Shown piece after piece: positions 1-64,000 of a DNA stretch of 64,000 bases. Below the pieces are notes generated by a model, which worked only from the letters and a program-made list of their open reading frames with translations, had not been told where the DNA came from and searched no databases. Within the stretch, counting starts at the first letter, position 1, and every line of letters begins with the position of its first letter. Source of the stretch: an uncultured bacterium (GTDB lineage: Bacteria; Eisenbacteria; RBG-16-71-46; CAZHEV01); NCBI GenBank assembly GCA_964531335.1, contig CAZHEV010000012.1, positions 34,866 to 98,865 on the forward strand. The letters run 5' to 3'. The translations under genes and the position numbers were made by a program.

Positions 1-1
1 C

Positions 2-277
2 ACCCTGGGGACGCGGGTCCTCTTTTTCAAAAGCGTCAAGGACTCCCAGTCGGGCATGTGGGTGTTCAAGAGGCACGCGCTGAAGCACCTGCGCCTTGAG
101 AGCGACGGGATGGCCTTCTCCGAGGAGATAAAGATAGAGGCTATACGGAGCAGGCACGTGAAGTTCGCCGAGCACCATATCAAATACGGCGACCGGATAG
201 GCACCATAAAGCTACAGAAGTGGCGCGACGGATTCAGCAATCTCCTTTATCTGCTCAAGCTCAGGTTTCGGTTCTGA
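2..277 (+). CDS. glycosyltransferase family 2-like protein, C-terminal fragment (5' end outside the window)
   Basis: Frame 2 is open from the window edge to the stop at 275-277; the ORF track lists only the Met-initiated part 56-277. The translation ...KSVKDSQSGMWVFKRHALKHL...EIKIEA... resembles the C-terminal part of polyprenol-phosphate sugar transferase-type GT2 enzymes. Family assignment is by motif recall only. Confidence 0.5.
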   Translation, partial: TLGTRVLFFKSVKDSQSGMWVFKRHALKHLRLESDGMAFSEEIKIEAIRSRHVKFAEHHIKYGDRIGTIKLQKWRDGFSNLLYLLKLRFRF

Positions 278-428
278 ACGGCCCACCCACAGGAGGTTCT
301 CACCGCGGTAGAGCGCTGAAGGCTTGGGCGTCTTTGCGAATTCAGCGTGATCCCGGCCCCACCGCGTCATGCAAAGCAAGACACATTCACATCCATAGCT
401 CAGATTCCCACCGCCGGCTGGTTTCCCC

Positions 429-457
429 TTGAGCCGCGGGGCGTTCCGCGTTATAAT
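429..457 (+). promoter_or_regulatory. sigma70-like promoter candidate (TTGAGC-17 nt-TATAAT)
   Basis: TTGAGC sits at 429-434, followed by a 17-nt spacer and TATAAT at 452-457, about 90 nt upstream of the oxidoreductase start. Pattern match only. Confidence 0.4.
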
Positions 458-543
458 GCCAGAGACTCGATTCGATGGACTCGCAAGCTCGGCCCTGGAG
501 GGTGGAGCTTGACGATTTCCTGCCCCTTTCGCTTTCTCTATGG

Positions 544-1581
544 ATGGAGGTTATGGCAGCAGAATCATCCGGGACCAAGGTGCTGAACGCCGGTGTGATA
601 GGCATCGGCAAGATGGGAATAGTCCACGCCGCCACCGTAAGGACCGACCCCAGGGTGAACGTGGCCGCTTTCTGCGACAGCTCGAAGTTCACCGTGCAGT
701 CGGCGAAGTCCTTTATCCGTGACGCCAACTTCTACACCGACTACCGCGAGATGCTGGACAAGGAGGCGCTCGACGTCGTCTACATCGCGACCCCGACAAG
801 CTCCCACTCGGAGCTGGCCGCTCATTGCGCGGCCGCCGGGAAGCACATCTTCGTGGAGAAGCCCCTGGGCACCGACCTCAAGGAGGCAGAGGGCGTCTGG
901 AAGGCCGTCCAGAAAAGCGGCGTGGTGAGCCAGGTGGGATACGTGTGCAGGTACTCGCCCACCTTCGAGAAGGCCAAGGAGCTGCTGGACGCGGGCGTCA
1001 TAGGCACCATCAAGAACTTCGGCTCGGTCAAGTACTCGAGCGACGTGCTGCGCAAGGTGGAGAAGAGCTGGCGGTTCATGCGCAAGGCTTCGGGCGGGGG
1101 CGGGGGAGTGGTGAACGAGTTCGCCTGCCACGGCGTCGATCTGCTCGTGTGGATCTTCGGGGAGCCGAAGGGCGTGAGCGCGAAGACCGAGAGCTGGTAC
1201 TCCGCCGAGGTCGAGGACTACGTGCACGCCACCTTCGACTACGGCGATTTCTCCGGGTGGATAGACTCGAGCTGGTCCATGCAGGATTTCAGAAAGCCTT
1301 ACAACAAGATCGACGTGACCGGCGACAACGGCAAGCTCATAGTGACCGACTCTGAGATCAGATGGCTCGTGCTGAAGTCGCACGCGGGGCACGAAGCGGG
1401 GTGGTACTCGATGAACATCACGGACCTCTACGTGCCCGTCAGGATCTTCGTCGGCGACATAATGTTTTCGAGGCAGGCGGAGTCCTTCCTCGGCGCGATA
1501 GACGGCGGGCCTCCGCCCAGGAGCAGCGTGCCCGAGGCGCTGCGCACCCAGCGCGTGCTGGAGGCCATCAGAAGGGCATAA
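544..1581 (+). CDS. Gfo/Idh/MocA family NAD(P)-dependent oxidoreductase
   Basis: ORF 475-1581. It has an N-terminal Rossmann motif VIGIGKMGIVHA and the FVEKPLG (EKP) motif typical of this family. The start is ambiguous (ATG at 544 or 553); the 475 extension looks non-coding. Confidence 0.85.
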   Translation: MEVMAAESSGTKVLNAGVIGIGKMGIVHAATVRTDPRVNVAAFCDSSKFTVQSAKSFIRDANFYTDYREMLDKEALDVVYIATPTSSHSELAAHCAAAGKHIFVEKPLGTDLKEAEGVWKAVQKSGVVSQVGYVCRYSPTFEKAKELLDAGVIGTIKNFGSVKYSSDVLRKVEKSWRFMRKASGGGGGVVNEFACHGVDLLVWIFGEPKGVSAKTESWYSAEVEDYVHATFDYGDFSGWIDSSWSMQDFRKPYNKIDVTGDNGKLIVTDSEIRWLVLKSHAGHEAGWYSMNITDLYVPVRIFVGDIMFSRQAESFLGAIDGGPPPRSSVPEALRTQRVLEAIRRA

Positions 1582-1710
1582 GGAATAGTGTGGAGTTGGT
1601 CGCGCGTGGAGCCTCAGTCGGGGAACCGCGCCCGGCGCGGAGGGCCACGCCCCCGAGAATCGAGGCGCCCGGGCTTTTCTCAAGGCCGCGCGCTTTCAGG
1701 AGTGATCATC

Positions 1711-2595
1711 ATGGCAGAGGCCAACGGCAAGCTGGACAAGATAATACTCGGCGACAACCAGTTCTTCGCGGTGAATCACAAGTCGCAGGAGGTCGCCTTC
1801 GCCCAGGCGGAGCGCTTCGGCAAGGATGAGGCCATTCTGGCCGTGATGCGCGCAGCCTACGACCGGGCGGTGCGGGGGATGATGCTGCACGCGCACCCGC
1901 GCGCGGAGGGCATCTGCGACGTAATGCGCGCCGAGAAGGACGCGTGGGAGGGCTTCGCCCTATACCCGTGCATCCCCTACGCCTTCAAGTACGTGATGGC
2001 CCTGAACGAGAAAGGCTTCTACCCGGTCCTCGTCGATCAGATAAAGAAGGCGGGCGTGGGCACGAGCCTGTCGATGTTCCTGAGCGGGGGCATGGGGCTT
2101 GCCACCGGCGATTACATGAAGCTCATAAAAGTGCTCGTCGATCTGGAGATGCAGATATACCGCGACATACCCATGCGCGTCGTATTCCTGCACAACGTCG
2201 TTGTGGACCTGCTACTGGCGCTGAAGGTCGAGGGAATACTGAAGTTCTACGCCGATCACATACGAGAGAAGCACGGGGTGCGGCCCGGCTTCGGCAGCCT
2301 GAACCTGCCCCTTTTGGTCGAGCGCCTCGAGGCCGAGGGAGTAAAGGACGCCGCCATAATGACCTCGGTGAACAAGACGGGCTTTTTCATGAACCCGTCG
2401 AAGGAGGCCTGCGAGAAAGTACTCAAGGACCGGAGCCTGGACGTGGTCGCGATGTCCATTCTGGCCTCGGGGGCGATCCCGGCAAGAGAGGCCTTTCCCT
2501 ACGCGGCCTCTTTTCCCGCGGTGAAGAGCTTTCTCTTCGGGGCGTCGAGGGAGGAGACGCTCGACAAGAGCCTGGCTATAATCAAGAGTCTGTGA
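1711..2595 (+). CDS. hypothetical protein (conserved-looking, function unknown)
   Basis: ORF 1588-2595. ATG 1711 is preceded by AGGAG at 1698-1702 with an 8-nt spacer, and codon usage matches the neighbours. I recognise no family motif. Confidence 0.7.
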   Translation: MAEANGKLDKIILGDNQFFAVNHKSQEVAFAQAERFGKDEAILAVMRAAYDRAVRGMMLHAHPRAEGICDVMRAEKDAWEGFALYPCIPYAFKYVMALNEKGFYPVLVDQIKKAGVGTSLSMFLSGGMGLATGDYMKLIKVLVDLEMQIYRDIPMRVVFLHNVVVDLLLALKVEGILKFYADHIREKHGVRPGFGSLNLPLLVERLEAEGVKDAAIMTSVNKTGFFMNPSKEACEKVLKDRSLDVVAMSILASGAIPAREAFPYAASFPAVKSFLFGASREETLDKSLAIIKSL

Positions 2596-5500
2596 AGCCG
2601 CGGCGCGCGCGATATCTCTTTCCCGCTATCTTGTGTCCCTGCGCCTTTATGTCCTCGAGCACCACGTAGGCCACCGGGACTATGACCAGCGTGATAAAGG
2701 TCGCGAACACGACCCCGAAGCCCAGCGACACGGCCATGGGGATCAGGAACTTGGCCTGAACGCTTCGCTCGAGCAGCAGCGGGGTCAGCCCCGCGAAGGT
2801 GGTGAGCGAGGTCAGGATTATCGGCCTGAACCTCATCATGCCGGCCTCGGAGACGGCTTCCTCCACCGTCGAGCCATCGGCGCGCTTTTCGTTCACGCGA
2901 TGGACCAGCACTATGCTGTCGTTGACCACGATCCCGGTGAGCGCGACCACGCCGAACATGGAGAGTATGGTCATATCCATCCCCATTATCACGTGACCCC
3001 AGACCGCCCCCACGAAGCCGAACGGAATAACGCACATGACTATCAGAGGCTGGAGGTAGGACCTGAAAGCGACGGCCATAAGGGCGTATATGACTATCAG
3101 GGCCAGCATGAAGCCCCTTTCGAGACCGGCCAACGTCTCCCTCTGCTCGCGCTGCTCGCCCTCGAAAGAGTATGATATGCTTGGATAGTCCGACAGTATC
3201 TCGGGCAGGGGCCCGGCTTCGAGCGCCGCGAGCACCTCGCCGGGGTTCGCCTCGGCGGGGTTCACGTCGGCGGTGACGTTTATGGCTCGGCGTCTGTCGA
3301 CTCTTCTTATGGAGGAGTAGCCTCTTCCTCGCTCTACCTCGGCCACCGCCGAGAATGGCACCTCGCCTCCGCCGGGGCGCCTCACGCGCATGTTCTCCAG
3401 GTCGCCTATCGATTTTCTTTCATCTTCGGGGTAGCGCACCATCACGCGCACGTCGTCACGGCCGCGCTGGATGCGCTGGGCTTCCTCCCCGTAGAACGCC
3501 TGCCTTACCTGCCTGGCCAGGTCCGCCAGGTTTATGCCGAACGCCTCCGCGGCGGGCTTGACCGAGAGCTTGAGCTCCTCTTTGCCCGGCTTGAAGGTGT
3601 CCGTGATGTCTATGACCCCCGCGTACCTGCCCAGCTCCTGCTTCAGCCGCTCCGCGGCCTGCTCGAGATGATCCATGTTGGTGCCGGTGAGCTGGACGTT
3701 TATGGGCTCTCCGGGCCTGAAAAGGCTCGAGTTGTAAACGAGCTCGTCCACGTCGGGAATAGGGGGCGTCATCTTCCTCCACCTGCGCACGATCTCGGAG
3801 CTGGAGATGTCGCGCTCTTCGGACCGAGCGAGCTCCAGCGCTATCTCTCCGACGTTGCTCCTCGCCTGCATCGATTGCCGGCCCATAGGTCCGCGCGAGG
3901 ACGCGAAGGGTTGCTCTCCCACAGAGGTGAAGATGTGCTGGACTGGAGAGGGCGTTCCCTTGGGGGCGCTCTTCTCGAGCTCTTCGCGAAGCGCGATGGC
4001 CTGGTCCTCTATTATCTTCATGGCCTCGGACGTAACCTCGATTGGAGTCCCGGGGGGCATGGCGAGCGAGGCGGTGACATAGTCCGACTCCACGCTGTGA
4101 AAGAAGAAGAACTTCACCCATCCCGCGCCGAGCAGCCCGGCCGTTACCATCAATGTGGCCGTCGCCCAGGCCAGTGTCGCGTAGCGAAGCTTGATGCCGA
4201 GATCCAGGGAGGGCTTGTACAAGCTGGTCCTGAACTTCTCGAACCTGTCCGAGAAGCCGCTCTGTATGGCGCCCCACTTTCTCCAGATCCAAGAGGTGTC
4301 GGTCCGCTCGCGTATGTGCGAAAGGTGGGCGGGAAGTATGAGAAGCGATTCGACCAGCGAGAACACCAGGGTCCAGATCACTATAATGGGGATGACCTTC
4401 ATGATCTTCCCCATGACGCCCTCCACGAACAGCAGGGGGGTGAACGCCACTATGGTGGTCATCACGCCGAACACCACGGGGACGGCGACCTGGCTCGCCC
4501 CCTTCGAGGACGCCCGCGGGCCCGATTCGCCCTGTTGATGGAGCTTGTAGATGTTCTCGCCGACGATTATGGCGTCGTCCACCACGATCCCCAGGACCAC
4601 TATGAAGGCGAACAGGGAGATCAGGTTTATCGAAACGTCCATAACCGGCATCAGCCAGAAAGCGCCGAGGAAGGAGATGGGTATCCCGAGGCTGACCCAG
4701 AAGGCAAGGCGCAGCTTCAAGAACAAAGCCAATATCAGAAAGACCAGGATATAGCCGTTTCTGGCGTTTCTGATCATCAGGTCCAGCCGGCTCTGAAGCA
4801 CTCTGGAGGAGTCGTTCCAGGTGGTCAGCTCGACGCCCTCGGGCATGCGGGCCCGGGCCTGGGCCACGTACTCCTTGGCCTTGTCGGATATATCGAGGGC
4901 GTTCTGATCGCCCACCCGGTAGATCCTTATATTGACCGCGGGGCGCCCGGAAAAGCGCGCGGATTGATCGGTCTCGGCGAAGCCGTCCACGACGTTCGCC
5001 ACGTCTCCGAGCAGGATGCGGGTGCCGTCGGGGCGGGTGAGCAGCACGAGGTTTTCGAACTCCGGGCCGCGGTACGCCTGGCCCTTTGTCCTCAGCAGGA
5101 TCTCGCCGCCTTCGGTGTCTATGGAGCCACCGGGAAGATCTATGGAGGAGCGGCGCACCGCCTGCGCCACGAAGTCGAAGGTGAGATTGTGCTCGCGAAG
5201 CGCCTCCTCGGACACCTCTATGGATATCTCGTAAGGGCGGGCGGCCACCAGCTCCACCTGGCTTATGCCCTCGATGGCCGACAGCTCATCGCGCGCCCGC
5301 TGCCCCAGCGCCTTCAGCGTCGTCTCGCTCGCGTCGCCGTAGACGGCCACGTCGATGACGGGCCGGCGGTTGGTCACCTCGGAGATAATAGGTTTTTCGG
5401 TCTCCGCGGGAAAGGTGTCGATCGCATCGACGCGCGCCTTTATGTCGTCCAGCAGCTCGCGGGGATCGGCGCCGGGCTCCACCTCGACCGTAACGGTGCC

Positions 5501-5767
5501 CATGCCCTCGGAGGCCACCGAGCTCAGCTCCTTGATGCTCTCCAGGTCCTGGATCGCCTCCTCTATCCTTACGCAGACGCCCTCTTCCACCTCCTGGGGG
5601 GCCGCCCCGAGGTACTGCACCTGCACGGTTATCATGTCCAGGGAGAACTCGGGGAAGATCTCGCGGGTGATGGTGGGGATGGTCAGAATGCCCGAGGCGA
5701 CTATGAGCGCCATGAGCAGGTTCGCGACCACGGAGTTCTCGGCAAACCATGAAAGAGCGCGGTTCAT
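2582..5767 (-). CDS. RND efflux transporter permease (AcrB/AcrD/AcrF-like)
   Basis: A 1061-aa ORF with the MNRALSWFAENSVVANLLMALIV N-terminus, two large periplasmic loops and about 12 hydrophobic helices (e.g. VVLGIVVDDAIIVGENIY). Its start overlaps the adaptor gene stop by 4 nt. Confidence 0.95.
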   Translation of the reverse strand: MNRALSWFAENSVVANLLMALIVASGILTIPTITREIFPEFSLDMITVQVQYLGAAPQEVEEGVCVRIEEAIQDLESIKELSSVASEGMGTVTVEVEPGADPRELLDDIKARVDAIDTFPAETEKPIISEVTNRRPVIDVAVYGDASETTLKALGQRARDELSAIEGISQVELVAARPYEISIEVSEEALREHNLTFDFVAQAVRRSSIDLPGGSIDTEGGEILLRTKGQAYRGPEFENLVLLTRPDGTRILLGDVANVVDGFAETDQSARFSGRPAVNIRIYRVGDQNALDISDKAKEYVAQARARMPEGVELTTWNDSSRVLQSRLDLMIRNARNGYILVFLILALFLKLRLAFWVSLGIPISFLGAFWLMPVMDVSINLISLFAFIVVLGIVVDDAIIVGENIYKLHQQGESGPRASSKGASQVAVPVVFGVMTTIVAFTPLLFVEGVMGKIMKVIPIIVIWTLVFSLVESLLILPAHLSHIRERTDTSWIWRKWGAIQSGFSDRFEKFRTSLYKPSLDLGIKLRYATLAWATATLMVTAGLLGAGWVKFFFFHSVESDYVTASLAMPPGTPIEVTSEAMKIIEDQAIALREELEKSAPKGTPSPVQHIFTSVGEQPFASSRGPMGRQSMQARSNVGEIALELARSEERDISSSEIVRRWRKMTPPIPDVDELVYNSSLFRPGEPINVQLTGTNMDHLEQAAERLKQELGRYAGVIDITDTFKPGKEELKLSVKPAAEAFGINLADLARQVRQAFYGEEAQRIQRGRDDVRVMVRYPEDERKSIGDLENMRVRRPGGGEVPFSAVAEVERGRGYSSIRRVDRRRAINVTADVNPAEANPGEVLAALEAGPLPEILSDYPSISYSFEGEQREQRETLAGLERGFMLALIVIYALMAVAFRSYLQPLIVMCVIPFGFVGAVWGHVIMGMDMTILSMFGVVALTGIVVNDSIVLVHRVNEKRADGSTVEEAVSEAGMMRFRPIILTSLTTFAGLTPLLLERSVQAKFLIPMAVSLGFGVVFATFITLVIVPVAYVVLEDIKAQGHKIAGKRYRARRGFTDS

Positions 5768-6978
5768 GAGGCCCCCTCCTCAGAACCCGAAGTGCGCACC
5801 TTCATGCCGTCGGTGACGGCCTCGAGCAGGGATACGCAGACCTTCTCGTTCGCCTCGAGGCCGCCGGTGATCACGACCTCCGAGCGGGCGACGCGCAGCA
5901 CGTCGACCTTTCTAAACCTCAGGCGGCTCTCGTCGTCCAGGACGAGCACCTCGTCCTTGCCTCGAAGGGCCGACCTGGGCAGGACCACCGCGCCCTCGAC
6001 CTCGCGGCCGAATATAACCGCGTCCACGAAAAGCCCCGCCGCCAGGGGGGTCGGATCACCCTCTTCCTTTCGGCCGTAGGGGTCCTCCACCTGTGCCACT
6101 ACGTTCACGGTGCGGCTGACAGGGTCAATCTGCCCCTCGACGCGCACTACTTCGCCCCGCCATTGCCTCTTTTTGCCGGCGAATTCCGCCGTCAGCAGAA
6201 CCGGAGGTCCCTGTTTAGAGTGCGAGTTGGCGTCGAAGTCCAGCGGGACGTCCAGATAAGCCACGTCCATGTCGGGTATGGGAATGGGCACCTCCGCGTA
6301 ATCGACCGCGAAGACGTTGGCCACCGGCACGCCCGGGGACAAGTATTGGCCCACGTCCACGAGCTTCGCCTTGACTCTGCCGACGAACGGCGCCTTTATG
6401 CGCGTTCGGGCGAGGTTGCGCCCGGCCCGCTCGAGGGCGGCCTCAGCGGAGGCGAGCGACGCCCGGGCCTCCTGTAACTGAAGCTCCCTCGTGGCCAGCG
6501 GCGGCGCCTCGCCCCGTCCGAGCTTCTCCCACTCGGCGCGCGCCACCTTTGCCTGTGCCTCCTCCATCTCGACTCGGACCTTGGCCTGGGCGACCTGGCC
6601 CCTTGCCGTCACGATGGCCAGCTCGTAGTCCCTGGGGTCGAGCCTCACGAGCACATCGCCCTTCCTGAAGAACCCTCCTGCGGCGAACGAGGGCGCGACC
6701 TCCATTACCTGGCCCGCGACCTCCGAGACCAGAGCCGCCTCGGTTCTCGGCCGCACGGTTCCGTGGCCGGTCACTTCGAGCTGATGGGTCGAAGGCTCGA
6801 CGGCGATCACCCTCACAAGGGGGATGTACTCGCGCGGCGGCCGGGTCTCGACCGGAGCGCGGGACTTTAACATGATCAACGTAACTATCGCGGCCGCGAT
6901 AAGAATCGCGATGGGCAACACGATCTTCAGTCTCTTGTCAATCAACGGAGTCCTCCGGTTCCTCTTGGTCCGTCTCAA
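5764..6978 (-). CDS. RND efflux periplasmic adaptor (membrane fusion protein, HlyD-like)
   Basis: A 404-aa ORF with an N-terminal TM anchor (IVLPIAILIAAAIVTLIML), a coiled-coil hairpin (ARGQVAQAKVRVEMEEAQAKVARAEWE...LQLQEARASLASAEAALERA) and beta-barrel segments. Its position between the OMF and RND genes fits. The 5' end overlaps the OMF gene by about 41 nt, so the true start may be internal. Confidence 0.9.
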   Translation of the reverse strand: MRRTKRNRRTPLIDKRLKIVLPIAILIAAAIVTLIMLKSRAPVETRPPREYIPLVRVIAVEPSTHQLEVTGHGTVRPRTEAALVSEVAGQVMEVAPSFAAGGFFRKGDVLVRLDPRDYELAIVTARGQVAQAKVRVEMEEAQAKVARAEWEKLGRGEAPPLATRELQLQEARASLASAEAALERAGRNLARTRIKAPFVGRVKAKLVDVGQYLSPGVPVANVFAVDYAEVPIPIPDMDVAYLDVPLDFDANSHSKQGPPVLLTAEFAGKKRQWRGEVVRVEGQIDPVSRTVNVVAQVEDPYGRKEEGDPTPLAAGLFVDAVIFGREVEGAVVLPRSALRGKDEVLVLDDESRLRFRKVDVLRVARSEVVITGGLEANEKVCVSLLEAVTDGMKVRTSGSEEGAS

Positions 6979-8419
6979 GCGTCATATTCAGGAAGTCCGT
7001 CCATCCCTCGGCGAGCTCGAAGCCGCCGCCCATGGCGAGATAGAGGTTGACCCGGGCATCGAGCCGCTGCCGTCCGACGGCGATGAGCTCGCTGCGTGAA
7101 TTGAGCGCCCTGCGTTGAGTCTCCAAGACGGTGATGTAATCCACTATCCCTTCGTTGTACTGCCGCTCGGCCAGCTTTCGCGCGGCCTCCGACTGCTCCG
7201 CCGCGGCCGCGGCGCTGCTCCGGCGCTTGGCGAGCGACTGCTCGTCGTACAGCGCGGACTCGACCTCCGCGAAGGCGGCCAGAAGCGACTGCGCGTAGTT
7301 GGCCAGCGCCTGGTCTGCGACCGCGTGCGAGAGCGCCAGGTTGGCCCGAAGGCGCCCTCCCTGGAATATGGGCTGGGTCAGGCCGGCCGCGACGGACCAG
7401 ACGCTGAAGTCCGCGTCGACGATGTTTTCGAGCTCCTCGGTCAGCGTGCCGGCGCTTCCGGTTAGGGTGATCCGGGGGAAGAACGCCCGCCTGGCCTCGG
7501 AGATCCTCTTCTCGGCCGCCGCGTATCTGCGCTCGGCGGCGAAGAGGTCGGGCCGGCGAAGGAGAAGCTCGCTCGGCAGCCCGGAAGGAACCGGTTCCGC
7601 TATATCGGGAAGCTGGGGCGCGGTGTCCAAGGCGCCGGCCGGGTAACGTCCAAGAAGAATCTCCAACTGTCTCTTCACCCTGTCGTGCTGCGACCTGCGC
7701 GCCTCGAGCATCGCCTGTGCCGAATAGAGGTTCGACAGGGCAAGTCGCAGATCGAGCGAGGAGCGCACTCCACGCTCGTAGCGGTCTCTGACCTGGGAGG
7801 CTGAGAGCTCGTAGTTTTCCACCGTCTCTTCTGCCAGCTCGACCTGAAGCCTCGACTCCACGAGCGCGAACCATGCCTTGGCGGTCTGGGCCGCGACGGA
7901 CAGGCGAAGCGCAACGAGATCGGCGGCGCTCGCCTGGAGATCGGCCAGAGCAGCCGACTCGGCCGACCTGACGCGACCCCAGAGATCGACCTCCCAGCTC
8001 GTATCCAGCGACACCCCGTAGGAGGTGGATCTTGTGGTTATCACCCCGCCCGCGCCCGGAATAGGTATCCCTATGATGTTCTGCCGCCTGCGTGATGCGT
8101 TGAACCCCATGGAGACATTGGGCAGCCCCTCCGCGCCGGCAAGTCGCGCCGAGGCCTCCGCCGCGTCCAGCCGGGCGGCGGCCGTCTGGAGGCTGTAGTT
8201 GCCCTCCAAAGCCTCCAGTATGATCTGGTCGATATCGGGGTCATCGAAGCTCCTCCACCAGTCGGCCTCCGGAGGCGAAAGGGAGGTGTCGGCCGGGGAG
8301 CCCGTCCATGACCTCGGTATCTCGACGCCGAGGCCGACCGGCTTTCGCTTTGGAGGAGAGGCGCAGCCCGCCGCTAGAAGCACGGCGGCCGCCGCGAGGG
8401 CGCAGGCGAATCGTCTCAT
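6938..8419 (-). CDS. efflux outer membrane factor lipoprotein (NodT/TolC family)
   Basis: A 493-aa ORF with a lipoprotein signal and lipobox (AVLLAAGC) and the two-repeat coiled-coil/beta architecture typical of OMFs. Its start overlaps the tetR stop by 4 nt. Confidence 0.9.
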   Translation of the reverse strand: MRRFACALAAAAVLLAAGCASPPKRKPVGLGVEIPRSWTGSPADTSLSPPEADWWRSFDDPDIDQIILEALEGNYSLQTAAARLDAAEASARLAGAEGLPNVSMGFNASRRRQNIIGIPIPGAGGVITTRSTSYGVSLDTSWEVDLWGRVRSAESAALADLQASAADLVALRLSVAAQTAKAWFALVESRLQVELAEETVENYELSASQVRDRYERGVRSSLDLRLALSNLYSAQAMLEARRSQHDRVKRQLEILLGRYPAGALDTAPQLPDIAEPVPSGLPSELLLRRPDLFAAERRYAAAEKRISEARRAFFPRITLTGSAGTLTEELENIVDADFSVWSVAAGLTQPIFQGGRLRANLALSHAVADQALANYAQSLLAAFAEVESALYDEQSLAKRRSSAAAAAEQSEAARKLAERQYNEGIVDYITVLETQRRALNSRSELIAVGRQRLDARVNLYLAMGGGFELAEGWTDFLNMTLETDQEEPEDSVD

Positions 8420-9102
8420 GTGGTGCCTCCCGAGGTCTCGGCGGGCACCGTCGCACGCATGCCCGCCGCAACGAAACCGACGAGCCTTCTCAGCGCGAGC
8501 TCGGAATCCTCCGGGTCGCCGAGTATGTCCTTGTTCGCCGGATGTCCGGCGGCGTCTCGCAACCGCGAGTGGAGCCGGGGCACGGCCATGGTGAAGGCCA
8601 TCGCCCCCACCATGAGGTGGATGCGCCAGTTCACGTCGGCGGGGGAGAGGTGCGGCAGCGCCTTCATAAAGGCGGCCGTGAATCTCATGAAGACTTCTCC
8701 GAAGATGTTGACGAAGATCCGGTGGATCGCCGGGTCGGCCTCGGTCACCGCGCGGCTCATAAGCTGCGGGATCAGCGACTCGTCAAGGCCGCGATCGAAA
8801 TGCCTGCGGATCGCGGGACCGACGAAAGCTTCTATGAGCGACTCCGGAGGTATGCTGTCCGAGCCATGGCGTTCTTCGAGCGCGCGCAGAGACTTGAGAC
8901 GCTCCTCGTTTATGGGACCGGCCCGGCGGGCAAATACTGCCTCGATGAGCCCTTCGCGCGAGCCGAAGTGATAGTGAACGGCGGCTGTGTTGACGCCAGC
9001 CTCCTTTATGATGGTCCTGAGCGATGTCGCGGCAAAGCCTTTAGTGGCATATAGTTGCTCCGCCGCCTCCAGTATCTTGGACTTTGTGTCCGCATCCTTC
9101 AT
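8416..9102 (-). CDS. TetR/AcrR family transcriptional regulator
   Basis: ORF 8416-9135. The N-terminal HTH KILEAAEQLYATKGFAATSLRTIIKEAGVNTAAVHYHFGSREGL is classic TetR. ATG 9102 (MKDADTK) is preceded by AGGAGGGA; ATG 9135 is an alternative start. Confidence 0.9.
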   Translation of the reverse strand: MKDADTKSKILEAAEQLYATKGFAATSLRTIIKEAGVNTAAVHYHFGSREGLIEAVFARRAGPINEERLKSLRALEERHGSDSIPPESLIEAFVGPAIRRHFDRGLDESLIPQLMSRAVTEADPAIHRIFVNIFGEVFMRFTAAFMKALPHLSPADVNWRIHLMVGAMAFTMAVPRLHSRLRDAAGHPANKDILGDPEDSELALRRLVGFVAAGMRATVPAETSGGTT

Positions 9103-9123
9103 AACAGTGCTTCCCTCCTGAAA

Positions 9124-9154
9124 CGATTGATTCAATTAAGCGATTGATTGAATT
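9124..9154. promoter_or_regulatory. tandem direct repeat, candidate TetR operator
   Basis: CGATTGATTCAATT (9124-9137) and CGATTGATTGAATT (9141-9154) match at 13 of 14 positions with 17-nt periodicity. They contain the small palindrome ATTGATTCAAT and lie in an AT-rich patch just upstream of (or overlapping) the tetR start, in the tetR/aminotransferase divergent region. Confidence 0.4.
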
Positions 9155-9477
9155 GGATGTCAAGCGATTTTTTTGGGGAAAGCCCGGGCAGGGCAGGGCC
9201 CGTGGGCAAAGAAGATACCCGCCGAGGCGGGGAGCCCGGGGTCGAGGCCTGACGGAGCGCGGGAGCGCGCGGCGCCCGGCCGCCATGGAGGCCGGGTTAC
9301 CGAGCTCCAATCGTCGAAGAGTGCGTCTTTCAGAGCCGGCACGGCAGGGCATGTGTGGAGCCCGGCCCGTCACCGGCTTTCTGCCGTGCTTGACAGCTAT
9401 GCGAGGCACCGATATTGTAGAGGTCTCCTAACGTGCTCAACCACAACCCCGCCGTCACGGTCCCTTTGAGGTAAGTT

Positions 9478-10695
9478 ATGAGCATAAGCCGTATCGCAAG
9501 GAGCATCGGAGAGTCGGCGACCCTGGTCCTGAACGCCAAGGCGGCCGCGCTGAGGGCGGAGGGCAAAGGCGTCATTCATCTTGGCGGCGGAGAGCCCAAG
9601 GACAAGGCGCCGGCGGCGGCGATAGAGAAGGCCTCGGAGGTCCTGAAGACGGGCGAGGTGCGCTACTCGCCTTCGGCGGGGATTCCCGCGCTAAGACAGG
9701 CGGTGGTCGAGTATACGGAGAAGCTCTACGGACACCAGGTTGGACCTGAGAACGTGATGGCGGCCGGCGGGGCCAAGCACGCCCTGATGTGCTGCCTGGA
9801 GGCCACCGTCGATCCCCGGGACGAGGTCATATTCCCGGTGCCGTACTGGGTGAGCTACCCGGAGATGGTGAAGCTCTGCGGCGCCAAGCCCGTCCCCGCG
9901 CCGGCCGGGGATGGGAGCCTGAGGCCTTCCGTGGAGGACATCGAGCGGAGGGTGACCGGCTCGACAAAGGCGGTGATAATCAACAGCCCGAACAACCCCT
10001 CCGGAGTGATGTACTCCGCCGAGTTCATAAGAGGGGCGGTCGAGCTTTGCGAGAGCCGCGGCATATATCTGATAATGGATGACATATATCACAGGCTGAT
10101 CTTCGACGGGCGCGAGCCCGTGAGCTGTTACAAGTTCGCGAAGGACCTCGGTGAGGATTCGAAGCTGGTGGTGGTCAACGGGGTCAGCAAGCAATACGCC
10201 ATGACGGGCTTCAGGCTCGGATGGTCGGTCGCCAACGCGGGGCTGACCAAGATCATGACGGACATCCAGTCGCACGAGACCTCGGGGTCGTCCACCATCT
10301 CGCAGCACGCCGCGGTGGGTGCGCTCACCGGTCCGCAGAACTGCGTGGAGGATCTGCGCGGGAAGCTGGAAAGAAACCGGGACGCATTGATGGAGGCGCT
10401 CAGGCCCTTCGACGGCATTGGGGTGGAGAGGCCCGACGGCACCTTCTACTGTTTCGTCGATTTCAGGCACTACGACGGAGATTCCAAGCGACTCTGCGAT
10501 TTTATTCTCGAAAAGGCGCTTGTGGTCACGATTCCCGGGATCGACTTCGGTATGGACGGCTTCCTCAGGATCAGCTACTGCGGATCCGCTGAGGAAGTGG
10601 TCGAGGGAGTCCGTCGCATCCGGTGGGCGCTGGACCCCGCTTCGCCGAAGGAGATCCAGATAGGCGATCGCCGCCGGGTCAGGGATTGGACGTGA
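9478..10695 (+). CDS. pyridoxal-phosphate-dependent aminotransferase, class I (aspartate aminotransferase-like)
   Basis: A 405-aa ORF with INSPNNPSG and the PLP-lysine motif SKQYAMTGFRLGW. GAGG lies upstream of ATG 9478. Confidence 0.9.
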   Translation: MSISRIARSIGESATLVLNAKAAALRAEGKGVIHLGGGEPKDKAPAAAIEKASEVLKTGEVRYSPSAGIPALRQAVVEYTEKLYGHQVGPENVMAAGGAKHALMCCLEATVDPRDEVIFPVPYWVSYPEMVKLCGAKPVPAPAGDGSLRPSVEDIERRVTGSTKAVIINSPNNPSGVMYSAEFIRGAVELCESRGIYLIMDDIYHRLIFDGREPVSCYKFAKDLGEDSKLVVVNGVSKQYAMTGFRLGWSVANAGLTKIMTDIQSHETSGSSTISQHAAVGALTGPQNCVEDLRGKLERNRDALMEALRPFDGIGVERPDGTFYCFVDFRHYDGDSKRLCDFILEKALVVTIPGIDFGMDGFLRISYCGSAEEVVEGVRRIRWALDPASPKEIQIGDRRRVRDWT

Positions 10696-10727
10696 CAGCC
10701 GGCCTCTTGTCCACTCTCATCGGTCGC

Positions 10728-11891
10728 ATGACGCCCTTTGCAAGGCGCGTCTCCGAGCCTACCTACGCGCGGGACACAACCGGGCGAATAGAACGGTGGG
10801 ATGAAAGGGACACTCTCTTCGCCCGCAGGGACCTCTTTCGGTTCTTCGGACCCGATTCGCCGCAGTATCAGGCATACTACCAGGACCATCGCGATTCTCT
10901 CGAATACGACAAGGCCATAGACAACATGGGCGCCCTGGGGCGCACGGGCGCGGTCGACGCGCCGATGTTCGAGGCGCAATTCGAGTGCGCCAGGGACCTG
11001 GGCCTTGAAGCCTTCGTCGACGGCGAACCGGCCTCGCCGGCGCGGGAGGTATCTCCGGAGCGGGCGGCGGCCAAGGTCAAGGAGCTGGCCCTGGGACTGG
11101 GCTCGGACCTCGTGGGCATAGGGCCGCTGCGCCGGGAGTGGGTCTACACGCACGCCGGGCGATCGTTCGGGGACAGGGATGGATACGCGAGGTGGGGGAG
11201 CCCCGTCGATCTAAGCGGTCACACGACGGCCATCGCCCTCGGTTTCGCGATGGACTATGACCTGCTTCGATGCGCGCCCGACTTTCCGATTCTCCTCGCG
11301 ACGGCGAAGGGCTACGGCATGGGGGCGTGGGTATCGGTGCAGCTTGCCCGTTACATCCGAATGCTCGGGTACTCCGCCCGCGCTCATCACATGTACAACT
11401 ACGGGATTTTGGCCGTGCCGGTCGCGGTCGATTGCGGACTGGGCGAGCTCTCGAGGGCGGGATACCTCATGACCAAGGAGTTCGGCTTGGGGCTCAGGAT
11501 TGCCGCCGTCACGACGGATATGCCTCTTCTTCACGACCGTCCGGTCGATCTCGCGGTGCAGTCCTTCTGCGACTCTTGCAGGATATGCGCCGAAAACTGC
11601 CCGATCGGGGCCATACCGCATGGAGAGAAAAGAGAGTACAACGGGCTGTTGAAATGGAAGCTCGACGAGGAGAAGTGCTACCGCTACTGGCACGCGGTGG
11701 GAACGGACTGCTCCCTGTGCATGGTAACCTGCCCCTGGACAAGGCCGAGGAACTGGCTTCACAGGGCCATGTCGTCGGTGGCCGTCATGCCGGGGCGTCA
11801 CCAGTCATGGATGGCCCAGGCGGAGAAGATCTTCTATGGGGGTTTCAAGACCGCGGCGCGCCCCAAGTTCCTGGAGCCCGGGAATCGATGA
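10728..11891 (+). CDS. reductive dehalogenase/QueG-superfamily protein with two 4Fe-4S motifs
   Basis: ORF 10623-11891. The C-terminus has CDSCRICAENCPIGAI and CSLCMVTCPW cluster motifs, and AKVKELALGLGSDLVGIGP is typical of the RdhA/QueG N-domains. There is no twin-arginine signal. The start is uncertain: ATG 10728, or GTG 10692 overlapping the upstream stop. Confidence 0.7.
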   Translation: MTPFARRVSEPTYARDTTGRIERWDERDTLFARRDLFRFFGPDSPQYQAYYQDHRDSLEYDKAIDNMGALGRTGAVDAPMFEAQFECARDLGLEAFVDGEPASPAREVSPERAAAKVKELALGLGSDLVGIGPLRREWVYTHAGRSFGDRDGYARWGSPVDLSGHTTAIALGFAMDYDLLRCAPDFPILLATAKGYGMGAWVSVQLARYIRMLGYSARAHHMYNYGILAVPVAVDCGLGELSRAGYLMTKEFGLGLRIAAVTTDMPLLHDRPVDLAVQSFCDSCRICAENCPIGAIPHGEKREYNGLLKWKLDEEKCYRYWHAVGTDCSLCMVTCPWTRPRNWLHRAMSSVAVMPGRHQSWMAQAEKIFYGGFKTAARPKFLEPGNR

Positions 11892-11984
11892 TGTCCGCGG
11901 GGGCCTGTGCCCGCGGGCGTTCCGCGCGACAGGCGGCGACTGGAGCCGGCTTGGTCCGAGGCCGGGAGAGGAACGACGTCGAAG

Positions 11985-12260
11985 ATGACGAAGATGTGGA
12001 GCATATTGTCCGCCTTTTTCGTGGTGGCCGCGTGGTGGGCTCACTCGTTTTTCCATGGCGCGGGCGTGGACTTCACCGCGCTTCACTGGGTCGTGCTGCT
12101 GGTGTGGCTGATCTGGGTCTTCTTCGGCGCGGCGGTTGTCTGGACCTTCCTGGGCGAGCGTGAGCCCAGGGCCGCCGGCGTCAGCGCCGCCCTGTTCGGC
12201 GCGGGCGCGCTCGTGATAGGGGCCGTTCTGCTGGTGATCTTTCGTCTCACATCCGCGTGA
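11985..12260 (+). CDS. small integral membrane protein (about 91 aa, 3 predicted TM helices)
   Basis: ORF 11907-12260. From ATG 11985 the product MTKMWSILSAFFVVAAWW...VVLLVWLIWVFFGAAVVW...ALFGAGALVIGAVLLVIF has three hydrophobic stretches. It lies directly downstream of the RdhA-like gene. Confidence 0.55.
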   Translation: MTKMWSILSAFFVVAAWWAHSFFHGAGVDFTALHWVVLLVWLIWVFFGAAVVWTFLGEREPRAAGVSAALFGAGALVIGAVLLVIFRLTSA

Positions 12261-12410
12261 CCGGAGTCGGCTGATCGACAAGTGGTGTAGTTACAAACTG
12301 ATACAGAAAGCGGCGGAACAAAACCGGCTTGACAGGGACCCTGTGGCGGGCCATTGTATTTCAGCTCACAACGGGCGTACTCGGCAATGCAATGTTAGGA
12401 GGACCGGACG

Positions 12411-15158
<2,748 letters not shown>

Positions 15159-15160
15159 GG

Positions 15161-16963
15161 GTGCTATTGAATGAACACAGCACAGCGCGAAGAACCGCCT
15201 GGGCGATAATAATAGTCAAAGTAATCGCGCTGGCCGCGCTCGCCGCCTTGTCGCTCAGGGCGTCGCTGCTTCCCTATGACATGGTGAAGGCCAGGCTCGA
15301 CTCCATGGCGGCCGACAGGATGGCCGAGGAGTTCGACGCGGCGGCCTTCTCCGAGCTCGTCTCCAGGCTCCGCGCGTTCGGGGTCGCGCTCATCGTCGTC
15401 GCCGCTCTGATCGTCATTTTCCGCAGGCCGCTTAGCAGATGGCTCGAAGGCCTCTTTCTCTCCCTGGGGACGCTTTGGCGCGACTTCCGGGAGGCCTGCG
15501 TTCTGAGCCGGGAGGGTCGGTTTCACGTGATCGCCTTCTGGACAGTGACGGCGGCAGCCCTGGCGTTGAGACTTCTGTTTATCAATCAGCCCATAAGGTA
15601 CGACGAGGCGCATTCTTTCATGTACTACGCGTCACGTCCGATCGTGGTGGGCCTATCCAACTACGCCTCGGTGAACAATCACCTCTTTCACACGCTACTT
15701 GTCCACATCTCCTATTCCATCTTTGGAAACGAGGAGTGGGCGTTGAGGCTTCCCGCGCTTGTTGCGGGTCTGCTGCTCGTGCCCGCGACTTACATGGCGG
15801 CTCGGATGCTCTACGACAAGAACGCCGCGATACTGGCCGCCTCGCTGGTCGCCGCCTCGTCCGCGCTGATCGAGTTCTCCACGAACGCGAGGGGCTACTC
15901 GCTCATCTGCCTCGTATTCATGCTTCTTCTCTCGCTCGCGGTGTACCTCAAGAATAGGGGAGGGACCGGGGGCTGGGTTCTCTTCACCGTCCTCTCGGCG
16001 GTGGGGTTCTATACGATTCCCGTGATGCTCTATCCCTTCGGGATAGTGTGCGTCTGGCTTTTCCTCTCGGCTGTGTTCAAGGATACGCGGACCGCGCCGG
16101 CGCCCTTCATAAGAAACCTTGTCCTGGCGGGGCTTTTCGCGGCCGCCATAACGCTGATTCTCTACACGCCCGTCTTCGTGGCGTCCGGCTTCGAGGCGGT
16201 GTTCGGCATTCCCTCCCTGGCGGCCGAGGCGGCGGGGGGCTGGCGGGGGTTCGCCTCCGGGATCGTGCTGAGAGTGGAGGCCTTCTGGGCGCAGTGGAAC
16301 CGCGACTTCCCGGCGTCGGTCGGCGCAATCCTGGCGGCGGGGTTCGTGATATCGCTGGTGCTGCACCGCAGCCTGGCAAGACACAAGGTGCCGCTCATCA
16401 TAGCCGTGCTCTTTTGGGTTGTGCCCGTGCTCGTGATCATGCGCGCGCTGCCCTGGCCGCGCGTGTGGCTGTACTTGCTGCCGCTTTACTTCATCGTCGT
16501 CTCCGCCGGTCTGGCGTTCCTATTCGGGGTCACGGCGATGTTGCTTCGCCGGAGGCCCTCCACGATCTGCGCGATCATGGCCCTCCACGTCGTGATAGGA
16601 ATAGGCGCGAGCGTGGCCTACAGCCGTTCCGTCTACTACTCCGAGGAGACGGGCACGCTGAGAAACGCGGAGGAGATAGCCCTCACCTTCGGCCCGGAGC
16701 TGGGGCCAAGGGACAAGCTGCTCGCCTTCGCTCCGGCCGGCGCGCCGCTGCTCTACTACTTCAAGAAGCACGACATCCCGACCGAGAGGCTGGTCGCCGA
16801 GGACCGCGACCGCTGGCAGAAGGTCTACGTGGTGGTCGACGTCCCCACGCACGATCTCGACTGGGTGCTCTCAAGGACCCGCCTGGACGTGGACTCCTAC
16901 CGCGAGCCCGAGCTGGTCGAAGAGTACGAATTCGCGGAGATATACCTCTTCGAGAGACGGTAG
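15161..16963 (+). CDS. GT-C fold membrane glycosyltransferase (ArnT/PMT-like, GT39/GT83-type)
   Basis: A 600-aa ORF starting at GTG, with more than 10 hydrophobic helices and an RYDEAHSFMYY acidic loop motif after the early TM helices, as in ArnT/PMT enzymes. Confidence 0.75.
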   Translation: MLLNEHSTARRTAWAIIIVKVIALAALAALSLRASLLPYDMVKARLDSMAADRMAEEFDAAAFSELVSRLRAFGVALIVVAALIVIFRRPLSRWLEGLFLSLGTLWRDFREACVLSREGRFHVIAFWTVTAAALALRLLFINQPIRYDEAHSFMYYASRPIVVGLSNYASVNNHLFHTLLVHISYSIFGNEEWALRLPALVAGLLLVPATYMAARMLYDKNAAILAASLVAASSALIEFSTNARGYSLICLVFMLLLSLAVYLKNRGGTGGWVLFTVLSAVGFYTIPVMLYPFGIVCVWLFLSAVFKDTRTAPAPFIRNLVLAGLFAAAITLILYTPVFVASGFEAVFGIPSLAAEAAGGWRGFASGIVLRVEAFWAQWNRDFPASVGAILAAGFVISLVLHRSLARHKVPLIIAVLFWVVPVLVIMRALPWPRVWLYLLPLYFIVVSAGLAFLFGVTAMLLRRRPSTICAIMALHVVIGIGASVAYSRSVYYSEETGTLRNAEEIALTFGPELGPRDKLLAFAPAGAPLLYYFKKHDIPTERLVAEDRDRWQKVYVVVDVPTHDLDWVLSRTRLDVDSYREPELVEEYEFAEIYLFERR

Positions 16964-17286
16964 ATCCTGTGCGCCGGATGCTGTTATATCGGGACAATGC
17001 CTCTTTTATGTGCTGCTCCCGTGATGAGCGCGGCGGTTTCTGGTCCATCGTCTCAGCCGGTTCATCTCACGACGATTAGCTTGCTTGCCAACGACCTGCC
17101 GTCGAAATTTGGATTGAGACAATAGAACCGAATGAAACCGGCTGTCTGCGGGACCCACGCCGTCCCACTGAGCCTTCTGTATTCCCGCTATGGGGGCCCA
17201 CGACAAGAGCCCAAGAATTCTTAACCTTACGTCAAAGACTCTGATGAAAGCGTCTTCCACGGGCACGGCGCTAAGATATTACTCTC

Positions 17287-17315
17287 TTGCCACACAAGCA
17301 TATTAGTGATATAAT
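17287..17315 (+). promoter_or_regulatory. near-consensus sigma70-like promoter (TTGCCA-17 nt-TATAAT)
   Basis: TTGCCA at 17287-17292, a 17-nt spacer and TATAAT at 17310-17315 lie in the AT-rich spacer about 240 nt upstream of the 17557 start. Confidence 0.45.
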
Positions 17316-17556
17316 ACACGTGCCTCGGATTCGCGGAGGCATTGTGAGGTTGTCGAGATCCAACGCAAACGGCCCTGGAGGCGGAAGCAGATTCGAGGGG
17401 AGTGCTTTGTATGCTGCACCACGTGCAAAGGCAAGGCCGTGTGCCAGCACTAGCCAATTAATATCAATGGTCCATAAGTTCAGCTGATACTTGAGAGCGT
17501 CAGAAAGTAAGCGCTTTAAGTCGCCGTCTGCTCTGCGGCTTTGTGATTGCGAGGCA

Positions 17557-20445
17557 ATGATGGAGGCTGCCAGGTCGTGGTCTTGTGTCGCAGTATCGCT
17601 GTGTTCATTTATAGTGTGCGCTGTGTCCTGCGGATTGCCGGCCATCGTAGAAGGCGGATCTACCAGATTGTCACTCCATACAACCAGAAGTCCTACAGAC
17701 AACAAGGGCGATTGGACTGATGGAGCGGGCGCTTATGGCGACGCAGGAACAAGTGCAGTATCAGTTGAAACCAATGCGTTCCATGAGTTCTTCGATTTCA
17801 ACTTTGATTTGCCACAACAAGCATTGATAACCGGCATTGTAGTAGAGGATGATAGCTGGTATTCCGGACACATTGCTCAGCCGGAAATTACGATACTACT
17901 CTCCTGGGATGGGGGCTATAACTGGACAAGTGGCGTCTCGCATTCGCTTGAGAGCGCGGAGCTCACGTATCCAACAGGCTCGCCAACAGGTACATGGGGC
18001 GAGAAATGGCTGCCCGGCGAGCTTAACAGTAGTGACTTTAGAGTTGCAGTAAAGTCAGCCTCGGGCCTTATTGTCCAAGGAAGCAGCTTTAGACTGGACT
18101 GGATCAGGGTGACTATACACTATACGGTACCCTTTGATGATACTCCTCCGCTCTTGCAACTCCAAAGTCCTAGACCGGAGGTGTACAGATGCGGGTTGGG
18201 CATCCCGATAAGGTATTCTGTGTCGGACAACATATCTGTGGATAAGTGCTGGTATACAATCGACGGCAGCAATGCAACTTCTCTGCCCGCCTGCGACGGA
18301 ACCACACTGGACGTTAGAGAAGGGCATCATAGGCTCGATGTATATGCGAGGGACTGGTGCGGAAACGTGCAGCACGGCTGCGTAAGCTTTACGGTAGATT
18401 CCGCCCCTGAGCAACCCATCCTAGCAATTTATGACAGGTCCATGCCCGGAAACTATTATGATCACTACATAAGTGAGATAATGAAGGTGGAGGGAGTAAT
18501 GGGCTTTCAAGTTGTGGATCTGTCTGATTACAGAAGTGGCTCCTATCCCCTGACGAAGTATGACGTCATCATTGTACTGGCAACATCCACGCTTACTCGG
18601 AATGAGACATCTGAGCTCGATGCATATGTCGCAGGTGGCGGGTCGCTCATAGGTATAAAACCCAACCCACAGCTTGCGGATCTCTTTGGAGTTGTGGCGC
18701 TGAACACCGCTATGGCTGGCGGATATGTAGCAGTTGACACTAGTACGGCGATTGGAAGAGGTATCGAACTCCAGCCGATACAGTATCATTCGGACGCTGA
18801 TCTATACCATTTGAACGGTGCCCATGCCCTTGCATGGATTTGCGAGAGACGAGACCGGCCAACGGAACATCCGGCAGTGACAGTTAACAATTACGGGGCA
18901 GGTAATACCGTGCTTTTCACCTATCCGCTTGTAAAGACGGTTGTTCTATTACATCAGGGGAATGATGAATTGCCCGACTTGACCGACGCCGACGGAGACG
19001 GAATATATCGACCACAAGACTACTTCGCAAATGGCTTCTATGACCCAGTGAATGCGACGATTCCGCAGGCGGATGAGCATCAATCACTTCTGGTGAACTC
19101 AGTGTATCACTTGATGTCTGATAAGATGCCCGTGCCGAGGCTCTGGTATTTGCCGGGTGGCGCAAAGGCAATGTGTTTGATACAAAGCGACTCGGGCGGG
19201 GATGATGGTGGACGAGATGTCGAGCTAGAGTTCCACTCGAACATTGTGGAGACCTACGGCGGCCGCTCGCATTACAACATTCTTGATCTCGACATGAGCG
19301 TTCGGCAGTGGGCGGTCTTGATCAACGACGAGCACACCGTGTCCCCCCATGTGTATGTTGGTGACAGGCCATCACTTGATTCAATGAGAAGTGGAATTAG
19401 GCGGGACGTAAATGACTTCCTTAGAAAGTATGGGCGAATGGGCAGAACGCAGGTCACCCATAGCAACGTATTCCCGGGGTACTGGGAGAGTGCGAAGTAC
19501 TTCTCTGATTGTGGACTTAAGATGAGTACACAGAATGGTGCGCCCATCAAAGATTATCCTCACTACGGGTACATGATGGGATCGGCGTTGCCTTTCAGGA
19601 TTGTCAAGAATGAGGAGGGCAATGACATCGTTGATGCATATCAACTGCCAATAGTGATGTCGGACATGGTCATGATTGAATATGGCAATTACACGGAGTC
19701 GGAAGCAATGGAAATAGTCGAGAATCTATTGGATGACTTGGTTAATAACTATCATGGCGTGGCAAGGCTGAATTTCCATGCAAATGGTGTCTATAGCAAT
19801 AATGGGCATTATGAGACGCGATGGTTTACTTCTTGCCTGGAGCTATGTAGGGATAAGTCAATACCTATGCTGTCTTCCGATCGGTTCTATCATTTCTGGA
19901 TGGATCGGATGACAACCGAGTTTCATGACATCCGGTATGATGACAGTCTATTCACCTGCCGGATCATAGGAGCGCCAGATTCGGCAAGGCTGGCGGTTCC
20001 GAGCGAGCTCAGTGAACTAAGAGTCGATTGTATAGAGGTCGACTCAGATGAGACTGGTTATGAGGTTGTCGAAATAGATGGGCGATACTACGCCATGTTT
20101 GCGATTAGCGCGCCAGATTGTAATGTAGCTGTTCATTATAGGTCGTCTGAGTCGGTGTCAGGGCAGGCTTGTCGTTTGTTACAGAATGTGCCGAATCCGT
20201 TCTGTGCGCCGAGTGGCACTAATATTCGTTATGAAGCTGAGAAGAATGGCGAAGTGGAGATTCTGATCTTCGACGCCGCCGGGCGCCTGGTGGGTACACT
20301 ATGCGACAGGGCGCGGGAAGGCATTAACGCTGTCTTCTGGTCAGGCATTAGGCAAAACGGAGATTACGTCGCCCCTGGCGTTTACTTCTATCAGCTGAAT
20401 GCTGAAGGTTTCCATGGACAGCGGAAGATGATACTGGTGTACTGA
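17557..20445 (+). CDS. large secreted multidomain protein with a C-terminal FlgD-Ig/T9SS-type sorting-like domain
   Basis: ORF 17491-20445. ATG 17557 gives a signal peptide (MMEAARSWSCVAVSLCSFIVCAVSCGLPA). Beta-sandwich/Ig-like segments are followed by a C-terminus ...NPFCAPSGTNIRYEAEKNGEVEILIFDAAGRLVGTL...APGVYFYQLNAEGFHGQRKMILVY, which resembles FlgD-Ig/Por-secretion C-terminal domains. GC is much lower than in the flanks. Confidence 0.8.
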   Translation: MMEAARSWSCVAVSLCSFIVCAVSCGLPAIVEGGSTRLSLHTTRSPTDNKGDWTDGAGAYGDAGTSAVSVETNAFHEFFDFNFDLPQQALITGIVVEDDSWYSGHIAQPEITILLSWDGGYNWTSGVSHSLESAELTYPTGSPTGTWGEKWLPGELNSSDFRVAVKSASGLIVQGSSFRLDWIRVTIHYTVPFDDTPPLLQLQSPRPEVYRCGLGIPIRYSVSDNISVDKCWYTIDGSNATSLPACDGTTLDVREGHHRLDVYARDWCGNVQHGCVSFTVDSAPEQPILAIYDRSMPGNYYDHYISEIMKVEGVMGFQVVDLSDYRSGSYPLTKYDVIIVLATSTLTRNETSELDAYVAGGGSLIGIKPNPQLADLFGVVALNTAMAGGYVAVDTSTAIGRGIELQPIQYHSDADLYHLNGAHALAWICERRDRPTEHPAVTVNNYGAGNTVLFTYPLVKTVVLLHQGNDELPDLTDADGDGIYRPQDYFANGFYDPVNATIPQADEHQSLLVNSVYHLMSDKMPVPRLWYLPGGAKAMCLIQSDSGGDDGGRDVELEFHSNIVETYGGRSHYNILDLDMSVRQWAVLINDEHTVSPHVYVGDRPSLDSMRSGIRRDVNDFLRKYGRMGRTQVTHSNVFPGYWESAKYFSDCGLKMSTQNGAPIKDYPHYGYMMGSALPFRIVKNEEGNDIVDAYQLPIVMSDMVMIEYGNYTESEAMEIVENLLDDLVNNYHGVARLNFHANGVYSNNGHYETRWFTSCLELCRDKSIPMLSSDRFYHFWMDRMTTEFHDIRYDDSLFTCRIIGAPDSARLAVPSELSELRVDCIEVDSDETGYEVVEIDGRYYAMFAISAPDCNVAVHYRSSESVSGQACRLLQNVPNPFCAPSGTNIRYEAEKNGEVEILIFDAAGRLVGTLCDRAREGINAVFWSGIRQNGDYVAPGVYFYQLNAEGFHGQRKMILVY

Positions 20446-20595
20446 GCGGGCGTAGTATGCTTGACACCAATTGAAGGAGCGATCGCTCTGCCGTCTTATT
20501 GAAACCATGCTGCCTAGAGGACGTCCTTGTGTTCGCGGGTTTCAATGCACGGTGGGCCGGGGCGGTGCTGGACTGGGCAATACTTCGCGGCGAGG

Positions 20596-21465
20596 CTATC
20601 GCCGCACGAGGTGCGCCACCAAGGCGAGGGCGAGCGCGAAGAAGGTAAAGACCGAGGCGAAGGCGGGAAGGGGATACATCCAGATCCCAGGCCTGGAGAT
20701 GGATGCCGTGCGCTCCTCCCCGATCGTATGCTCGAGCACCCAGTGGATCGCGGGCAGCACCACGGGGATCTTCTTCCAGTTCATGAGCGCGTAGTTGTCG
20801 TAGTCGAATACCTCATATGGGTACGCCGTGTTGGCCCGCGCGTTACGCATGAATAGCGCCCTGTCCTCGCGCAGCTCCTCGGCCGTGGCGGGCGTGCCGT
20901 CCGCGTGCTTGAAGACTATCCCGTAGAGAGGATCGGCGACGGCCCAGCGGCGGTCTATATTCGCGTTTACCACGGCGTGGATTCTATGGTCCAGGCTGTC
21001 CTGCAAAATGAGCGACCGCGAGGGTATCTTGTGGGCGTCGAGAAGCGCCATCACCACCCGCGAGGAGCTCCCGCAGCCCCCCCTGTAGTCGCATCCGTAC
21101 TCGATGACGTCCCTCGCGCTGGGATGGAACGGGTTGAGCTTGTAGTAGAGCTTTACCCAGGTTGACGGAAGATCGTCATAGCCCGGTCTCTCGAGGTCGT
21201 GATAGGCGAACTCCACGAACTTCTCCAGGACCTGCCGGTCGCTGAGGTTCTGGTAGCTCACTATCTCGTCCGCCAGCGCTTCGAAGAACTTCTTGTCCGA
21301 GACATAGGACATGACGGCCAGGGCGTCCACGGCGAGGGCGACCACGACCAGCCAAAGGCCGACCCGCCGCCAGTCTATGCCGTTCTTGCGCTCGGGCGGG
21401 CCGTTGCCGGGGGTCAAGGGCTTCTCGTGGGCCATGCGGGGGCGATTGTCGGACCTGCGTGCCAA
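20596..21465 (-). CDS. membrane-anchored transglutaminase-like cysteine protease-fold protein
   Basis: A 289-aa ORF with an N-terminal TM helix (VGLWLVVVALAVDALAV). The core reads GGCGSSSRVVMALLDAHKIPSRSLIL...HAVVNANIDRRWAVADP, matching the Cys-His-Asp order of transglutaminase-like domains. Confidence 0.65.
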   Translation of the reverse strand: MARRSDNRPRMAHEKPLTPGNGPPERKNGIDWRRVGLWLVVVALAVDALAVMSYVSDKKFFEALADEIVSYQNLSDRQVLEKFVEFAYHDLERPGYDDLPSTWVKLYYKLNPFHPSARDVIEYGCDYRGGCGSSSRVVMALLDAHKIPSRSLILQDSLDHRIHAVVNANIDRRWAVADPLYGIVFKHADGTPATAEELREDRALFMRNARANTAYPYEVFDYDNYALMNWKKIPVVLPAIHWVLEHTIGEERTASISRPGIWMYPLPAFASVFTFFALALALVAHLVRR

Positions 21466-21474
21466 TGTGAGCGA

Positions 21475-22662
21475 TCACCCCCTTAAGTGCTTCTTGAGGG
21501 CTCGGGCGACGTCGGCCACGTCGCCCTCCGTCATTCTGGGGTACAGGGGCAGCGAAAAGACCCTCTTGAAGACCTCCTCGGTCACGGGCAGGGGCATTTT
21601 GGGGTACTCGCGCCTGTAGTAGGGCTGCATGTGGACGGGGAAGAAGTGCACGGATGTGCCTATGTTCTCCTCCCGCAGGAGCTCGAGCAGCCGGTCCCTG
21701 GCCACTGGCGCGCCCTCGCTCAACAGAACGGGAAAAAGGTGCCTCGCGTGCCGGCCCTGGGGCGGATCGGGCGGAAGGATGAGTGTCTCCAGGCCCGCGA
21801 GCTCGTTTCGGTAAACCGACCAGAGCTTCTCCCTGGCGGCCAGGAACTCGTCGATTCGCTCAAGCTGGCGGACCCCGAGGGCGGCCTCCAGGTCCGTGGT
21901 GTTGTACTTGTAGCCCGGCACCGCGACCTGGTACTGCCACGCGGCGCTCGAGGTGTATCTCTCCCACGCGTCGCGGGTCATGCCGTGCAGGCTCAGGAGC
22001 CTTATCCTCTCGGCGAGCTCCTCGTTCGCCGTCGTGACCGCGCCTCCCTCGCCGGTGGTTATCGTCTTCGTCGGATAGAAGCTGAAGCAGGTGGCGTCAC
22101 CGATCGATCCGATCATGGCGCTCTTGTATTGCGCTCCCAGCGCGTGCGCGGCGTCCTCGACCACGGATACGCCGTTGTCGCGCGCGGTGTGAGCTATCGG
22201 CTCCATGTCGCAGGGATAGCCCGCGTAGTGTACGGGTATGACGACCCTTGTCTTGGGGGATACTTTGCGGGCGAAGTCCTGGGGGTCCATGGTGAGGCTG
22301 ACGGGATCGACGTCGGCGAAGACGGGGACCGCGCCGCAATGGACTATCACGTTTACGGTGGAGCAGAAGGTGAGGCTCGGGACTATCACCTCGTCACGAT
22401 GCCCAACGCCCAGCGCAACCAACGAGAGATGAAGGGCCGCCGTGCACGAGCTGACGGCCACGGCGTGGCCGGCGTCCACGTACTCGGCCAGGGCGCCCTC
22501 GAAGCGCTTCGCCACGGATCCGGCGGTCAGCCATCCGGAGTCCAGCACGGCCAGTATCTCGTCCTTCTCCCTTTGACCTATGGTCGGCAGGCAGAAGGGC
22601 AGAAACTCGTCCCTCACTGGTGCGCCTTCACGGCGGGGTTCACTCTCGGTGCGATCGGCCAT
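21475..22662 (-). CDS. DegT/DnrJ/EryC1/StrS family sugar aminotransferase
   Basis: A 395-aa ORF with FLPFCLPTIGQREKDEILAVLDSGWLT and the PLP-lysine region CFSFYPTKTITTGEGG. Confidence 0.92.
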   Translation of the reverse strand: MADRTESEPRREGAPVRDEFLPFCLPTIGQREKDEILAVLDSGWLTAGSVAKRFEGALAEYVDAGHAVAVSSCTAALHLSLVALGVGHRDEVIVPSLTFCSTVNVIVHCGAVPVFADVDPVSLTMDPQDFARKVSPKTRVVIPVHYAGYPCDMEPIAHTARDNGVSVVEDAAHALGAQYKSAMIGSIGDATCFSFYPTKTITTGEGGAVTTANEELAERIRLLSLHGMTRDAWERYTSSAAWQYQVAVPGYKYNTTDLEAALGVRQLERIDEFLAAREKLWSVYRNELAGLETLILPPDPPQGRHARHLFPVLLSEGAPVARDRLLELLREENIGTSVHFFPVHMQPYYRREYPKMPLPVTEEVFKRVFSLPLYPRMTEGDVADVARALKKHLRG

Positions 22663-22696
22663 CTCGTCTCTTTTCCGGAACGGGCGGACAGGCCGG

Positions 22697-24886
22697 CTAG
22701 TCCTGCCCCTTCCCGGAGTAGTAGCGCAACAGCTTGGAGGTCGCCCTCAGGACGCCCTCCATGTCCTCCTCGTTCATCTTGGGATACATGGGAAGCGAGA
22801 TGATCCTGTCCGTCAGGTACGCGGCGTTGGGGAAGTCCTCCGGCTTGAAGCTGAAGGTCTCTCTGTAATAGCCCTGCATGTGGAGCGATCTGAAGTGGAT
22901 GCCCGTGCCCACGTTCTCGACCTTGAGGCCGGTCATGAAGGCGTCGCGGTCCACGGAGAGCTTGTCGGTGTCCAAGGTGACTATGAACAGGTGCCACGCG
23001 TGGCGGATGTCGGGATGATCCTTGGGCAGCGACAGGTAGTCGGCCTGCTCGGCGAGCCCCTGTGTGTAGAACTCGGCCATCGACGCCCTCTTTTTGATGA
23101 ACTTCTCGAGCTTCGGAAGCTGGTGTATGCCCAGGGCCGCCTGTACGTCCGTCATGTTGTACTTGTAGCCCGGGACCACGACCTCCCAGTGCTGCGAGCC
23201 CGAGGCCGAGTACCTCTTCCAGGCGTCCTTGGTTATCCCGTGCAGGCTCAGTATCCTTATCTTCTCGGCCAGCTCTCCGTCGTCCGTCGCGATGAGGCCG
23301 CCCTCGATGGTGGTCATGTTCTTTATGGGATAGAAGCTGAAGCACGCGGCCTTGCTTATGGTCCCTATCCTGCGCCCCTTGTAGGCCGCGCCTATGGCAT
23401 GGGCCGCGTCCTCGACCACCTCCAGCCCGTGCTTTTGCGCAATGGCGCCTATCCGGTCCATGTCGCAGGGGTGGCCGGCCATGTGCACGGGCACTATGGC
23501 CTTCGTCTTCTTGTTTATCTTCTCCTCAATCAGATCGGGATTGATGTTGAGTGTGTCCCTCTCGACGTCCACGAAGACCGGCTTCGCCCCGAGATGGACT
23601 ATGACGTTGGCCGTCGCCGGCCAGGTTATGGGCGTGGTTATTACCTCGTCGCCGGGGCCTATGCCCAGGGCGGCCAGCGTTATGTGAAGCGCCCCGGTGC
23701 AGGAGTTGACGGCGACGGCGTGCTCGCAGCCCAGGTACTCGCGGGCCATGCCCTCGAACTTCTGAGTGCGCGGCCCGGTGGTGAGCCACCCGGACCTGAG
23801 GGTGTCTATTACCTCGCGCTCCTCCTCCTCGCCCACGAGCGGCAGGCAGAAGGGCACGAACTCGTCGCAGGCGGGCTCGCCGCCCATTGTGGCCGGCGTC
23901 TCGACCAGCTCCTTCAGCAACCTTATGTTGTAGTAGCGCGAGCTTTGCGGGTCCGGTATCTGCCCGCCCACCAGCGCCTCGTGTATTTCCTTGACGCTCT
24001 CCTCGACCGTCCATGACGGCTCCATGCCCAGGAGCTTGGTCATCTTGTCGAAGTTGACGTGGTACGTCCTGCGGTCGGCGTCCCCCGGGGCCACCTCCAG
24101 ATCGGCGTCGGGCAGAAGCGACCGGATCAGGGCCGCCAGGTCGCAGATCTGGTAGTTGAGCTTGTTGGTCCCTATGTTTATCGCCTCACAGGAGAGGTTC
24201 TCGTGGCGCTCGAGCGCCGCTATGAAGGCGTCCGCGCTGTCCTCTATGTGCAGGAACGGCCTCCATTGCTTGCCGCCGCCCAGCACGTAGATCTTCTTGT
24301 TCACGGTGCCGTGAAGGACCATAACGTTTACCGCAAGGTCGAAGCGCATCCTGGGGGAAAGCCCGAAGAGCGTGGCCTGTCTCATGTGCACCGGGCAGAA
24401 GGAGTCATCGGCCATCGCGTTCAGGTCCTTCTCGGTGCGCGCCTTGACCTCCGCGTAGAGCGACACGGGCCTCAGCGGTGACGACTCTTTCAACTCGCCC
24501 ATGCCCGCGCCGTAAACGCTGCACGAGGAGGCGAAAATGAAGGGCTTGACTCTCATCTCCTTCGCCCTGAAGGCGAGGTTCATGGAGGCGCGGTAGTTGA
24601 CGCGCTCGGTCATCTCGGGCCTGAGGTCGCACGAGGGATCGTTCGCGAGCCCGGCCAGGTGGATGAGGCCGCCAACGTCGTCGAATAAGCCCGGGTGCTC
24701 GTCCAGCCGGGCTATGTCGCCCTTTATCAGCTCGAAGTCTTCGTTTGCGACAAGATGCTTGACCGTCTCCTCTCCGAACAGCATGCGGTCGAACGCTCGA
24801 ACTTGATATCCTTTTTCGAGCAGCTTCCTGCATATGATGGTGCCCAGGTAGCCGGCGCCACCCGTGACGAGTATCCTCTTCTTCAT
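22697..24886 (-). CDS. fusion protein: N-terminal SDR NAD-dependent epimerase/dehydratase plus C-terminal DegT-family aminotransferase
   Basis: ORF 22697-24949; the start is taken at MKKRILVTGGAGYLG (24886). The N-terminal half has the GxxGxxG motif and YAEVK (YxxxK). The C-terminal half has FVPFCLPLVGEEEEREVIDTLRSGWLT and CFSFYPIKNMTTIEGG. It is a single uninterrupted frame of 729 aa. Confidence 0.9.
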   Translation of the reverse strand: MKKRILVTGGAGYLGTIICRKLLEKGYQVRAFDRMLFGEETVKHLVANEDFELIKGDIARLDEHPGLFDDVGGLIHLAGLANDPSCDLRPEMTERVNYRASMNLAFRAKEMRVKPFIFASSCSVYGAGMGELKESSPLRPVSLYAEVKARTEKDLNAMADDSFCPVHMRQATLFGLSPRMRFDLAVNVMVLHGTVNKKIYVLGGGKQWRPFLHIEDSADAFIAALERHENLSCEAINIGTNKLNYQICDLAALIRSLLPDADLEVAPGDADRRTYHVNFDKMTKLLGMEPSWTVEESVKEIHEALVGGQIPDPQSSRYYNIRLLKELVETPATMGGEPACDEFVPFCLPLVGEEEEREVIDTLRSGWLTTGPRTQKFEGMAREYLGCEHAVAVNSCTGALHITLAALGIGPGDEVITTPITWPATANVIVHLGAKPVFVDVERDTLNINPDLIEEKINKKTKAIVPVHMAGHPCDMDRIGAIAQKHGLEVVEDAAHAIGAAYKGRRIGTISKAACFSFYPIKNMTTIEGGLIATDDGELAEKIRILSLHGITKDAWKRYSASGSQHWEVVVPGYKYNMTDVQAALGIHQLPKLEKFIKKRASMAEFYTQGLAEQADYLSLPKDHPDIRHAWHLFIVTLDTDKLSVDRDAFMTGLKVENVGTGIHFRSLHMQGYYRETFSFKPEDFPNAAYLTDRIISLPMYPKMNEEDMEGVLRATSKLLRYYSGKGQD

Positions 24887-24979
24887 ACGATCGAGCCTCC
24901 AGGTTGCGTTACAGCCCGCCTCGCGGCGGGAAGTGCCTCTGCGGATCACCCCGGCGGCGCTTCCGCTCCAAGGCGCACT

Positions 24980-25963
24980 CTACTTGAGCCAGCGGTGGTA
25001 ATTGTACCTGCTGCCCACCAGTCGCCAGCCCAGCGTGGTCAGCGCGCGCTGGGTGGGATAGTTCCTGATGTTGGTGGGGCCTTCTATCAGATCGACCCTG
25101 TTTCCCACCCAATTCATGCCCGCGGCGGTCATGCCCTTGAACACGCCCAGGCTTCTGTACTCGGGAAGAACCGCGCCGAGATCGTACTTCGCTATTCTAA
25201 CGCCGATCGAATCGTGAGTGCTCTTGGCGAATTTCCAGGTGCCGAAGCCGATCAGCTTGTCGCCGTCCAGGGCCACGAAGACCTGGTCGGCGTACCCGCG
25301 GCACGAGTTCTTGACCCACTCGCGGTGCACGTTCTTCGCCCGGTCCGGCGGGATCCTCTCGTCCAGCGTGTATCTGTCGAAGTGGTCGGCGAAGCCTGTC
25401 ACGGCGAGGTTTTGTATCTCGGGCACGTCGGACTCCTCGAAGGGCCTGTACGTGAAAGCGTCGCTCAGCGGAGGCAGACTTCTGCGGGCCACGTCGAAGC
25501 CGTAGAAGATGAGCGTGGACATGTGCTCGAAGCCCGCCAGGCCCAGGGAGCGCACCATGTAATGGGCCACCGGGTCCGTCTTGGCCACGAGCAGCTCTCC
25601 GCCCTCCGAGGCGCAAAGCTCTACGGCGAAGTCGACGAGCTTGTCCGCTATCTCGTCCTGCGCCGGCCCGTCCGGCACTATGAGATCCTTTATGGAGAAG
25701 CAATTGATGCCGAGGACCTCGTTGTCCCAGGGCAGCGGTTCGATCGCCAACAGCCCCCGGGGACGGTCCTCGACCATCGCGCCGAAGACCCGGGCCTTCT
25801 CCGCGGATACCGCCTCCGCCGTCTTGTCGTAGTGGTACTTGGCGAGTTTCTCCCGCGCGAGGTGCTCGAAGTACTGGAACGGAAGGTTCCCCGAGGAGGC
25901 TATAAGCTCCTCGGTGTCCTTGAGCCCCGTGTATCCTATCTGCTCCACGGATATGCTTGCCAT
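24980..25963 (-). CDS. tandem GNAT-like N-acetyltransferase (WecD/TDP-fucosamine acetyltransferase-like)
   Basis: ORF 24980-25981. ATG 25963 (MASISVEQ) is preceded by AAGGAGG about 8 nt upstream and sits 1 nt after the upstream stop. The approximately 327-aa two-lobed acyltransferase-like sequence ends ...GAVLPEYRSLGVFKGM...TQRALTTLGW. The call also rests on its position next to sugar aminotransferases. Confidence 0.65.
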   Translation of the reverse strand: MASISVEQIGYTGLKDTEELIASSGNLPFQYFEHLAREKLAKYHYDKTAEAVSAEKARVFGAMVEDRPRGLLAIEPLPWDNEVLGINCFSIKDLIVPDGPAQDEIADKLVDFAVELCASEGGELLVAKTDPVAHYMVRSLGLAGFEHMSTLIFYGFDVARRSLPPLSDAFTYRPFEESDVPEIQNLAVTGFADHFDRYTLDERIPPDRAKNVHREWVKNSCRGYADQVFVALDGDKLIGFGTWKFAKSTHDSIGVRIAKYDLGAVLPEYRSLGVFKGMTAAGMNWVGNRVDLIEGPTNIRNYPTQRALTTLGWRLVGSRYNYHRWLK

Positions 25964-25964
25964 C

Positions 25965-27404
25965 TCAATCCCCTCCTTCAATCGGCTCGGGGCCGGCGGC
26001 CACCGGCTCAGGCGACGCCTCTTTCGCCCTCTCCATAACGGTCCGGGCGGCCTTGAAACCCTCCTCCATGCTCTGGTCCATGTTCAGGTAGGCGAAAGAT
26101 CCCTGACGGCCGACGGTTAGAAGGTTCGAATACGCGCTCAAATACTTCATTATATCCGGGAAGTTCTTCTCGTACTCGAGATCTGCTATAGGATAAGCGT
26201 AGGGCAGTTTGGTGAGGAAGTACGTCTCGACGTCCGCCCTCTTAACAAGGCGCAACTTCTCCAGGCCCTCTATACAGCGTTCAAACACCTTTTTCTCCGA
26301 CGCGTTCCAGATCTCATCCCCCTCGAAACAGGTCGTCTCGAGGCACAGGACGGTCTTGCCGCGGGGCATGAGCTTGGGGGTGAGGTTCTTGAATTCCGAG
26401 AATCTGTTGAAGAATATGTCGTCGGACGAATAGTACACCCACTGGTAGGGGGATACCTGTCTCTTCCTGACCAGTATGTACATGATGACCATGGAGCGGT
26501 ACTTGAGGCCCCGCACCTTCTTCAGAAGATCCAGGGGCGGCTCGGGCACGAGCGTCTCGGCCATCTTGTTTATGGGGATGGTGGATATCACGTAATCGCC
26601 GTAAGCCTTCGAAGGGCCTTCGGGCGTCTTGACGGACACGGACCTCGCCAGGCCCCTGTCGCAGTAGATTGCCGTGGCCTCAGCGTTGAGCCTTATGACG
26701 CCTCCGAGCTCCCGCACCCGCTCCGCGACCTTGTCCCACATCAGCTTGGCGCCCTTCTCCGTGTAGAAAAAGACGTCCCTGTAGGGCGAATGGGAGTGCT
26801 CGTCGCTCTCGTCCTTCTGCCCCTTGCCCAGGAGCGCCTTTTTCAGAACCGCCCACAGACTCAGCGACGGTATCCTCTGCGAGGCCCAGGTCAGAGTGAG
26901 CTCACTGGGCGGGATTCCCCAGACCTTTTCCGTATAAGGGCCGAAGTAGATGTCGTACAGGCGCCTGCCGAACCTGTTGGCGACCCAGTCCTCGAAATTG
27001 TACTCCGGGCCGCCCATCCTCATGCGCCGGCCGAGCCTGGTCCTCAGGAAGTTGACGAAGCAGAGGAAGGACACGTAGGGGTTGAGACCGAAAAAGATGT
27101 CCTTGGCCTTCAATGGGTAGTCGAAGTACCTGCCCTGAAAGTGGATGGCGGCCTTGCGGCGCAGGCGAATGAAATCATCGCCCATGAGCTCAACCATGCG
27201 CTGGACTATCGCCTCGTTTTCGGCGTTGGACCTGTGGAACCCATGCGTCCCATAGTCCAGGATGCAGCCCGCTCTCTCGAAGCTCGACGACATCCCGCCT
27301 ACCACGGGCTCCTTCTCCAGCAGCTCCACGGCGGTCCCGGACTCAGCCAGCTCCCATGCGGCGGCCAGGCCCGCGGGCCCGCCGCCCAGAACGATCACCT
27401 TCAT
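25965..27404 (-). CDS. FAD/NAD(P)-binding oxidoreductase (amine oxidase/UDP-galactopyranose mutase-like fold)
   Basis: A 479-aa ORF with the N-terminal dinucleotide-binding motif MKVIVLGGGPAGLAAAWELAESG...EKEPVVGG. Confidence 0.8.
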   Translation of the reverse strand: MKVIVLGGGPAGLAAAWELAESGTAVELLEKEPVVGGMSSSFERAGCILDYGTHGFHRSNAENEAIVQRMVELMGDDFIRLRRKAAIHFQGRYFDYPLKAKDIFFGLNPYVSFLCFVNFLRTRLGRRMRMGGPEYNFEDWVANRFGRRLYDIYFGPYTEKVWGIPPSELTLTWASQRIPSLSLWAVLKKALLGKGQKDESDEHSHSPYRDVFFYTEKGAKLMWDKVAERVRELGGVIRLNAEATAIYCDRGLARSVSVKTPEGPSKAYGDYVISTIPINKMAETLVPEPPLDLLKKVRGLKYRSMVIMYILVRKRQVSPYQWVYYSSDDIFFNRFSEFKNLTPKLMPRGKTVLCLETTCFEGDEIWNASEKKVFERCIEGLEKLRLVKRADVETYFLTKLPYAYPIADLEYEKNFPDIMKYLSAYSNLLTVGRQGSFAYLNMDQSMEEGFKAARTVMERAKEASPEPVAAGPEPIEGGD

Positions 27405-28654
27405 GTCGTATCCCCCTCAGCCCTTCCTTTCCAGACGCCCGTCCTGGAGGCCAGCCACAGAAAACCGAACGAGGCGAGGATGATGGAGCAGGGCTCCGTG
27501 GGTATTCTATATCTTATGGTAGTATGGAAGACGGAGTATCCCAGGGCGAAGAAGATGGGAACCGCCGCGAGAAGAAGTCCGCGACGGGCCCTGAAGAGCG
27601 AAACCGCCGCGCCCAGGAGCCCGAAGACCAGCACAGGGGCATAGGTCATCGCGGCCACTATCGCGTTCCTGTCGATGGTGTGGGGGTTGTCCGAGAAGGT
27701 GGACGGAACCGGGCTGAAGAAGTTCCTGAACTTTTTCAGGTACATCAACGCGAATCTGCCCGGATCGCGCGACACGTACTCCTTGAATCGCCTCATATAT
27801 ATCTCGTCCTCGGTCGGGCCTTGCGGGTCGGCCATGGCCTCGGCCCTTACCTCGTCCTTTATCTCGAACGCCATCGCCCTAGTGCCCTCCTTGTCGTCCG
27901 GGTCCGCCCAGGGGTTGTTGTGCAGATAGAGGAGCTGATTGCCGAGAGTGGCGATGAAGATGAACCTGTCCTCGACGATGTAGTTTCTCACGGTCCAGGG
28001 AACGATCATCAGAAGCGCGAAGAGTCCAAGCAAAACCCCGTCCTTGACGGCGGGAGTTATACGCCGGTCCTTCATCGCAAGCAGCCATGTCCCGGCGATC
28101 GGCAGAAACACGAGAAAGAGGGGGACGGCGAGGGCGCCCAGCCCGAGCAGAAGGCCCGCAAGAATAAGATAGCGCCTCGCCGCGGTGTCCCTGTACAGAA
28201 CGAGAAGCAGCAGGACGCCGAGTATGAGGAACGTCTCCAAGGCCTGGGGCATGACCATGCCGGTGACATAGATCAGCAGCGGGTAGAAGGCCGCGTAGAC
28301 CGCCGCCAGTAACGCGACCGGTCTTGAGAAAAGCCGTCCGGCGACGGCGTAGGTCAGAGCGCAGGCCAGCGCCCCGATGGACGCCTGAAAGGCCCGAATC
28401 GCGACAAGGCTCTCTCCGAAGACCGCCCTTACGGCCGCGAGGAAATAGACGTAGCCCGGGGGCTTGTAGCTCCCGGCAAGGTACCACTTTCCCTTGTCGA
28501 GGATCTGCGAGACGCCCTTCAAATACTGGTGCTCGTCGGACCAAAAGAGCTTGTCCTCCAAAGTCAGGCAAAACGCCAGGCGCAACGCCAGCGCGAGGCC
28601 GAAGATCGAGAGCAGTGCCGCCAGATCTGCGCGTGACCTGTAGCGGTCGAGCAA
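27401..28654 (-). CDS. GT-C fold membrane glycosyltransferase (ArnT/PMT-like, GT39-type)
   Basis: A 417-aa polytopic ORF with FWSDEHQY (acidic loop motif) and KPPGYVYFLAAV, typical of the family. It overlaps the downstream gene by 4 nt. Confidence 0.75.
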   Translation of the reverse strand: MLDRYRSRADLAALLSIFGLALALRLAFCLTLEDKLFWSDEHQYLKGVSQILDKGKWYLAGSYKPPGYVYFLAAVRAVFGESLVAIRAFQASIGALACALTYAVAGRLFSRPVALLAAVYAAFYPLLIYVTGMVMPQALETFLILGVLLLLVLYRDTAARRYLILAGLLLGLGALAVPLFLVFLPIAGTWLLAMKDRRITPAVKDGVLLGLFALLMIVPWTVRNYIVEDRFIFIATLGNQLLYLHNNPWADPDDKEGTRAMAFEIKDEVRAEAMADPQGPTEDEIYMRRFKEYVSRDPGRFALMYLKKFRNFFSPVPSTFSDNPHTIDRNAIVAAMTYAPVLVFGLLGAAVSLFRARRGLLLAAVPIFFALGYSVFHTTIRYRIPTEPCSIILASFGFLWLASRTGVWKGRAEGDTT

Positions 28655-28964
28655 GTCAATATACCTCGTTATCGTTCGTTCGATTCGGCGCGCCGCAGCC
28701 CCGTCCGTGCCGCGCCGGGCCCGGCCCGGCCGACGGCGCCCTCGCCGTCCGGTGAATGGCCAGCCGGCGGCGGATCGCCCGGCAATTGCACAACGCCCGG
28801 GAAATCCCGACGACAGAAGAGGTTCTCCCGGGCCACCTGCGGGACGGAATTCAGTGTCAACACGAATGGTATCAATGGAGTTATCGGCCTGTCAACGCCA
28901 CATCAAAACGCCGGAATGGCACCGCGGAGGCGCGTATCCGCGCCCCACCGGGCCGGGCCCCAAG

Positions 28965-31301
28965 CTAGTCCACGTAGCCGAGGCTTCTGAGGCGCTCGAG
29001 CTCCTCCGAGGAAGGGGCGCTCTCACGGTCCGCCCTGGTCGCCTCGGCGCCGTAGTCGGTTATGAGAAGACCGGGATGATCGGCCACGTAGCCCCGGTCC
29101 ATGCCCTCGACCAGGACTCGGCCCTGCATGTAGTCGGCACAGGGCAGACCGAGGAGATAGAGCATGGTCTGGCACAGGTCCAACGTCGTCGCCCTGTCCA
29201 CGATACCCAGGGCCTTGGCGCAGCTCATGATGGGATCGAGCCGTTCCTTGCGGCCGAGGACACGCTGCATTACGTCCGAGAGGGGCGTCTCGACCGTGGG
29301 ACGGGTGAACACAGGCCCCCTCTTGAAGGGAAGGCCCCTGGCGAACAGAGTACCGCGCGGATGGTGGGCGCCGGTGACGTCTCCCTTCATGGCCAGGACA
29401 TCGGTCAGCGGTATGGTCCGGTCCCCGATCGCGAGCACGTCATCGACCTCGGCCCCCCGGGTGTACGCGGATAGGTGGATGATCACATCCGAGCGGGCAA
29501 GGGGCTCCTTGAACGCCGGGTTCTTCTCCATCGTCGGCGTGTGAACCGCGGGAAAGAGCGGTCTTCCCGCTTCTTTCAATCGGACCGCGCGCAGCTTCTC
29601 CATGACGTAGTCGAGAGCCTCGTCGTAAGAGCTTCCCGCCCCCGGGAAGCTTCCCACCGCCGTACGGTTTATTTGGATCCCGGTGGCGCCCATGTTTGTG
29701 TCCGAGCCCCGGGGCCAGTAGGCGAGGGTCGCCGAGGTGTCTATCTCCGCCGATGCCGTGTAGGTCAGAAGGCCCATCTCGGCCAGAAGATCGTTGACGG
29801 CCAGATGGCACTCGGGCGCCGTTGCGGACTCCATCCCGTGGTCGGAGGCCACGATCACCACGGTATTGGCGTCTTCGATGGAGTTGAGGTGCGCGAACAT
29901 GCCCTCGACGTTTTCCCAGTGGTCCCGGATGACGTCGCTCTTTGCGGCGATGTCCGCCTCGCTCGGCTCGAGCGGCGTTCCTTCGAAGTCCTCGGGGTAC
30001 ATGAAGGACCAGTACCTGTGCTCCACGTCGTCCGTCGAATGAGTGTACACGGTGAAGAATGAAAAGGCCGGGTCGCTGTACTTCTTGAAAAGCTCGGTCA
30101 GCACCGCGATCTCATAGTTCAAGTCGCGCGCGTGCTGGTCCGCGCCTTCCGCGGGCGGCACCGACTCGATCAGCTCTGTTACTTCCGGGATGAGCGACGG
30201 CGGCCACACCTTCTCCTCATAAGGGATCGCCCCCACCGGGACCATTCTGGTCAGGTTGATTCCAAGAACCTGCTCGGGGGGATAGGCGACCATGTAGTTT
30301 ATGAGCCCGGTGGCGAGCCCGGCTTTGTTCGCTATGTTCCATAAGGCGGGCACTTTCCTGTGATGGCTTCCGGCCATGTAAGTGCCCTCCTCGCCGCTTA
30401 CGGTGTACGAGACGATACCGTGCACGTTTCTCTTCACCCCGGTGGCCATGGTGGTCCAGACGGAGGGGGAGAACGCCTTGCCGTAGACCTGAATGGGCCC
30501 GTAGGCGGATTCCTCCAGGAACCTCTTCATCTCGGGGAGCTTTCCCTCCGCCAGCATGGGCGCGAGCACCGTCCAGGTTGCCCCGTCCAGCCCTACGAAG
30601 ATCACCCGGAGGTCGCCGGCTCGCGGGCCGGCCATGTTGTCGACCCGCGTCCAGTCGACGCGCCCGTGAAGAAGGTGCATCTGCGTCCAGGTCAGCGCGG
30701 CCACCGCCACCGCGGCGATCACGAAGGCGACGTGGGCTTTGCGCCCCCAACGCCGGCAGGCGCGGCCGTAGAAGACGAGGGTGAGCACAATGGCGACGGC
30801 GAGGCCTATCGCGGCGCATATGAGCAGCGATTTCTGGATGAAGGCGATCCGGTAAGGGTCATAGAGCGCCACGTTTCTGGGGACATTTATCTGCCATCGC
30901 GCGTTTACGAATGCGAACGGGACAAGGGCCGCGAAAGGCAGAATGAGCAGCACCCAGAAGAGCCTCCGGCGCAGAGGCGGAATGATCCTGCCCGGCAGCC
31001 AGAGGAGGATCCCCAGGACCAGGCCCAGCGCACCGGCCAGAAGGGCGTATACGGCCACGGTGTAAGCGTAGGCATGCAAACCTTGCGCGAGGCCGAAGAT
31101 GTACGGAGAGGTCTCTTCCGCGTACACGAAGAACGAGGCGACCGAGAAAAGCACGCCCGAATAAACCCCGGCCATGAAGCCGTGCCATGCTCGCGAGGAC
31201 GCCGACGGTGAGGACTTGTCCTTGTCATTCAATTGACGGAAATCTCCTGTCAGGATGTGATGCAGACGCGGTTTCGCCCAGGGGGACCGGAGGGCTCTCA
31301 A
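28965..31301 (-). CDS. alkaline-phosphatase-superfamily enzyme (type I phosphodiesterase/nucleotide pyrophosphatase-like) with an N-terminal polytopic membrane domain
   Basis: A 778-aa ORF. About 6-7 N-terminal hydrophobic helices are followed by IFVGLDGATWTVL (metal/nucleophile region) and VIVASDHGM. The start is uncertain; ATG 31175 (MAGVYSG) is an alternative. Confidence 0.75.
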   Translation of the reverse strand: MRALRSPWAKPRLHHILTGDFRQLNDKDKSSPSASSRAWHGFMAGVYSGVLFSVASFFVYAEETSPYIFGLAQGLHAYAYTVAVYALLAGALGLVLGILLWLPGRIIPPLRRRLFWVLLILPFAALVPFAFVNARWQINVPRNVALYDPYRIAFIQKSLLICAAIGLAVAIVLTLVFYGRACRRWGRKAHVAFVIAAVAVAALTWTQMHLLHGRVDWTRVDNMAGPRAGDLRVIFVGLDGATWTVLAPMLAEGKLPEMKRFLEESAYGPIQVYGKAFSPSVWTTMATGVKRNVHGIVSYTVSGEEGTYMAGSHHRKVPALWNIANKAGLATGLINYMVAYPPEQVLGINLTRMVPVGAIPYEEKVWPPSLIPEVTELIESVPPAEGADQHARDLNYEIAVLTELFKKYSDPAFSFFTVYTHSTDDVEHRYWSFMYPEDFEGTPLEPSEADIAAKSDVIRDHWENVEGMFAHLNSIEDANTVVIVASDHGMESATAPECHLAVNDLLAEMGLLTYTASAEIDTSATLAYWPRGSDTNMGATGIQINRTAVGSFPGAGSSYDEALDYVMEKLRAVRLKEAGRPLFPAVHTPTMEKNPAFKEPLARSDVIIHLSAYTRGAEVDDVLAIGDRTIPLTDVLAMKGDVTGAHHPRGTLFARGLPFKRGPVFTRPTVETPLSDVMQRVLGRKERLDPIMSCAKALGIVDRATTLDLCQTMLYLLGLPCADYMQGRVLVEGMDRGYVADHPGLLITDYGAEATRADRESAPSSEELERLRSLGYVD

Positions 31302-31583
31302 TCAAAACCATTATATCACCTTGGAAGCAGCATCGTCAAAGGACGTGTGTGTTTGAGCGCCGATGGCTGCTATAATCGATTGCGTGCGGGCCGCGCGGCG
31401 TTCGCGAGCGCCGACACGGCTGCCCCGGGCGTGAGCCGGGCGGGGCCGGCCGATGGCCCGTTTTGGTGGCGCTCATTCGACAGAGGCGTCGTGCGGCAGG
31501 ACCGTCGCCGTCGCGCCGAAGGTCGCACGCGCCCGGCCGATAATGATTCCGGGGGGCTTCCAACCGATGAAATTAGGTTAGTG

Positions 31584-33503
31584 ATGTGTGGAATAGCAGG
31601 CATATACAACTACAGATCCTCGGCCCCCGTGGGGGAGGAGACCCTGCGCGCCATGGCCGATTCCCAGATCCACAGGGGGCCGGACGACGAGGGCTTCTAC
31701 TTGGACGGGGGCCTGGGGCTCGCCTTTCGCAGGCTCAGCATCATAGATCTCGAAAAGGGCGCCCAGCCGATCTCCAACGAGGACGGCACCGTCTGGAGCG
31801 TGCTCAACGGAGAGATCTACAACTACCTGGAGCTGCGCGAGAGCCTGAAGAACAAGGGACACAGGTTCAAGACCAACGTGGACAGCGAGGTGATCCCGCA
31901 CCTGTACGAGGAGTACGGCCACTCCTTCGCCGAGCACCTGCGCGGGATGTTCGCCGTGGGCCTCTGGGACGAGAAGAAGAGGCAGCTTCTTCTGGTAAGG
32001 GACAGGCTGGGGATAAAGCCCTTGTATTACTGGGACGAGGGCGGCTCCTTCGTCTTCGGCTCCGAGATAAAGGCGATTCTGGCTTCAGGGCGGGTCGATC
32101 GCGCCGTGGACCTGCAGGCGCTTTCAGATTACGTCACCTTCAGGTACGTACCCGCTCCGGCGACCATGTTCAAGGGGATCATGAAGGTGCCGCCCGGGTG
32201 CATGGTGACGGTGGGCGAGTCGGGCGTCCGCCGGGACCGCTACTGGGACTTTCGATTCGAAGGCGGCACTGACGGCGACGACAGGGAGATGGAGGAGCGC
32301 CTGTGGTCCATGATGCGCGATTGCGTGCGCATGAGGCTGATGAGCGACGTGCCCCTGGGCGCGCTTCTGAGCGGCGGCATAGACTCGAGCCTCATAGTGG
32401 CCATGATGAGCGATCTGGTGGACGCGCCGGTCAAGACATTCTCCGTCGGCTTCGAGTCGGCGGGGCCGCTCAGCGAGCTGCCCTACGCCAGGATGGTCTC
32501 CGAGAGGTTCGGCACGGACCACTACGAGATAGTCGTCGGCTACGAAGACCTGGTGGAGAACCTGCCGAGGCTGGTATGGCACCAGGACGAGCCGGTCACC
32601 GAGCCGGCCGCGATCCCGACCTACATGGTCTCGCGCCTTGCGCGGGAGCACGTGGTGGTCGTGCTCACCGGCGAGGGCGCGGATGAGCTTTTCGCCGGCT
32701 ACCCGCAGTACGGGCTGGAGAGCTGGGCCGGCCGGTACCAGAGAATACCGGGGCCGATCAGGGATCGCTTCATACGTCCTCTCGTCGCCTCGTTGCCCTT
32801 CGGCTTCAGGAGGCTGCGAGTCGTGGAGCGAAGCCTGTCCACGGCGTCGGACGGCGACAGATGGAGCAGCTGGTTCGCGGGCTTCAGCGGCGCGGAGAAG
32901 CGCAGCCTGCTCACGCGGGATTTCATCTCTTCGGTGGAGGACCCCTCGGGCGAGCGCATATTCGAGGAGCACATTTCGCGTCTCGGGAGCGCACACCCGG
33001 TCGAGAAGATGCTCTACGCGGACACGAAGGTCTGGCTGCCGGACGATCTTCTCATGAAGATGGACAAGATGAGCATGGCGGCCTCCCTGGAGGCCAGGGT
33101 GCCCCTGCTCGATCACAAGCTCGTGGAGCTGGCCGCGGCGATGCCGCTCAGGATGAAGCTCGAGGGGTTGCAGGGCAAGGGCGTGTTGAGAAAGCTGGCG
33201 AAGGGTATATTGCCGAAGGAGATAATAAGGAGAAAGAAGGTAGGATTCGTCGTGCCTATAAACGTGTGGTTCAGGCGGGATCTCAAACCTCTTCTCGAAT
33301 CGATGCTCTTCTCGGCGCGGTTCCTGGACAGGGGGTACTTCGATTCGGGCTATCTGAGCAAGCTCGTCACGGAGCACACCGAGGGAAGGGTCGATCACCG
33401 AAGGGAGTTGTGGACTCTGCTCAACCTCGAGCTCTGGATGCGGACTTTCATCGACCCGGTCGAGGCCCAGCCTCTATCGATGAGTCTGGAGGACGTGAAG
33501 TAG
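31584..33503 (+). CDS. asnB: asparagine synthase (glutamine-hydrolysing) family amidotransferase
   Basis: ORF 31233-33503. The start must be at MCGIAGIYNY (ATG 31584), because the Ntn amidotransferase needs Cys2. The PP-loop SGGIDSS is present. Confidence 0.92.
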   Translation: MCGIAGIYNYRSSAPVGEETLRAMADSQIHRGPDDEGFYLDGGLGLAFRRLSIIDLEKGAQPISNEDGTVWSVLNGEIYNYLELRESLKNKGHRFKTNVDSEVIPHLYEEYGHSFAEHLRGMFAVGLWDEKKRQLLLVRDRLGIKPLYYWDEGGSFVFGSEIKAILASGRVDRAVDLQALSDYVTFRYVPAPATMFKGIMKVPPGCMVTVGESGVRRDRYWDFRFEGGTDGDDREMEERLWSMMRDCVRMRLMSDVPLGALLSGGIDSSLIVAMMSDLVDAPVKTFSVGFESAGPLSELPYARMVSERFGTDHYEIVVGYEDLVENLPRLVWHQDEPVTEPAAIPTYMVSRLAREHVVVVLTGEGADELFAGYPQYGLESWAGRYQRIPGPIRDRFIRPLVASLPFGFRRLRVVERSLSTASDGDRWSSWFAGFSGAEKRSLLTRDFISSVEDPSGERIFEEHISRLGSAHPVEKMLYADTKVWLPDDLLMKMDKMSMAASLEARVPLLDHKLVELAAAMPLRMKLEGLQGKGVLRKLAKGILPKEIIRRKKVGFVVPINVWFRRDLKPLLESMLFSARFLDRGYFDSGYLSKLVTEHTEGRVDHRRELWTLLNLELWMRTFIDPVEAQPLSMSLEDVK

Positions 33504-33509
33504 TAAGCC

Positions 33510-33549
33510 GCCCCGGGCGACGGGACCGACTCGCGGCCTGTCCCGGGGC
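33510..33549 (+). terminator. GC-rich hairpin after asnB (weak terminator candidate)
   Basis: GCCCCGGG (33510-33517) pairs with CCCGGGGC (33542-33549) across a 24-nt loop and is followed by TTTG. It has no long U-tract. Confidence 0.25.
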
Positions 33550-33660
33550 TTTGAAAAAAGCGAAGCGGGGGGAGCATCCCGGGCGCGGCGCGGGGGTAAG
33601 CTCAGAGTCGGAGATCGCGCGGCGGGATGAAGACAGGGAGGAAGAAAGGAGCCTTGCAGA

Positions 33661-34599
33661 ATGGCGGAATACCTGGTCACGGGCGGAGCCGGCTTCATAG
33701 GATCGAACATCTGTGAAGAGCTGGTGGCCGGAGGACACAGCGTGCGCGTGGTCGACAACCTGTCGACCGGAAAGATGGAGAACCTCGACGGCTTGACGGA
33801 CGACGTCGAATTCGTGCGCGCCGATATCTGCGACCTGGAAGAGATGATGGCGGCCACCGAAGGCGTAAGCTACGTTTTGCACCAGGCGGCGATACCCTCC
33901 GTGCCCCGCTCGATGAAAGAGCCCCTACGGGTGAACGAGGCCAACGTGGTCGGCACTCTGACCCTTCTGGAGTGCGCCCGCAGGCGGGGCGTGAAGAAGC
34001 TGGTCTTCGCCTCGTCCTCCTCCGTCTACGGCGACTCCCCGACCTTGCCCAAGCACGAGGAGATGCCCTGCGCGCCCAAGTCCCCCTACGCCGTCACCAA
34101 GACCGTGGGCGAGCAGTACTGCAGGATGTACCACTCGGCCTTCGGCCTGCCAGTCGTGATGCTACGCTACTTCAACGTCTTCGGCCCGCGCCAGGACGAG
34201 ACGTCATATTACTCCGGCGTCATCTGCAAGTTCACCAGCGCGCTCCTGGACGGCCGCGGGCTCACGGTCTACGGCGACGGCAACCAGTCGCGGGACTTTA
34301 CGTATATCGCAAACGTGGTGGACGCGAATTTCAAAGCCTGCCGGTCGGAGAAGGCGGTGGGGCGGGTCATCAACGTGGGCGGCGGAGAGCAGACCAGCAT
34401 AAACGATCTCGTAAGGGTTCTATCCGAGATCACCGGCGGCGAGCCGGAGGTCGAGCACACGCCCCCGCAGTCTGGAGATGTGCTCCACTCCAGAGCGGAC
34501 GTGAGGAGGGCGCGTGAGCTCCTGGGCCACGAGGCATCGGTCGGGCTCATGGAAGGCCTCAAGCGCACCGTGGAGTGGTATTCCTCGAAGACGGATTAG
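33661..34599 (+). CDS. NAD-dependent nucleotide-sugar epimerase (SDR; UDP-hexose 4-epimerase-like)
   Basis: A 312-aa ORF with GGAGFIGSN, SPYAVTK (YxxxK) and the RYFNVFGPRQ motif of extended SDR epimerases. AAAGGAG lies upstream. Confidence 0.9.
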   Translation: MAEYLVTGGAGFIGSNICEELVAGGHSVRVVDNLSTGKMENLDGLTDDVEFVRADICDLEEMMAATEGVSYVLHQAAIPSVPRSMKEPLRVNEANVVGTLTLLECARRRGVKKLVFASSSSVYGDSPTLPKHEEMPCAPKSPYAVTKTVGEQYCRMYHSAFGLPVVMLRYFNVFGPRQDETSYYSGVICKFTSALLDGRGLTVYGDGNQSRDFTYIANVVDANFKACRSEKAVGRVINVGGGEQTSINDLVRVLSEITGGEPEVEHTPPQSGDVLHSRADVRRARELLGHEASVGLMEGLKRTVEWYSSKTD

Positions 34600-34610
34600 A
34601 GCCGCGGTCG

Positions 34611-36329
34611 TTACTCCTTGGTCGCCAGAAAGCTCCCAATCGCCAGGTGAGTCATCCCCGATTTCAGGAACACGTCGACCGCGTCCTCCGGCGTGCAGAC
34701 TATCGGATAGCCGTGCAGGTTGAACGAGGTGTTCAGGACGCCGCCCCTTCCGGTTAGCGCCTCGAACTCGCTCAACAGCCGGTGGTAGTCGTTGTTCCAG
34801 TCCTTTGACACCACCTGCGGCCTCGCCGTGTCGTCGTAGGGGTGGACGGCCGCACGGAGCTCGTCGACCTTCTCCGTCGTGTTGAACGACATGATCATGT
34901 ACGGGGCATCGATGTCCTTGGGATTGACCAGGTAGTCGCCGGCGCGCTCCGCCTTTACCGAGGGGGCGAACGGCATCCAGAAGTCGCGGTTCTTTATCAT
35001 GTCGTTTATTACCTTCACCACGCCGGGCACGGTGGGGTCGGCCAATATGGACCTGTTGCCCAGGGCCCTTGCGCCGAACTCCATCCTCCCCTTGAACCTG
35101 CCGACAGGATGCCCCTCGGCCAGTATGGAAGCCGCCTTCTTCTCTATGTCGTCCTCCCTGTTGAAGCTGATGGCTCCGCCCGAGTCCTTCGCCCGTCGAA
35201 GCGCGTCCTCGATCTCGCCGTCCGAGTGCTCGGGACCGAGGTAGATCGGCCCTATCGGCTCGAGATCGGGGTCCACGCCCAGGTCGAGGCACTTGTCCCT
35301 GTAGGCGACGTAAGCCGCGCCCATGGCGTTCGACTCGTCCCCGCAGGAAGGGAACACGAACAGGGAGTTGAGCTCCGGCAGCTCCGAGACCGCCTTGTTG
35401 GCCTTGACGTTCATGAAGACGCCGCCGGCCAGGGCGACGTCGGATATCCCGGTGTGCCTTATGCAGTTTCGCACCCAGGTAGCGAGCATTCTCTCCGAGA
35501 ACATCTGGAGCCCGCCGCAGACGCCGTCGAATCGCTTCAACGCCAGCCCGTCGCGCAGGAAGTCGTAGCTGTAGTATGTCTCGGGGCAGCCCGGCCCCCT
35601 TTTCCAGACGATCGAGTCGTGCTCGGGGAAGACGAGGAGATCCTTGAAGAAGTTGTACACCTGCGCCGTGACCGTGCTCGAGGCGTAAGGGGCCAGGCCC
35701 ATGAGCTTGTACTCGTGCTCCAGCGGCACCATGCCCATGATGAAAGTGACCATCGCGTAGAGGTTACCGAGCGAGTCGCTCTCCGGGATCTCGGCCACCC
35801 TATTGATCGAGCCACCCTCTCCGACGTTCACGGAGGCGCAGAGCCCGTCGCCCGCGCCGTCGTTTGTGAGGACGAGGACCCGGTCCGGCTTGTCCGGCAT
35901 GCCGTAGTAGGCGCAGGCCGCGTGCGCGTGGTGGTGGTCGACGAATACGGCCCTCGACTTGTCCAGACCGGCCCTGGCGAGCCAACCGAGCCTGTCCGCC
36001 CTCCGTCGCTCGTTGTAGATCGTCCTGAGCGCGGTCCTTTTCAGGAACCGCTTGACCGTGGTCCTGAGCGAGCCGGTCTTCTCGTACTCTGCCATGAGCG
36101 CCTCGCGGTCCATGGGGTAGGGCATGTGATTCCCGTGCATCGCGATGACGTCTATGTCGGAGGGCTCGCAGCCGGCCATCTCGAGGATCTTGCGCGCCGC
36201 AAGCTCGGGAAAGCCCGACCAGTTCTTGACCCTGTTGAAGCGCTCTTCCTGAATCGCCGCCACCATCCGCCCGTCCTCTATCAAGGCCGCCGCGGCGTTA
36301 TGCCCGTCGTGGATACCGAGAACTCTCAT
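34611..36329 (-). CDS. carbamoyltransferase (NodU/CmcH family)
   Basis: ORF 34611-36404. The canonical N-terminus MRVLGIHDGHNAAAALIEDGRMVAAIQEERFNRVKN begins at 36329, 1 nt after the upstream gene stop. Confidence 0.9.
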   Translation of the reverse strand: MRVLGIHDGHNAAAALIEDGRMVAAIQEERFNRVKNWSGFPELAARKILEMAGCEPSDIDVIAMHGNHMPYPMDREALMAEYEKTGSLRTTVKRFLKRTALRTIYNERRRADRLGWLARAGLDKSRAVFVDHHHAHAACAYYGMPDKPDRVLVLTNDGAGDGLCASVNVGEGGSINRVAEIPESDSLGNLYAMVTFIMGMVPLEHEYKLMGLAPYASSTVTAQVYNFFKDLLVFPEHDSIVWKRGPGCPETYYSYDFLRDGLALKRFDGVCGGLQMFSERMLATWVRNCIRHTGISDVALAGGVFMNVKANKAVSELPELNSLFVFPSCGDESNAMGAAYVAYRDKCLDLGVDPDLEPIGPIYLGPEHSDGEIEDALRRAKDSGGAISFNREDDIEKKAASILAEGHPVGRFKGRMEFGARALGNRSILADPTVPGVVKVINDMIKNRDFWMPFAPSVKAERAGDYLVNPKDIDAPYMIMSFNTTEKVDELRAAVHPYDDTARPQVVSKDWNNDYHRLLSEFEALTGRGGVLNTSFNLHGYPIVCTPEDAVDVFLKSGMTHLAIGSFLATKE

Positions 36330-36330
36330 T

Positions 36331-37317
36331 TCAACTCCTTCCGGCCTGAGACACCACGCTTCTATAGACATCCAGAATTCTAAGCGAAACACGGGAAAGA
36401 TCAAGATGCGCGACCCTCTTCACGCCCTCCGTGCGCCCGCGCGCGGAGAGCACATCGCCGAGCGCCTCGGCTATCGGCCCCGCCTCGCGCGGGACCATAC
36501 GGCAGCCGTCCACGCCCTCGATCAGCTCGCGGACGTCGCCCACCTCGACGGATACTATCGGCAGGTCGCAGGCCATCGACTCCACGGCTATGTTGGGAGA
36601 ACCCTCGGAGTACGAGGTTATCAGGAGCGCGTCGCAGGCGTTCATGTGCAGGGATACCTTCTCCTCGCTGACGTTCGAGGGGGTGAGGATCTCGACGTCC
36701 ATGCCCCTGGCCTTCAGGAGGCCGACCGCCTCTTCGGCGAGAGGGAAGTTCTTGACGGGGATCGACCTGTCCCCAAGAAAGAGCACCTTGTGGCTGTCCA
36801 CCGGAAGACCCAGCGCGGCGCAGGACTGGGCCCTGTCCAGCGGCCTGAAAACCCTGAAATCCACCCCGCTCGGGACAACCACGACTTTCGAGCCGTTGGG
36901 GAACAGGTCCTTTATCTGCCGCGTCTTCACTATTACCGCGGAGGCGCTCTTGGCCGACTGCATCGCCGCTTTGACCAGGAGCCTGCTCACGGCCGTGACT
37001 TTGCCGTTGGGCTTTCGCCGGCCCAGCGCGTCGTCCCCCACGAAGGTCACCACCCAGGGGACCTTCTTCTGGCGGGCCGCTATGGCGCCGGTGAGCCCAT
37101 AATATGCGTGCACTATGTCATACCGACGCTCGGCGAGCCTGCGCTTCAGCCTGGGGAGGGCCCTTATGTACTCGCGGCGGTCCTTCCAGCCCTCGACCAC
37201 CATGACGTCGACGTCGACGCCGAGGTCGCGGAGCCCCTGCACCTCGCGCTTTACGTATATGCCGAGCCACTGCCGGTCGGGCTGCGGGTACATGTTCGTA
37301 AGCATTAGGACTTTCAT
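36331..37317 (-). CDS. glycosyltransferase family 4 (GT-B)
   Basis: A 328-aa ORF with MKVLMLTNMYP... and the C-terminal SYSEGSPNIAVESMACDLPIVS region (E-x7-E-like). Confidence 0.85.
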   Translation of the reverse strand: MKVLMLTNMYPQPDRQWLGIYVKREVQGLRDLGVDVDVMVVEGWKDRREYIRALPRLKRRLAERRYDIVHAYYGLTGAIAARQKKVPWVVTFVGDDALGRRKPNGKVTAVSRLLVKAAMQSAKSASAVIVKTRQIKDLFPNGSKVVVVPSGVDFRVFRPLDRAQSCAALGLPVDSHKVLFLGDRSIPVKNFPLAEEAVGLLKARGMDVEILTPSNVSEEKVSLHMNACDALLITSYSEGSPNIAVESMACDLPIVSVEVGDVRELIEGVDGCRMVPREAGPIAEALGDVLSARGRTEGVKRVAHLDLSRVSLRILDVYRSVVSQAGRS

Positions 37318-37353
37318 ATATCTATGTATCGGCCCGCGGCGTCCGCGGTCCTA

Positions 37354-38463
37354 TCAAGGCTCCTCTCCGGCCTCAGCCGCCAGGTGATAGACGGCCATCG
37401 CCAGATTCGCAGGGTAGGCGCGCGCGTCGCTCAGGATCCTGTAATCGCCGAAGGAAAACGGCAGGCTCCCGTCGGGCCTCTGCACGCCCAATGTCCACTC
37501 GTAGCCCTTTCGCGACAGTTCCCGGTATTCTCCCAGGCCCCATCGCGTGGCGCACGAAAGCGCATAGGCCAAGGTGTGGGCGTGATAGATGACGCGCGGA
37601 AGCTCGCTCTTGCAGCTATACCTGCAAGCCCCCTCGCCCGTGACCCCGCCCGCCAGAAAAGGGGCCATCTTGGCGGCGATGGACCGGGTCTCCAGGCGCT
37701 CCTTCCTCTTCCAGGAATGATAGAGATCTATCAGTTGAAACGCGTTGTACTGGTAACACTGGTAATGAGGGACGGAGCGGTCGTAGCCCTCCCCGGGGAC
37801 CTCGTAGGGCATCTCCCCGGTCTCTGTCTGCACGTCCTGGAGAAAGGCGAGCAGGGGGTCGGCCATCTTCATCGGCGCGGGGTCGTCCGAGGCGTCGGCG
37901 AGCTCCGAGAGAAACCAGAGCGCGGCGGTGGAGTTATTGGGCACCTTGCCGCGCGGCACGTTGAAGTAGTTGACCGCCGCTCCTTTTGCGCCGTGGCTCT
38001 GGTAACCTATGCGACCTTCCATGAACCTCCACCAGGCCACCGCCGCGTCCAGGCACTTCGCGTCGTCGGTCCGCCTGTATGTGGCCAGCAGTCCCGCGCC
38101 CGCCCAGAGCCCCTCTATGTTGGTCACCAGGTGGCGCCGCTCCGGCATGGGGCTGGGCCAGCTTCCGTCATCGCGCTGGCCTTCCATGCAGAAATCGCTC
38201 GAGGCCATGGCTATCTCGGCGAACCGGTCGTCCTTCGTGAGCCTGTGAAGTAGCCAGTTGCCGAGGATCCAATAGCCCTGGCCCTGGTAGGAGACGACGT
38301 CGTCCCTCCAGGGCAAGAAGGTCGTATATCCCTTGACGAACCGCCAGAACCTGAGGTTCCAGCGAACGCCCGGGGTGGGGCCGCGGAGGGCCTTGCCGTC
38401 CCAGTGCTCCCCCACGAGGTACTGGTGGAGCCTCAGGGCGGACTCGAGGAGGTTCTCTTTCAT
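37354..38463 (-). CDS. hypothetical protein, possibly an (alpha/alpha)6-toroid fold (terpenoid cyclase/prenyltransferase-like repeats)
   Basis: A 369-aa ORF with good coding appearance. The repeated DGSWP / PDGSLPF motifs resemble alpha/alpha-barrel repeat proteins. Function unknown. Confidence 0.6.
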   Translation of the reverse strand: MKENLLESALRLHQYLVGEHWDGKALRGPTPGVRWNLRFWRFVKGYTTFLPWRDDVVSYQGQGYWILGNWLLHRLTKDDRFAEIAMASSDFCMEGQRDDGSWPSPMPERRHLVTNIEGLWAGAGLLATYRRTDDAKCLDAAVAWWRFMEGRIGYQSHGAKGAAVNYFNVPRGKVPNNSTAALWFLSELADASDDPAPMKMADPLLAFLQDVQTETGEMPYEVPGEGYDRSVPHYQCYQYNAFQLIDLYHSWKRKERLETRSIAAKMAPFLAGGVTGEGACRYSCKSELPRVIYHAHTLAYALSCATRWGLGEYRELSRKGYEWTLGVQRPDGSLPFSFGDYRILSDARAYPANLAMAVYHLAAEAGEEP

Positions 38464-38626
38464 GCTAACGGCCTCTCTGAGAGATGTTTTGCCGTATTCT
38501 AGCAGCGTTTAGGAGAGACGGTCAACGAGCGCGTGCGGGGGAGGGCGCGCGGGGGATGGCGTGCAGGCATGCGCCGGGTTCGCTGGTGAGGGCCCATCAC
38601 CCCTGAGGGCGCCCGCATCCGACGGA

Positions 38627-38650
38627 ACGGTGTGTGCAAACGGTGTGTGC
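38627..38650. repeat. tandem 11-nt direct repeat ACGGTGTGTGC x2 upstream of DGR target 1
   Basis: ACGGTGTGTGC occurs at 38627-38637 and again at 38640-38650 (13-nt period), about 135 nt upstream of the GTG start at 38783. Confidence 0.6.
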
Positions 38651-38782
38651 GAAAGCACTTGAAGAATCCCATGTATGGGGCCAATATTGAGTGGCTTATA
38701 TCCGATAAGGTGCGCTGAAACATCCAGGCAAATCGCAGACAAGTAGAAGAACTTCGGTAATGGCTGAGGCGGAGGTGTCGTT

Positions 38783-41782
38783 GTGAGACTTGTCAGAGTT
38801 TTTGTCTCATCTCCGGGAGACGTCCAGGAGGAGCGCAGGGTCCTGGAAGAGGTGGTGGACTCAGTTAACGGCGACGTCGGCGAGAGGCACTCCGTCTTCC
38901 TGAAGCTCTTTCGGTGGGAGAAGGACGTCGTTCCGCGGATAGGGCCCGCTCCTCAGGAGGTAGTGGACGCCCAGGCTCCCTATTGCGACATCTTCCTTGG
39001 GATCATGTCCGGCCGGTTCGGGACTAGAACGGGCAAGTGGGGCTCCGGGACGGAGCACGAGTTTCGCCAGGCGGTAGAGAGGTGGGGGAGGAGCGATTCC
39101 CCCTGGATCCTTTTCTACTTCGACGACGAGCCGCCGACACCGAAGACGCGTGATGCGGCCATGCAGTTCGCCAAGGTTTTGGAGTTTCGCGAGGAACTCA
39201 AGAAGCTCGGGATTACGGGCAGCTACAAAGGCGTGCAGGGCGACCGTTCTTCGTTTGCCTGGCAAGCCGGCGAGCACCTGCGCCGGATCGTGCTCAATCA
39301 TCTGCCGCCAATTGAATCGGGGGAAGGCGCCGGGGCGAAAAGACCGGCGCCCGGCCACATGGTAGAGGCCGGACTCAAACCACCTGCCGTTCCAAAGGCG
39401 TACCGCGACTGGCTATGTTCCCAGTGCTCGGAGATCGGCCTCCTGGGTCTCGAGCTCAAGCAGTCCCACGCCGTAAGGCTCAGCCATGTGTACGTCCCGC
39501 TATGCACTCACGCTGTCTCCGAAAAGAAGCGCGGCGAGCGTTCCCGCCGTGAAGACGAGCGCTTCCTGACCGACATGCCCGGGCGTGAGGCCAAGCCGCG
39601 GTTGCTCCTTGATCTTCTCGGGAAGGAGTCCCTCTACGTTCCCGGGGCGCCGGGGGCGGGCAAGTCGACCTTCTGCCGGTGGGTGGCGTGGCTTGTTTGC
39701 AACGCTGACATGCCTTCCTACATAACCGAAGCCGCGGACACCCCGGAGGGCTACGCTGAGAGCTTTCCCAGCGCCTTTGGCGGGAGACTCCCGGTCCTGA
39801 TCAGGCTGCGCGAGTTCTGGGAGTACCTGCCACGCTCGCCGGGTCGATGCGAGATGACAAAGGACGAGCTGGATAGAGCAATCGGAGAGTGGTTCGAGAA
39901 CAAGACGCCCAAGGGCATCGAATGGACCGGCGGCAGCGGGCGGGCGGACCTTGCGACTCATATGGAGCAGGGCTCGGCGATCCTGATATTGGACGGGGCC
40001 GACGAGGTGCCGCTCTCCGGCGAAGAGAAAAGGCCCTGCTCTCCGCGTGCGATGCTCCTGTCGGGCCTCGCCTCGGCCGTACCGTCATGGATGAAGACCG
40101 GCAATCGGGTCCTGCTGACGAGCCGCCCCTACGGGCTGGGCACTCGGGAGTCCGAGACGCTGGGCCTTAGGCAGGCGCCCATAGTAGAGCTGGACCCTGA
40201 CCTCCAGAACCTTCTCATTATACGCTGGTTTGCGATCCTTGAAGGTGACTCCGCTACCGGCGAGGAGGTGGCCCGGGAGATGATCACGCACATACGCGGT
40301 CGCAACGACATAGATCCTCTTGCCTCAAATCCGATGCTCCTCACCGCGATGTGCGTGATATACGGCGAGGGCAAGCGCCTACCCCAGGATAAGCACGATC
40401 TCTACACGCGTATCGTCAACAACGTGCTGTACAACCGGTTCCACCGCGATCCGACGCTTATCGACCCGGTCCGCAACCGTCTCGCCGTCGTTGCGCACGG
40501 AATGCACACAGGTGAAGCTCTCGAAGAGGACAGAACAGCTCCCCAGGTGGAGGCGACGAACGAGGAGATAGACATAATCCTCCGGGACTACCAGGACAAC
40601 GTGCCGTTTACCGAGTCCGCCTTCGTGGACGCCGTCCAGGCGCGCGAGCAGCTTCTGGCCGAGTCCGGGCTGCTGCTGCCCCGCGGGGAGGGCAGGGCGG
40701 GGTTCTACCACCTCTCCTTCCAGGAGTTCCTCGCCGCACAGAGGCTCATGGAGCTGGATGCAGCACGCCTCCGGGAGGTATTCCGAGAGCGAGCGGAAAC
40801 CTCCGAGTGGAGAAACACTCTTTCGTTCCTGTTCAGCTCAAGACTGGCCGGATCGGTGTCCCCGGAGGGGAGCACCAGGTTGCTGGCGGAACTGCTGAGC
40901 GAAGTCTCCGTTGAGAAGCTCGGGCTGCACGTGGTCGTGGCGGACTGTTTTCAAATACTGCTGGGAAAGGGGATCCGGCTTCCGGAGGCTCTCGAGGAGA
41001 AGTTCCGAAAGGACTGCCTGAGCGCGATCAAGGCGGAGGTCTCCATTCCCGAAAGGGTGCATCTCGGGCTGGTGCTGGGGCAGATAGGCCACCCCAGAAT
41101 TGTGACGGATCTCAGGGACAGGGCCGCGTATGTGGAGGTGCCGCCAAAGCGGTATTTTGTGGGCGAGAAACGAAAGCGTTTTGATTTGAAAGAGAGTTTT
41201 CTGCTCTCGCGATATCCGGTGACCAACGGGCAATATGCGGTCTTCGTTGAAGAAGAGGGATACAAGGATCGGAAGTGGTGGTCTGATGAGGGATGGAAGT
41301 GGCGTGAAAGTGAAGACGTCCGCGAACCCGGCTACTGGCACGATCGTACCTGGAATGGTCCCACTCAGCCGGTCGTGGGCGTATCGTTCTACGAGGCGGA
41401 GGCGTTCGCGCGCTGGGCCGGAGGCCGTCTGCCCGCCGAGAGGGAATGGGAAGCGGCGGCACGAGGGCCGGAAGGATACGTCTATCCCTGGGGGGACGAC
41501 TGGGAGGAAGGTATCTGCAACAGCGATGAGTCCGGCGTCGGCGCCACAACGCCGGTCGGCCTCTTCCCTCGGTCTCGGTCGGCGCCGTTCGAGCTGGAGG
41601 ACATGTCGGGCAACGTGTGGGAATGGTGCTCGGATTACTATGACCCGACGGGGTCGCCCGGAGCCCGTGTTCTGCGCGGCGGTTCCTGGATCTATGGATC
41701 GAGGGGCCTGCGCGCCGCCATTCGCCTCAGGGGCGTCCCCGTCCTCCGGGTCGTCAGCATAGGATTTCGGGTTGTCTTGTGA
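38783..41782 (+). CDS. DGR target 1: NLR-like STAND NTPase (DUF4062/TIR-like N-domain, NACHT, HEAT-like linker, C-terminal FGE-type C-type-lectin fold carrying VR1)
   Basis: A 999-aa ORF starting at GTG 38783, with GGAGG upstream. The N-terminus reads VRVFVSSPGDVQEERR...CDIFLGIMSGRFG...ILFYFDD. Walker A GAPGAGKST is at 39644-39670 and Walker B ILILDGADE at 39980-40006. The FGE/SUMF1-like domain spans about 41129-41779 (YPVTNGQY...VVGVSFYEAEAFARWAGGRLPAEREWE...GNVWEWC...RGGSW...IGFRVVL). Confidence 0.93.
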   Translation: MRLVRVFVSSPGDVQEERRVLEEVVDSVNGDVGERHSVFLKLFRWEKDVVPRIGPAPQEVVDAQAPYCDIFLGIMSGRFGTRTGKWGSGTEHEFRQAVERWGRSDSPWILFYFDDEPPTPKTRDAAMQFAKVLEFREELKKLGITGSYKGVQGDRSSFAWQAGEHLRRIVLNHLPPIESGEGAGAKRPAPGHMVEAGLKPPAVPKAYRDWLCSQCSEIGLLGLELKQSHAVRLSHVYVPLCTHAVSEKKRGERSRREDERFLTDMPGREAKPRLLLDLLGKESLYVPGAPGAGKSTFCRWVAWLVCNADMPSYITEAADTPEGYAESFPSAFGGRLPVLIRLREFWEYLPRSPGRCEMTKDELDRAIGEWFENKTPKGIEWTGGSGRADLATHMEQGSAILILDGADEVPLSGEEKRPCSPRAMLLSGLASAVPSWMKTGNRVLLTSRPYGLGTRESETLGLRQAPIVELDPDLQNLLIIRWFAILEGDSATGEEVAREMITHIRGRNDIDPLASNPMLLTAMCVIYGEGKRLPQDKHDLYTRIVNNVLYNRFHRDPTLIDPVRNRLAVVAHGMHTGEALEEDRTAPQVEATNEEIDIILRDYQDNVPFTESAFVDAVQAREQLLAESGLLLPRGEGRAGFYHLSFQEFLAAQRLMELDAARLREVFRERAETSEWRNTLSFLFSSRLAGSVSPEGSTRLLAELLSEVSVEKLGLHVVVADCFQILLGKGIRLPEALEEKFRKDCLSAIKAEVSIPERVHLGLVLGQIGHPRIVTDLRDRAAYVEVPPKRYFVGEKRKRFDLKESFLLSRYPVTNGQYAVFVEEEGYKDRKWWSDEGWKWRESEDVREPGYWHDRTWNGPTQPVVGVSFYEAEAFARWAGGRLPAEREWEAAARGPEGYVYPWGDDWEEGICNSDESGVGATTPVGLFPRSRSAPFELEDMSGNVWEWCSDYYDPTGSPGARVLRGGSWIYGSRGLRAAIRLRGVPVLRVVSIGFRVVL

Positions 41783-41799
41783 ATTGGCGTCAGGACTCC
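41666..41799 (+). repeat. DGR variable repeat 1 (VR1) plus IMH-like 3' end
   Basis: Aligns to TR 43428-43561 at offset 1762. There are 19 differences, all at TR adenines (hand alignment). It includes the target 1 stop codon at 41780-41782. Confidence 0.92.
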
Positions 41800-41836
41800 G
41801 TATCAGCTTGGCCCCTTTACATTTGTCTTTCTCTGT

Positions 41837-41860
41837 GGCGTCGCGATTTGCCGTGACGCC
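41837..41860 (+). other. stem-loop downstream of VR1
   Basis: GGCGTCGCG (41837-41845) pairs with CGTGACGCC (41852-41860), giving 9 bp including one G-T pair, with a 6-nt loop. It lies about 55 nt after the target 1 stop and before avd. Confidence 0.45.
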
Positions 41861-41887
41861 GCAAGTGCTTTGCGGGACTACACAGCT

Positions 41888-42265
41888 ATGCCGGAAGCCT
41901 CCTCGGAAATGTTGTTGATTACGAAAATGTATGACTTCGTGCTGTGGAGCTGCCGGCACATCGCCAAGTTTCCGCGAAGCCACCGTTTCACTCTCGGCGA
42001 CAGGATGGAGGTCCGACTGTACGAGTTGCTCGAGCTTTTTCTGAGGGCGAAGTATTCTCGTGATCGGCTTCCAACTCTGCGGAAGGCCAACATGGAGCTG
42101 GAGCTACTTCGCTTCCAGTTTCGTCTCGCGAAGGACTTGGAGTGCCTTTCGGTGAAAAGCTACGGCTGCTCCTCACGCACTGTGAATGAAATCGGCAAGC
42201 TACTGGGCGGGTGGGTCAAGAAAGCCTCCGCGAAACCGGTGCAAACCCCAAGGCGGCAACCATGA
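41888..42265 (+). CDS. avd: DGR accessory variability determinant (Avd; four-helix-bundle / 23S rRNA IVS-protein family)
   Basis: ORF 41870-42265 (TTG); ATG 41888 or 41909 is the likely start. The sequence LLITKMYDFVLWSCRHIAKFPRSHRFTLGDRMEVRLYELLELFLRA...LELLRFQFRLAKDL matches the helical FP-(K/R)-x-x-(R/K)-(F/Y)-x-L-G-D-(Q/R) pattern of this family. Its position immediately upstream of the RT also fits. Confidence 0.85.
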   Translation: MPEASSEMLLITKMYDFVLWSCRHIAKFPRSHRFTLGDRMEVRLYELLELFLRAKYSRDRLPTLRKANMELELLRFQFRLAKDLECLSVKSYGCSSRTVNEIGKLLGGWVKKASAKPVQTPRRQP

Positions 42266-42297
42266 CTCCCTTCGCAAGCAGATGAGATGAAGGACAG

Positions 42298-43362
42298 GTG
42301 AGAAGACAAGGCGGCATCTGGGAGGAGCTCATTAGCTTCCCGAATCTTCTGCGGGCGGCCCAGAAGGCCGCCCGCGGCAAGCGGGCTCGGTCGAACGTGG
42401 CTCGGTTCCACCTGGACCTGGAAGGGCAGCTCTGTCGGCTCCAGGACGAGCTTATCGCGAAGACTTACCTTCCGGGTCAGTATCGAACCTTCGCGATACA
42501 TGAGCCGAAGGCCCGCACTATCAGCGCCGCACCGTACCGGGATCGTGTCGTCCATCACGGCCTTTGCCAAGTGCTGGAGCCGGCATTCGAACGTCGGTTC
42601 ATCTTCGACAGCTACGCGTGCCGCAAGGGAAAGGGGACTCATGCGGCGCTGGCCCGCTTCACGCAGTTCGCCAGAAGAAACCGCTACGTCCTCAAGTGCG
42701 ACGTTCGAAGGTACTTCCCGTCTATCGACCATGAGATCTTGAAGGGACAAGTCCGAAGGAGGATCAAGGACCGGGACGCCCTGTGGTTGGTCGATCTGAT
42801 CGTCGATCATTCCAATCCACAGGAACCTGTGTGCGACTGGTTTCCCGGAGACAATCTGCTCACGCCTTCAGAGCGGCGCCGTGGTCTTCCGATTGGCAAC
42901 CAGACAAGCCAGTTCTTTGCCAACGTCTATCTCGATCCGCTGGACCACTACGTCAAGGAGCGGCTGCGAGCGCGCTACTACATTCGCTACGTCGACGACT
43001 TTGTTGTCTTCGGGGATGACAAAGAGTGGCTCTCAGACGTGCGGGATCGGTGCGCGGGGTTCGCTCGCGGCCTTCGTCTGGCTCTACACGAGCGAAAGTG
43101 CGTGATATCCCGCACCTGCGATGGTACGCGATTCCTCGGTTTTCGCGTCTTCCCTACTCACAGGCTGCTCGCGCGGGAGAACGTCGCCCGGACGAGGCGG
43201 CGGCTCCGGTGGCTTGGGGGCGAGTTCGCCGCGGGTCACGTGTCGGCGGCTGATGTGAGCCGCCGCATTATGAGCTGGATAGGGCACGCTCAGCACGGAG
43301 ATACATTCCGCTTGCGCTCCAGGCTCTTCAGGGAGAATACTTTCTCACGGAAGGGCGAGTAG
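42298..43362 (+). CDS. DGR-type reverse transcriptase
   Basis: A 354-aa ORF starting at GTG. RT motifs include [50 protein letters not shown] (the [ILV]GxxxSQ variant that I recall as DGR-specific) and [12 protein letters not shown] (YxDD). Confidence 0.95.
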
Positions 43363-43427
43363 GTCCTCTTAGGCGGGTGGTTCGCCGGCGGATGTCACGG
43401 TACCTTCTCGGGGGGCGGTCGTAACTT

Positions 43428-43561
43428 CGTGTTCTGCGCGGCGGTTCCTGGAACAATGAATCGAGGAACATGCGCGCCGCCATTCGCAACAGGAACAACC
43501 CCGACAACCGGAACGACAACATAGGATTTCGGGTTGTCTTGTGAATTGGCGTCAGTACTCC
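43428..43561 (+). repeat. DGR template repeat (TR) with IMH*-like 3' end
   Basis: This non-coding copy lies 66 nt downstream of the RT stop and is rich in AAC triplets. In the target frame it would read [38 protein letters not shown]. It is the adenine-bearing parent of VR1 and VR2. Confidence 0.92.
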
Positions 43562-43718
43562 ACATGGAAGCTTCGGGCATGGCAATTGCGTTGTCCAAGG
43601 AGGGCCGGAGCCGGCCGATTCACGGATCGGACGGGAGCGCCCCCGTGGGAGTCCAGACCGCCGTCCGGCGTCGGCCGCATGGCCCGGGGCCTCAGTCGGC
43701 CGGCCGAAACAACAAACC

Positions 43719-43763
43719 GTCCCGCGGGGACTGGTAGGCCCCGGCCGAAGGCCCCCGCGGGAC
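43719..43763 (+). other. strong GC-rich stem-loop downstream of the TR
   Basis: GTCCCGCGGGG (43719-43729) is the perfect reverse complement of CCCCGCGGGAC (43753-43763), across a 23-nt loop. It lies about 160 nt after the TR end and about 65 nt before the ATPase gene. Confidence 0.6.
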
Positions 43764-43826
43764 TCGTCAAGAGCATTCGTTCTAGCGCGATCTGAAGGAA
43801 GACGCCGCATGAGGAGGGCGGAAGGG

Positions 43827-45056
43827 ATGCTGAGCAAGGAAGATGAGGGTCTTCTGAAGAAGGCACTGAACGTCTTTGACCCGGCGCGTCCACTTGAGGG
43901 CGAGCTGTTGGACAGCTTCTACATTTCTAGGCCCCATGCGCCCTTGAAGGCAATGAAGGCCTATCTCCGTGCCAACCAGAGCCCCGTCAAGGTGCTTTTC
44001 TGCGGTCACAGGGGTTGCGGGAAGTCAACGGAGCTTGCGCGTCTGGCAAAGGATCTGGAAAATGAGTTCTTAATTGTCCCGGTCTCGGCCCGATCGCTCG
44101 ACCTGGCCGATCTCACCTATGTCGATGTCATCCTTGCCTCCGCGGCGGGATTGTTCCTCCAGGCAAGCTCGGTGAAAGGCGCGGCTAGGATCAAGTCAAG
44201 CGTGCTGAAAGACGTGCTGGAGTGGCTTGGGAGCGAGATCGTCCGGGAAACGACGGTGTCCGTCTTGAAGTCGGGAAATATGGGCGCGAAGCTGAGTGTT
44301 TTGATACTCAGCCTCCAAGGCAAGTACTCGAGTGAGACGACCACGCGCAAGACGGTGAGAGACCGCCTGTATCGGCAGGTAAGCGACCTCATTCAGCGCA
44401 TGGATGCCGTATGCGAAGAGCTGGAGAAGAAAGGCGTTCCGCCGCTGATACTCTTTGAAGATATAGACAAGGCGGATCTGGAGAGGGCACGAGGTCTGTT
44501 CGTAGAACATAGGAACACCATGATCAGCCCGGCATGCAGGATAATCTATACTTTTCCGATTTCATTGAGACATTCACACGAGTTTCCGGCCATTCGACGT
44601 GACTACAGCAAGGTGTTCTCTCTCCCAAACATCAGTATCAACGAGAGAAATGGTTCGATCGACGCGCGGGGGCGTGAGGCCATAGGGTCCGTGATTACAC
44701 GAAGAATCCCGGGGGAAGTCTTCGAGAAGAAGGCCTTCGATTCCATTGTGGAATTGAGCGGAGGACTTATGACGGACCTGGTTCGCCTTGTCTCGGATGC
44801 CGCCCTTATCGCCTTGACCGAAGGATCCTCGCACATTACAAATGAGATAGTGGAACGTGTCGAGGCTGAGATGGCTAACGACTACCGTAGGATTCTTGTG
44901 TCCGAGCACTATGATGCGTTGAGGCGCTCACTCAGTGAAAAAGAGTTCGTTGCCGACGATGTGACCCGCGAATTGCTGGCGAACCAAAGCCTTCTTGAAT
45001 ATCGCAATAACAAAGTGTGGTGCGACGTACACCCCATTGTTCGAGGGTTGTTGTGA
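43827..45056 (+). CDS. P-loop AAA+ ATPase (ORC/Cdc6-like or STAND-related), function unknown
   Basis: ORF 43809-45056 (ATG at 43809 or 43827). Walker A is FCGHRGCGKSTEL and Walker B is PPLILFEDIDKAD, followed by an alpha-helical C-terminal half. The stop TGA (45054-45056) overlaps the ATG of target 2 (45056). Confidence 0.85.
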   Translation: MLSKEDEGLLKKALNVFDPARPLEGELLDSFYISRPHAPLKAMKAYLRANQSPVKVLFCGHRGCGKSTELARLAKDLENEFLIVPVSARSLDLADLTYVDVILASAAGLFLQASSVKGAARIKSSVLKDVLEWLGSEIVRETTVSVLKSGNMGAKLSVLILSLQGKYSSETTTRKTVRDRLYRQVSDLIQRMDAVCEELEKKGVPPLILFEDIDKADLERARGLFVEHRNTMISPACRIIYTFPISLRHSHEFPAIRRDYSKVFSLPNISINERNGSIDARGREAIGSVITRRIPGEVFEKKAFDSIVELSGGLMTDLVRLVSDAALIALTEGSSHITNEIVERVEAEMANDYRRILVSEHYDALRRSLSEKEFVADDVTRELLANQSLLEYRNNKVWCDVHPIVRGLL

Positions 45057-48000
45057 TGGGAACTAGGATCGATATGGATGCGCCGCTACAGCGGCTGGTA
45101 ACCTTGCTGAAGAACCTCGAGGAGGGAGCGATAATCTTTGCCGTCTATGATATGGCGGACGTTCCAGGTCGAGCTATCGGAGCTCTCAGAGCCCTGCTGG
45201 AGGGCCGCGTTCTGGAGCTCCGCATCGACAGGGAGCACAGAAACCCCGTCGATCTGGTTCGTTCTGCTGATGCGCGAAAGGGCGACGTGCTTTGCGTCCT
45301 GAACCTGGAGGAGGGCTTTCCGGACGCATTGGGCTATCTGGATCTTCAGCGGGAGGAGCTATTGGAATTCGGTGTGCCGGTCGTGATCTGGGTGACGCCG
45401 CACGAGCACCGCGAAGTAATAAGAAGAGCCCCGAACCTATACAGGTTCAGGAAAACGCTTGTGGACTTCAGGAGGGCCGGCTCCGAGGGACCACTTGAAT
45501 CCCGATCCGTACCCAAGGTCTTCATCTCGTCGACTGTAGAGGATCTGCGGCCGTATCGCGAGGCGGCGCGGGACGCGGCCATCAACGCGGGCTTCTTCCC
45601 TGTGATGATGGAGTATTTCACGGCCGTCGGCAGACCCCCGCTCGATGAGTGCATGGGCAAAGTGTCCGAGGCCCACCTGGTCGTAGTTATCCTCGCGCAT
45701 CGCTACGGGTGGGTCCCGGATGACCAGCCGGCCGGTGGAGACAAGAGTATCACCTGGCTTGAATGTGAGAGGGCGGAGCAGGAAGGCAAGGAGGTCCTGG
45801 CGTTTATCGTCGATGACGCCCGGAGTTGGCCCGAGGAGCGCCGAGAGGAGCACGATCTGGCTGTCGCCGCGAGAGAGAGCAAAGCGACCCCTGAGTTGCT
45901 GGAGAGGGTCCAGACAAGAGTTGCACGCCTGAGGCAGTTCAAGCGCTGGCTGGACGGCCGCGGGGTGCGCGTGACATTCACGACGCCCGAGGACCTGCAC
46001 GGGAAGATCTCGAATGCCCTGCACGCCTGGAGAAGCCGACATCCGGGCTTGGCCCAGAGTGCGGCCAAAACGCCCGCCCTGCCCGCCGACCCTGCGCGGT
46101 ATCTGAAGTACGTTCGGGAACAGACGGCGTACATAGACATCCGAGGGCTTCAGGTGGGCAGCGGCAAGGTCTTCCGATTTCCCATAGAGGACCTCTATAT
46201 CACTCTCACGACCACGGCCTCCGCGGAGACGGCTAAAGAGGAGAAGCGCAAGGGCAGGAAGGCGCGCGATGAGGCGGACCCCATGATGTCTCGCAGGGAC
46301 TCGTCCGTTCCTCTTCACAAGGCCCTGGCGAAGCGCCGGCTCGTGGTGGTCGGCGATCCCGGCTCCGGCAAGACGACGTTTCTGAGACGCGTCGCGTCCA
46401 CGCTTTCCCAGACGGCGCTCGGCGAGGTTCCCGACGCGGCGAAGAGTCGGCTGGGTCTGGCGGGAAAGCCGCTTCCGGTATTCGTCCGGCTGGTAGAGCT
46501 CGCCGAGCACATCGAGGAGAGTCGCCGCGTCCACGGCGGTCGGCGTCCATTGGCTCGCGACGCCGCTCGATGGCTGCCGCACTTTCTGGCATCCACAACC
46601 GAGGACGGGGGGCATGGGCTTGACGAGGAGTACTTCCGGGAACGCTTGGAGAAAGGCGATTGCGCGATCCTTCTCGACGGGTTGGACGAGGTCCCCACCC
46701 GTCCTTCTCGCGAGGGGATGTCCCGGCTCATAGAAAGGCTGGCCGGCGCCTATAAGGGCTGCATCCTCGTGGTCACCAGCCGCCCCGCCGCGTACACGGG
46801 GGAGACGGTGCTCCCCGGCTTTACACACGCGCGGATCGAATCGCTCGAAGAAGAAGCAATCGCAACCTTCCTCGGGAAGTGGTCGGGCGCTCTCTGTCCT
46901 GAGAGCCCCGGCGAGGCCGAACGCCACCGCGACGAGCTTGCGGGGGCTCTGACAAGCCGCCCGGAGATAAAGCGCATGGCGCGGAACCCGGTGATGCTCA
47001 CGGCGCTTGCCGTGGTCCATTGGAACGAGAGGCGGCTCCCGGAGCAGAGGGCGGATCTCTACCAGTCGATCATAAGATGGCTGTCCAGATCCCGCGAGCA
47101 GCGCTCTGAGAGGCTCCCCTCGGACAGATGTGTCGCCGTGTTGCAGGAGCTCGCCCTGGCCATGCAGAGTCACCCCGAAGGCCGCCAGGTCCAGGTGACG
47201 AGGCGATGGGCGGCGGAGGCGATCGCCGTCGAGCTCACCGGCGAGGGAGCGCAGCGCGCCGTGGCGGAGGCGCCCTCGGTGCGCGAGACCGCAAGATATG
47301 GCGCAGATGACATGAAGCCCGCGGGCGAGCCGTCGAGGCACGCCATAGAGCTGGCAGAACGCTTCCTCGAGGAGGAGGAGCAAGACAGCGGGATAGTGGT
47401 AGGCCGCGGAAACGAGATCCGCTTCTGGCATCTCACCTTTCAGGAATACCTGGCGGCGCGGGCTATTGCCGCCCGCTCCGAGGCGGAGCAGAAGGCGCTA
47501 CTTTTCGGCGATAGTGACAGAATCCACCGCCCCGACTGGCGCGAGGTCGTCCTGCTGCTGACTGGGGTGTTGCACCAGCAGGGCAGACAAAAGGTGGATG
47601 GGTTCGTATCCCAGGCGCTCGACATGATCGGAGAGAGGCCGAGCCTCTCCCGTCAGGCGCGGTGCGCCGGTCTTCTGGGCGCCCTTCTCCGCGATCTGGC
47701 CCCCCTGGACTATAGGATTTCCGACGCAAGATATCCGAAGCTCCTCGATACGGTCATGGGCGTATTCGACGCGAAGCGCTCGAGGTCGGTTTCCATTGAG
47801 GAGCGCGTCGAGGCGGCGGAGGCGCTGGGCCAGGCGGGCGACCCCCGACTGAACATGAACGATCCCGATCGCTGGATACACATACCCAAGAAGCCCTTCC
47901 TCATGGGAGCTCAGAAAAAGGATCCAACGAAGCCCGGTTACGATCCGGGGGCTGACGATGACGAGGCGCCGGTGAGGACAGTAAACCTCGATGCCTACCG

Positions 48001-48598
48001 GATCGGGCGCTACCCGGTGACGGTGGAGGAGTACGAGCGGTTCGTCGAGCACGGGGGCTACGAGGAGAAGCGTTGGTGGAAGGAGGGGGGCTTCGGGCAG
48101 TTCGCCGAGCCGGGGGACTGGGAAGAACAGCTCGCACACCCCAATCGCCCTGTTGTGGGTGTGAGTTGGTATGAGGCGGCTGCGTACGCGGCGTGGGCGG
48201 GGTGCGGGCTTCCCACGGAGGCTCAGTGGGAGAGGGCGGCCAGGGGCACGGACGGCCGAAAGTACCCCTGGGGGGACGATCCGCCCGATCCCGCCAGATG
48301 CAATTACGAAGAGACCAGGCTTGGACGCGCGACGCCCGTGGGTGTCTTCCCGCTGGGCGCGACACCGGAGGGCGTTTGCGACATGGCCGGAAACGTCTGG
48401 GAGTGGTGTCAAGATTGGTACAGTGAGGCATACGAGCCCGGCCGGCTTGACAACCCTCGGGGGCCTGACAGAGGGACACTTCGTGTTCTGCGCGGCGGTT
48501 CCTGGGGCTATGTATCGTGGAACTTGCGCGCCGCCATTCGCGGCGGGGGCAACCCCGGCGACCGGCTCGACGACCTGGGGTTTCGGGTTGTCTTGTGA
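45056..48598 (+). CDS. DGR target 2: NLR-like STAND NTPase (unknown N-module, DUF4062, NACHT, HEAT-like linker, C-terminal FGE-type C-type-lectin fold carrying VR2)
   Basis: ORF 45017-48598. ATG 45056 overlaps the upstream stop (ATGA). The DUF4062-like region KVFISSTVEDLRPYREAARDAAINAGFFPVMMEYF...ILAHRYGWVP...ITWLECERA...VLAFIVDD spans about 45515-45830. Walker A GDPGSGKTT is at 46352-46378 and Walker B ILLDGLDE at 46667-46690. The FGE-like domain spans about 47873-48595 and ends ...RGGSWGYVSWNLRAAIRGGGNPGDRLDDLGFRVVL. Confidence 0.93.
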   Translation: MGTRIDMDAPLQRLVTLLKNLEEGAIIFAVYDMADVPGRAIGALRALLEGRVLELRIDREHRNPVDLVRSADARKGDVLCVLNLEEGFPDALGYLDLQREELLEFGVPVVIWVTPHEHREVIRRAPNLYRFRKTLVDFRRAGSEGPLESRSVPKVFISSTVEDLRPYREAARDAAINAGFFPVMMEYFTAVGRPPLDECMGKVSEAHLVVVILAHRYGWVPDDQPAGGDKSITWLECERAEQEGKEVLAFIVDDARSWPEERREEHDLAVAARESKATPELLERVQTRVARLRQFKRWLDGRGVRVTFTTPEDLHGKISNALHAWRSRHPGLAQSAAKTPALPADPARYLKYVREQTAYIDIRGLQVGSGKVFRFPIEDLYITLTTTASAETAKEEKRKGRKARDEADPMMSRRDSSVPLHKALAKRRLVVVGDPGSGKTTFLRRVASTLSQTALGEVPDAAKSRLGLAGKPLPVFVRLVELAEHIEESRRVHGGRRPLARDAARWLPHFLASTTEDGGHGLDEEYFRERLEKGDCAILLDGLDEVPTRPSREGMSRLIERLAGAYKGCILVVTSRPAAYTGETVLPGFTHARIESLEEEAIATFLGKWSGALCPESPGEAERHRDELAGALTSRPEIKRMARNPVMLTALAVVHWNERRLPEQRADLYQSIIRWLSRSREQRSERLPSDRCVAVLQELALAMQSHPEGRQVQVTRRWAAEAIAVELTGEGAQRAVAEAPSVRETARYGADDMKPAGEPSRHAIELAERFLEEEEQDSGIVVGRGNEIRFWHLTFQEYLAARAIAARSEAEQKALLFGDSDRIHRPDWREVVLLLTGVLHQQGRQKVDGFVSQALDMIGERPSLSRQARCAGLLGALLRDLAPLDYRISDARYPKLLDTVMGVFDAKRSRSVSIEERVEAAEALGQAGDPRLNMNDPDRWIHIPKKPFLMGAQKKDPTKPGYDPGADDDEAPVRTVNLDAYRIGRYPVTVEEYERFVEHGGYEEKRWWKEGGFGQFAEPGDWEEQLAHPNRPVVGVSWYEAAAYAAWAGCGLPTEAQWERAARGTDGRKYPWGDDPPDPARCNYEETRLGRATPVGVFPLGATPEGVCDMAGNVWEWCQDWYSEAYEPGRLDNPRGPDRGTLRVLRGGSWGYVSWNLRAAIRGGGNPGDRLDDLGFRVVL

Positions 48599-48615
48599 AT
48601 TGGCGTCAGGACTCC
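48482..48615 (+). repeat. DGR variable repeat 2 (VR2) plus IMH-like 3' end
   Basis: Aligns to TR 43428-43561 at offset 5054. There are 19 differences, all at TR adenines (hand alignment). It includes the target 2 stop codon at 48596-48598. Confidence 0.92.
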
Positions 48616-48967
48616 GTAACGGTTTAGCCCCTTTACAGGTCCGCCGGGCACGCGCCCTCACGTCCGGGGAGCACGGCACGTCTCCGAGTTGTCCACCCGG
48701 CCGCCCCCGCTTGTACCATCTCGTAGCCTGTGCTAACATAATCTCGGTAATTGGCGGAGGCAAGCAGGGTGAGAGCTGGATGACCTCCTCACAGGATTGG
48801 TTTGGTTCCTCACGGCCTGGGCCGGACGTGGCCTGGCCCTGGCCGCAACGAACTTTGCCTTACACTTTCACTCGAGCCCTGACGATTTTGGACTTCTGGC
48901 GTTGTCCCGGCGCCGCCGCTCGCGGCGGCGGCCCTGAGATCGGATTACCCCAGGGCGAAAAGGACGT

Positions 48968-49939
48968 ATGCGAGTTTTTGTAACCGGCGTGTCAGGCTTC
49001 GCCGGAAGCCACCTGGCGGAGCTCCTTCTTGCCGGCGGGCATGAGGTTCACGGCTTTACGGACGATCCGTCCCTCGACGACAATCTTGCGCCGCTTGCGG
49101 GCCGCGTGAAGATCTCGAAGGGCGACATCCGCGATCGCCGGGCTGTCCGCTCGGCTCTCTCCGAGGCGAGACCGGAAAGAATATACCATCTGGCCGCGGT
49201 CACCCCGGGCAGGGGCCACCCGAAGGACGAGCTTTTCTGGGAGGTCAACGTGGGCGGCACGGCGATCCTGCTCGATGAGGCCTCGCGGCTGGAGCGGGTC
49301 AAGGTCTTGGTGGCCGGATCGAGCGCCGAGTACGGCCTGATCCCCAGGAAGGACAATCCCCTCACGGAGGCGGCGGAGCTTCGCCCCATGGGGGTGTACG
49401 CGGTCAGCAAGGCGGCTCAGACGCTCCTGGCCTTCTCATACTGGGCCCATCAGGGAGTATGGGTTGTAAGGACCCGGGCGTTCAACCACACGGGGCCGCG
49501 CGAGGACACAGGCTTTGTCTCGTCCACCTTCGCGCGGCAGGTGGCCGCGGCGGAGGCCGGCGCCGCCGAGCCCGTGATTCGGGTTGGCAATCTTAGCGCC
49601 TACAGGGACATAGCCGACGTTAGGGACATAGTGAGGGGCTACGTCGCCGCCCTGGAAGGGGGTAGGGCCGGAGCCCTGTACAATATTTGCTCGGGCATCC
49701 CCACGCAGGTCCGGGAGGTTCTGGACAGGCTGGTTGCCATGTCCGAGAGGCCGCTCAGGGTTGAGGTGGACCGGGATAGGCTGAGGCCCTCGGATCTGCC
49801 CTTCCAGCAGGGCGACTCGTCCCTTCTCGAGAAGGAGACCGGCTGGAAGCCCGAGATCCCCCTGGAGAGGACCATCGGGGACCTACTCGAGTACTGGAGG
49901 CTAAGGTTAAGAAAAGAAACGGGATCAACACGCCGATAA
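48968..49939 (+). CDS. NAD-dependent nucleotide-sugar epimerase/dehydratase/reductase (SDR; GDP-4-keto-6-deoxymannose reductase-like)
   Basis: A 323-aa ORF with MRVFVTGVSGFAGSHLAELL and GVYAVSK (YxxxK). Confidence 0.85.
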   Translation: MRVFVTGVSGFAGSHLAELLLAGGHEVHGFTDDPSLDDNLAPLAGRVKISKGDIRDRRAVRSALSEARPERIYHLAAVTPGRGHPKDELFWEVNVGGTAILLDEASRLERVKVLVAGSSAEYGLIPRKDNPLTEAAELRPMGVYAVSKAAQTLLAFSYWAHQGVWVVRTRAFNHTGPREDTGFVSSTFARQVAAAEAGAAEPVIRVGNLSAYRDIADVRDIVRGYVAALEGGRAGALYNICSGIPTQVREVLDRLVAMSERPLRVEVDRDRLRPSDLPFQQGDSSLLEKETGWKPEIPLERTIGDLLEYWRLRLRKETGSTRR

Positions 49940-49968
49940 CGTAGGAAACCTCGGGAATAGGAGGGGCG

Positions 49969-50958
49969 ATGGACTGGTCTGGGATCAAGGTGCTGGTTAC
50001 GGGAGCCGGCGGCTTCATCGGAAGCCATCTTACCGAGCGTCTGGTCGCCGAGGGCGCTTCGGTGAGGGCCTTTGTCCGGTACAACTCAAAGGGCTACAGG
50101 GGATTCATCGATGATTTCCCCCCGCAGGTCATGGAGGCCCTGGAGGTGGTCGCGGGCGATCTGGGAGACTCGGATGCGGTGTACCGCGCCATGGAGGGCG
50201 TCGAGTACGTCTTCCATCTCGGGGCCCTTATAGCCATCCCTTACTCCTATGTCCATCCAAGGGACGTCGTCAAGACGAACGTGATGGGAACGCTGAACGT
50301 GCTGTCGGGCTGCCGCGACCACGGCGTCAAGAGGCTCGTGCACACGTCGACGAGCGAAGTGTACGGGACGGCGCAGTACGTCCCGATCGACGAGAAGCAC
50401 CCCCTCGTGGGACAGTCGCCTTACTCGGCCAGCAAGATAGCGGCTGATCAGATAGCGGAGAGCTTTTACCGGTCCTTCGACGTGCCCGTCGCGACGCTGC
50501 GACCGTTCAACACCTACGGGCCGCGCCAGTCGGCGAGGGCGGTAATCCCGTCGGTCATCAGCCAGGCGATAGGAAGGGACGTGGTCCAGGTGGGCGCGAT
50601 GCACCCCGTGAGGGATCTCACTTTCGTCTCCGATACGGTGCAGGGGTTTCTGCTGACCGCGGAGCGGGACGAGGCGGTCGGGGTGGTGACGAACCTCGGC
50701 TGGGGTACCGGCATCTCGGTCAAGGATCTCGTGGAGAAGATAGTGTCCATCGTCGGCAGGAAGGTGGAGGTCATGTTCGACGCCACCAGGCTCAGGCCCG
50801 CGAAGAGCGAGGTGGACAGGCTAATCGCCGACAGCACCCAGGCGAAGGCCAGGTTGGGCTGGGAGCCCAAGGTGGAGCTCGACGAAGGTCTCAGGCAGAC
50901 GGTGAAGTGGATCAGCGAGCACTTCGACATTTACAGTCCCTCGACGTACGCTGTCTAG
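49969..50958 (+). CDS. NAD-dependent nucleotide-sugar 4,6-dehydratase/epimerase (extended SDR)
   Basis: A 329-aa ORF with GAGGFIGSH, TSTSEVYG, YSASK and RPFNTYGPRQ. GGAGG lies upstream. Confidence 0.88.
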   Translation: MDWSGIKVLVTGAGGFIGSHLTERLVAEGASVRAFVRYNSKGYRGFIDDFPPQVMEALEVVAGDLGDSDAVYRAMEGVEYVFHLGALIAIPYSYVHPRDVVKTNVMGTLNVLSGCRDHGVKRLVHTSTSEVYGTAQYVPIDEKHPLVGQSPYSASKIAADQIAESFYRSFDVPVATLRPFNTYGPRQSARAVIPSVISQAIGRDVVQVGAMHPVRDLTFVSDTVQGFLLTAERDEAVGVVTNLGWGTGISVKDLVEKIVSIVGRKVEVMFDATRLRPAKSEVDRLIADSTQAKARLGWEPKVELDEGLRQTVKWISEHFDIYSPSTYAV

Positions 50959-50974
50959 GGGCCGGCTGCGGGAT

Positions 50975-51676
50975 GTGCCAATGGATGCTGTAGTCATGGC
51001 GGGCGGTAAAGGGACCAGGCTGCGGCCCCTTACATACGCGATACCCAAGCCGCTGCTTCCGGTGGGGGAGCGGCCCATACTGGAAATACTGCTCGGCCAG
51101 CTCAAGAAGAGCGGGTTCACGCGCGTGTACGTAAGCATCGGGTACAAGGGCGATCTCATAAGATCATATCTGGGCGACGGCTCGCGCCTGGGCGTTTCCG
51201 TGGAGTACGTGGACGAGCCGGAGGCTCTGGGGACGGCGGGCGCCCTGGCGCTCATAAAGGACCGTCTCAAGAGCCCGTTTCTGATGGCAAACGGGGATAT
51301 CTTGACGAAGCTCGACTTCGACAGGTTCTACGCCGAGCATGTTTCGGAGGGCGCGGCGATGACGGTGGGCTGCATCGAGTACAAGGTGCAGATCCCGTTC
51401 GGAGTCGTGAAAAGCGACAACGGTCTCGTGCGTGGAATAGCGGAGAAACCGACAACGACGCACCTGGTGGCCTCGGGCATATACGTGCTGAGCCCGGAGG
51501 CGCTGGAAGCCTTGGGCGCCCCCGAGCGCCTGGACGTCCCGGACCTCATGCTGGGCCTGGTCAGGCGCGGCAAGAAGGTGCGCACCCACGTTATCACGGA
51601 GCCCTGGCTGGACGTCGGAAAGATGAGCGACTACGAAAGGGCGACGCAAGAAGCGGCCTCATGGGGAGGCGTTTGA
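50975..51676 (+). CDS. sugar-phosphate nucleotidyltransferase
   Basis: A 233-aa ORF with the MAGGKGTRLRPLTYAIPKPLLPV signature. Confidence 0.9.
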   Translation: MPMDAVVMAGGKGTRLRPLTYAIPKPLLPVGERPILEILLGQLKKSGFTRVYVSIGYKGDLIRSYLGDGSRLGVSVEYVDEPEALGTAGALALIKDRLKSPFLMANGDILTKLDFDRFYAEHVSEGAAMTVGCIEYKVQIPFGVVKSDNGLVRGIAEKPTTTHLVASGIYVLSPEALEALGAPERLDVPDLMLGLVRRGKKVRTHVITEPWLDVGKMSDYERATQEAASWGGV

Positions 51677-51678
51677 GA

Positions 51679-52995
51679 ATGAGGATATCCGTGTTCGGAC
51701 TCGGATACGTCGGCTGCGTCAGCTCGGCATGCCTGGCCGATCAGGGGCACGAGGTCATAGGCGTAGACATAAGCGAGTTCAAGGTGGACGCGATAAAGGC
51801 CGGCAGGAGCCCGATCATAGAGAAGGGGCTCGACGAATTGATTTCGCGGGCCGTCGAGCGGGGAAGCCTGACCGCCACCGCAGACGTCAGGGGGGCCGTC
51901 GCCGGCACGGAGCTCTCGCTCATATGCGTGGGGACCCCGAGTGGGGGGAGCGGCGAGATAGACATGAGCTACGTCTATCGAGTGGCCGGGAGCATAGGCG
52001 CGGCATTGAAGGATAAGGCGGACTTTCACGCCGTGGTCTTCAGGAGCACGATGCTGCCCGGTTCCATGGAGGGAGAGGTGATCCCGCGACTTCTGGAGGC
52101 TTCGTCCCGCGGGCTGGGGGGCGGCATCGGCGTGGGCTACAACCCCGAGTTCCTGAGGGAGGGAAGCGCGGTCAAGGACTTCTTCAATCCGCCTCTGACC
52201 GTGATCGCGGTCACCGACCAGGCGACGAAGGAATGCGTCCGGCGCGCGTACGGCTTCGTTGGCGCGCCCTTCATAGTCACCGACATGAAGTCGGCCGAGA
52301 TGATCAAGTACGTAAACAACGCTTTTCACGCACTGAAGGTGGCCTTCGCGAACGAGATCGGAACGATTTGCAAGCACGAGGGCATCGACGGCCGCGAGGT
52401 GATGCGGCTGTTCTGCATGGACGACAAGCTGAACCTTTCGGCGACGTATCTTCAACCCGGCTTCGCTTTCGGGGGAAGCTGTCTGCCGAAGGATCTCAAG
52501 GCGCTTTCCGGGCGAATCAAGAGCGCGCAGATATCCGCCCCCGTGCTGAGATCGGTCCTGCGCAGCAACGAAGATCACATAGAGCGGGCCACCAAGCTGA
52601 TAGAAGGAGCGGGGGGCAAGAAGGTGGGCATCCTCGGTTTGAGCTTCAAGGCGGAAACCGACGACGTGCGCGGAAGCCCCGTGGTCAAGATAATAGAGAC
52701 CCTGGTCGGCAAGGGCTACGAGGTCTCCGTTTACGATTCCAACGTCGATCTCAGCCGGATAATGGGCACCAACCGGCGGTTCCTCGAAGAGGAGGTGCCG
52801 TACCTGCCCTCGATACTGAGATCGTCCCCCGGCGAGATCACGTCCTCGTGTGACGTGATAGTGGTGGCTAACAAGAGCCTGGAATTCAAGGACATCGCGG
52901 CCGCGACGCGGCCCGAGCAGACGCTCGTTGATATAGTCGGCATCTTAGAGGACGGGTCGGGACTGAAAGGCAGGTACATTGGCATCTGCTGGTAA
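51679..52995 (+). CDS. nucleotide-sugar 6-dehydrogenase (GDP-mannose/UDP-glucose dehydrogenase family, AlgD-like N-terminus)
   Basis: ORF 51661-52995. MRISVFGLGYVGCVSSACLADQGHEVIGVD begins at 51679. The catalytic Cys motif GGSCLPKD is present. Confidence 0.92.
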   Translation: MRISVFGLGYVGCVSSACLADQGHEVIGVDISEFKVDAIKAGRSPIIEKGLDELISRAVERGSLTATADVRGAVAGTELSLICVGTPSGGSGEIDMSYVYRVAGSIGAALKDKADFHAVVFRSTMLPGSMEGEVIPRLLEASSRGLGGGIGVGYNPEFLREGSAVKDFFNPPLTVIAVTDQATKECVRRAYGFVGAPFIVTDMKSAEMIKYVNNAFHALKVAFANEIGTICKHEGIDGREVMRLFCMDDKLNLSATYLQPGFAFGGSCLPKDLKALSGRIKSAQISAPVLRSVLRSNEDHIERATKLIEGAGGKKVGILGLSFKAETDDVRGSPVVKIIETLVGKGYEVSVYDSNVDLSRIMGTNRRFLEEEVPYLPSILRSSPGEITSSCDVIVVANKSLEFKDIAAATRPEQTLVDIVGILEDGSGLKGRYIGICW

Positions 52996-52996
52996 G

Positions 52997-54172
52997 GTGC
53001 TCATACTGGTCGAGAATCTGACGGTTCCTTTCGACAGGCGCGTGTGGCTGGAGGCGCAGGCGCTGAGGGACGCGGGCTGGGAGGTGTCCGTGATATGTCC
53101 CAAGGGAGAGACCTACACGAAGTCCTTCGAGGTACTGGAAGGGGTCCGCATATACAGGTATCCGACCCCTCCGCCCACCAAGGGACTGGGCAGCTACATC
53201 TGGGAATTCGTCTACTGCTGGTTCATGACTGGCTGGCTCTCCCTAAGGGTGCATTTCGGAACCGGCTTCGACGTAATACACGCTTGCAATCCCCCGGACA
53301 CCTTCTTCGCGCTGGGAAGGTTCTACAAGATCTTCGGCAAGAAATTCATCTACGACCAGCACGACCTCTGTCCGGAGCTGTTTCTGGCGAGATTCAAGGC
53401 CCGGAAGAGAATCACGTACAAGATGCTGCTCGCTCTGGAGAAATGGACCTACGACACCGCGAATCTCGTCCTTTCCACGAACGAGTCGTACAAGAGAACG
53501 GCCACCGGCAGAGGCAAGGTGCCGCCGGAGGACGTTGTCGTCGTCAGGAGCGCTCCCGACATCAAGAGGTTCTCGCCCAAGGAGCCCGAAGAAGCCCTGA
53601 AGAAAGGCAAGAGATATCTTGTGTGCTATCTGGGAGTGATGGCGCCGCAGGACGGAGTGGACTACCTCATCCGTTCGGTGGATCACATAGTGAACACCAG
53701 GAAGAGGAGGGACGTCCATTTCGTACTCATAGGGTCGGGAGACAGCTACGACAATCTCCGGGAGCTGACGACCAGCCTGGGGCTGGACGACGTCGTCGAG
53801 TTCACGGGCAGGATCCCGGACAAGGACGTCGAGCGCTACCTGTCCACGGCCGAGGTCTGCGTCAGCCCGGACCCGAAAAACGATCTCAACGACGCCTCTA
53901 CCATGAACAAGATCTTGGAGTACATGGCCCTGGGCCGGTCTATCGTCGCCTTCGATTTGAAGGAGACCAGGTACTCGGCGGGGGAGGGCGCGCTTTACGC
54001 TAAGGCGAACGACTACAGGGACTTCGGCGACAAGATCGTCGAGCTGTTGGATGACGAGGATAAACGAGCAGCCATGGGTGAGCGCAACACCCGCAGGCTC
54101 AGCGAGTCGCTGTCCTGGGACAAGTCCAAGGAGCGACTGCTCGAAGCTTACGAGATAATCAAAAGGAAGTAG
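52997..54172 (+). CDS. glycosyltransferase family 4 (GT-B)
   Basis: ORF 52979-54172 (TTG). GTG 52997 gives (M)LILVENLTVPFDRRVW, typical of GT4 N-termini. The nucleotide-sugar-binding region is at the C-terminus (KILEYMALGRSIVAFD). Confidence 0.85.
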   Translation: MLILVENLTVPFDRRVWLEAQALRDAGWEVSVICPKGETYTKSFEVLEGVRIYRYPTPPPTKGLGSYIWEFVYCWFMTGWLSLRVHFGTGFDVIHACNPPDTFFALGRFYKIFGKKFIYDQHDLCPELFLARFKARKRITYKMLLALEKWTYDTANLVLSTNESYKRTATGRGKVPPEDVVVVRSAPDIKRFSPKEPEEALKKGKRYLVCYLGVMAPQDGVDYLIRSVDHIVNTRKRRDVHFVLIGSGDSYDNLRELTTSLGLDDVVEFTGRIPDKDVERYLSTAEVCVSPDPKNDLNDASTMNKILEYMALGRSIVAFDLKETRYSAGEGALYAKANDYRDFGDKIVELLDDEDKRAAMGERNTRRLSESLSWDKSKERLLEAYEIIKRK

Positions 54173-54180
54173 GAGTTGCT

Positions 54181-55218
54181 ATGAGACCGAACGAGGCGGT
54201 CCTGGCACTGACCCTCGGGTGCAACTCCAAGTGCAGGACATGCGACTTATGGAAAGCGAAAAGAGGGCCCGAGATGAGGCCCGGCGACTATGCCAGGCTG
54301 CCGTCCTCGCTGACGCACATAAACTTGAGCGGGGGGGAACCCTATCTCAGGGACGATCTTCCGGACATATACGCGGTGCTAAGGGACAAGTTCCCCAAGG
54401 GCAGGATAGTGGCGTCCACCAACGGCCTGATGCCCGACCGCATCGAGCGCATGACTTCGAGGATGCCGGGGCTGGCGGTGAGGGTGTCTCTGGACGCGAT
54501 AGGGCCCAAGAACGACGAATTGAGGGGAGTGCCCGGCGCTTACGAGAAGTCCATGGAGACATTGAGGAGACTGTCGGAGACGGGCGTGGGGGACCTCGGG
54601 ATCAGCTCGACGGCGAGCAAGGGAAACTGCGACCAGCTCGTGCCGCTGCTGGAGCTGGCAAGAGAGAGGAACATGGAGTTCGTGTGCAGCGTCACCCACA
54701 GCTCGTCGATCTATTTCGGCAGGCAGGAGGGCCTGATCCCCAGCGAGGAGGAGTGCGTCCCCGAGCTGGAGAAGGTTACGAGAATGCAGCTCAAGTCTTT
54801 CAGCCCCAAGGAGTGGTTCAGGGCTTACATGACCTCCGGCATGATCGACTACGTTCGGAGGCTGCGGCGGAAGTTTCCCTGCACGGCTATAAGGGACTAC
54901 TTCTACCTGGACCCGGCTGGAGTCGTCTACCCGTGCAACATGCGAGACGACCCCATGGGCAACATTCTGGAAAAAGACTACGACGAGATCGTCAGGGAGA
55001 GTCCCGAGGTAATGCGAAAGGTCGAGAATTGCGAGATCCAGTGCTGGATGAGCTGCACCGTCGCCCCTACGCTGCGTCGCAGGCCCTGGAAAGCAGTGCC
55101 TTGGATATCGGCGAACAAGCTGGGACTGGGGAAGAGATCCGCCGGCCCTCGAAGATCGTCCGCGATCGACGGTGGATGCGGATGTGATCAAAGAAGTGCG
55201 AGTGCTGGCTGTAAATAA
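54181..55218 (+). CDS. radical SAM enzyme with a Cys-rich C-terminal (SPASM/twitch-like) region
   Basis: A 345-aa ORF with the CxxxCxxC motif CNSKCRTC at the N-terminus (LTLGCNSKCRTCDLW). Later cysteines occur at PCNMRD...CEIQCWMSC. Confidence 0.85.
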   Translation: MRPNEAVLALTLGCNSKCRTCDLWKAKRGPEMRPGDYARLPSSLTHINLSGGEPYLRDDLPDIYAVLRDKFPKGRIVASTNGLMPDRIERMTSRMPGLAVRVSLDAIGPKNDELRGVPGAYEKSMETLRRLSETGVGDLGISSTASKGNCDQLVPLLELARERNMEFVCSVTHSSSIYFGRQEGLIPSEEECVPELEKVTRMQLKSFSPKEWFRAYMTSGMIDYVRRLRRKFPCTAIRDYFYLDPAGVVYPCNMRDDPMGNILEKDYDEIVRESPEVMRKVENCEIQCWMSCTVAPTLRRRPWKAVPWISANKLGLGKRSAGPRRSSAIDGGCGCDQRSASAGCK

Positions 55219-56410
55219 GTTCTTCTATCTTCGGGGCGGCTGCGAAAGATACTTTTTCGCCCTGGAGGAGCTGTTGAAGACAATGGGCCATGAGGTGCGT
55301 CATCTCTCGATGAAGCACCCCAGGAACAGGCCGAGCCCCGATTTGAAGTATTTCGTGAGCGAGGTCGATTTCTCGAGGAACGAATCGCTCGGGCGCAGCA
55401 TCGAGAAAGGACTGCGGGTGATCTACTCCCCACAGGCCAAGAGGGCCATGGAGGCCGTTTTACGGGACACGGCGCCGGATATCGTGCACTTGCACAACAT
55501 AGCGCACCAGCTCTCGCCTTCGATCCTGTTGCCCCTGAAGAACGGAGGGCCTCCGGTCGTGCAGACCATGCATGACTACAAGCTCGTTTGCCCCATCTAC
55601 GTGCTGGCGAGAAATGGCAGGACCTGCGAGGACTGCCGTGGGGGCCGCTATTACAACGTCGCCGTCAAGGGTTGCCATCCGGGCGGATTCGGCGCGGCGG
55701 TCGCCAACGCCGCGGAGATGTACCTGCACAGGAGCATCCTGAAGAGCTACGACGCCGTGGACATCTTCATCTGTCCCAGCAACGCCATGCTGGAGAAGAT
55801 GCTCTCCTTCGGCATTCCGGAGAACAGGTTGGCTCACGTGCCTCATTTCATTCCCGTGGAGGAGTACAGCCCGCGGTCGGGTCCCAAGGACTACTACGTC
55901 TACGCGGGCCGTCTCTCGAGGGAGAAAGGGCTGTTGACGCTCATGGAGGCCGCGGCCTCGGTGCCCGACATGAAGCTCTTGGTGTTGGGAGAGGGTCCGC
56001 TGGAGGAGGAGCTCAAGACCCGCTTCGGGTCGAAGCCGTGGATCGAGCTCGGTGGCTACCTGCACGGCGACGAGTTGATGGACGCGCTGGCCGGAGCGGC
56101 CTTCTCGGTACTGCCCTCCCAGTGCTACGAGAATTCGCCCCTGGCCGTCATGGAGAGCTTCGCCCTGGGCGTGCCCGTCGTGGCGTCGAGGATCGGCGGG
56201 CTGCCCGAGATGGTGACGGGCGGAGAGACGGGCCTGCTGGTCCGGCCCGGAGACGCGGAGGATCTGGCCTCCGCCATATCTTGGCTTGCCGCCAACCCAA
56301 AGGAGACGGAGCGAATGGGCGCGGTGGCGAGGCGGTTCGCCGAGCGCGAGTACAGCGCGGACGCGCATTACGGACGGTTGATGGAAGTCTACGGAAGGGC
56401 CCTTTCATGA
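55172..56410 (+). CDS. glycosyltransferase family 4 (GT-B)
   Basis: A 412-aa ORF with VRVLAVNKFFYLRGGCERYF at the N-terminus and ENSPLAVMESFALGVPVVASRIGGLPE. The start could be GTG 55196 or 55202 rather than ATG 55172, which overlaps the radical SAM gene by 47 nt. Confidence 0.88.
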   Translation: MDADVIKEVRVLAVNKFFYLRGGCERYFFALEELLKTMGHEVRHLSMKHPRNRPSPDLKYFVSEVDFSRNESLGRSIEKGLRVIYSPQAKRAMEAVLRDTAPDIVHLHNIAHQLSPSILLPLKNGGPPVVQTMHDYKLVCPIYVLARNGRTCEDCRGGRYYNVAVKGCHPGGFGAAVANAAEMYLHRSILKSYDAVDIFICPSNAMLEKMLSFGIPENRLAHVPHFIPVEEYSPRSGPKDYYVYAGRLSREKGLLTLMEAAASVPDMKLLVLGEGPLEEELKTRFGSKPWIELGGYLHGDELMDALAGAAFSVLPSQCYENSPLAVMESFALGVPVVASRIGGLPEMVTGGETGLLVRPGDAEDLASAISWLAANPKETERMGAVARRFAEREYSADAHYGRLMEVYGRALS

Positions 56411-57501
56411 AGATCGCGATGGTGGGCCAGAAGGGAGTACCTGCCACCTACGGCGGAATAGAGAGAAACGTCGAGGAAGTGGGGCTCAGACTGGCCAGAA
56501 GAGGGCATGACGTAACGGTCTATTGCCGCCTTTACTACACCAAGCGCGGAGGCATGTATCGCGGCATGAAGCTGAGGCGTCTTCCCAGTATCAATACGAA
56601 GCATCTCGACACGGCGACTCATTGCCTGTTGTCCACCATGGACTCGTTGCTTCGCAACTACGACATAGTGCACTTCCACGCGCTGGGGCCGTCCGTGTTC
56701 GCGAGCATCCCCCATCTGAGCGGCGCAAAGACCGTCGTCATGGTGCATGGCCTGGACTGGCAGAGGGAAAAGTGGGGGCCTATGGCGTCGTGGGTGCTGA
56801 AGAAATGCGAGTATCCGGCGATTCACTTTCCCGACAAGACGGTGGTCGTCTCGAAGACATTGCAGAGGTACTTCGCGGAGAAATATTCCAGGGACACCGT
56901 GGTCATCCCCAACGGCACGAAGGTCCCCGTCAACAGGCCCGCCGGCAAGATAAGGAAGTTCGGGTTGGAAGAGGGCAACTATGTTCTATTCGTGGGAAGG
57001 CTGGTGCCCGAGAAAGGCGTCCATTTCCTGATGGACGCCTTCTCCAAGGTGGACACGGATCTGAAGCTCGTGCTCGCGGGTGGCTCCAGTTTCTCCGACT
57101 CGTACGTGAGCAGACTTCGAAAGCACGAGGGCGACAAGGTGGTCTTTCTGGACTACGTCTACGGCGACGTCCTTGAGGAGCTCTGGAGCAACGCCTATCT
57201 CGTGGTGCAGCCCTCGACCATGGAGGGGTTGTCAATATCTCTCCTCGAGGCCCTGAGCTACGGAAGGTGCGTTCTGATAAGCGACATCCCCGAGAACGTG
57301 GAGGTGGTCGGCGACTGCAGTCCGTCCTTCAGGACCCAGAATGTGGAGGACCTCAGCGCGAAACTGCAGAGGCTTCTCAAGGACCCCGACCTGGTGAAGG
57401 ACTACGAGCGAAGGTGCCGCGATCACGTCTCTCGCAGCTACAGTTGGGATACGATCTCGGACAGCATAGAGGCTTTGTACGAGAAAACGCTCGGAAGGTA
57501 G
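56407..57501 (+). CDS. glycosyltransferase family 4 (GT-B)
   Basis: This is the in-frame tail of ORF 55588-57501. ATG 56407 overlaps the upstream stop (ATGA). The sequence has MKIAMVGQKGVPATYGGIERNVEE... and EGLSISLLEALSYGRCVLISDIPEN. Confidence 0.9.
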   Translation: MKIAMVGQKGVPATYGGIERNVEEVGLRLARRGHDVTVYCRLYYTKRGGMYRGMKLRRLPSINTKHLDTATHCLLSTMDSLLRNYDIVHFHALGPSVFASIPHLSGAKTVVMVHGLDWQREKWGPMASWVLKKCEYPAIHFPDKTVVVSKTLQRYFAEKYSRDTVVIPNGTKVPVNRPAGKIRKFGLEEGNYVLFVGRLVPEKGVHFLMDAFSKVDTDLKLVLAGGSSFSDSYVSRLRKHEGDKVVFLDYVYGDVLEELWSNAYLVVQPSTMEGLSISLLEALSYGRCVLISDIPENVEVVGDCSPSFRTQNVEDLSAKLQRLLKDPDLVKDYERRCRDHVSRSYSWDTISDSIEALYEKTLGR

Positions 57502-57604
57502 GGAGAAGAGCGGCCCTCCCACGCCCTTCGCCATGCTCCACGTCCACACGGCTTGATTCTCAGGAGCGCTTGACCCTATCATTGGGTGGTGGTTGGGTTC
57601 GGGT

Positions 57605-58750
57605 ATGAGCGGGGAGGACCCGGCCCCGGCAAGGGAGCCTCTGGCCTCGCCCGGGAGTGTAATAGTGAGCAATGATCAAGACCTTTACGCGGCGGTTCTC
57701 GCAGGAGGCAAGGGCGAGAGATTCTGGCCCGTGAGCCTCAGGTCCTATCCCAAGCAGTTCCTTTCCGTCTTCGGCGACAGACCTATGCTTGCCGAAACGC
57801 TCCACAGGATCGAGGGTTTCATACCGCCTGAGAAGACGCTCATCATGACCGGGGGCCATCTCAGAGAGCTGGTGCTGGAGACGGTGGGCCAGGTCCCCCC
57901 GGAGAACGTGCTTGGGGAGCCCGTTTCCAAGAACACAGCGCCCGCGATAGGCCTGGCGGCTCTTCTGCTCGACGTCAAGGCCCCCGGCGCCGTGATGGCG
58001 GCATTGCCGGCCGATCACCTGATCAAAGACAACGAATCTTTTCGCAGAGATCTGTCTCTCGCCGTGCAGGTCGCTCGCGTCGAGGGCCGCCTGGTGACCT
58101 TCGGGATCAGGCCGAACAGGCCTGAGACCGGGTATGGGTACGTGAGGATAGGCTCTCCTCTGGGATCGTTCGAGAACGTCTTCGAGGCCGGCGGGTTCAG
58201 GGAAAAACCCAACCTCAAGCAGGCCGGCCAGCTACTGGCCGAGGGCAACTATCTCTGGAACAGCGGCATCTTCGTTTGGACGACGAGTTTCATCCTGGAC
58301 GCCTTCGAGAAACACCTGCCCTCGCTGAGAAGGGGGCTGGAGGCCCTAAGGCCTTCCATAGGAACCCCGGAGCAGAAGGATGGGATAGATGAGTACTTCG
58401 CCGCGGCGCAGGACATATCGATAGACTACGGACTGATGGAGAAGGCCGAGAGCGTGGCCGTGGTGCAGGCCTCCTTCGACTGGGACGATATCGGATCGTG
58501 GCTGGTGGTGGAGCGTCTATACGAGGAGGACGAGGCGGGCAACGTGGTAAGGGGCGACGCCGTGAACGTCAACACACACAACTCCACGGTCATCTGCCGA
58601 GACGGGTTCGTCGCCACTCTCGGCGTCTCGGACCTGCTCATCGTGCGGACGGCCGACGCCACGCTGATATGCCGCAAAGACAAGATCGGCGACATAGACG
58701 CCCTCGTGGAAGAGATAGGTCGCTCCGAGGATTTCGAGAAGTTCCTGTAG
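57605..58750 (+). CDS. mannose-1-phosphate guanylyltransferase-like nucleotidyltransferase
   Basis: ORF 57593-58750 with AAVLAGGKGERFWPVSLRSYPKQFL, GIRPNRPETGYGY and the left-handed helix-like C-terminus. The start is uncertain within the first ~30 codons. Confidence 0.88.
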   Translation: MSGEDPAPAREPLASPGSVIVSNDQDLYAAVLAGGKGERFWPVSLRSYPKQFLSVFGDRPMLAETLHRIEGFIPPEKTLIMTGGHLRELVLETVGQVPPENVLGEPVSKNTAPAIGLAALLLDVKAPGAVMAALPADHLIKDNESFRRDLSLAVQVARVEGRLVTFGIRPNRPETGYGYVRIGSPLGSFENVFEAGGFREKPNLKQAGQLLAEGNYLWNSGIFVWTTSFILDAFEKHLPSLRRGLEALRPSIGTPEQKDGIDEYFAAAQDISIDYGLMEKAESVAVVQASFDWDDIGSWLVVERLYEEDEAGNVVRGDAVNVNTHNSTVICRDGFVATLGVSDLLIVRTADATLICRKDKIGDIDALVEEIGRSEDFEKFL

Positions 58751-58774
58751 AGGCCCGGCGGGATCGCCGCCCGC

Positions 58775-59971
58775 TCACTTTCCGCCCTGAGCTTCGATCC
58801 GTTTGTGAAGCGCTCTGACTCCGTCCTCGGCCTTGTCCGGCGATGTGACGCATGTGAGGTTCGTCGGGGTGGCGCAAATGCCGTCGACGGGCACGCCGCC
58901 CTCGGCGAGGTCTGCAAGCGCCTTGCCGGCTATCTCGGGAGACCCCGCGCTGTCGCCGACCAGCGACAGCAGACCGATCTTCTTCTTGAGAGTCGCCTTG
59001 ACCCCGCCGGATGCCTCGATGGCCTTGACGGCGCGGTCGGCCCGTACGGTGTCCACCACCACGTTTACGGCGCCCTCGGCGCTGCCCCCCATGGATGAGG
59101 TCATCATGTACACGGGTATGTTCGCCGAGGCCAGCGACGACAAGACGTCCGCGACCTGGCGGGGGTTGTCCGCGGGCTCCACGCTTATAACCATAACTTG
59201 CTTGCGCACACCGATCCCCCTGAGCGGAAAATCGGCCGTCGGTTTGTCCGTCACGATTGTGCCCTCCGTTTCCTCGAATCCGGACCTTATGCTGAGAGGA
59301 ATGCCGAATCTCCTGGCCGCCAGGACCGCCTTGTCCTGGACGACCTGAGACCCCGCCCCGATCAGCTCGATTAGCTGCTTGTACGATAAGCGCGGAATCC
59401 TCTTCGCGTTGGGGACGATCCAGGGGTCCGCCGTGAAGACCCCTCCCACGTCCTTGTACAGCTCGCACCGCTCCGCGCCGAACGCCGCGGCCAAGGTGAC
59501 GGCGGTCAGATCGGATCCGCCCCTGCCGAGAGTCGTGACCTCCTTGGCGCCGCTCACTCCCTGGAAGCCGGCTACGATCACGATCTTACCGCGTTCCATC
59601 TCGTCCCTTATCCTGAATGCCTTGACGTCCACTATTCTGGCTTCGCCGTGACCGTGGTCGGTGATTATGCCGCTCTGCGATCCGGTAAAGCTTATCGCGT
59701 GATGTCCGATGTCGTTTATGGCGATGGCCAGAAGGGCCATGGATATCCGCTCTCCGGCCGTCAGAAGCATGTCCAGCTCGCGCTTGGCGGGGCTCGAGGT
59801 GATCTGCGCGGCGAGGTCCGTGAGTTGATCGGTGGTCGCTCCCATGGCGGACACAACTACTATGATGTCGCCGCACGCGCGCTTGGTGGCCACCACCCTT
59901 TGCGCGACGGCCTTGATCTGCTCCGGTGTCTCGAGGCACCGGCCACCGTATTTTTGCACGACCAGCGACAT
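58775..59971 (-). CDS. lysC: aspartate kinase
   Basis: ORF 58775-60055. The canonical N-terminus MSLVVQKYGG begins at 59971. It also has VVVSAMGATTDQL and two C-terminal ACT-like repeats. Confidence 0.92.
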   Translation of the reverse strand: MSLVVQKYGGRCLETPEQIKAVAQRVVATKRACGDIIVVVSAMGATTDQLTDLAAQITSSPAKRELDMLLTAGERISMALLAIAINDIGHHAISFTGSQSGIITDHGHGEARIVDVKAFRIRDEMERGKIVIVAGFQGVSGAKEVTTLGRGGSDLTAVTLAAAFGAERCELYKDVGGVFTADPWIVPNAKRIPRLSYKQLIELIGAGSQVVQDKAVLAARRFGIPLSIRSGFEETEGTIVTDKPTADFPLRGIGVRKQVMVISVEPADNPRQVADVLSSLASANIPVYMMTSSMGGSAEGAVNVVVDTVRADRAVKAIEASGGVKATLKKKIGLLSLVGDSAGSPEIAGKALADLAEGGVPVDGICATPTNLTCVTSPDKAEDGVRALHKRIEAQGGK

Positions 59972-60026
59972 GCGGTCCTCACTGGGTTTTAGCGCGAGCG
60001 GGAAGGCCCGGCCCGGCAAAATTCTG

Positions 60027-60055
60027 TTGACAAAAGCGGTTCCCGCCGATAGCAT
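60027..60055 (+). promoter_or_regulatory. promoter candidate for the tRNA-Gly/tRNA-Cys pair (TTGACA-17 nt-TAGCAT)
   Basis: TTGACA at 60027-60032, a 17-nt spacer and TAGCAT at 60050-60055 lie about 60 nt upstream of tRNA-Gly. Confidence 0.4.
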
Positions 60056-60115
60056 TAATATGCTTTGGAAGTGGGTCCTAAGCGACCGTCAAGGGGCCCC
60101 GATGGAGGGATTAGA

Positions 60116-60192
60116 GCGGAAGTAGCTCAGTCCGGTAGAGCTCCACCTTGCCAAGGTGGCCGTCGCGGGTTCAAATCCCGTCTTCCGCTCCA
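60116..60192 (+). tRNA. tRNA-Gly (anticodon GCC), CCA encoded
   Basis: Hand-folded cloverleaf. The acceptor is GCGGAAG/CTTCCGC and the D-arm is GCTC-AGTCCGGTA-GAGC. The anticodon arm is CCACC-TTGCCAA-GGTGG and the T-arm is GCGGG-TTCAAAT-CCCGT. The discriminator is T, followed by CCA. Confidence 0.93.
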
Positions 60193-60252
60193 AATACTGC
60201 CTAGAGGCTTTGGGCAGTGCCGCGCGGTCGGAGCCGATTCGTCGAAACGGAA

Positions 60253-60327
60253 GGCGGCATAGCCAAGGGGTAAGGCGACGGTCTGCAAAACCGTTATTCT
60301 CCGGTTCAAATCCGGATGCCGCCTCCA
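60253..60327 (+). tRNA. tRNA-Cys (anticodon GCA), CCA encoded
   Basis: Hand-folded. The acceptor is GGCGGCA/TGCCGCC, the anticodon arm is ACGGT-CTGCAAA-ACCGT and the T-arm is TCCGG-TTCAAAT-CCGGA. The discriminator is T, followed by CCA. Confidence 0.9.
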
Positions 60328-60486
60328 CACGCGGGCAGGATCGGCAAGCAACCAAGGAACTCCACTTCCCCCACTTCCCGCCGGCCGATTCCCTCTGTTC
60401 TCCACGAGCTCGTTGCACAGGTCTTCTCCGCCGCGCTCCTTACCCAACATCGCGGCCGCGATACCGGCGGGCGGGCACCGCTTCGA

Positions 60487-60828
60487 TCAGTCCTTGAAGC
60501 TCTTAACCGCATCCTCTTCGTGGTAGTAGCTTTCGAATACCGACAGAAGCCTGGTGACCATGAGGATGCTCTTGACCCGCTCCTTGACGTTGAGGAGCTT
60601 CACCTGTCCGCCCGCGTTTGTGATCGTGGTAAACCCTGACACGATTATGCCGACGCCCGTACTGTTCATCCAGGGCACATCGCTGAGATCCAGTATGACC
60701 TTCTTCTTGCCTTCCTCGACGAGCCGCTGGACCGTCTGCCTGAAGATATCGTCGTCGGGGCCGCCTTGTACCTTCCCGGAGATCTCGAGCACGCAGACGT
60801 CGCCGTTCATTCTCTCTTTGATCTTCAT
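60487..60828 (-). CDS. STAS-domain anti-sigma-factor antagonist (SpoIIAA-like)
   Basis: ORF 60487-60864. ATG 60828 (MKIKERM) follows GGAGGTGGAG. The sequence VCVLEISGKV...ILDLSDVPWMNSTGVGIIV...GGQVKLLNV is typical of STAS domains. Confidence 0.85.
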   Translation of the reverse strand: MKIKERMNGDVCVLEISGKVQGGPDDDIFRQTVQRLVEEGKKKVILDLSDVPWMNSTGVGIIVSGFTTITNAGGQVKLLNVKERVKSILMVTRLLSVFESYYHEEDAVKSFKD

Positions 60829-61085
60829 CTCCACCTCCGTTGTGTTTCTGGGACGCCCCTCCATTGTGTGCGTCCTTCGCTAACCGGCAAATATACCGCC
60901 TGGAGCACTCCAGGGCAAGGAGTTTGCGCAGGCGGGCCTAGGCCCCGTGACGGGAGGTTATGGGGGCGCCGCCGCGGCCCGGGGGGCGTGCATATGCAGG
61001 CCTTTTGGCCTAACGACCCCCCGCAGTTATGCCGAAAATCAAGAGATAGATGGCTGGTTTCAGCCACCGTAATGGAGGGGAATCG

Positions 61086-61928
61086 ATGCAGCTCGTCGCG
61101 CCAAGACCCATGCCCAAGTCGCAGCCCCGAGAGGCCAGGGCCAGGGGCGCCGTCGTCTCTGTGCTCAGCGGCAAGGGTGGGGTGGGAAAGACCGTCATAT
61201 CGACCAACCTGGCCCTCGCGCTGGCCGCCCGGGCGGGCGAGGTGCTGCTCGTGGACTGCGACCTCTCGGCCGGGCAATCCCATCTGGTTCTGGGAGTCTG
61301 TCCCTCGGGGGGGCTGGCCCAGGTTGTGCGAGGCCATAAGCGGCTCGGAGACATCGTGTTGAAGGCGGCCGACGGCCTCCTGCTGGCTCCCGGAGGGCCT
61401 TCTGGAGAGTACGTCACCGACCTGCGCGGCCGCGAGGTCAGGGCGATCCTGGGAGAGGCCGTGACGGCGGCACCCGAGGCCCGGGCGATTCTCTTCGACG
61501 GCGGCTCGGGGCGCGCGCCGGCGGCGGCGGACTTCGTGAAGGCGGCGGACGTAGCGATCGTACTCACAAGCCCGGAACCGACTGCTGTCAGGGCCACGGT
61601 GGCGCTACTCGAGTCCCTGCTTAGCGAGTGCCCCGCGTCGGAGCCTTGCATGGTTGTCAACATGGCGTCGGACGAACGCGAGGCGAGGGCTACCTTCGCC
61701 AAGATAGCCGATGCCCTCCTGCCCGTGTTCTCGGCCGGACCCGGGCTGCTCGGATGGATTCCAAGCGACCCTCAGGTCGCGCGGTCCCTGCGCAAATACC
61801 GCCCGTTTCTCACGGATGCGCCGGAGAGCAGGGCAGCGGCCGGAGTGAAAGACCTTGCAGCCGCCCTGGCCCCGCGCCTTGGATCGAGAGGGGACCTTGG
61901 AAATGGAGAGAACGTCCAGGCCGCTTGA
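61086..61928 (+). CDS. MinD/ParA/FlhG-family P-loop ATPase
   Basis: ORF 61050-61928 with the deviant Walker A SGKGGVGKT (VVSVLSGKGGVGKTVISTNLALALA) and Walker B-like LLVDCD. The start is ambiguous (61050 or 61086). Confidence 0.85.
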   Translation: MQLVAPRPMPKSQPREARARGAVVSVLSGKGGVGKTVISTNLALALAARAGEVLLVDCDLSAGQSHLVLGVCPSGGLAQVVRGHKRLGDIVLKAADGLLLAPGGPSGEYVTDLRGREVRAILGEAVTAAPEARAILFDGGSGRAPAAADFVKAADVAIVLTSPEPTAVRATVALLESLLSECPASEPCMVVNMASDEREARATFAKIADALLPVFSAGPGLLGWIPSDPQVARSLRKYRPFLTDAPESRAAAGVKDLAAALAPRLGSRGDLGNGENVQAA

Positions 61929-61985
61929 GGACCTGGCGGGACCGGCTGTACGCGACGCGGGATCGCGGAGGAGAGGTGCCTGAAG

Positions 61986-63323
61986 ATGGAGTCTTCGATG
62001 CCCCGGATAGTCTGGGAAGGCGACCGTTTCGGGTCGCACGATACGAGGGAGGATCTCGTCCAATCGGTTATAGGCATGGCCGACCATGGCGTTCCTGTGA
62101 GCGTGTGGCCGGCGCCGATTCCCGATATCCCCGCCTGCGAGTCCGACAGGCTGGCCCTTGCGCGGTTGGCGCATCTTTCAGCCGAGCCTCCGGATGACGG
62201 AGCTCGCATATCGATTCTGCAGGTCGAGCCCTATCTGCTCCGCCGTGACGAGAGCGCGGCATACTGCATAGGCAGAACCGCCGTCGGGACCGCCCGGGTC
62301 TCCCCCGAATGCAGGTGCGCGGCGGACTCACTCGATGAGATCTGGGTGCCCTCGACATTCAGTCGCATGGCCTTTACCGCCTCCGGCGTGCCGGAGGAGA
62401 AGGTCCACGTGGTACCAACGTGTATAGACGAGGAGTCGTTTCGTCCCACAGAAGAGCCCCAGGTCGTCGACAGGGGCAAGGGGTTCGTCTTCTCGACGAC
62501 GTTGGACTGGGATTACGTCAGGGGACTGGACATTGTGCTCGAAGCGTATGTGCGGGAGTTCAGGGCCGAGGAGGACGTAGTCCTGGCTCTTATGGCGCCC
62601 CCGCCCCTTGGCGCCGCGACCGTATATACGGAGAAGGCGGCGGGCCTGGAGTTCTGGCTGGAGCTGGAAAACTGGCTGCTCGGCCGGCTGAGGGCGCGCG
62701 GCGGGACAGGAGGTCAAAGCGGCGGCTTCGAGGACGTGCTGGCCGCCGCGGGAAGCGACGCGCTGCGCGAGGAGCTGGGCAGAGACAGAGAGCGCGAGAA
62801 CAAGACAGTGGCGGAGATAACCGAGGCCGTCCGTGAGGAGCTGGGCGCCGCGCGCATGCCGGCCATCAAAGTCGTCAGCGCGGCCTTTCCGCGGTCCATC
62901 CTGCCCCGGCTCTATGCGGCCTGCGATGCGTTCGTGTCCGCCCCGCGGGCGGAACAGTGGGGACGGCATTTCTTGGAAGCGATGGCCGTCGGTGTTCCCA
63001 CAATAGGCACGAGATGGGGGGGGCACCTGGACTTCATGCGGCCCGGGAACAGCTTCTTGATCGGAGTCCGGTCGCTTGTGGACGTAAACGACGGGGGCGA
63101 TCCGCAACTGGTGGGACAGCGTCTTGCGGAGCCGGACGTAGAGCACCTGAGAGAGCTGATGAGAAGGGTCTTCGAGCACAACTCCGAGGCCAGGGAGCGG
63201 GCGGCCAGGGGCGCCGCCTACGTAAGGTCGAAGTACTCCCGCAGGCGCGTATCGTCGCTTATGGCGGAACGGCTCGCGGAAATAGCCGGCGACCGCGAGC
63301 TGAATATCCCCGCTGCTGCCTGA
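61986..63323 (+). CDS. glycosyltransferase (GT-B, GT1/GT4-like) with an internal insertion
   Basis: A 445-aa ORF. The C-terminal EQWGRHFLEAMAVGVPTIGTRWGGHLDF matches the GT1/GT4 sugar-donor-binding region. The charged segment around 62690-62830 looks like an insertion. Confidence 0.75.
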   Translation: MESSMPRIVWEGDRFGSHDTREDLVQSVIGMADHGVPVSVWPAPIPDIPACESDRLALARLAHLSAEPPDDGARISILQVEPYLLRRDESAAYCIGRTAVGTARVSPECRCAADSLDEIWVPSTFSRMAFTASGVPEEKVHVVPTCIDEESFRPTEEPQVVDRGKGFVFSTTLDWDYVRGLDIVLEAYVREFRAEEDVVLALMAPPPLGAATVYTEKAAGLEFWLELENWLLGRLRARGGTGGQSGGFEDVLAAAGSDALREELGRDRERENKTVAEITEAVREELGAARMPAIKVVSAAFPRSILPRLYAACDAFVSAPRAEQWGRHFLEAMAVGVPTIGTRWGGHLDFMRPGNSFLIGVRSLVDVNDGGDPQLVGQRLAEPDVEHLRELMRRVFEHNSEARERAARGAAYVRSKYSRRRVSSLMAERLAEIAGDRELNIPAAA

Positions 63324-63407
63324 GGCGCCGGGGCGGACCAACGCGCTCAGACTTGACCCGCCGCAAACGCTTGGTCCATACTCTCCTTGCACTATCGTTG
63401 GTGAGCC

Positions 63408-63495
63408 GCCGGGGTGGCGGAACAGGTAGACGCTGCGGACTTAAAATCCGCTGGAGTATTTCTCCGTGCCGGTTCGATTCCGGCCCCCGGCACCA
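63408..63495 (+). tRNA. tRNA-Leu (anticodon TAA), long variable arm, CCA encoded
   Basis: Hand-folded. The acceptor is GCCGGGG/CCCCGGC and the anticodon arm is GCGGA-CTTAAAA-TCCGC. The variable arm is TGGAGTATTTCTCCGT and the T-arm is GCCGG-TTCGATT-CCGGC. The discriminator is A, followed by CCA. Confidence 0.92.
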
Positions 63496-63632
63496 GCGGG
63501 GTCCGTGGTCGCGGCAATTAGCCCAGCACCCGCCAATAAGGTGATGCGCGGCCGATCCGCGGAGAGGCCCGGAACCGGCCCGCGATTCCCCTCTGGTTTA
63601 TTTCCTTTCAACGTAGCGATGGCGATCGAGTC

Positions 63633-63851
63633 ATGCCCATGCACAGACATTTTGGAACCCGCATGCTGATGCTGATGAGTGTTCTTGCTCTGACCGCTAC
63701 GCCATGGGTTGCGTCGGGCGGTTCTTGTGATAAGGTCGCTCAACTCCTGGCTGCAACGAGCTTTGGTTACAACGCGGGTACTGCGAGACTCCCAGAAAAC
63801 ATAGATACACGCATTTGCTGGGATAGCGGTGCTAACTGCGCTTTGTGCTGA
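63633..63851 (+). CDS. small secreted Cys-containing hypothetical protein (72 aa)
   Basis: This ORF-track entry has a signal-like segment RMLMLMSVLALTATPWVASG and 4 Cys in the mature part. GC is lower than in the surrounding DNA. I recognise no homology. Confidence 0.35.
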   Translation: MPMHRHFGTRMLMLMSVLALTATPWVASGGSCDKVAQLLAATSFGYNAGTARLPENIDTRICWDSGANCALC

Positions 63852-63884
63852 CAAGAGCCCGCCGCTGCTGGTACATGCATAGAT

Positions 63885-64000
63885 ATGTACCTGCGAACCA
63901 CCCGGCGCAAGAAGAAGGACGGAACCGCGGTCGAGTACTACCAGCTCGCCGAGACCCGTTGGAATCCCCAGACCAAGCGGCCCGAGGTGCAGGTCATCCA
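63885..64000 (+). CDS. IS1634/IS4-like transposase, N-terminal fragment (runs off the window)
   Basis: ATG 63885 opens MYLRTTRRKKKDGTAVEYYQLAETRWNPQTKRPEVQVI..., which closely resembles the stereotyped N-termini I recall for IS1634-family transposases (M-[FY]-[LI]-R-x-x-x-[RK]...KDG-[ST]-x-x-x-Y-x-Q-L-[AV]-[EH]). It is open to the window end and is not in the ORF track because it has no stop. Confidence 0.5.
   Translation, partial: MYLRTTRRKKKDGTAVEYYQLAETRWNPQTKRPEVQVI

What the first reader, a model, noticed from the sequence alone, without database searches (positions are those of the whole stretch)
43827..45056. ORC/Cdc6-like AAA+ ATPase gene wedged between the TR and target 2, with an ATGA start/stop overlap and lower GC
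A ~409-aa P-loop protein (GHRGCGKSTEL Walker A, LILFEDIDKAD Walker B, helical and winged-helix-like C-terminus) ends at TGA 45054-45056. That stop shares its A with the ATG of target 2 at 45056, which implies translational coupling and a stoichiometric partnership. Its composition differs from both targets. My hand counts of two 60-nt lines inside it (44041, 44521) give 52% and 43% GC, against 72% for line 46321 in target 2. A dedicated AAA+ partner for a DGR-diversified NLR is not part of the canonical DGR (target, avd, RT, TR) as I know it. It could be a co-sensor, a regulator or chaperone of the STAND oligomer, or a separately acquired gene. I consider this the least explained part of the locus.
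Basis: partly seen in the sequence, partly recalled or inferred. Interest (0 to 1): 0.75.

Follow-up and report, generated by a model that had tools for sequence, protein, structure and literature searches.

The report
Conserved ATPase partner of receptor N-domain
The gene is real and encodes an AAA+ ATPase from a widespread, unnamed two-gene module whose second gene almost always starts with a matching ~140-residue domain; here that domain is fused to a hypermutating bacterial immune-type receptor, so the ATPase is that receptor's own partner, not a stray insert or part of the mutagenesis machinery.

Summary
The ORF 43827-45056 (+, 409 aa) is real and intact. It is a P-loop AAA+ protein whose confident model (pLDDT 94.7) best matches archaeal Cdc6/Orc1. 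Its TGA overlaps the ATG of target 2 by one base (TGATG, not ATGA). GC is 0.541 against 0.619 for the window.

The main result concerns its partner. In 70 of 77 evaluable non-redundant loci from bacteria and archaea, the gene directly downstream on the same strand begins with a ~140-aa domain homologous to residues 1-141 of target 2. That domain matches no Pfam family. It models as a P-loop-less AAA+-like core.

The rest of the partner protein varies. Most are TPR-only. Seventeen of 70 carry a STAND NTPase (NB-ARC or NACHT), some with TIR/SEFIR, WD40 or FGE domains. Only one other locus (L057) has a DGR. Target 1 lacks the domain. The low-GC tract covers the ATPase plus this domain only.

So the ATPase is the cognate partner of the N-domain and is neither a DGR component nor a NACHT-specific factor. 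The ATPase+N-domain cassette was fused to a DUF4062(NADase)-NACHT-FGE receptor. The proposed mechanism is an active/inactive AAA+ heteromer that gates the receptor. That mechanism is inferred, not shown.

The parts
43812..43817 (+). Shine-Dalgarno-like AGGAGG, 9 nt before the ATG at 43827
   Evidence: Read from the sequence. This start agrees with homologue N-termini.
43827..45056 (+). AAA+ ATPase gene (409 aa): N-terminal helices, P-loop core with a ~100-aa helical insert (residues 98-201), lid, and a winged-helix-like C-terminus
44004..44030 (+). Walker A, GHRGCGKST (residues 60-68)
   Evidence: G63, K66 and T68 are invariant in 44 relatives
44445..44471 (+). Walker B strand and following motif, LILFEDIDK (residues 207-215). 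E211 is nearly invariant; D214 and K215 are invariant.
44832..45053 (+). C-terminal winged-helix-like region (residues ~336-409) with the invariant hairpin motif E391, Y392 ... W398, D400. Net acidic.
45054..45058 (+). TGATG: the ATPase stop (45054-45056) overlaps the target 2 start (45056-45058) by one base. GAGGG lies 8 nt upstream.
   Evidence: In related loci the median estimated gap is 3 nt.
45056..45478 (+). N-terminal domain of target 2 (residues 1-141): a P-loop-less AAA+-like alpha/beta domain and the conserved cognate of the ATPase. R99 is invariant; A125 and F128 (the APDF motif) are nearly invariant.
45515..45775 (+). DUF4062 (NIR) domain of target 2, a predicted NADase effector
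   Evidence: Pfam 5.2e-20. The function is taken from bioRxiv 10.64898/2026.09.04.749371.
46334..46882 (+). NACHT NTPase core of target 2 (residues ~427-609)
47870..48592 (+). FGE-sulfatase/CLec-type sensor domain of target 2, which carries VR2
   Evidence: Pfam 4.1e-57.
48482..48609 (+). VR2, the variable repeat at the 3' end of target 2
43428..43555 (+). TR of the DGR, about 270 nt upstream of the ATPase start (context only)

Best explanation
The ATPase is one half of a conserved two-gene module. The other half is the ~140-residue N-terminal domain of the protein encoded immediately downstream.

Shown:
- The two are co-encoded in tight operons across Chloroflexota, Acidobacteriota, Methanosarcinales, Altiarchaeales, Nitrospirota, methanotrophs and others.
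- They diverge in step with each other.
- They stay together while everything C-terminal to the N-domain is swapped. The swapped parts include TPR arrays, NB-ARC-TPR, TIR/SEFIR-STAND-WD40/TPR and NACHT-FGE.

In this window the cassette has been joined to a DUF4062(NADase)-NACHT-FGE receptor whose FGE domain is diversified by the adjacent DGR. Target 1 is a 31%-identical paralogue that lacks the domain, so presumably it does not use the ATPase.

Inferred:
- The N-domain is a degenerate AAA+ core without a P-loop.
- The active ATPase docks on it, forming an active/inactive AAA+ pair of the kind seen in clamp loaders and ORC.
- ATP binding and hydrolysis then gate the conformational or oligomeric state of the attached receptor. 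This would set a threshold for, or reset, activation of the neighbouring NADase effector.
- The one-base stop/start overlap would keep the two proteins in fixed proportion.
For: Family:
- 679 relatives were found, nearly all ~410 aa and matched end to end.
- 300 relatives occur in species-representative genomes.

Pairing:
- In 70 of 77 evaluable non-redundant loci, the next gene on the same strand starts with the N-domain.
- The median gap is 3 nt. Of 69 pairs, 22 overlap and 25 are 0-20 nt apart (heuristic start assignment).
- No third gene is conserved in the neighbourhood.
- Three independent look-ups showed the same pair with NB-ARC/TPR partners.
- The N-domain is N-terminal in 147 of the best 150 of 169 cluster representatives.
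- Pairwise identities of the ATPases and of the N-domains correlate (Mantel r 0.82; maximum over permutations 0.135).

Partner diversity.
- L034 is N-dom+TIR+NB-ARC+WD40.
- P0132 is N-dom+SEFIR/TIR+TPR.
- L012 and P0151 are N-dom+NACHT+FGE.
- L057 is N-dom+TPR+NACHT+FGE with its own RT, Avd and TR/VR.

Composition: the low-GC3 tract covers the ATPase plus the N-domain only.

Structure:
- The ATPase model has pLDDT 94.7. Top matches are Cdc6/Orc1, RuvBL and TnsC.
- The N-domain model has pLDDT 80. The top matches inspected were AAA+ cores (RAD17/RFC1, a delta'-like protein, Clp, ORC subunits, E. coli delta), apart from a few Pif1-helicase chains.
- The N-domain has no glycine-rich loop or Lys/Ser-Thr after strand 1.

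Catalytic motifs of the ATPase are conserved.

Target 1 and the rest of the window hold no second copy of either part.
Against: - No direct evidence of physical contact exists. I could not run a complex prediction.
- The Mantel correlation is expected from co-inheritance alone.
- The N-domain model rests on a 10-sequence alignment. Its Foldseek E-values are marginal (4e-4 and weaker).
- Profile comparison finds no sequence similarity between the N-domain and the ATPase.
- One clade (Thermoflexus, 7 evaluable loci with downstream sequence; 2 short related contigs cannot be judged) has the ATPase without the N-domain.
- Most partners are TPR-only with no recognisable effector. The loci inspected are not obviously in defence islands. 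An immune role for the module as a whole is therefore not established.
- In the window protein the Arg of the SGGLMR lid motif is Thr. That column is variable in the family.
- The direction of control (inhibit, prime or reset) is unknown.
Confidence: 0.6

Rival explanations
1. Helper or output model. The receptor senses its ligand and exposes or clusters its N-domain. The N-domain then nucleates oligomerisation of the free ATPase, as NAIP nucleates NLRC4 or a sensor NLR activates a helper NLR. On this view the ATPase is the signalling output, not a regulator.
For: - The ATPase has the NOD-like layout of P-loop core, lid and winged helix, with no sensor or effector of its own.
- AAA_16, nSTAND5 and ORC-CDC6-like hits occur in relatives.
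- Most partners are N-domain+TPR with no effector, so the ATPase could be the only output.
- The same pairing evidence applies as for the main explanation.
Against: - The ATPase carries no recognisable toxic or enzymatic effector.
- Partners that have their own STAND NTPase and effector (TIR, SEFIR, DUF4062) already have an output.
- The winged-helix region is acidic, which argues against DNA binding as an output.
- hhalign to NB-ARC and NACHT modules aligns only the P-loop.
Confidence: 0.2
2. The ATPase is an unrelated gene that inserted on its own between the TR and target 2, and has no functional tie to the locus.
For: Its GC is lower than that of its neighbours.
Against: - Its conserved partner domain is the first 141 residues of the very next gene.
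- The low-GC tract includes that domain.
- The two genes share a stop/start overlap.
- No transposase or repeat flanks it.
Confidence: 0.04
3. The ATPase is an accessory factor of the DGR itself, for example helping cDNA synthesis, targeting or retrohoming.
For: It lies next to the TR in the window. It also lies next to a DGR in L057.
Against: - Only 1 of 77 evaluable loci with the ATPase has a DGR RT or Avd within 8 kb.
- The gene order relative to RT, Avd and TR differs between the window and L057.
- In both loci the ATPase keeps its position directly upstream of the N-domain gene.
Confidence: 0.02
4. It is a true ORC/Cdc6-type initiator or DNA-binding regulator, or a variant of the MoxR-vWA ternary conflict systems already described next to DGR targets.
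For: - The best structural hits are Cdc6/Orc1.
- A published precedent exists for MoxR-like ATPases immediately upstream of DGR targets with uncharacterised N-terminal extensions (PMC10907252).
Against: - TM-scores are only 0.43-0.46 and sequence identity is 10-14%.
- The window protein reaches no curated Pfam or NCBIfam threshold.
- Neither the window protein nor the 44 relatives hit the MoxR models AAA_3 or AAA_5.
- There is no vWA or VMAP partner.
- The winged-helix region is acidic.
Confidence: 0.04

Closest known systems
MoxR-vWA 'ternary' conflict systems, and MoxR-like ATPases upstream of DGR targets (Kaur et al. 2020, PMC7159879; Dore et al. 2024, PMC10907252)
   Same: - An AAA+ ATPase is encoded immediately upstream of a receptor whose N-terminal domain is the presumed docking or co-chaperone module.
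- Both are found with DGR-diversified FGE/CLec sensors.
- Both are enriched in filamentous or multicellular prokaryotes.
- Both are proposed to set a threshold for activation.
   Different: - This ATPase is not MoxR: there are no AAA_3 or AAA_5 hits.
- The partner domain is an AAA+-like core, not vWA.
- There is no third (VMAP-type) component.
- Most members have nothing to do with DGRs.
nSTAND2 two-gene operon: an active STAND plus an inactive STAND fused to variable effectors (Kaur et al. 2021, PMC8195603, section 15)
   Same: - Both are two-gene operons pairing an active P-loop NTPase of the Cdc6/ORC-STAND assemblage with a partner that has lost its NTP-binding motifs.
- In both, that partner is fused to variable modules.
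- A hetero-multimer is predicted in both cases.
   Different: - Here the inactive part is only a ~140-aa core, without lid or winged helix, and sits at the extreme N-terminus.
- The variable parts here are mostly TPR or whole STAND receptors, not GT4 or HEPN.
- Whether the families are related could not be tested. No model or accession was available.
Archaeal Cdc6/Orc1 (PDB 1fnn, 2qby)
   Same: - Best structural match.
- Both have an AAA+ core with a helical insert after strand 2, a lid, and a C-terminal winged helix.
   Different: - 10-14% identity and TM 0.43-0.46.
- The winged-helix region here is acidic.
- There is no replication context.
- It is always paired with the N-domain gene.
Clamp loaders and ORC as mixed active/inactive AAA+ assemblies (RFC1, Rad17, delta, delta')
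   Same: The N-domain model matches the cores of these subunits best. The idea of an inactive subunit completing an assembly of active ones comes from these complexes.
   Different: - There is no clamp or DNA context.
- The N-domain lacks lid and collar domains.
- The resemblance is at fold level only.
Avs/bNACHT-type STAND immune receptors with a DUF4062 (NIR) NADase effector (bioRxiv 10.64898/2026.09.04.749371)
   Same: The body of target 2 (DUF4062-NACHT-sensor) has the effector-NTPase-sensor layout of these single-protein defence systems.
   Different: - In those proteins the effector is at the very N-terminus and no partner ATPase is needed.
- Here an extra domain precedes the effector and comes with its own ATPase.
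- The sensor here is DGR-diversified.

Membership tests
ORC/Cdc6 initiator AAA+ | AAA+ core, lid and C-terminal winged helix with overall fold similarity | tested here: met
   - Foldseek top hits are 1fnn (E 9e-8) and 2qby, but TM is only 0.43-0.46.
- Secondary structure fits this layout.
ORC/Cdc6 initiator AAA+ | Match to curated sequence models (Pfam ORC-CDC6-like, Cdc6_C, or NCBIfam equivalents) above threshold | tested here: not met
   - The window protein has no hit.
- 12 of 44 relatives hit PF24389 at E<=0.01, best 9.6e-6.
- The profile against PDB sequences finds only P-loop and lid fragments.
ORC/Cdc6 initiator AAA+ | DNA-binding winged helix and an origin or replication context | tested here: not met
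   - The winged-helix region is net acidic: mean -2.7, window -4.
- Neighbours are the N-domain gene and unrelated metabolic genes.
- DNA binding itself was not assayed.
MoxR-vWA ternary conflict system | MoxR-clade AAA+ (Pfam AAA_3 or AAA_5) | tested here: not met
   No such hit for the window protein or for 44 relatives
MoxR-vWA ternary conflict system | vWA co-chaperone domain on the partner, and a third VMAP, iSTAND or FtsH component | tested here: not met
   - The partner N-domain has no Pfam match in 55 members and models as an AAA+-like core.
- Only two genes are conserved in the neighbourhood.
STAND NTPase (NACHT, NB-ARC, AAA_16 types) | NOD module: P-loop core, helical lid and winged helix, with sequence similarity to STAND models | tested here: inconclusive
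   - AAA_16 scores 22.8 bits against a cut-off of 32.6 for the window protein.
- AAA_16 hits 35 of 44 relatives, nSTAND5 hits 9 of 44, and NACHT hits 1 of 44 at E<=0.01.
- hhalign to NB-ARC and NACHT modules aligns only the P-loop, with probabilities 87% and 69%.
- The Walker B 'E-x-x-D-K' and the lid 'GG(L/I)P/M-R' motifs resemble NACHT 'DGxDE' and NB-ARC 'GLPL'. This is my reading only.
STAND NTPase (NACHT, NB-ARC, AAA_16 types) | Fused sensor repeats and effector on the same polypeptide | tested here: not met
   The protein is 409 aa and ends after the winged helix. Relatives are all ~410 aa.
nSTAND2 two-gene system (Kaur 2021) | Both proteins carry nSTAND2-type NTPase modules, one with eroded NTP motifs and fused to GT4 or HEPN | not testable with these tools
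   - No profile or accession was available.
- Partners here show no GT4 or HEPN among the top families.
DGR (canonical components) | Regular co-occurrence with RT, Avd and TR/VR | tested here: not met
   RT and Avd occur near the ATPase in 1 of 77 evaluable loci, L057
Catalogued anti-phage defence systems (PADLOC-DB v2.0.0) | Match to a model of a known or candidate system | tested here: not met
   - For the ATPase family, only P-loop-level VakA hits in 5 of 44.
- For the partners, only generic TPR models.
ATPase + N-domain two-gene module (defined here) | A ~410-aa ATPase followed on the same strand, within about 100 nt, by a gene starting with the N-domain (R-E and APDF motifs) | tested here: met
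   - In the window: ATPase profile E 9e-166, N-domain profile E 2.8e-44, and a 1-nt overlap.
- In the family: 70 of 77 loci.

The most novel reading that the evidence does not exclude
The ATPase and the P-loop-less N-domain form a previously undescribed, portable 'active plus inactive AAA+' control cassette. It can be bolted onto the N-terminus of any TPR or STAND receptor.

On a DGR-hypermutated, NADase-armed NLR it would act as an ATP-dependent safety catch or reset. This would let the cell tolerate randomly generated and possibly self-reactive sensor variants. It would be a regulatory layer with no described counterpart in bacterial NLR-type immunity.
Probability: 0.2. Interest if true: 0.8.

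Novelty: new variant of a known kind. Interest (0 to 1): 0.6.

Why it matters
Bacterial STAND/NLR-type receptors are usually treated as self-contained proteins. This locus points to a widespread two-gene cassette that supplies such receptors, and many TPR-only proteins, with a separate ATPase through a dedicated docking domain. At least 169 N-domain clusters were found at 50% identity, and about 300 species-representative genomes carry the ATPase.

If the pairing is physical, it gives a testable example of trans-regulation of NLR-like receptors in prokaryotes. It also explains the one unexplained gene in this DGR locus. Finally, it gives a name and boundaries to two unannotated families: the ATPase, and an N-terminal domain with no Pfam match.

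For DGR biology it shows that diversified sensors are assembled by domain shuffling with pre-existing regulatory cassettes.

Tried and rejected
- Word-indexed protein search with the N-domain alone found nothing. With the N-domain alignment it found only 9 short proteins. The exhaustive representative search was needed.
The model therefore rests on 10 sequences.
- hhalign of the N-domain against the ATPase showed no similarity (probability 3.5%). The EAD-style idea that the same domain occurs in both proteins is rejected.
- hhalign of the ATPase against the NB-ARC and NACHT modules of partners aligned only the P-loop. I do not file it as NB-ARC or NACHT.
- Profile searches against PDB sequences were uninformative for both parts.
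- Promoter and terminator scans and RNA folding of the TR-to-ATPase spacer gave nothing above background (z -1.34). Whether the ATPase and target 2 form their own transcription unit is open.
- The metagenome scan with the window protein gave only 5 loci, none with the window's architecture.
- The only other contig with the identical protein is identical DNA, so it says nothing about VR turnover.
- The literature searches found no description of this pair. Only open-access texts were searched, so absence is not proof.
Full report
**The observation**

The + strand carries an ORF that ends at TGA 45054-45056. Two in-frame ATGs are available, at 43809 and 43827. The second is preceded by AGGAGG at 43812-43817, and it gives a 409-aa product whose N-terminus lines up with homologues. 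I take 43827 as the start.

Walker A (GHRGCGKST, residues 60-68) and the LILFEDIDK strand (residues 207-215) are present and fall in invariant or nearly invariant family columns.

The stop shares one base with the ATG of target 2 (TGATG). It is not the four-base ATGA overlap named in the finding's title. This ATG, and not the GTG at 45017 that the ORF list reports, is the start supported by homologous partner proteins.

The gene has GC 0.541 and GC3 0.661 against 0.619 for the window, which is about the 5th percentile of windows of the same size.

The surrounding DGR is real:
- Target 1 is at 38783-41782 (DUF4062-NACHT-FGE).
- Avd is at 41870-42265 and the RT at 42298-43362.
- The TR is at about 43428-43555.
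- The two VRs differ from the TR at TR adenines within the repeat core, 23 positions each.

**What the protein is**

Curated models give only sub-threshold P-loop hits for the window protein: AAA_16 at 22.8 bits against a cut-off of 32.6, weak Sll1717-family and ATPase_2 hits, and nothing in PADLOC.

An AlphaFold2 model built from 44 relatives is confident (pLDDT 94.7, pTM 0.93). It shows an AAA+ alpha/beta core with a ~100-residue helical insert after strand 2, a helical lid, and a three-helix-plus-hairpin C-terminus.

Foldseek against the PDB ranks archaeal Cdc6 (1fnn, E 9e-8) and Orc1/Cdc6 (2qby) first. RuvBL1/2, TnsC and eukaryotic ORC/Cdc6 follow, at TM 0.4-0.46 and 10-14% identity.

Across 44 relatives, the Pfam hits at E<=0.01 are as follows:

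| Pfam family | Relatives hit (of 44) |
|---|---|
| AAA_16 | 35 |
| AAA_22 | 27 |
| ORC-CDC6-like (PF24389) | 12 |
| nSTAND5 | 9 |
| KAP | 6 |
| DAP3 | 5 |
| MoxR models | 0 |

Profile-profile comparison with the NB-ARC and NACHT modules of partner proteins aligns only the P-loop. The winged-helix-like region is net acidic.

So 'ORC/Cdc6-like AAA+ fold' is a fair description. Membership of ORC/Cdc6, MoxR, NACHT or NB-ARC is not supported.

**The partner**

Three look-ups of relatives at 48-55% identity each showed a gene directly downstream encoding an NB-ARC/AAA_16-TPR protein. The first ~140 residues of those proteins are plainly homologous to the first ~140 residues of target 2. This stretch lies in front of the DUF4062 domain and has no Pfam match.

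A scan of one genome per species returned 300 relatives, of which 80 loci were fetched. Results from those loci:
- With a profile of the N-domain, 70 of 81 non-redundant loci carry the domain at the start of the next gene on the same strand.
- Four of the other eleven have no downstream sequence. Seven are one genus, Thermoflexus, with a different neighbourhood. That gives 70 of 77 evaluable loci.
- By a heuristic start assignment, the median distance from the ATPase stop to the partner start is 3 nt. Of 69 pairs, 22 overlap and 25 lie 0-20 nt apart.
- All-against-all clustering of neighbouring ORFs finds no third conserved gene.
- Pairwise identities of the ATPases and of the N-domains are strongly correlated (Mantel r 0.82; the maximum over 2000 permutations was 0.135). 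This shows co-inheritance without swapping, but it does not prove contact.
- Four distant metagenomic loci (28-29% identity) also keep the pair.
- An exhaustive search of 1.84 billion representatives with the window's N-domain alone finds 169 clusters. The domain is N-terminal in 147 of the best 150.

**What the N-domain is**

The alignment of 55 members shows an invariant Arg (R99, followed by Glu), a nearly invariant A-P-D/N-F motif, and alternating strand and helix segments. There is no glycine-rich loop or Lys/Ser-Thr after the first strand.

The model (pLDDT 80, from only 10 sequences) is a five-stranded alpha/beta domain. The top Foldseek matches I inspected are AAA+ cores, apart from a few Pif1-helicase chains. 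They are led by RAD17-RFC, a pol III delta'-like protein, RFC1, Clp ATPases and ORC subunits, with E. coli delta further down, at TM 0.5-0.64 and E-values of 4e-4 and weaker.

It has no detectable sequence similarity to the ATPase or to any PDB sequence. I read it as a degenerate AAA+ core that has lost its P-loop. This reading has moderate support.

**What is attached to the N-domain**

Of 71 partners, 58 contain TPR repeats, 10 match NB-ARC and 9 match AAA_16. Seventeen of 70 have a Walker A motif, and the median length is 516 aa.

Individual architectures:
- N-dom only (L043, 146 aa)
- N-dom+TPR
- N-dom+NB-ARC+TPR, which is the partner type of the window's closest ATPase relatives
- N-dom+NB-ARC+TPR+LigT-like domain
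- N-dom+TIR+NB-ARC+APAF1_C+WD40 (L034)
- N-dom+SEFIR/TIR+...+TPR (P0132, the closest N-domain relative at 46% identity)
- N-dom+STAND+WD40
- N-dom+NACHT+FGE (L012 from Candidatus Amarolinea, and P0151)
- N-dom+TPR+NACHT+FGE (L057)

L057 also has an RT (E 5e-108 to the window's), an Avd, and a TR/VR pair with adenine-biased differences. However, its ATPase is only 33% identical to the window's and its N-domain only 23%, and its gene order differs. The two DGR-linked cases therefore look like separate joinings of this cassette to DGR targets.

No locus other than the window has DUF4062 after the N-domain.

**How the window's arrangement arose**

Target 1 and target 2 are 31% identical from the pre-NACHT region to the end. 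Target 1 starts directly with DUF4062 and has no N-domain.

GC3 by segment:

| Segment | GC3 |
|---|---|
| ATPase | 0.661 |
| N-domain of target 2 | 0.667 |
| DUF4062, NACHT and FGE parts of target 2 | 0.75-0.79 |
| Target 1 | 0.76 |

The simplest reading is that an ATPase+N-domain cassette was fused in frame to a DUF4062-NACHT-FGE receptor already served by the DGR. The cassette's nearest relatives serve NB-ARC-TPR proteins.

The whole DGR locus sits inside a polysaccharide-biosynthesis cluster. No mobile-element genes lie next to the ATPase.

**Mechanism**

DUF4062 has recently been reported to be an NADase effector (NIR) of Avs-type defence proteins (bioRxiv 10.64898/2026.09.04.749371). The body of target 2 therefore has the effector-NTPase-sensor layout of a bacterial NLR-type receptor, with a DGR-diversified sensor. 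That class has been described before (PMC7159879, PMC8195603, PMC10907252).

The ATPase/N-domain pair adds something in front of the effector. My best account, which is inference, is as follows. The ATPase docks on the inactive AAA+-like N-domain. ATP binding or hydrolysis then controls the conformational or oligomeric state of the receptor. This would be a threshold or reset function, analogous to MoxR-vWA or TRIP13-HORMA pairs.

The main rival is that the N-domain nucleates assembly of the ATPase as a downstream helper.

The data do not support readings of the ATPase as a DGR accessory, a replication initiator, a MoxR variant or an unrelated insert.

**Novelty**

None of the following describes either family: Pfam (2025 copy), NCBIfam (2026), PADLOC v2, and the open-access literature I could search.

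The closest published ideas are two. One is MoxR-like ATPases upstream of DGR targets with uncharacterised N-terminal extensions (Dore et al. 2024). The other is the nSTAND2 two-gene operon of an active and an inactive STAND module (Kaur et al. 2021). The first is excluded by sequence. I could not test relatedness to the second.

I therefore rate this as a new variant of a known kind of system: an AAA+ partner plus a docking domain on a conflict-type receptor.

Noticed in passing
window 17300-20445: This is the lowest-GC stretch of the window (0.49-0.51 against 0.62). It is occupied by a 984-aa ORF (17491-20445, +, TTG start) with no Pfam hit at 1e-5. It may be a second foreign or unusual gene.
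   Followed up: partly
window 31233-38463 and 48968-54172: The DGR locus is embedded in a polysaccharide or sugar-nucleotide cluster: asparagine synthase, carbamoyltransferase, two epimerase/dehydratases, a nucleotidyl transferase, a UDP-glucose dehydrogenase and a GT4 glycosyltransferase. No mobile-element genes are adjacent.
   Followed up: partly
window 38783-39220 (N-terminus of target 1): The first ~145 residues of target 1 (the DUF4062 region) match the PADLOC candidate-system model PDC-S60 at 6.6e-32. Target 2 does not match it.
   Followed up: no
L023-L030, L042 (Thermoflexus and relatives): This clade of the ATPase (~40% identical to the window's) has no N-domain gene downstream. Instead a ~640-aa predicted membrane protein and a ~190-aa membrane protein with a C-terminal CxxC...CxxC motif are conserved directly upstream. 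The ATPase may have a different partner here.
   Followed up: partly
L036 4878-7114: A 261-aa N-domain protein is followed by an ORF in another frame that overlaps its end. The FGE domain of that ORF is the closest match to the window's (3e-53). This is either a split or frameshifted N-dom...FGE fusion without a NACHT, or an assembly error. The contig ends 230 nt later.
   Followed up: no
L057 7863-17206: This is a second DGR-linked instance with a different gene order: ATPase, N-dom-TPR-NACHT-FGE (VR 13164-13311), RT, Avd, TR (14921-15068), then a second NACHT gene. The first target also contains a 120-nt tandem duplication at 9926-10165, in or beside its TPR region.
   Followed up: partly
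L087 186-1444: The closest metagenomic relative of the ATPase (56% identity) is split by a frameshift near residue 200. This is either a pseudogene or a sequencing error.
   Followed up: no
L092 (Logan contig SRR7048218_58293): This contig is identical to window 43526-48610. It breaks inside the TR at one end and just past VR2 at the other, as expected when an assembler stops at the DGR repeats.
   Followed up: yes
L003 13750-15365: About 4 kb downstream of one ATPase/N-domain pair lies an AAA_15/AAA_21-type ATPase gene followed by an overlapping 206-aa gene. It could be a separate defence-like pair. Otherwise the inspected neighbourhoods look metabolic.
   Followed up: no

Follow-up and report, generated by a model that had tools for sequence, protein, structure and literature searches.

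A probable diversity-generating retroelement with one template repeat and two predicted NLR-like target genes in an uncultured bacterium

Introduction

The 64,000-nt stretch of DNA analysed here (the window; contig CAZHEV010000012.1 of assembly GCA_964531335.1, from an uncultured bacterium) carries a non-coding template repeat (TR) next to a reverse transcriptase (RT) gene, and a variable repeat (VR1) at the 3' end of a gene upstream of it. A further copy of the repeat (VR2) ends a second, similar gene about 5 kb downstream. Does one template of a diversity-generating retroelement (DGR) serve both genes, as an earlier note on this DNA had proposed from the letters of the sequence, and what kind of protein would then be varied? 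We report that the region from 38.8 to 48.6 kb is very probably one complete DGR in which a single template serves two acceptor genes, in the order target 1, Avd, RT, TR, P-loop ATPase, target 2. All positions given below are those of the window, and all features lie on its forward (+) strand.

Results

The TR (43428..43561) is non-coding and starts 66 nt past the RT stop codon, and its in-frame translation is broken by a stop just upstream. VR1 (41666..41799) and VR2 (48482..48615) each comprise the last 39 codons of their target gene and 17 nt past the stop codon, and lie 1.8 kb upstream and 5 kb downstream of the TR, respectively. Ungapped comparison with the TR (offset -1762 for VR1, +5054 for VR2) gave 19 coding-part mismatches for each VR, and in both cases 19/19 are at TR adenines, an arrangement with P = 1.6e-14 per VR (hypergeometric, all 19 mismatches on the 32 adenines among 128 positions). 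For VR2 the changed TR positions are 43452, 53, 55, 59, 64, 70, 88, 89, 91, 94 and 95, followed by 43504, 06, 12, 13, 18, 21, 23 and 26; this is exactly the list that had been counted by hand in the earlier note, and its count of 19 changes for VR1, all at adenines, was reproduced as well. The non-A coding bases match the TR throughout (85/85 in each VR, and 35/35 non-A third codon positions in both), so that the coding parts of both VRs are clean, with neither indels nor non-A changes. Outside the VRs, the FGE domains of the two targets share 46% of their residues (76/164), close to the earlier estimate of about one half. The comparison of nucleotide identity inside and outside the VR, proposed earlier as a check, likewise bore out the expectation, with 85/85 non-A coding bases inside against 57% outside, where many indels occur (280/489). 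The direction of transfer, from TR to VR, is not in doubt, since the copy rich in A is non-coding and adjoins the RT. Homology at the 5' side begins at 43428 for VR1 and at 43424 for VR2.

The adenine-mutagenised zone of the TR extends over 43452-43526 and holds 29 adenines, 26 of which are altered in at least one VR, while 43456, 43460 and 43482 are altered in neither, in agreement with the tally made earlier. A special meaning of these three adenines was rejected, as 3.4 are expected to remain unaltered in both VRs by chance. With one sequence compared per VR, VR1 and VR2 have 12 mutated positions in common, where independent patterns would give 12.4, and at 4 of these 12 the new base agrees, where one third is expected. 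The two substitution patterns are thus statistically independent, which also confirms the earlier remark that they differ. Exactly three copies of the VR scaffold pattern are present in the 64-kb window and none in 100 shuffles, and only one of the three is both A-rich and non-coding; no third VR was found in the window with up to 3 mismatches allowed. Adenines occur in 18 codons of the TR (nine AAC and one AAT among them), none of which can mutate to a stop codon, and about 10^15 protein variants are possible from this template. Taken together, the repeat comparison supports VR2 as a second acceptor of the same TR as VR1, which would have been diversified independently.

The only non-A mismatch within the compared intervals is at 43556, 12 nt past the stop codon, where the TR has T and both VRs (41794, 48610) have G within the motif CAG-N-ACTCC. 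A VR2 difference at a non-A template position had been named in the earlier note as an observation that would speak against its reading. Such a difference formally exists at 43556, but this base falls beyond the coding part that is mutagenised, and a difference there is what an IMH/IMH*-type feature leads one to expect; the feature is present here as this single T/G difference followed by TR-VR divergence after 43561. The 3' flank had moreover been described as identical over 17+ nt as a result of overwriting from the TR. This extent holds between VR1 and VR2, which are identical for 20 nt, whereas identity to the TR reaches only 11 nt past the stop codon. Overwriting can account for the flank up to 43555, but from 43556 on the VRs have in common a sequence that is missing from the TR and that was therefore not copied from it. 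The VR-specific 3' flank (48616..48637, counterpart 41800-41821), which includes TTAGCCCCTTTACA, is 18/22 identical between VR1 and VR2 and is missing from the TR.

Both features recur in related loci. A TAGCCCTTT-like motif, defined by a post hoc regular expression, follows 40/65 related VRs and 0/65 TRs. In all 28/28 pairs with G-G-ACT in the VR, the TR has C or T at the discriminating base; none of 40 related TRs has G there, and in these the base corresponds to the unpaired column 10 of helix P1 (alignment A4). This recurrence points to the VR 3' flank as an IMH-like recognition element on the target side that is conserved across the clade, and to the T/G difference at 43556 as the probable donor/acceptor discriminator of this RT clade. 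A clade-wide contrast of G versus C/T at a base that is unpaired in the template-primer helix could by itself set the polarity between donor and acceptor. Past the VRs, no GC-rich inverted repeat or cruciform was detected, with DNA folds at z +1.48 and +0.95 relative to shuffles; the folds of the two VR flanks have no hairpin in common, and a search for a terminator after the VRs found none. In the Bordetella and Legionella elements, a cruciform is needed for efficient homing. A cruciform downstream of the VR is not universal, being present in 34% of DGRs (PMC5758913), and its lack here therefore leaves the assignment to the DGRs unaffected.

The TR is followed by a predicted structured RNA (43557..43659) that may follow a clade consensus structure and is absent from the VRs. 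In its predicted helix P1, ACUCC (43557-61) pairs with GGAGU (43648-52), the latter being part of a conserved GGAGUCCAGACC at 43648-59, and a stem-loop is formed by 43611-19/43626-34. In the consensus structure of 40 relatives, compensatory changes occur in 13/19 pairs and 98.7% of the cells are paired, which 0/500 shuffles reached. The MFE fold of 43551-43662 yields P1 and the hairpin, and the best match of the covariance model in 12 kb is at 43584-43660, if a weak one (14.1 bits, E 0.023). The informative RNA signal comes from the comparative alignment only. The fold of the whole 271-nt spacer between TR and ATPase gene is no better than that of shuffles (z -1.47), and Rfam returned no family match over 36-52 kb at E<=1 except a chance IRES. 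The same kind of RNA element has been described (bioRxiv 10.1101/2023.10.23.563531).

The enzymatic core of the element lies between VR1 and the TR. The gene for the accessory variability determinant, avd (41870..42265), probably starts at an ATG a few codons inside the open reading frame, and its product matches Pfam bAvd (83.8 bits, cut-off 40), the NCBIfam model NF033474 'DGR protein Avd' (111.4 bits, cut-off 80) and the structure of Bbp7 (PDB 4dwl, E 0.003). The DGR reverse transcriptase (42298..43362; 354 aa, RVT_1 1.2e-20) has the motifs IGNQTSQ, of the IGxxxSQ type, and YVDD. Among solved structures, its closest relative is 8ub7 (entry name 'Reverse transcriptase', 328 aa; E 1.8e-53), as compared to 7.7e-22 for the best match to a group II intron RT. 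We identified 8ub7 as the Bordetella bRT from its length and the preprint 10.1101/2023.10.23.563531, not from the entry name. The nearest database relative of the RT is 70% identical, and those with 50-70% identity belong to cyanobacteria, Poribacteria, Planctomycetota and Thiomargarita, a set compatible with clade 5 as a resemblance rather than a phylogenetic placement. The reading frames of Avd, the RT and both targets are intact.

Target gene 1 (38783..41782) encodes a protein of 999 aa with DUF4062 (31.2 bits, cut-off 24.7), a NACHT-type P-loop NTPase (23.4 bits, under the Pfam cut-off of 26.7) and a C-terminal FGE-sulfatase/C-type-lectin-fold domain (FGE-sulfatase 1.8e-47) that includes VR1. 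Its N-terminus matches the PADLOC candidate defence family PDC-S60 (6.6e-32). Target gene 2 (45056..48598) starts with ATG at 45056, with alternative starts at 45017 (GTG) and 45074 (ATG), and encodes 1180 aa with an N-domain of 150 aa, DUF4062 (5.2e-20), NACHT (40.5 bits, cut-off 26.7) and an FGE/C-type-lectin-fold domain (FGE-sulfatase 4.2e-57) that includes VR2. The C-terminus of target 2 matches FGE, EgtB and the Treponema DGR variable protein TvpA (2y3c, 9e-11), and target 2 has a weak match to the KpSwz structure 10wc (E 0.012). The two targets are paralogous, with about 28.5-31% identity (31% over 884 aa), and both exceed the Pfam cut-off for DUF4062. Between them they have the Walker A motifs GAPGAGKST and GDPGSGKTT, and each has an S-x-T-x-x-E motif (SGTEHE and SITWLE) with a candidate for the catalytic glutamate of the NADase. 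DUF4062 has been described as the NADase effector of STAND defence proteins (bioRxiv 2026.05.01.722283, 2026.09.04.749371). Both targets are predicted to be NLR-like, each with a TIR-like NADase effector (DUF4062), a NACHT switch and a hypervariable sensor.

The P-loop ATPase gene between TR and target 2 (43809..45056; an open reading frame of 415 aa, called as 409 aa from 43827) has weak matches to AAA_16 and other P-loop families. Its stop codon TGA (45054-56) overlaps the ATG of target 2 by one base, and the ATPase is translationally coupled to target 2. The encoded protein belongs to a family of proteins of about 410 aa with 538 matches at E<=1e-5. Homologues lie directly upstream of STAND NTPase genes at two related loci, in front of a DGR target at one (L084) and of a TPR-STAND gene without a DGR at the other (L085).

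Of roughly 50 related loci in which a TR could be detected, about 13 had two VRs, with the second VR 1-2 kb from the TR in most of them. Homologues of the ATPase and of DUF4062/NACHT are essentially absent from the 80 RT-related genome loci, and the N-terminal modules of the targets are exchanged freely among related DGRs. The closest relative that we found, L084, is a 20-kb contig of JGI 3300037422 that carries the ATPase, an orthologue of target 2, Avd, RT and TR, with identities of 69% for the RT, 53% for the ATPase and 57% for the target over its full length versus target 2. Like the locus studied here, L084 has the C/T-versus-G discriminator in CAG-N-ACTCC and GAGTCCAGACCGCCGTCCGGCG after the TR. 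It differs in having a single VR and no target-1-like gene, and its ATPase-target pair lies upstream of avd, in the slot held here by target 1. Target 2 and the ATPase thus appear to be the conserved partner of this RT lineage, and target 1 a more divergent extra.

Discussion

In analogy to the DGR of Bordetella phage, the transcript of avd, RT and TR would fold so as to pair the 3' end of the TR with the downstream segment (ACUCC/GGAGU), and Avd would be bound by the stem-loop adjacent to this pairing. The RT-Avd complex would prime itself at the fold and copy the TR with random bases opposite adenines, and the resulting cDNA would replace the homologous stretch in either target. Guidance of the cDNA at the 3' side would be given by the element that occurs only in the targets, CAG-G-ACTCC and then GTA..TAGCCCCTTTACA, and at the 5' side by plain homology, from 43428 in the case of VR1 or 43424 in the case of VR2. 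On the same analogy, base 43556, T in the TR and G in the VRs, would tell the donor from the acceptor copy. Each event could rewrite up to 18 codons on the ligand-binding face of the C-type-lectin-fold domain, giving access to about 10^15 possible proteins without ever creating a stop codon.

Two other origins of VR2 were considered that involve no transfer from the TR at 43428. The targets are paralogous, and their FGE domains could have undergone ordinary duplication or gene conversion, the latter being able to leave sharply bounded identical tracts; the repeats would then have arisen without a retroelement and the adenine bias would be incidental. Gene conversion, however, cannot explain why 38/38 differences coincide with adenines of a further copy that is non-coding (P = 1.6e-14 per VR); this copy adjoins an Avd-RT pair, and the architecture, the discriminator and the RNA that flanks the TR recur in dozens of related loci. 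The adenine-only differences effectively refute such an origin, for which we see hardly any chance. A different template elsewhere in the genome is conceivable in that only 64 kb of the genome are in view and some genomes have several DGRs or remote targets (PMC7517822, PMC10907252). Such a template would need to be identical to the TR, as VR2 equals the TR at every non-A base over 132 nt, and its match includes four extra 5' bases (43424-27) that VR1 lacks. No further repeat copy or RT signal occurs in the window, and we regard a separate template for VR2 as extremely unlikely.

Origin from this TR still leaves two states for VR2, that of a live acceptor, which the earlier note had claimed for both targets, and that of a relic, written from the TR at least once before the diversification of target 2, or of the whole element, came to an end. 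VR variation is missing from the data that we retrieved: JGI metagenome contigs contained 0 matches to the VR scaffold in which adenine positions were set to N, and the C-terminal 132 aa of target 2, used as a protein query, had no match above 62% identity, with the protein itself also missing from the results. Exact-protein matches came only from Logan contigs, an independent assembly, of run SRR7048218, which are 100% identical to the window and, because of k-mer assembly, break at a 38-nt stretch common to the repeats. The activity of a DGR can differ strongly between its targets (Doré et al., PMC10907252), VR2 is 5 kb from the TR and past another gene whereas related second VRs are mostly 1-2 kb away, and no cruciform follows the VR. 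These points are set against a VR2 with zero non-A differences in 85 coding bases, including all 35/35 non-A third codon positions, which dates its last write as recent on the scale of neutral drift. VR2 has kept the discriminator G and the VR-only flank, both as in VR1; the RT, Avd and TR are undamaged, as are the reading frames of both targets, and target 2 appears to be the conserved partner of this RT lineage. On this evidence a relic state is improbable, and we infer that VR2 may well be a live acceptor.

The purpose of the DGR is most likely to vary what two intracellular conflict or defence sensors recognise, judging by the domains of its targets. It is tempting, if somewhat doubtful, to go further and propose that the DGR programs two intracellular receptors of the NLR-like type, both armed with an NADase and one of them dependent on an obligate partner ATPase, which would give the cell two independently redrawn sensors of ~10^15 variants each whose triggering would lead to NAD+ depletion. 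If true, DGR hypervariation and the newly characterised DUF4062/NIR NADase effector would be explicitly linked for the first time, in a concrete 'adaptive-like' module of two receptors that would be fit for reconstitution. DUF4062 effector, STAND NTPase and C-terminal sensor are also combined in the Avs/NLR-like STAND protein PsAvs2 (bioRxiv 10.64898/2026.09.04.749371), and Swarozyc (bioRxiv 10.64898/2026.05.01.722283) has the same three-part layout as both targets. In those systems the sensor consists of germline TPR or other repeats, not of a DGR-diversified C-type-lectin (CLec) domain as predicted here, and neither preprint mentions DGRs.

The two-target layout and STAND-NTPase targets are both already documented, and the locus leaves what is known of DGRs unchanged. 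Two or more targets are present in 13-15% of DGRs (PMC5758913), and a two-target layout is typical of clade 5D, which targets STAND NTPases (PMC10907252). Compared with the multi-target DGRs of Wu et al. 2018 (PMC5758913) and of the DiGReF and myDGR surveys, nothing of substance is different here; in those elements, too, mutagenesis patterns and 5' boundaries vary by target, as do 43428 and 43424 in the present case. The closest likeness in domain layout, on which the comparison is based rather than on RT phylogeny, is to the clade 5D DGRs (Doré et al. 2024, PMC10907252; Thiohalocapsa PB-PSB1 DGR 6 and DGR 3). These also have one RT/TR and two targets, each with one C-terminal FGE-type CLec domain that carries the VR, a central STAND (NACHT/nSTAND1) NTPase and N-terminal effector-type domains (TIR or peptidase in PMC10907252), and have RT relatives in cyanobacteria, Thiomargarita, planctomycetes and similar groups. 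Different from clade 5D, both targets here have DUF4062 (the NIR NADase domain) as their effector, a domain not named in PMC10907252, and target 2 is preceded by a coupled P-loop ATPase of ~410 aa and has an extra N-domain of 150 aa.

The value of the locus is rather that of a specimen, namely a clean and intact DGR that diversifies two predicted NLR-like proteins and whose RT reaches no more than 70% identity in the databases searched. The host lacks close relatives among sequenced organisms, and four conserved proteins encoded near the element are singletons at 90% clustering. The two acceptors show unambiguous, independent adenine mutagenesis, a single base probably discriminates donor from acceptor, and the targets join a recently characterised NADase effector (DUF4062/NIR) to a hypervariable lectin-fold sensor. 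If active, the element would be suited to asking how one template chooses between two targets, and whether DGR-varied STAND proteins act as programmable immune sensors.

With the mechanistic prototype, the DGR of Bordetella phage BPP-1 (mtd-avd-TR-brt), the locus has in common Avd and a DGR RT (8ub7, E 1.8e-53), adenine-specific differences between TR and VR where a CLec-fold gene ends, and a difference of the IMH/IMH* kind between TR and VR just beyond the mutagenised zone; a pairing of the TR 3' end with downstream RNA beside a stem-loop, as in the prototype, is predicted here. The order here is target-avd-RT-TR, with the TR after the RT and not before it as in BPP-1, there are two targets instead of one, and both the 14-bp GC-rich IMH block and the cruciform after the VRs are lacking. 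The predicted targets are cytoplasmic NLR-like proteins as opposed to a phage tail fibre, and the setting is chromosomal, within a polysaccharide gene cluster. The DNA of the organism has 62% GC, and the nearest relatives of its DGR are in Planctomycetota MAGs.

Gene content and repeats of the DGR

As judged from its sequence, the locus is a complete diversity-generating retroelement (DGR), the genes and repeats of which lie on the forward strand. Target 1 (38783-41782; C-terminal FGE domain, E 1.8e-47) comes first and is followed by avd (41870-42265), whose product scores 111 bits against the curated NCBI cut-off of 80 for 'diversity-generating retroelement protein Avd', and by the reverse transcriptase (RT) gene (42298-43362), which encodes the motifs IGNQTSQ and YVDD. 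Among solved structures, this RT is closest to a 328-aa RT (entries 8ub7-8ube; E 1.8e-53), well ahead of the best group II intron RT (7.7e-22). The template repeat (TR, 43428-43561) stands after the RT gene and is not coding, because a stop directly upstream closes its frame. A GC-rich spacer of roughly 250 nt separates it from a P-loop ATPase gene (43809-45056), and target 2 (45056-48598; C-terminal FGE domain, E 4.2e-57) is last. The C-terminal domains of both targets are of the FGE-sulfatase type with a C-type-lectin (CLec) fold, and the C-termini also match TvpA, a DGR variable protein of Treponema. Each variable repeat (VR1, 41666-41799; VR2, 48482-48615) consists of the final 39 codons of its own target gene and the first bases past the stop.

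The three repeat copies were aligned and compared base by base at offsets of +5054 (VR2) and -1762 (VR1). An earlier note had counted by hand 19 substitutions in VR2 and likewise 19 in VR1, all at TR adenines; exactly the same 19 positions were recovered in the coding part of VR2, and VR1 also has 19 differences, each on an adenine. Since 32 of the 128 bases compared are adenines, the probability that all 19 differences hit adenines by chance is 1.6e-14 per copy. Outside the adenines, the coding part of both VRs agrees with the TR at 85 of 85 bases, among them 35 of 35 third codon positions. The proposal that one TR serves two target genes is supported by adenine-only differences at both VRs, with Avd, RT and TR alongside. 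A scan with the repeat scaffold, in which every adenine is replaced by N, gave three matches in the window and none in shuffled sequence; these 64 kb contain no third VR. The TR has 18 adenine-bearing codons, among them nine AAC and one AAT; a stop codon can be reached from none of the 18, and the repeat can give rise to about 10^15 protein variants.

VR1 and VR2 are two separate draws from the template and were not copied from each other. Their patterns had been described as different, and their overlap is at the level of independence: 12 mutated positions are common to both, where independent hits on 29 adenines predict 12.4, and 4 of these 12 carry the same base, one third being expected. 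The count of 26 of 29 adenines in 43452-43526 hit in at least one VR was reproduced, as were the three untouched ones (43456, 43460 and 43482); as 25.6 hit adenines are expected, these three call for no special explanation. Directly upstream of the VRs, the DNA of the two target genes is only 57% identical, with many indels, as compared to 85 of 85 matching non-adenine bases inside. The FGE domains outside the VR, put at about half identical in the earlier note, share 46% in protein. Such a sharp identity boundary at the VR is the expected product of rewriting from a common template.

The discriminator and the elements 3' of the repeats

The earlier note had staked this reading on the absence of differences at non-adenine template positions. 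None exists in the coding part, but at position 43556, 12 nt 3' of the stop codon and within the interval quoted there, the TR has T while both VRs carry G (41794 and 48610). Its attribution of the identical 3' flank to overwriting likewise stands up to 43555 and fails beyond, given the mismatch at 43556 and the complete divergence of the TR from both VRs past 43561. For a further 22 nt VR1 and VR2 remain 18/22 identical (GTAtCaGcTTgGCCCCTTTACA at 41800-41821 vs GTAaCgGtTTaGCCCCTTTACA at 48616-48637), and since this flank is absent from the TR, the TR cannot be its source.

Relatives of the element explain the mismatch. Among 80 genome loci encoding related RTs, the TR base at this discriminator position is C or T in 28/28 TR/VR pairs whose VR reads G-G-ACT, and the closest relative (L084, JGI 3300037422) also has C/T in its TR versus G in its VR. 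The recurrence identifies the 43556 mismatch as the clade's difference between the target-side and template-side elements (IMH/IMH*), and the mismatch supports, rather than contradicts, a donor/acceptor relationship. A TAGCCCTTT-like motif lies 3' of 40/65 VRs and 0/65 TRs, a count that is descriptive only, as the regular expression was set post hoc. This pyrimidine-rich motif, seen in VR flanks of loci L002-L068, reads TTGGCCCCTTTACA and TTAGCCCCTTTACA in the window (41800-41821 and 48616-48637). It is a candidate target-recognition element. The Bordetella phage element has a GC-rich IMH and a cruciform, whereas in the window's clade the VR-only motif would take their place. No GC-rich hairpin was found 3' of VR1 or VR2; such a hairpin follows the VR in only about one third of DGRs (PMC5758913).

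On the template side, the TRs of relatives are flanked by a structured RNA. ACTCTTC right 3' of the discriminator pairs with GAAGAGT, which lies about 50 nt further downstream; inside this closing helix is a 9-bp stem capped by a GGGA loop (GNRA-type), and a conserved CCAGACC terminates the element. In outline, three elements recur in the TR-flanking RNA of the RT clade: the closing helix, the 9-bp stem with its GNRA cap, and a conserved AGUCCAGACC. RNAalifold on a 40-locus alignment (A4; L007...L079) predicted 19 pairs, of which 13 show compensatory changes; 98.7% of the cells are paired, slid controls were paired at 53% or less, and 0/500 shuffles reached any of the alignment's measures. The discriminator is an unpaired base within the first helix and is G in no TR of the alignment. 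A covariance model built from the alignment recovered the element in 17 further loci, and in the window it matches weakly at 43584-43660 (14.1 bits, E 0.023), which is the top hit when both strands of 12 kb are searched and is positioned as expected. In the minimum-free-energy fold of 43551-43662, ACUCC (43557-61) pairs with GGAGU (43648-52), and a hairpin forms at 43611-19/43626-34. The window appears to have a longer, weakly matching version on the forward strand (43557-43659). No Rfam family covers the element, which matches a kind already described: a template-primer duplex (TR:Sp) in Bordetella, a 9-bp stem-loop bound by Avd just 3' of the TR in 207/278 DGRs, and GNRA loops in the stem-loop downstream of the TR in cyanobacteria (bioRxiv 10.1101/2023.10.23.563531). 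By analogy, cDNA synthesis would begin at about 43555-43556, which would account for the lack of information transfer 3' of that point.

Target proteins and the neighbouring ATPase

Both targets combine DUF4062, a NACHT-type NTPase domain and a CLec sensor; the NACHT match is just below the Pfam cut-off in target 1 and above it in target 2. Three 2026 preprints establish DUF4062 as a TIR-like NADase or anti-phage defence domain, which also serves an Avs-type STAND protein as its effector; DGRs go unmentioned in two of them (bioRxiv 2026.05.01.722283 and 2026.09.04.749371). The target 1 N-terminus matches a PADLOC candidate defence family. An S-x-T-E-x-E-like DUF4062 motif reads SGTEHE in target 1 (38783-39100) and SITWLE in target 2 (45506-45800), where W replaces the first Glu, a change that may affect the catalytic glutamate. 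Residues 1 to ~150 of target 2 (45056-45505) have no Pfam hit, even with a threshold of E<=1, and are conserved in the L084 orthologue; they make up an N-terminal domain of no recognised family ahead of DUF4062.

The ATPase stop codon and the target 2 ATG overlap by one base at 45056. The ATPase is one of a family of P-loop proteins, each roughly 410 aa long, that no Pfam model describes well, and homologues lie directly upstream of STAND NTPase genes in L084 (9774-10730; DGR-diversified CLec sensor) and in an ATPase-STAND locus with no DGR nearby (L085, 8001-9293; TPR sensor). This arrangement suggests that ATPase and STAND protein form a two-gene module. In L084, whose RT is 69% identical, the ATPase homologue and a 57%-identical target 2 orthologue, the sole target, stand upstream of avd-RT-TR; target 1 is 28.5% identical to the L084 target. 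Target 2 is the partner conserved with this lineage of RTs, and target 1 is a more divergent extra target.

Occurrence and activity

In a scan of the 80 related loci for adenine-biased repeats, roughly 50 proved to have a TR. About 13 of these have two VRs per TR, the second often downstream of the TR as in the window; the two-target layout is therefore of an already described kind. The targets that share a DGR are reported to be unequally active in some cases (PMC10907252). Recent activity of both VRs is favoured by the intact genes, the clean scaffolds and the intact element on the target side, and the same features speak against VR2 being a frozen relic, which we consider improbable. The Logan assembly of run SRR7048218, the only independent one, shows no difference from the window, and no VR variants were found in JGI metagenome contigs with the VR scaffold or by protein search with the target 2 C-terminus. 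The Logan assembly breaks at a 38-nt stretch common to VR1, TR and VR2 (41765-41802 and counterparts), where contigs L081, L082 and L083 end exactly; such breaks need to be kept in mind when VR variants are called from assemblies.

Genomic setting

The DGR cassette (roughly 10 kb, 38500-48950) has a third-position GC of 0.66-0.76 versus 0.80-0.87 in flanking genes and sits within a nucleotide-sugar/polysaccharide gene cluster, which together suggest a horizontally acquired island. The gene run that the cassette interrupts comprises glycosyltransferase, carbamoyltransferase, epimerase/dehydratase and nucleotidyl-transferase genes. A 984-aa ORF (17491-20445) in a low-GC patch (0.50 vs 0.62; GC3 0.54) also looks foreign to the surrounding DNA; its sole match is a sub-threshold beta-galactosidase trimerisation domain. 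Two reverse-strand ORFs, one of 369 aa directly flanking the island (37354-38463) and one of 289 aa (20596-21465), are well supported (GC3 0.84-0.87) and have no Pfam match. The window holds no rRNA and no Rfam family other than three tRNAs, namely tRNA-Gly(GCC), tRNA-Cys(GCA) and tRNA-Leu(TAA), at 60116-60327 and 63408-63495.
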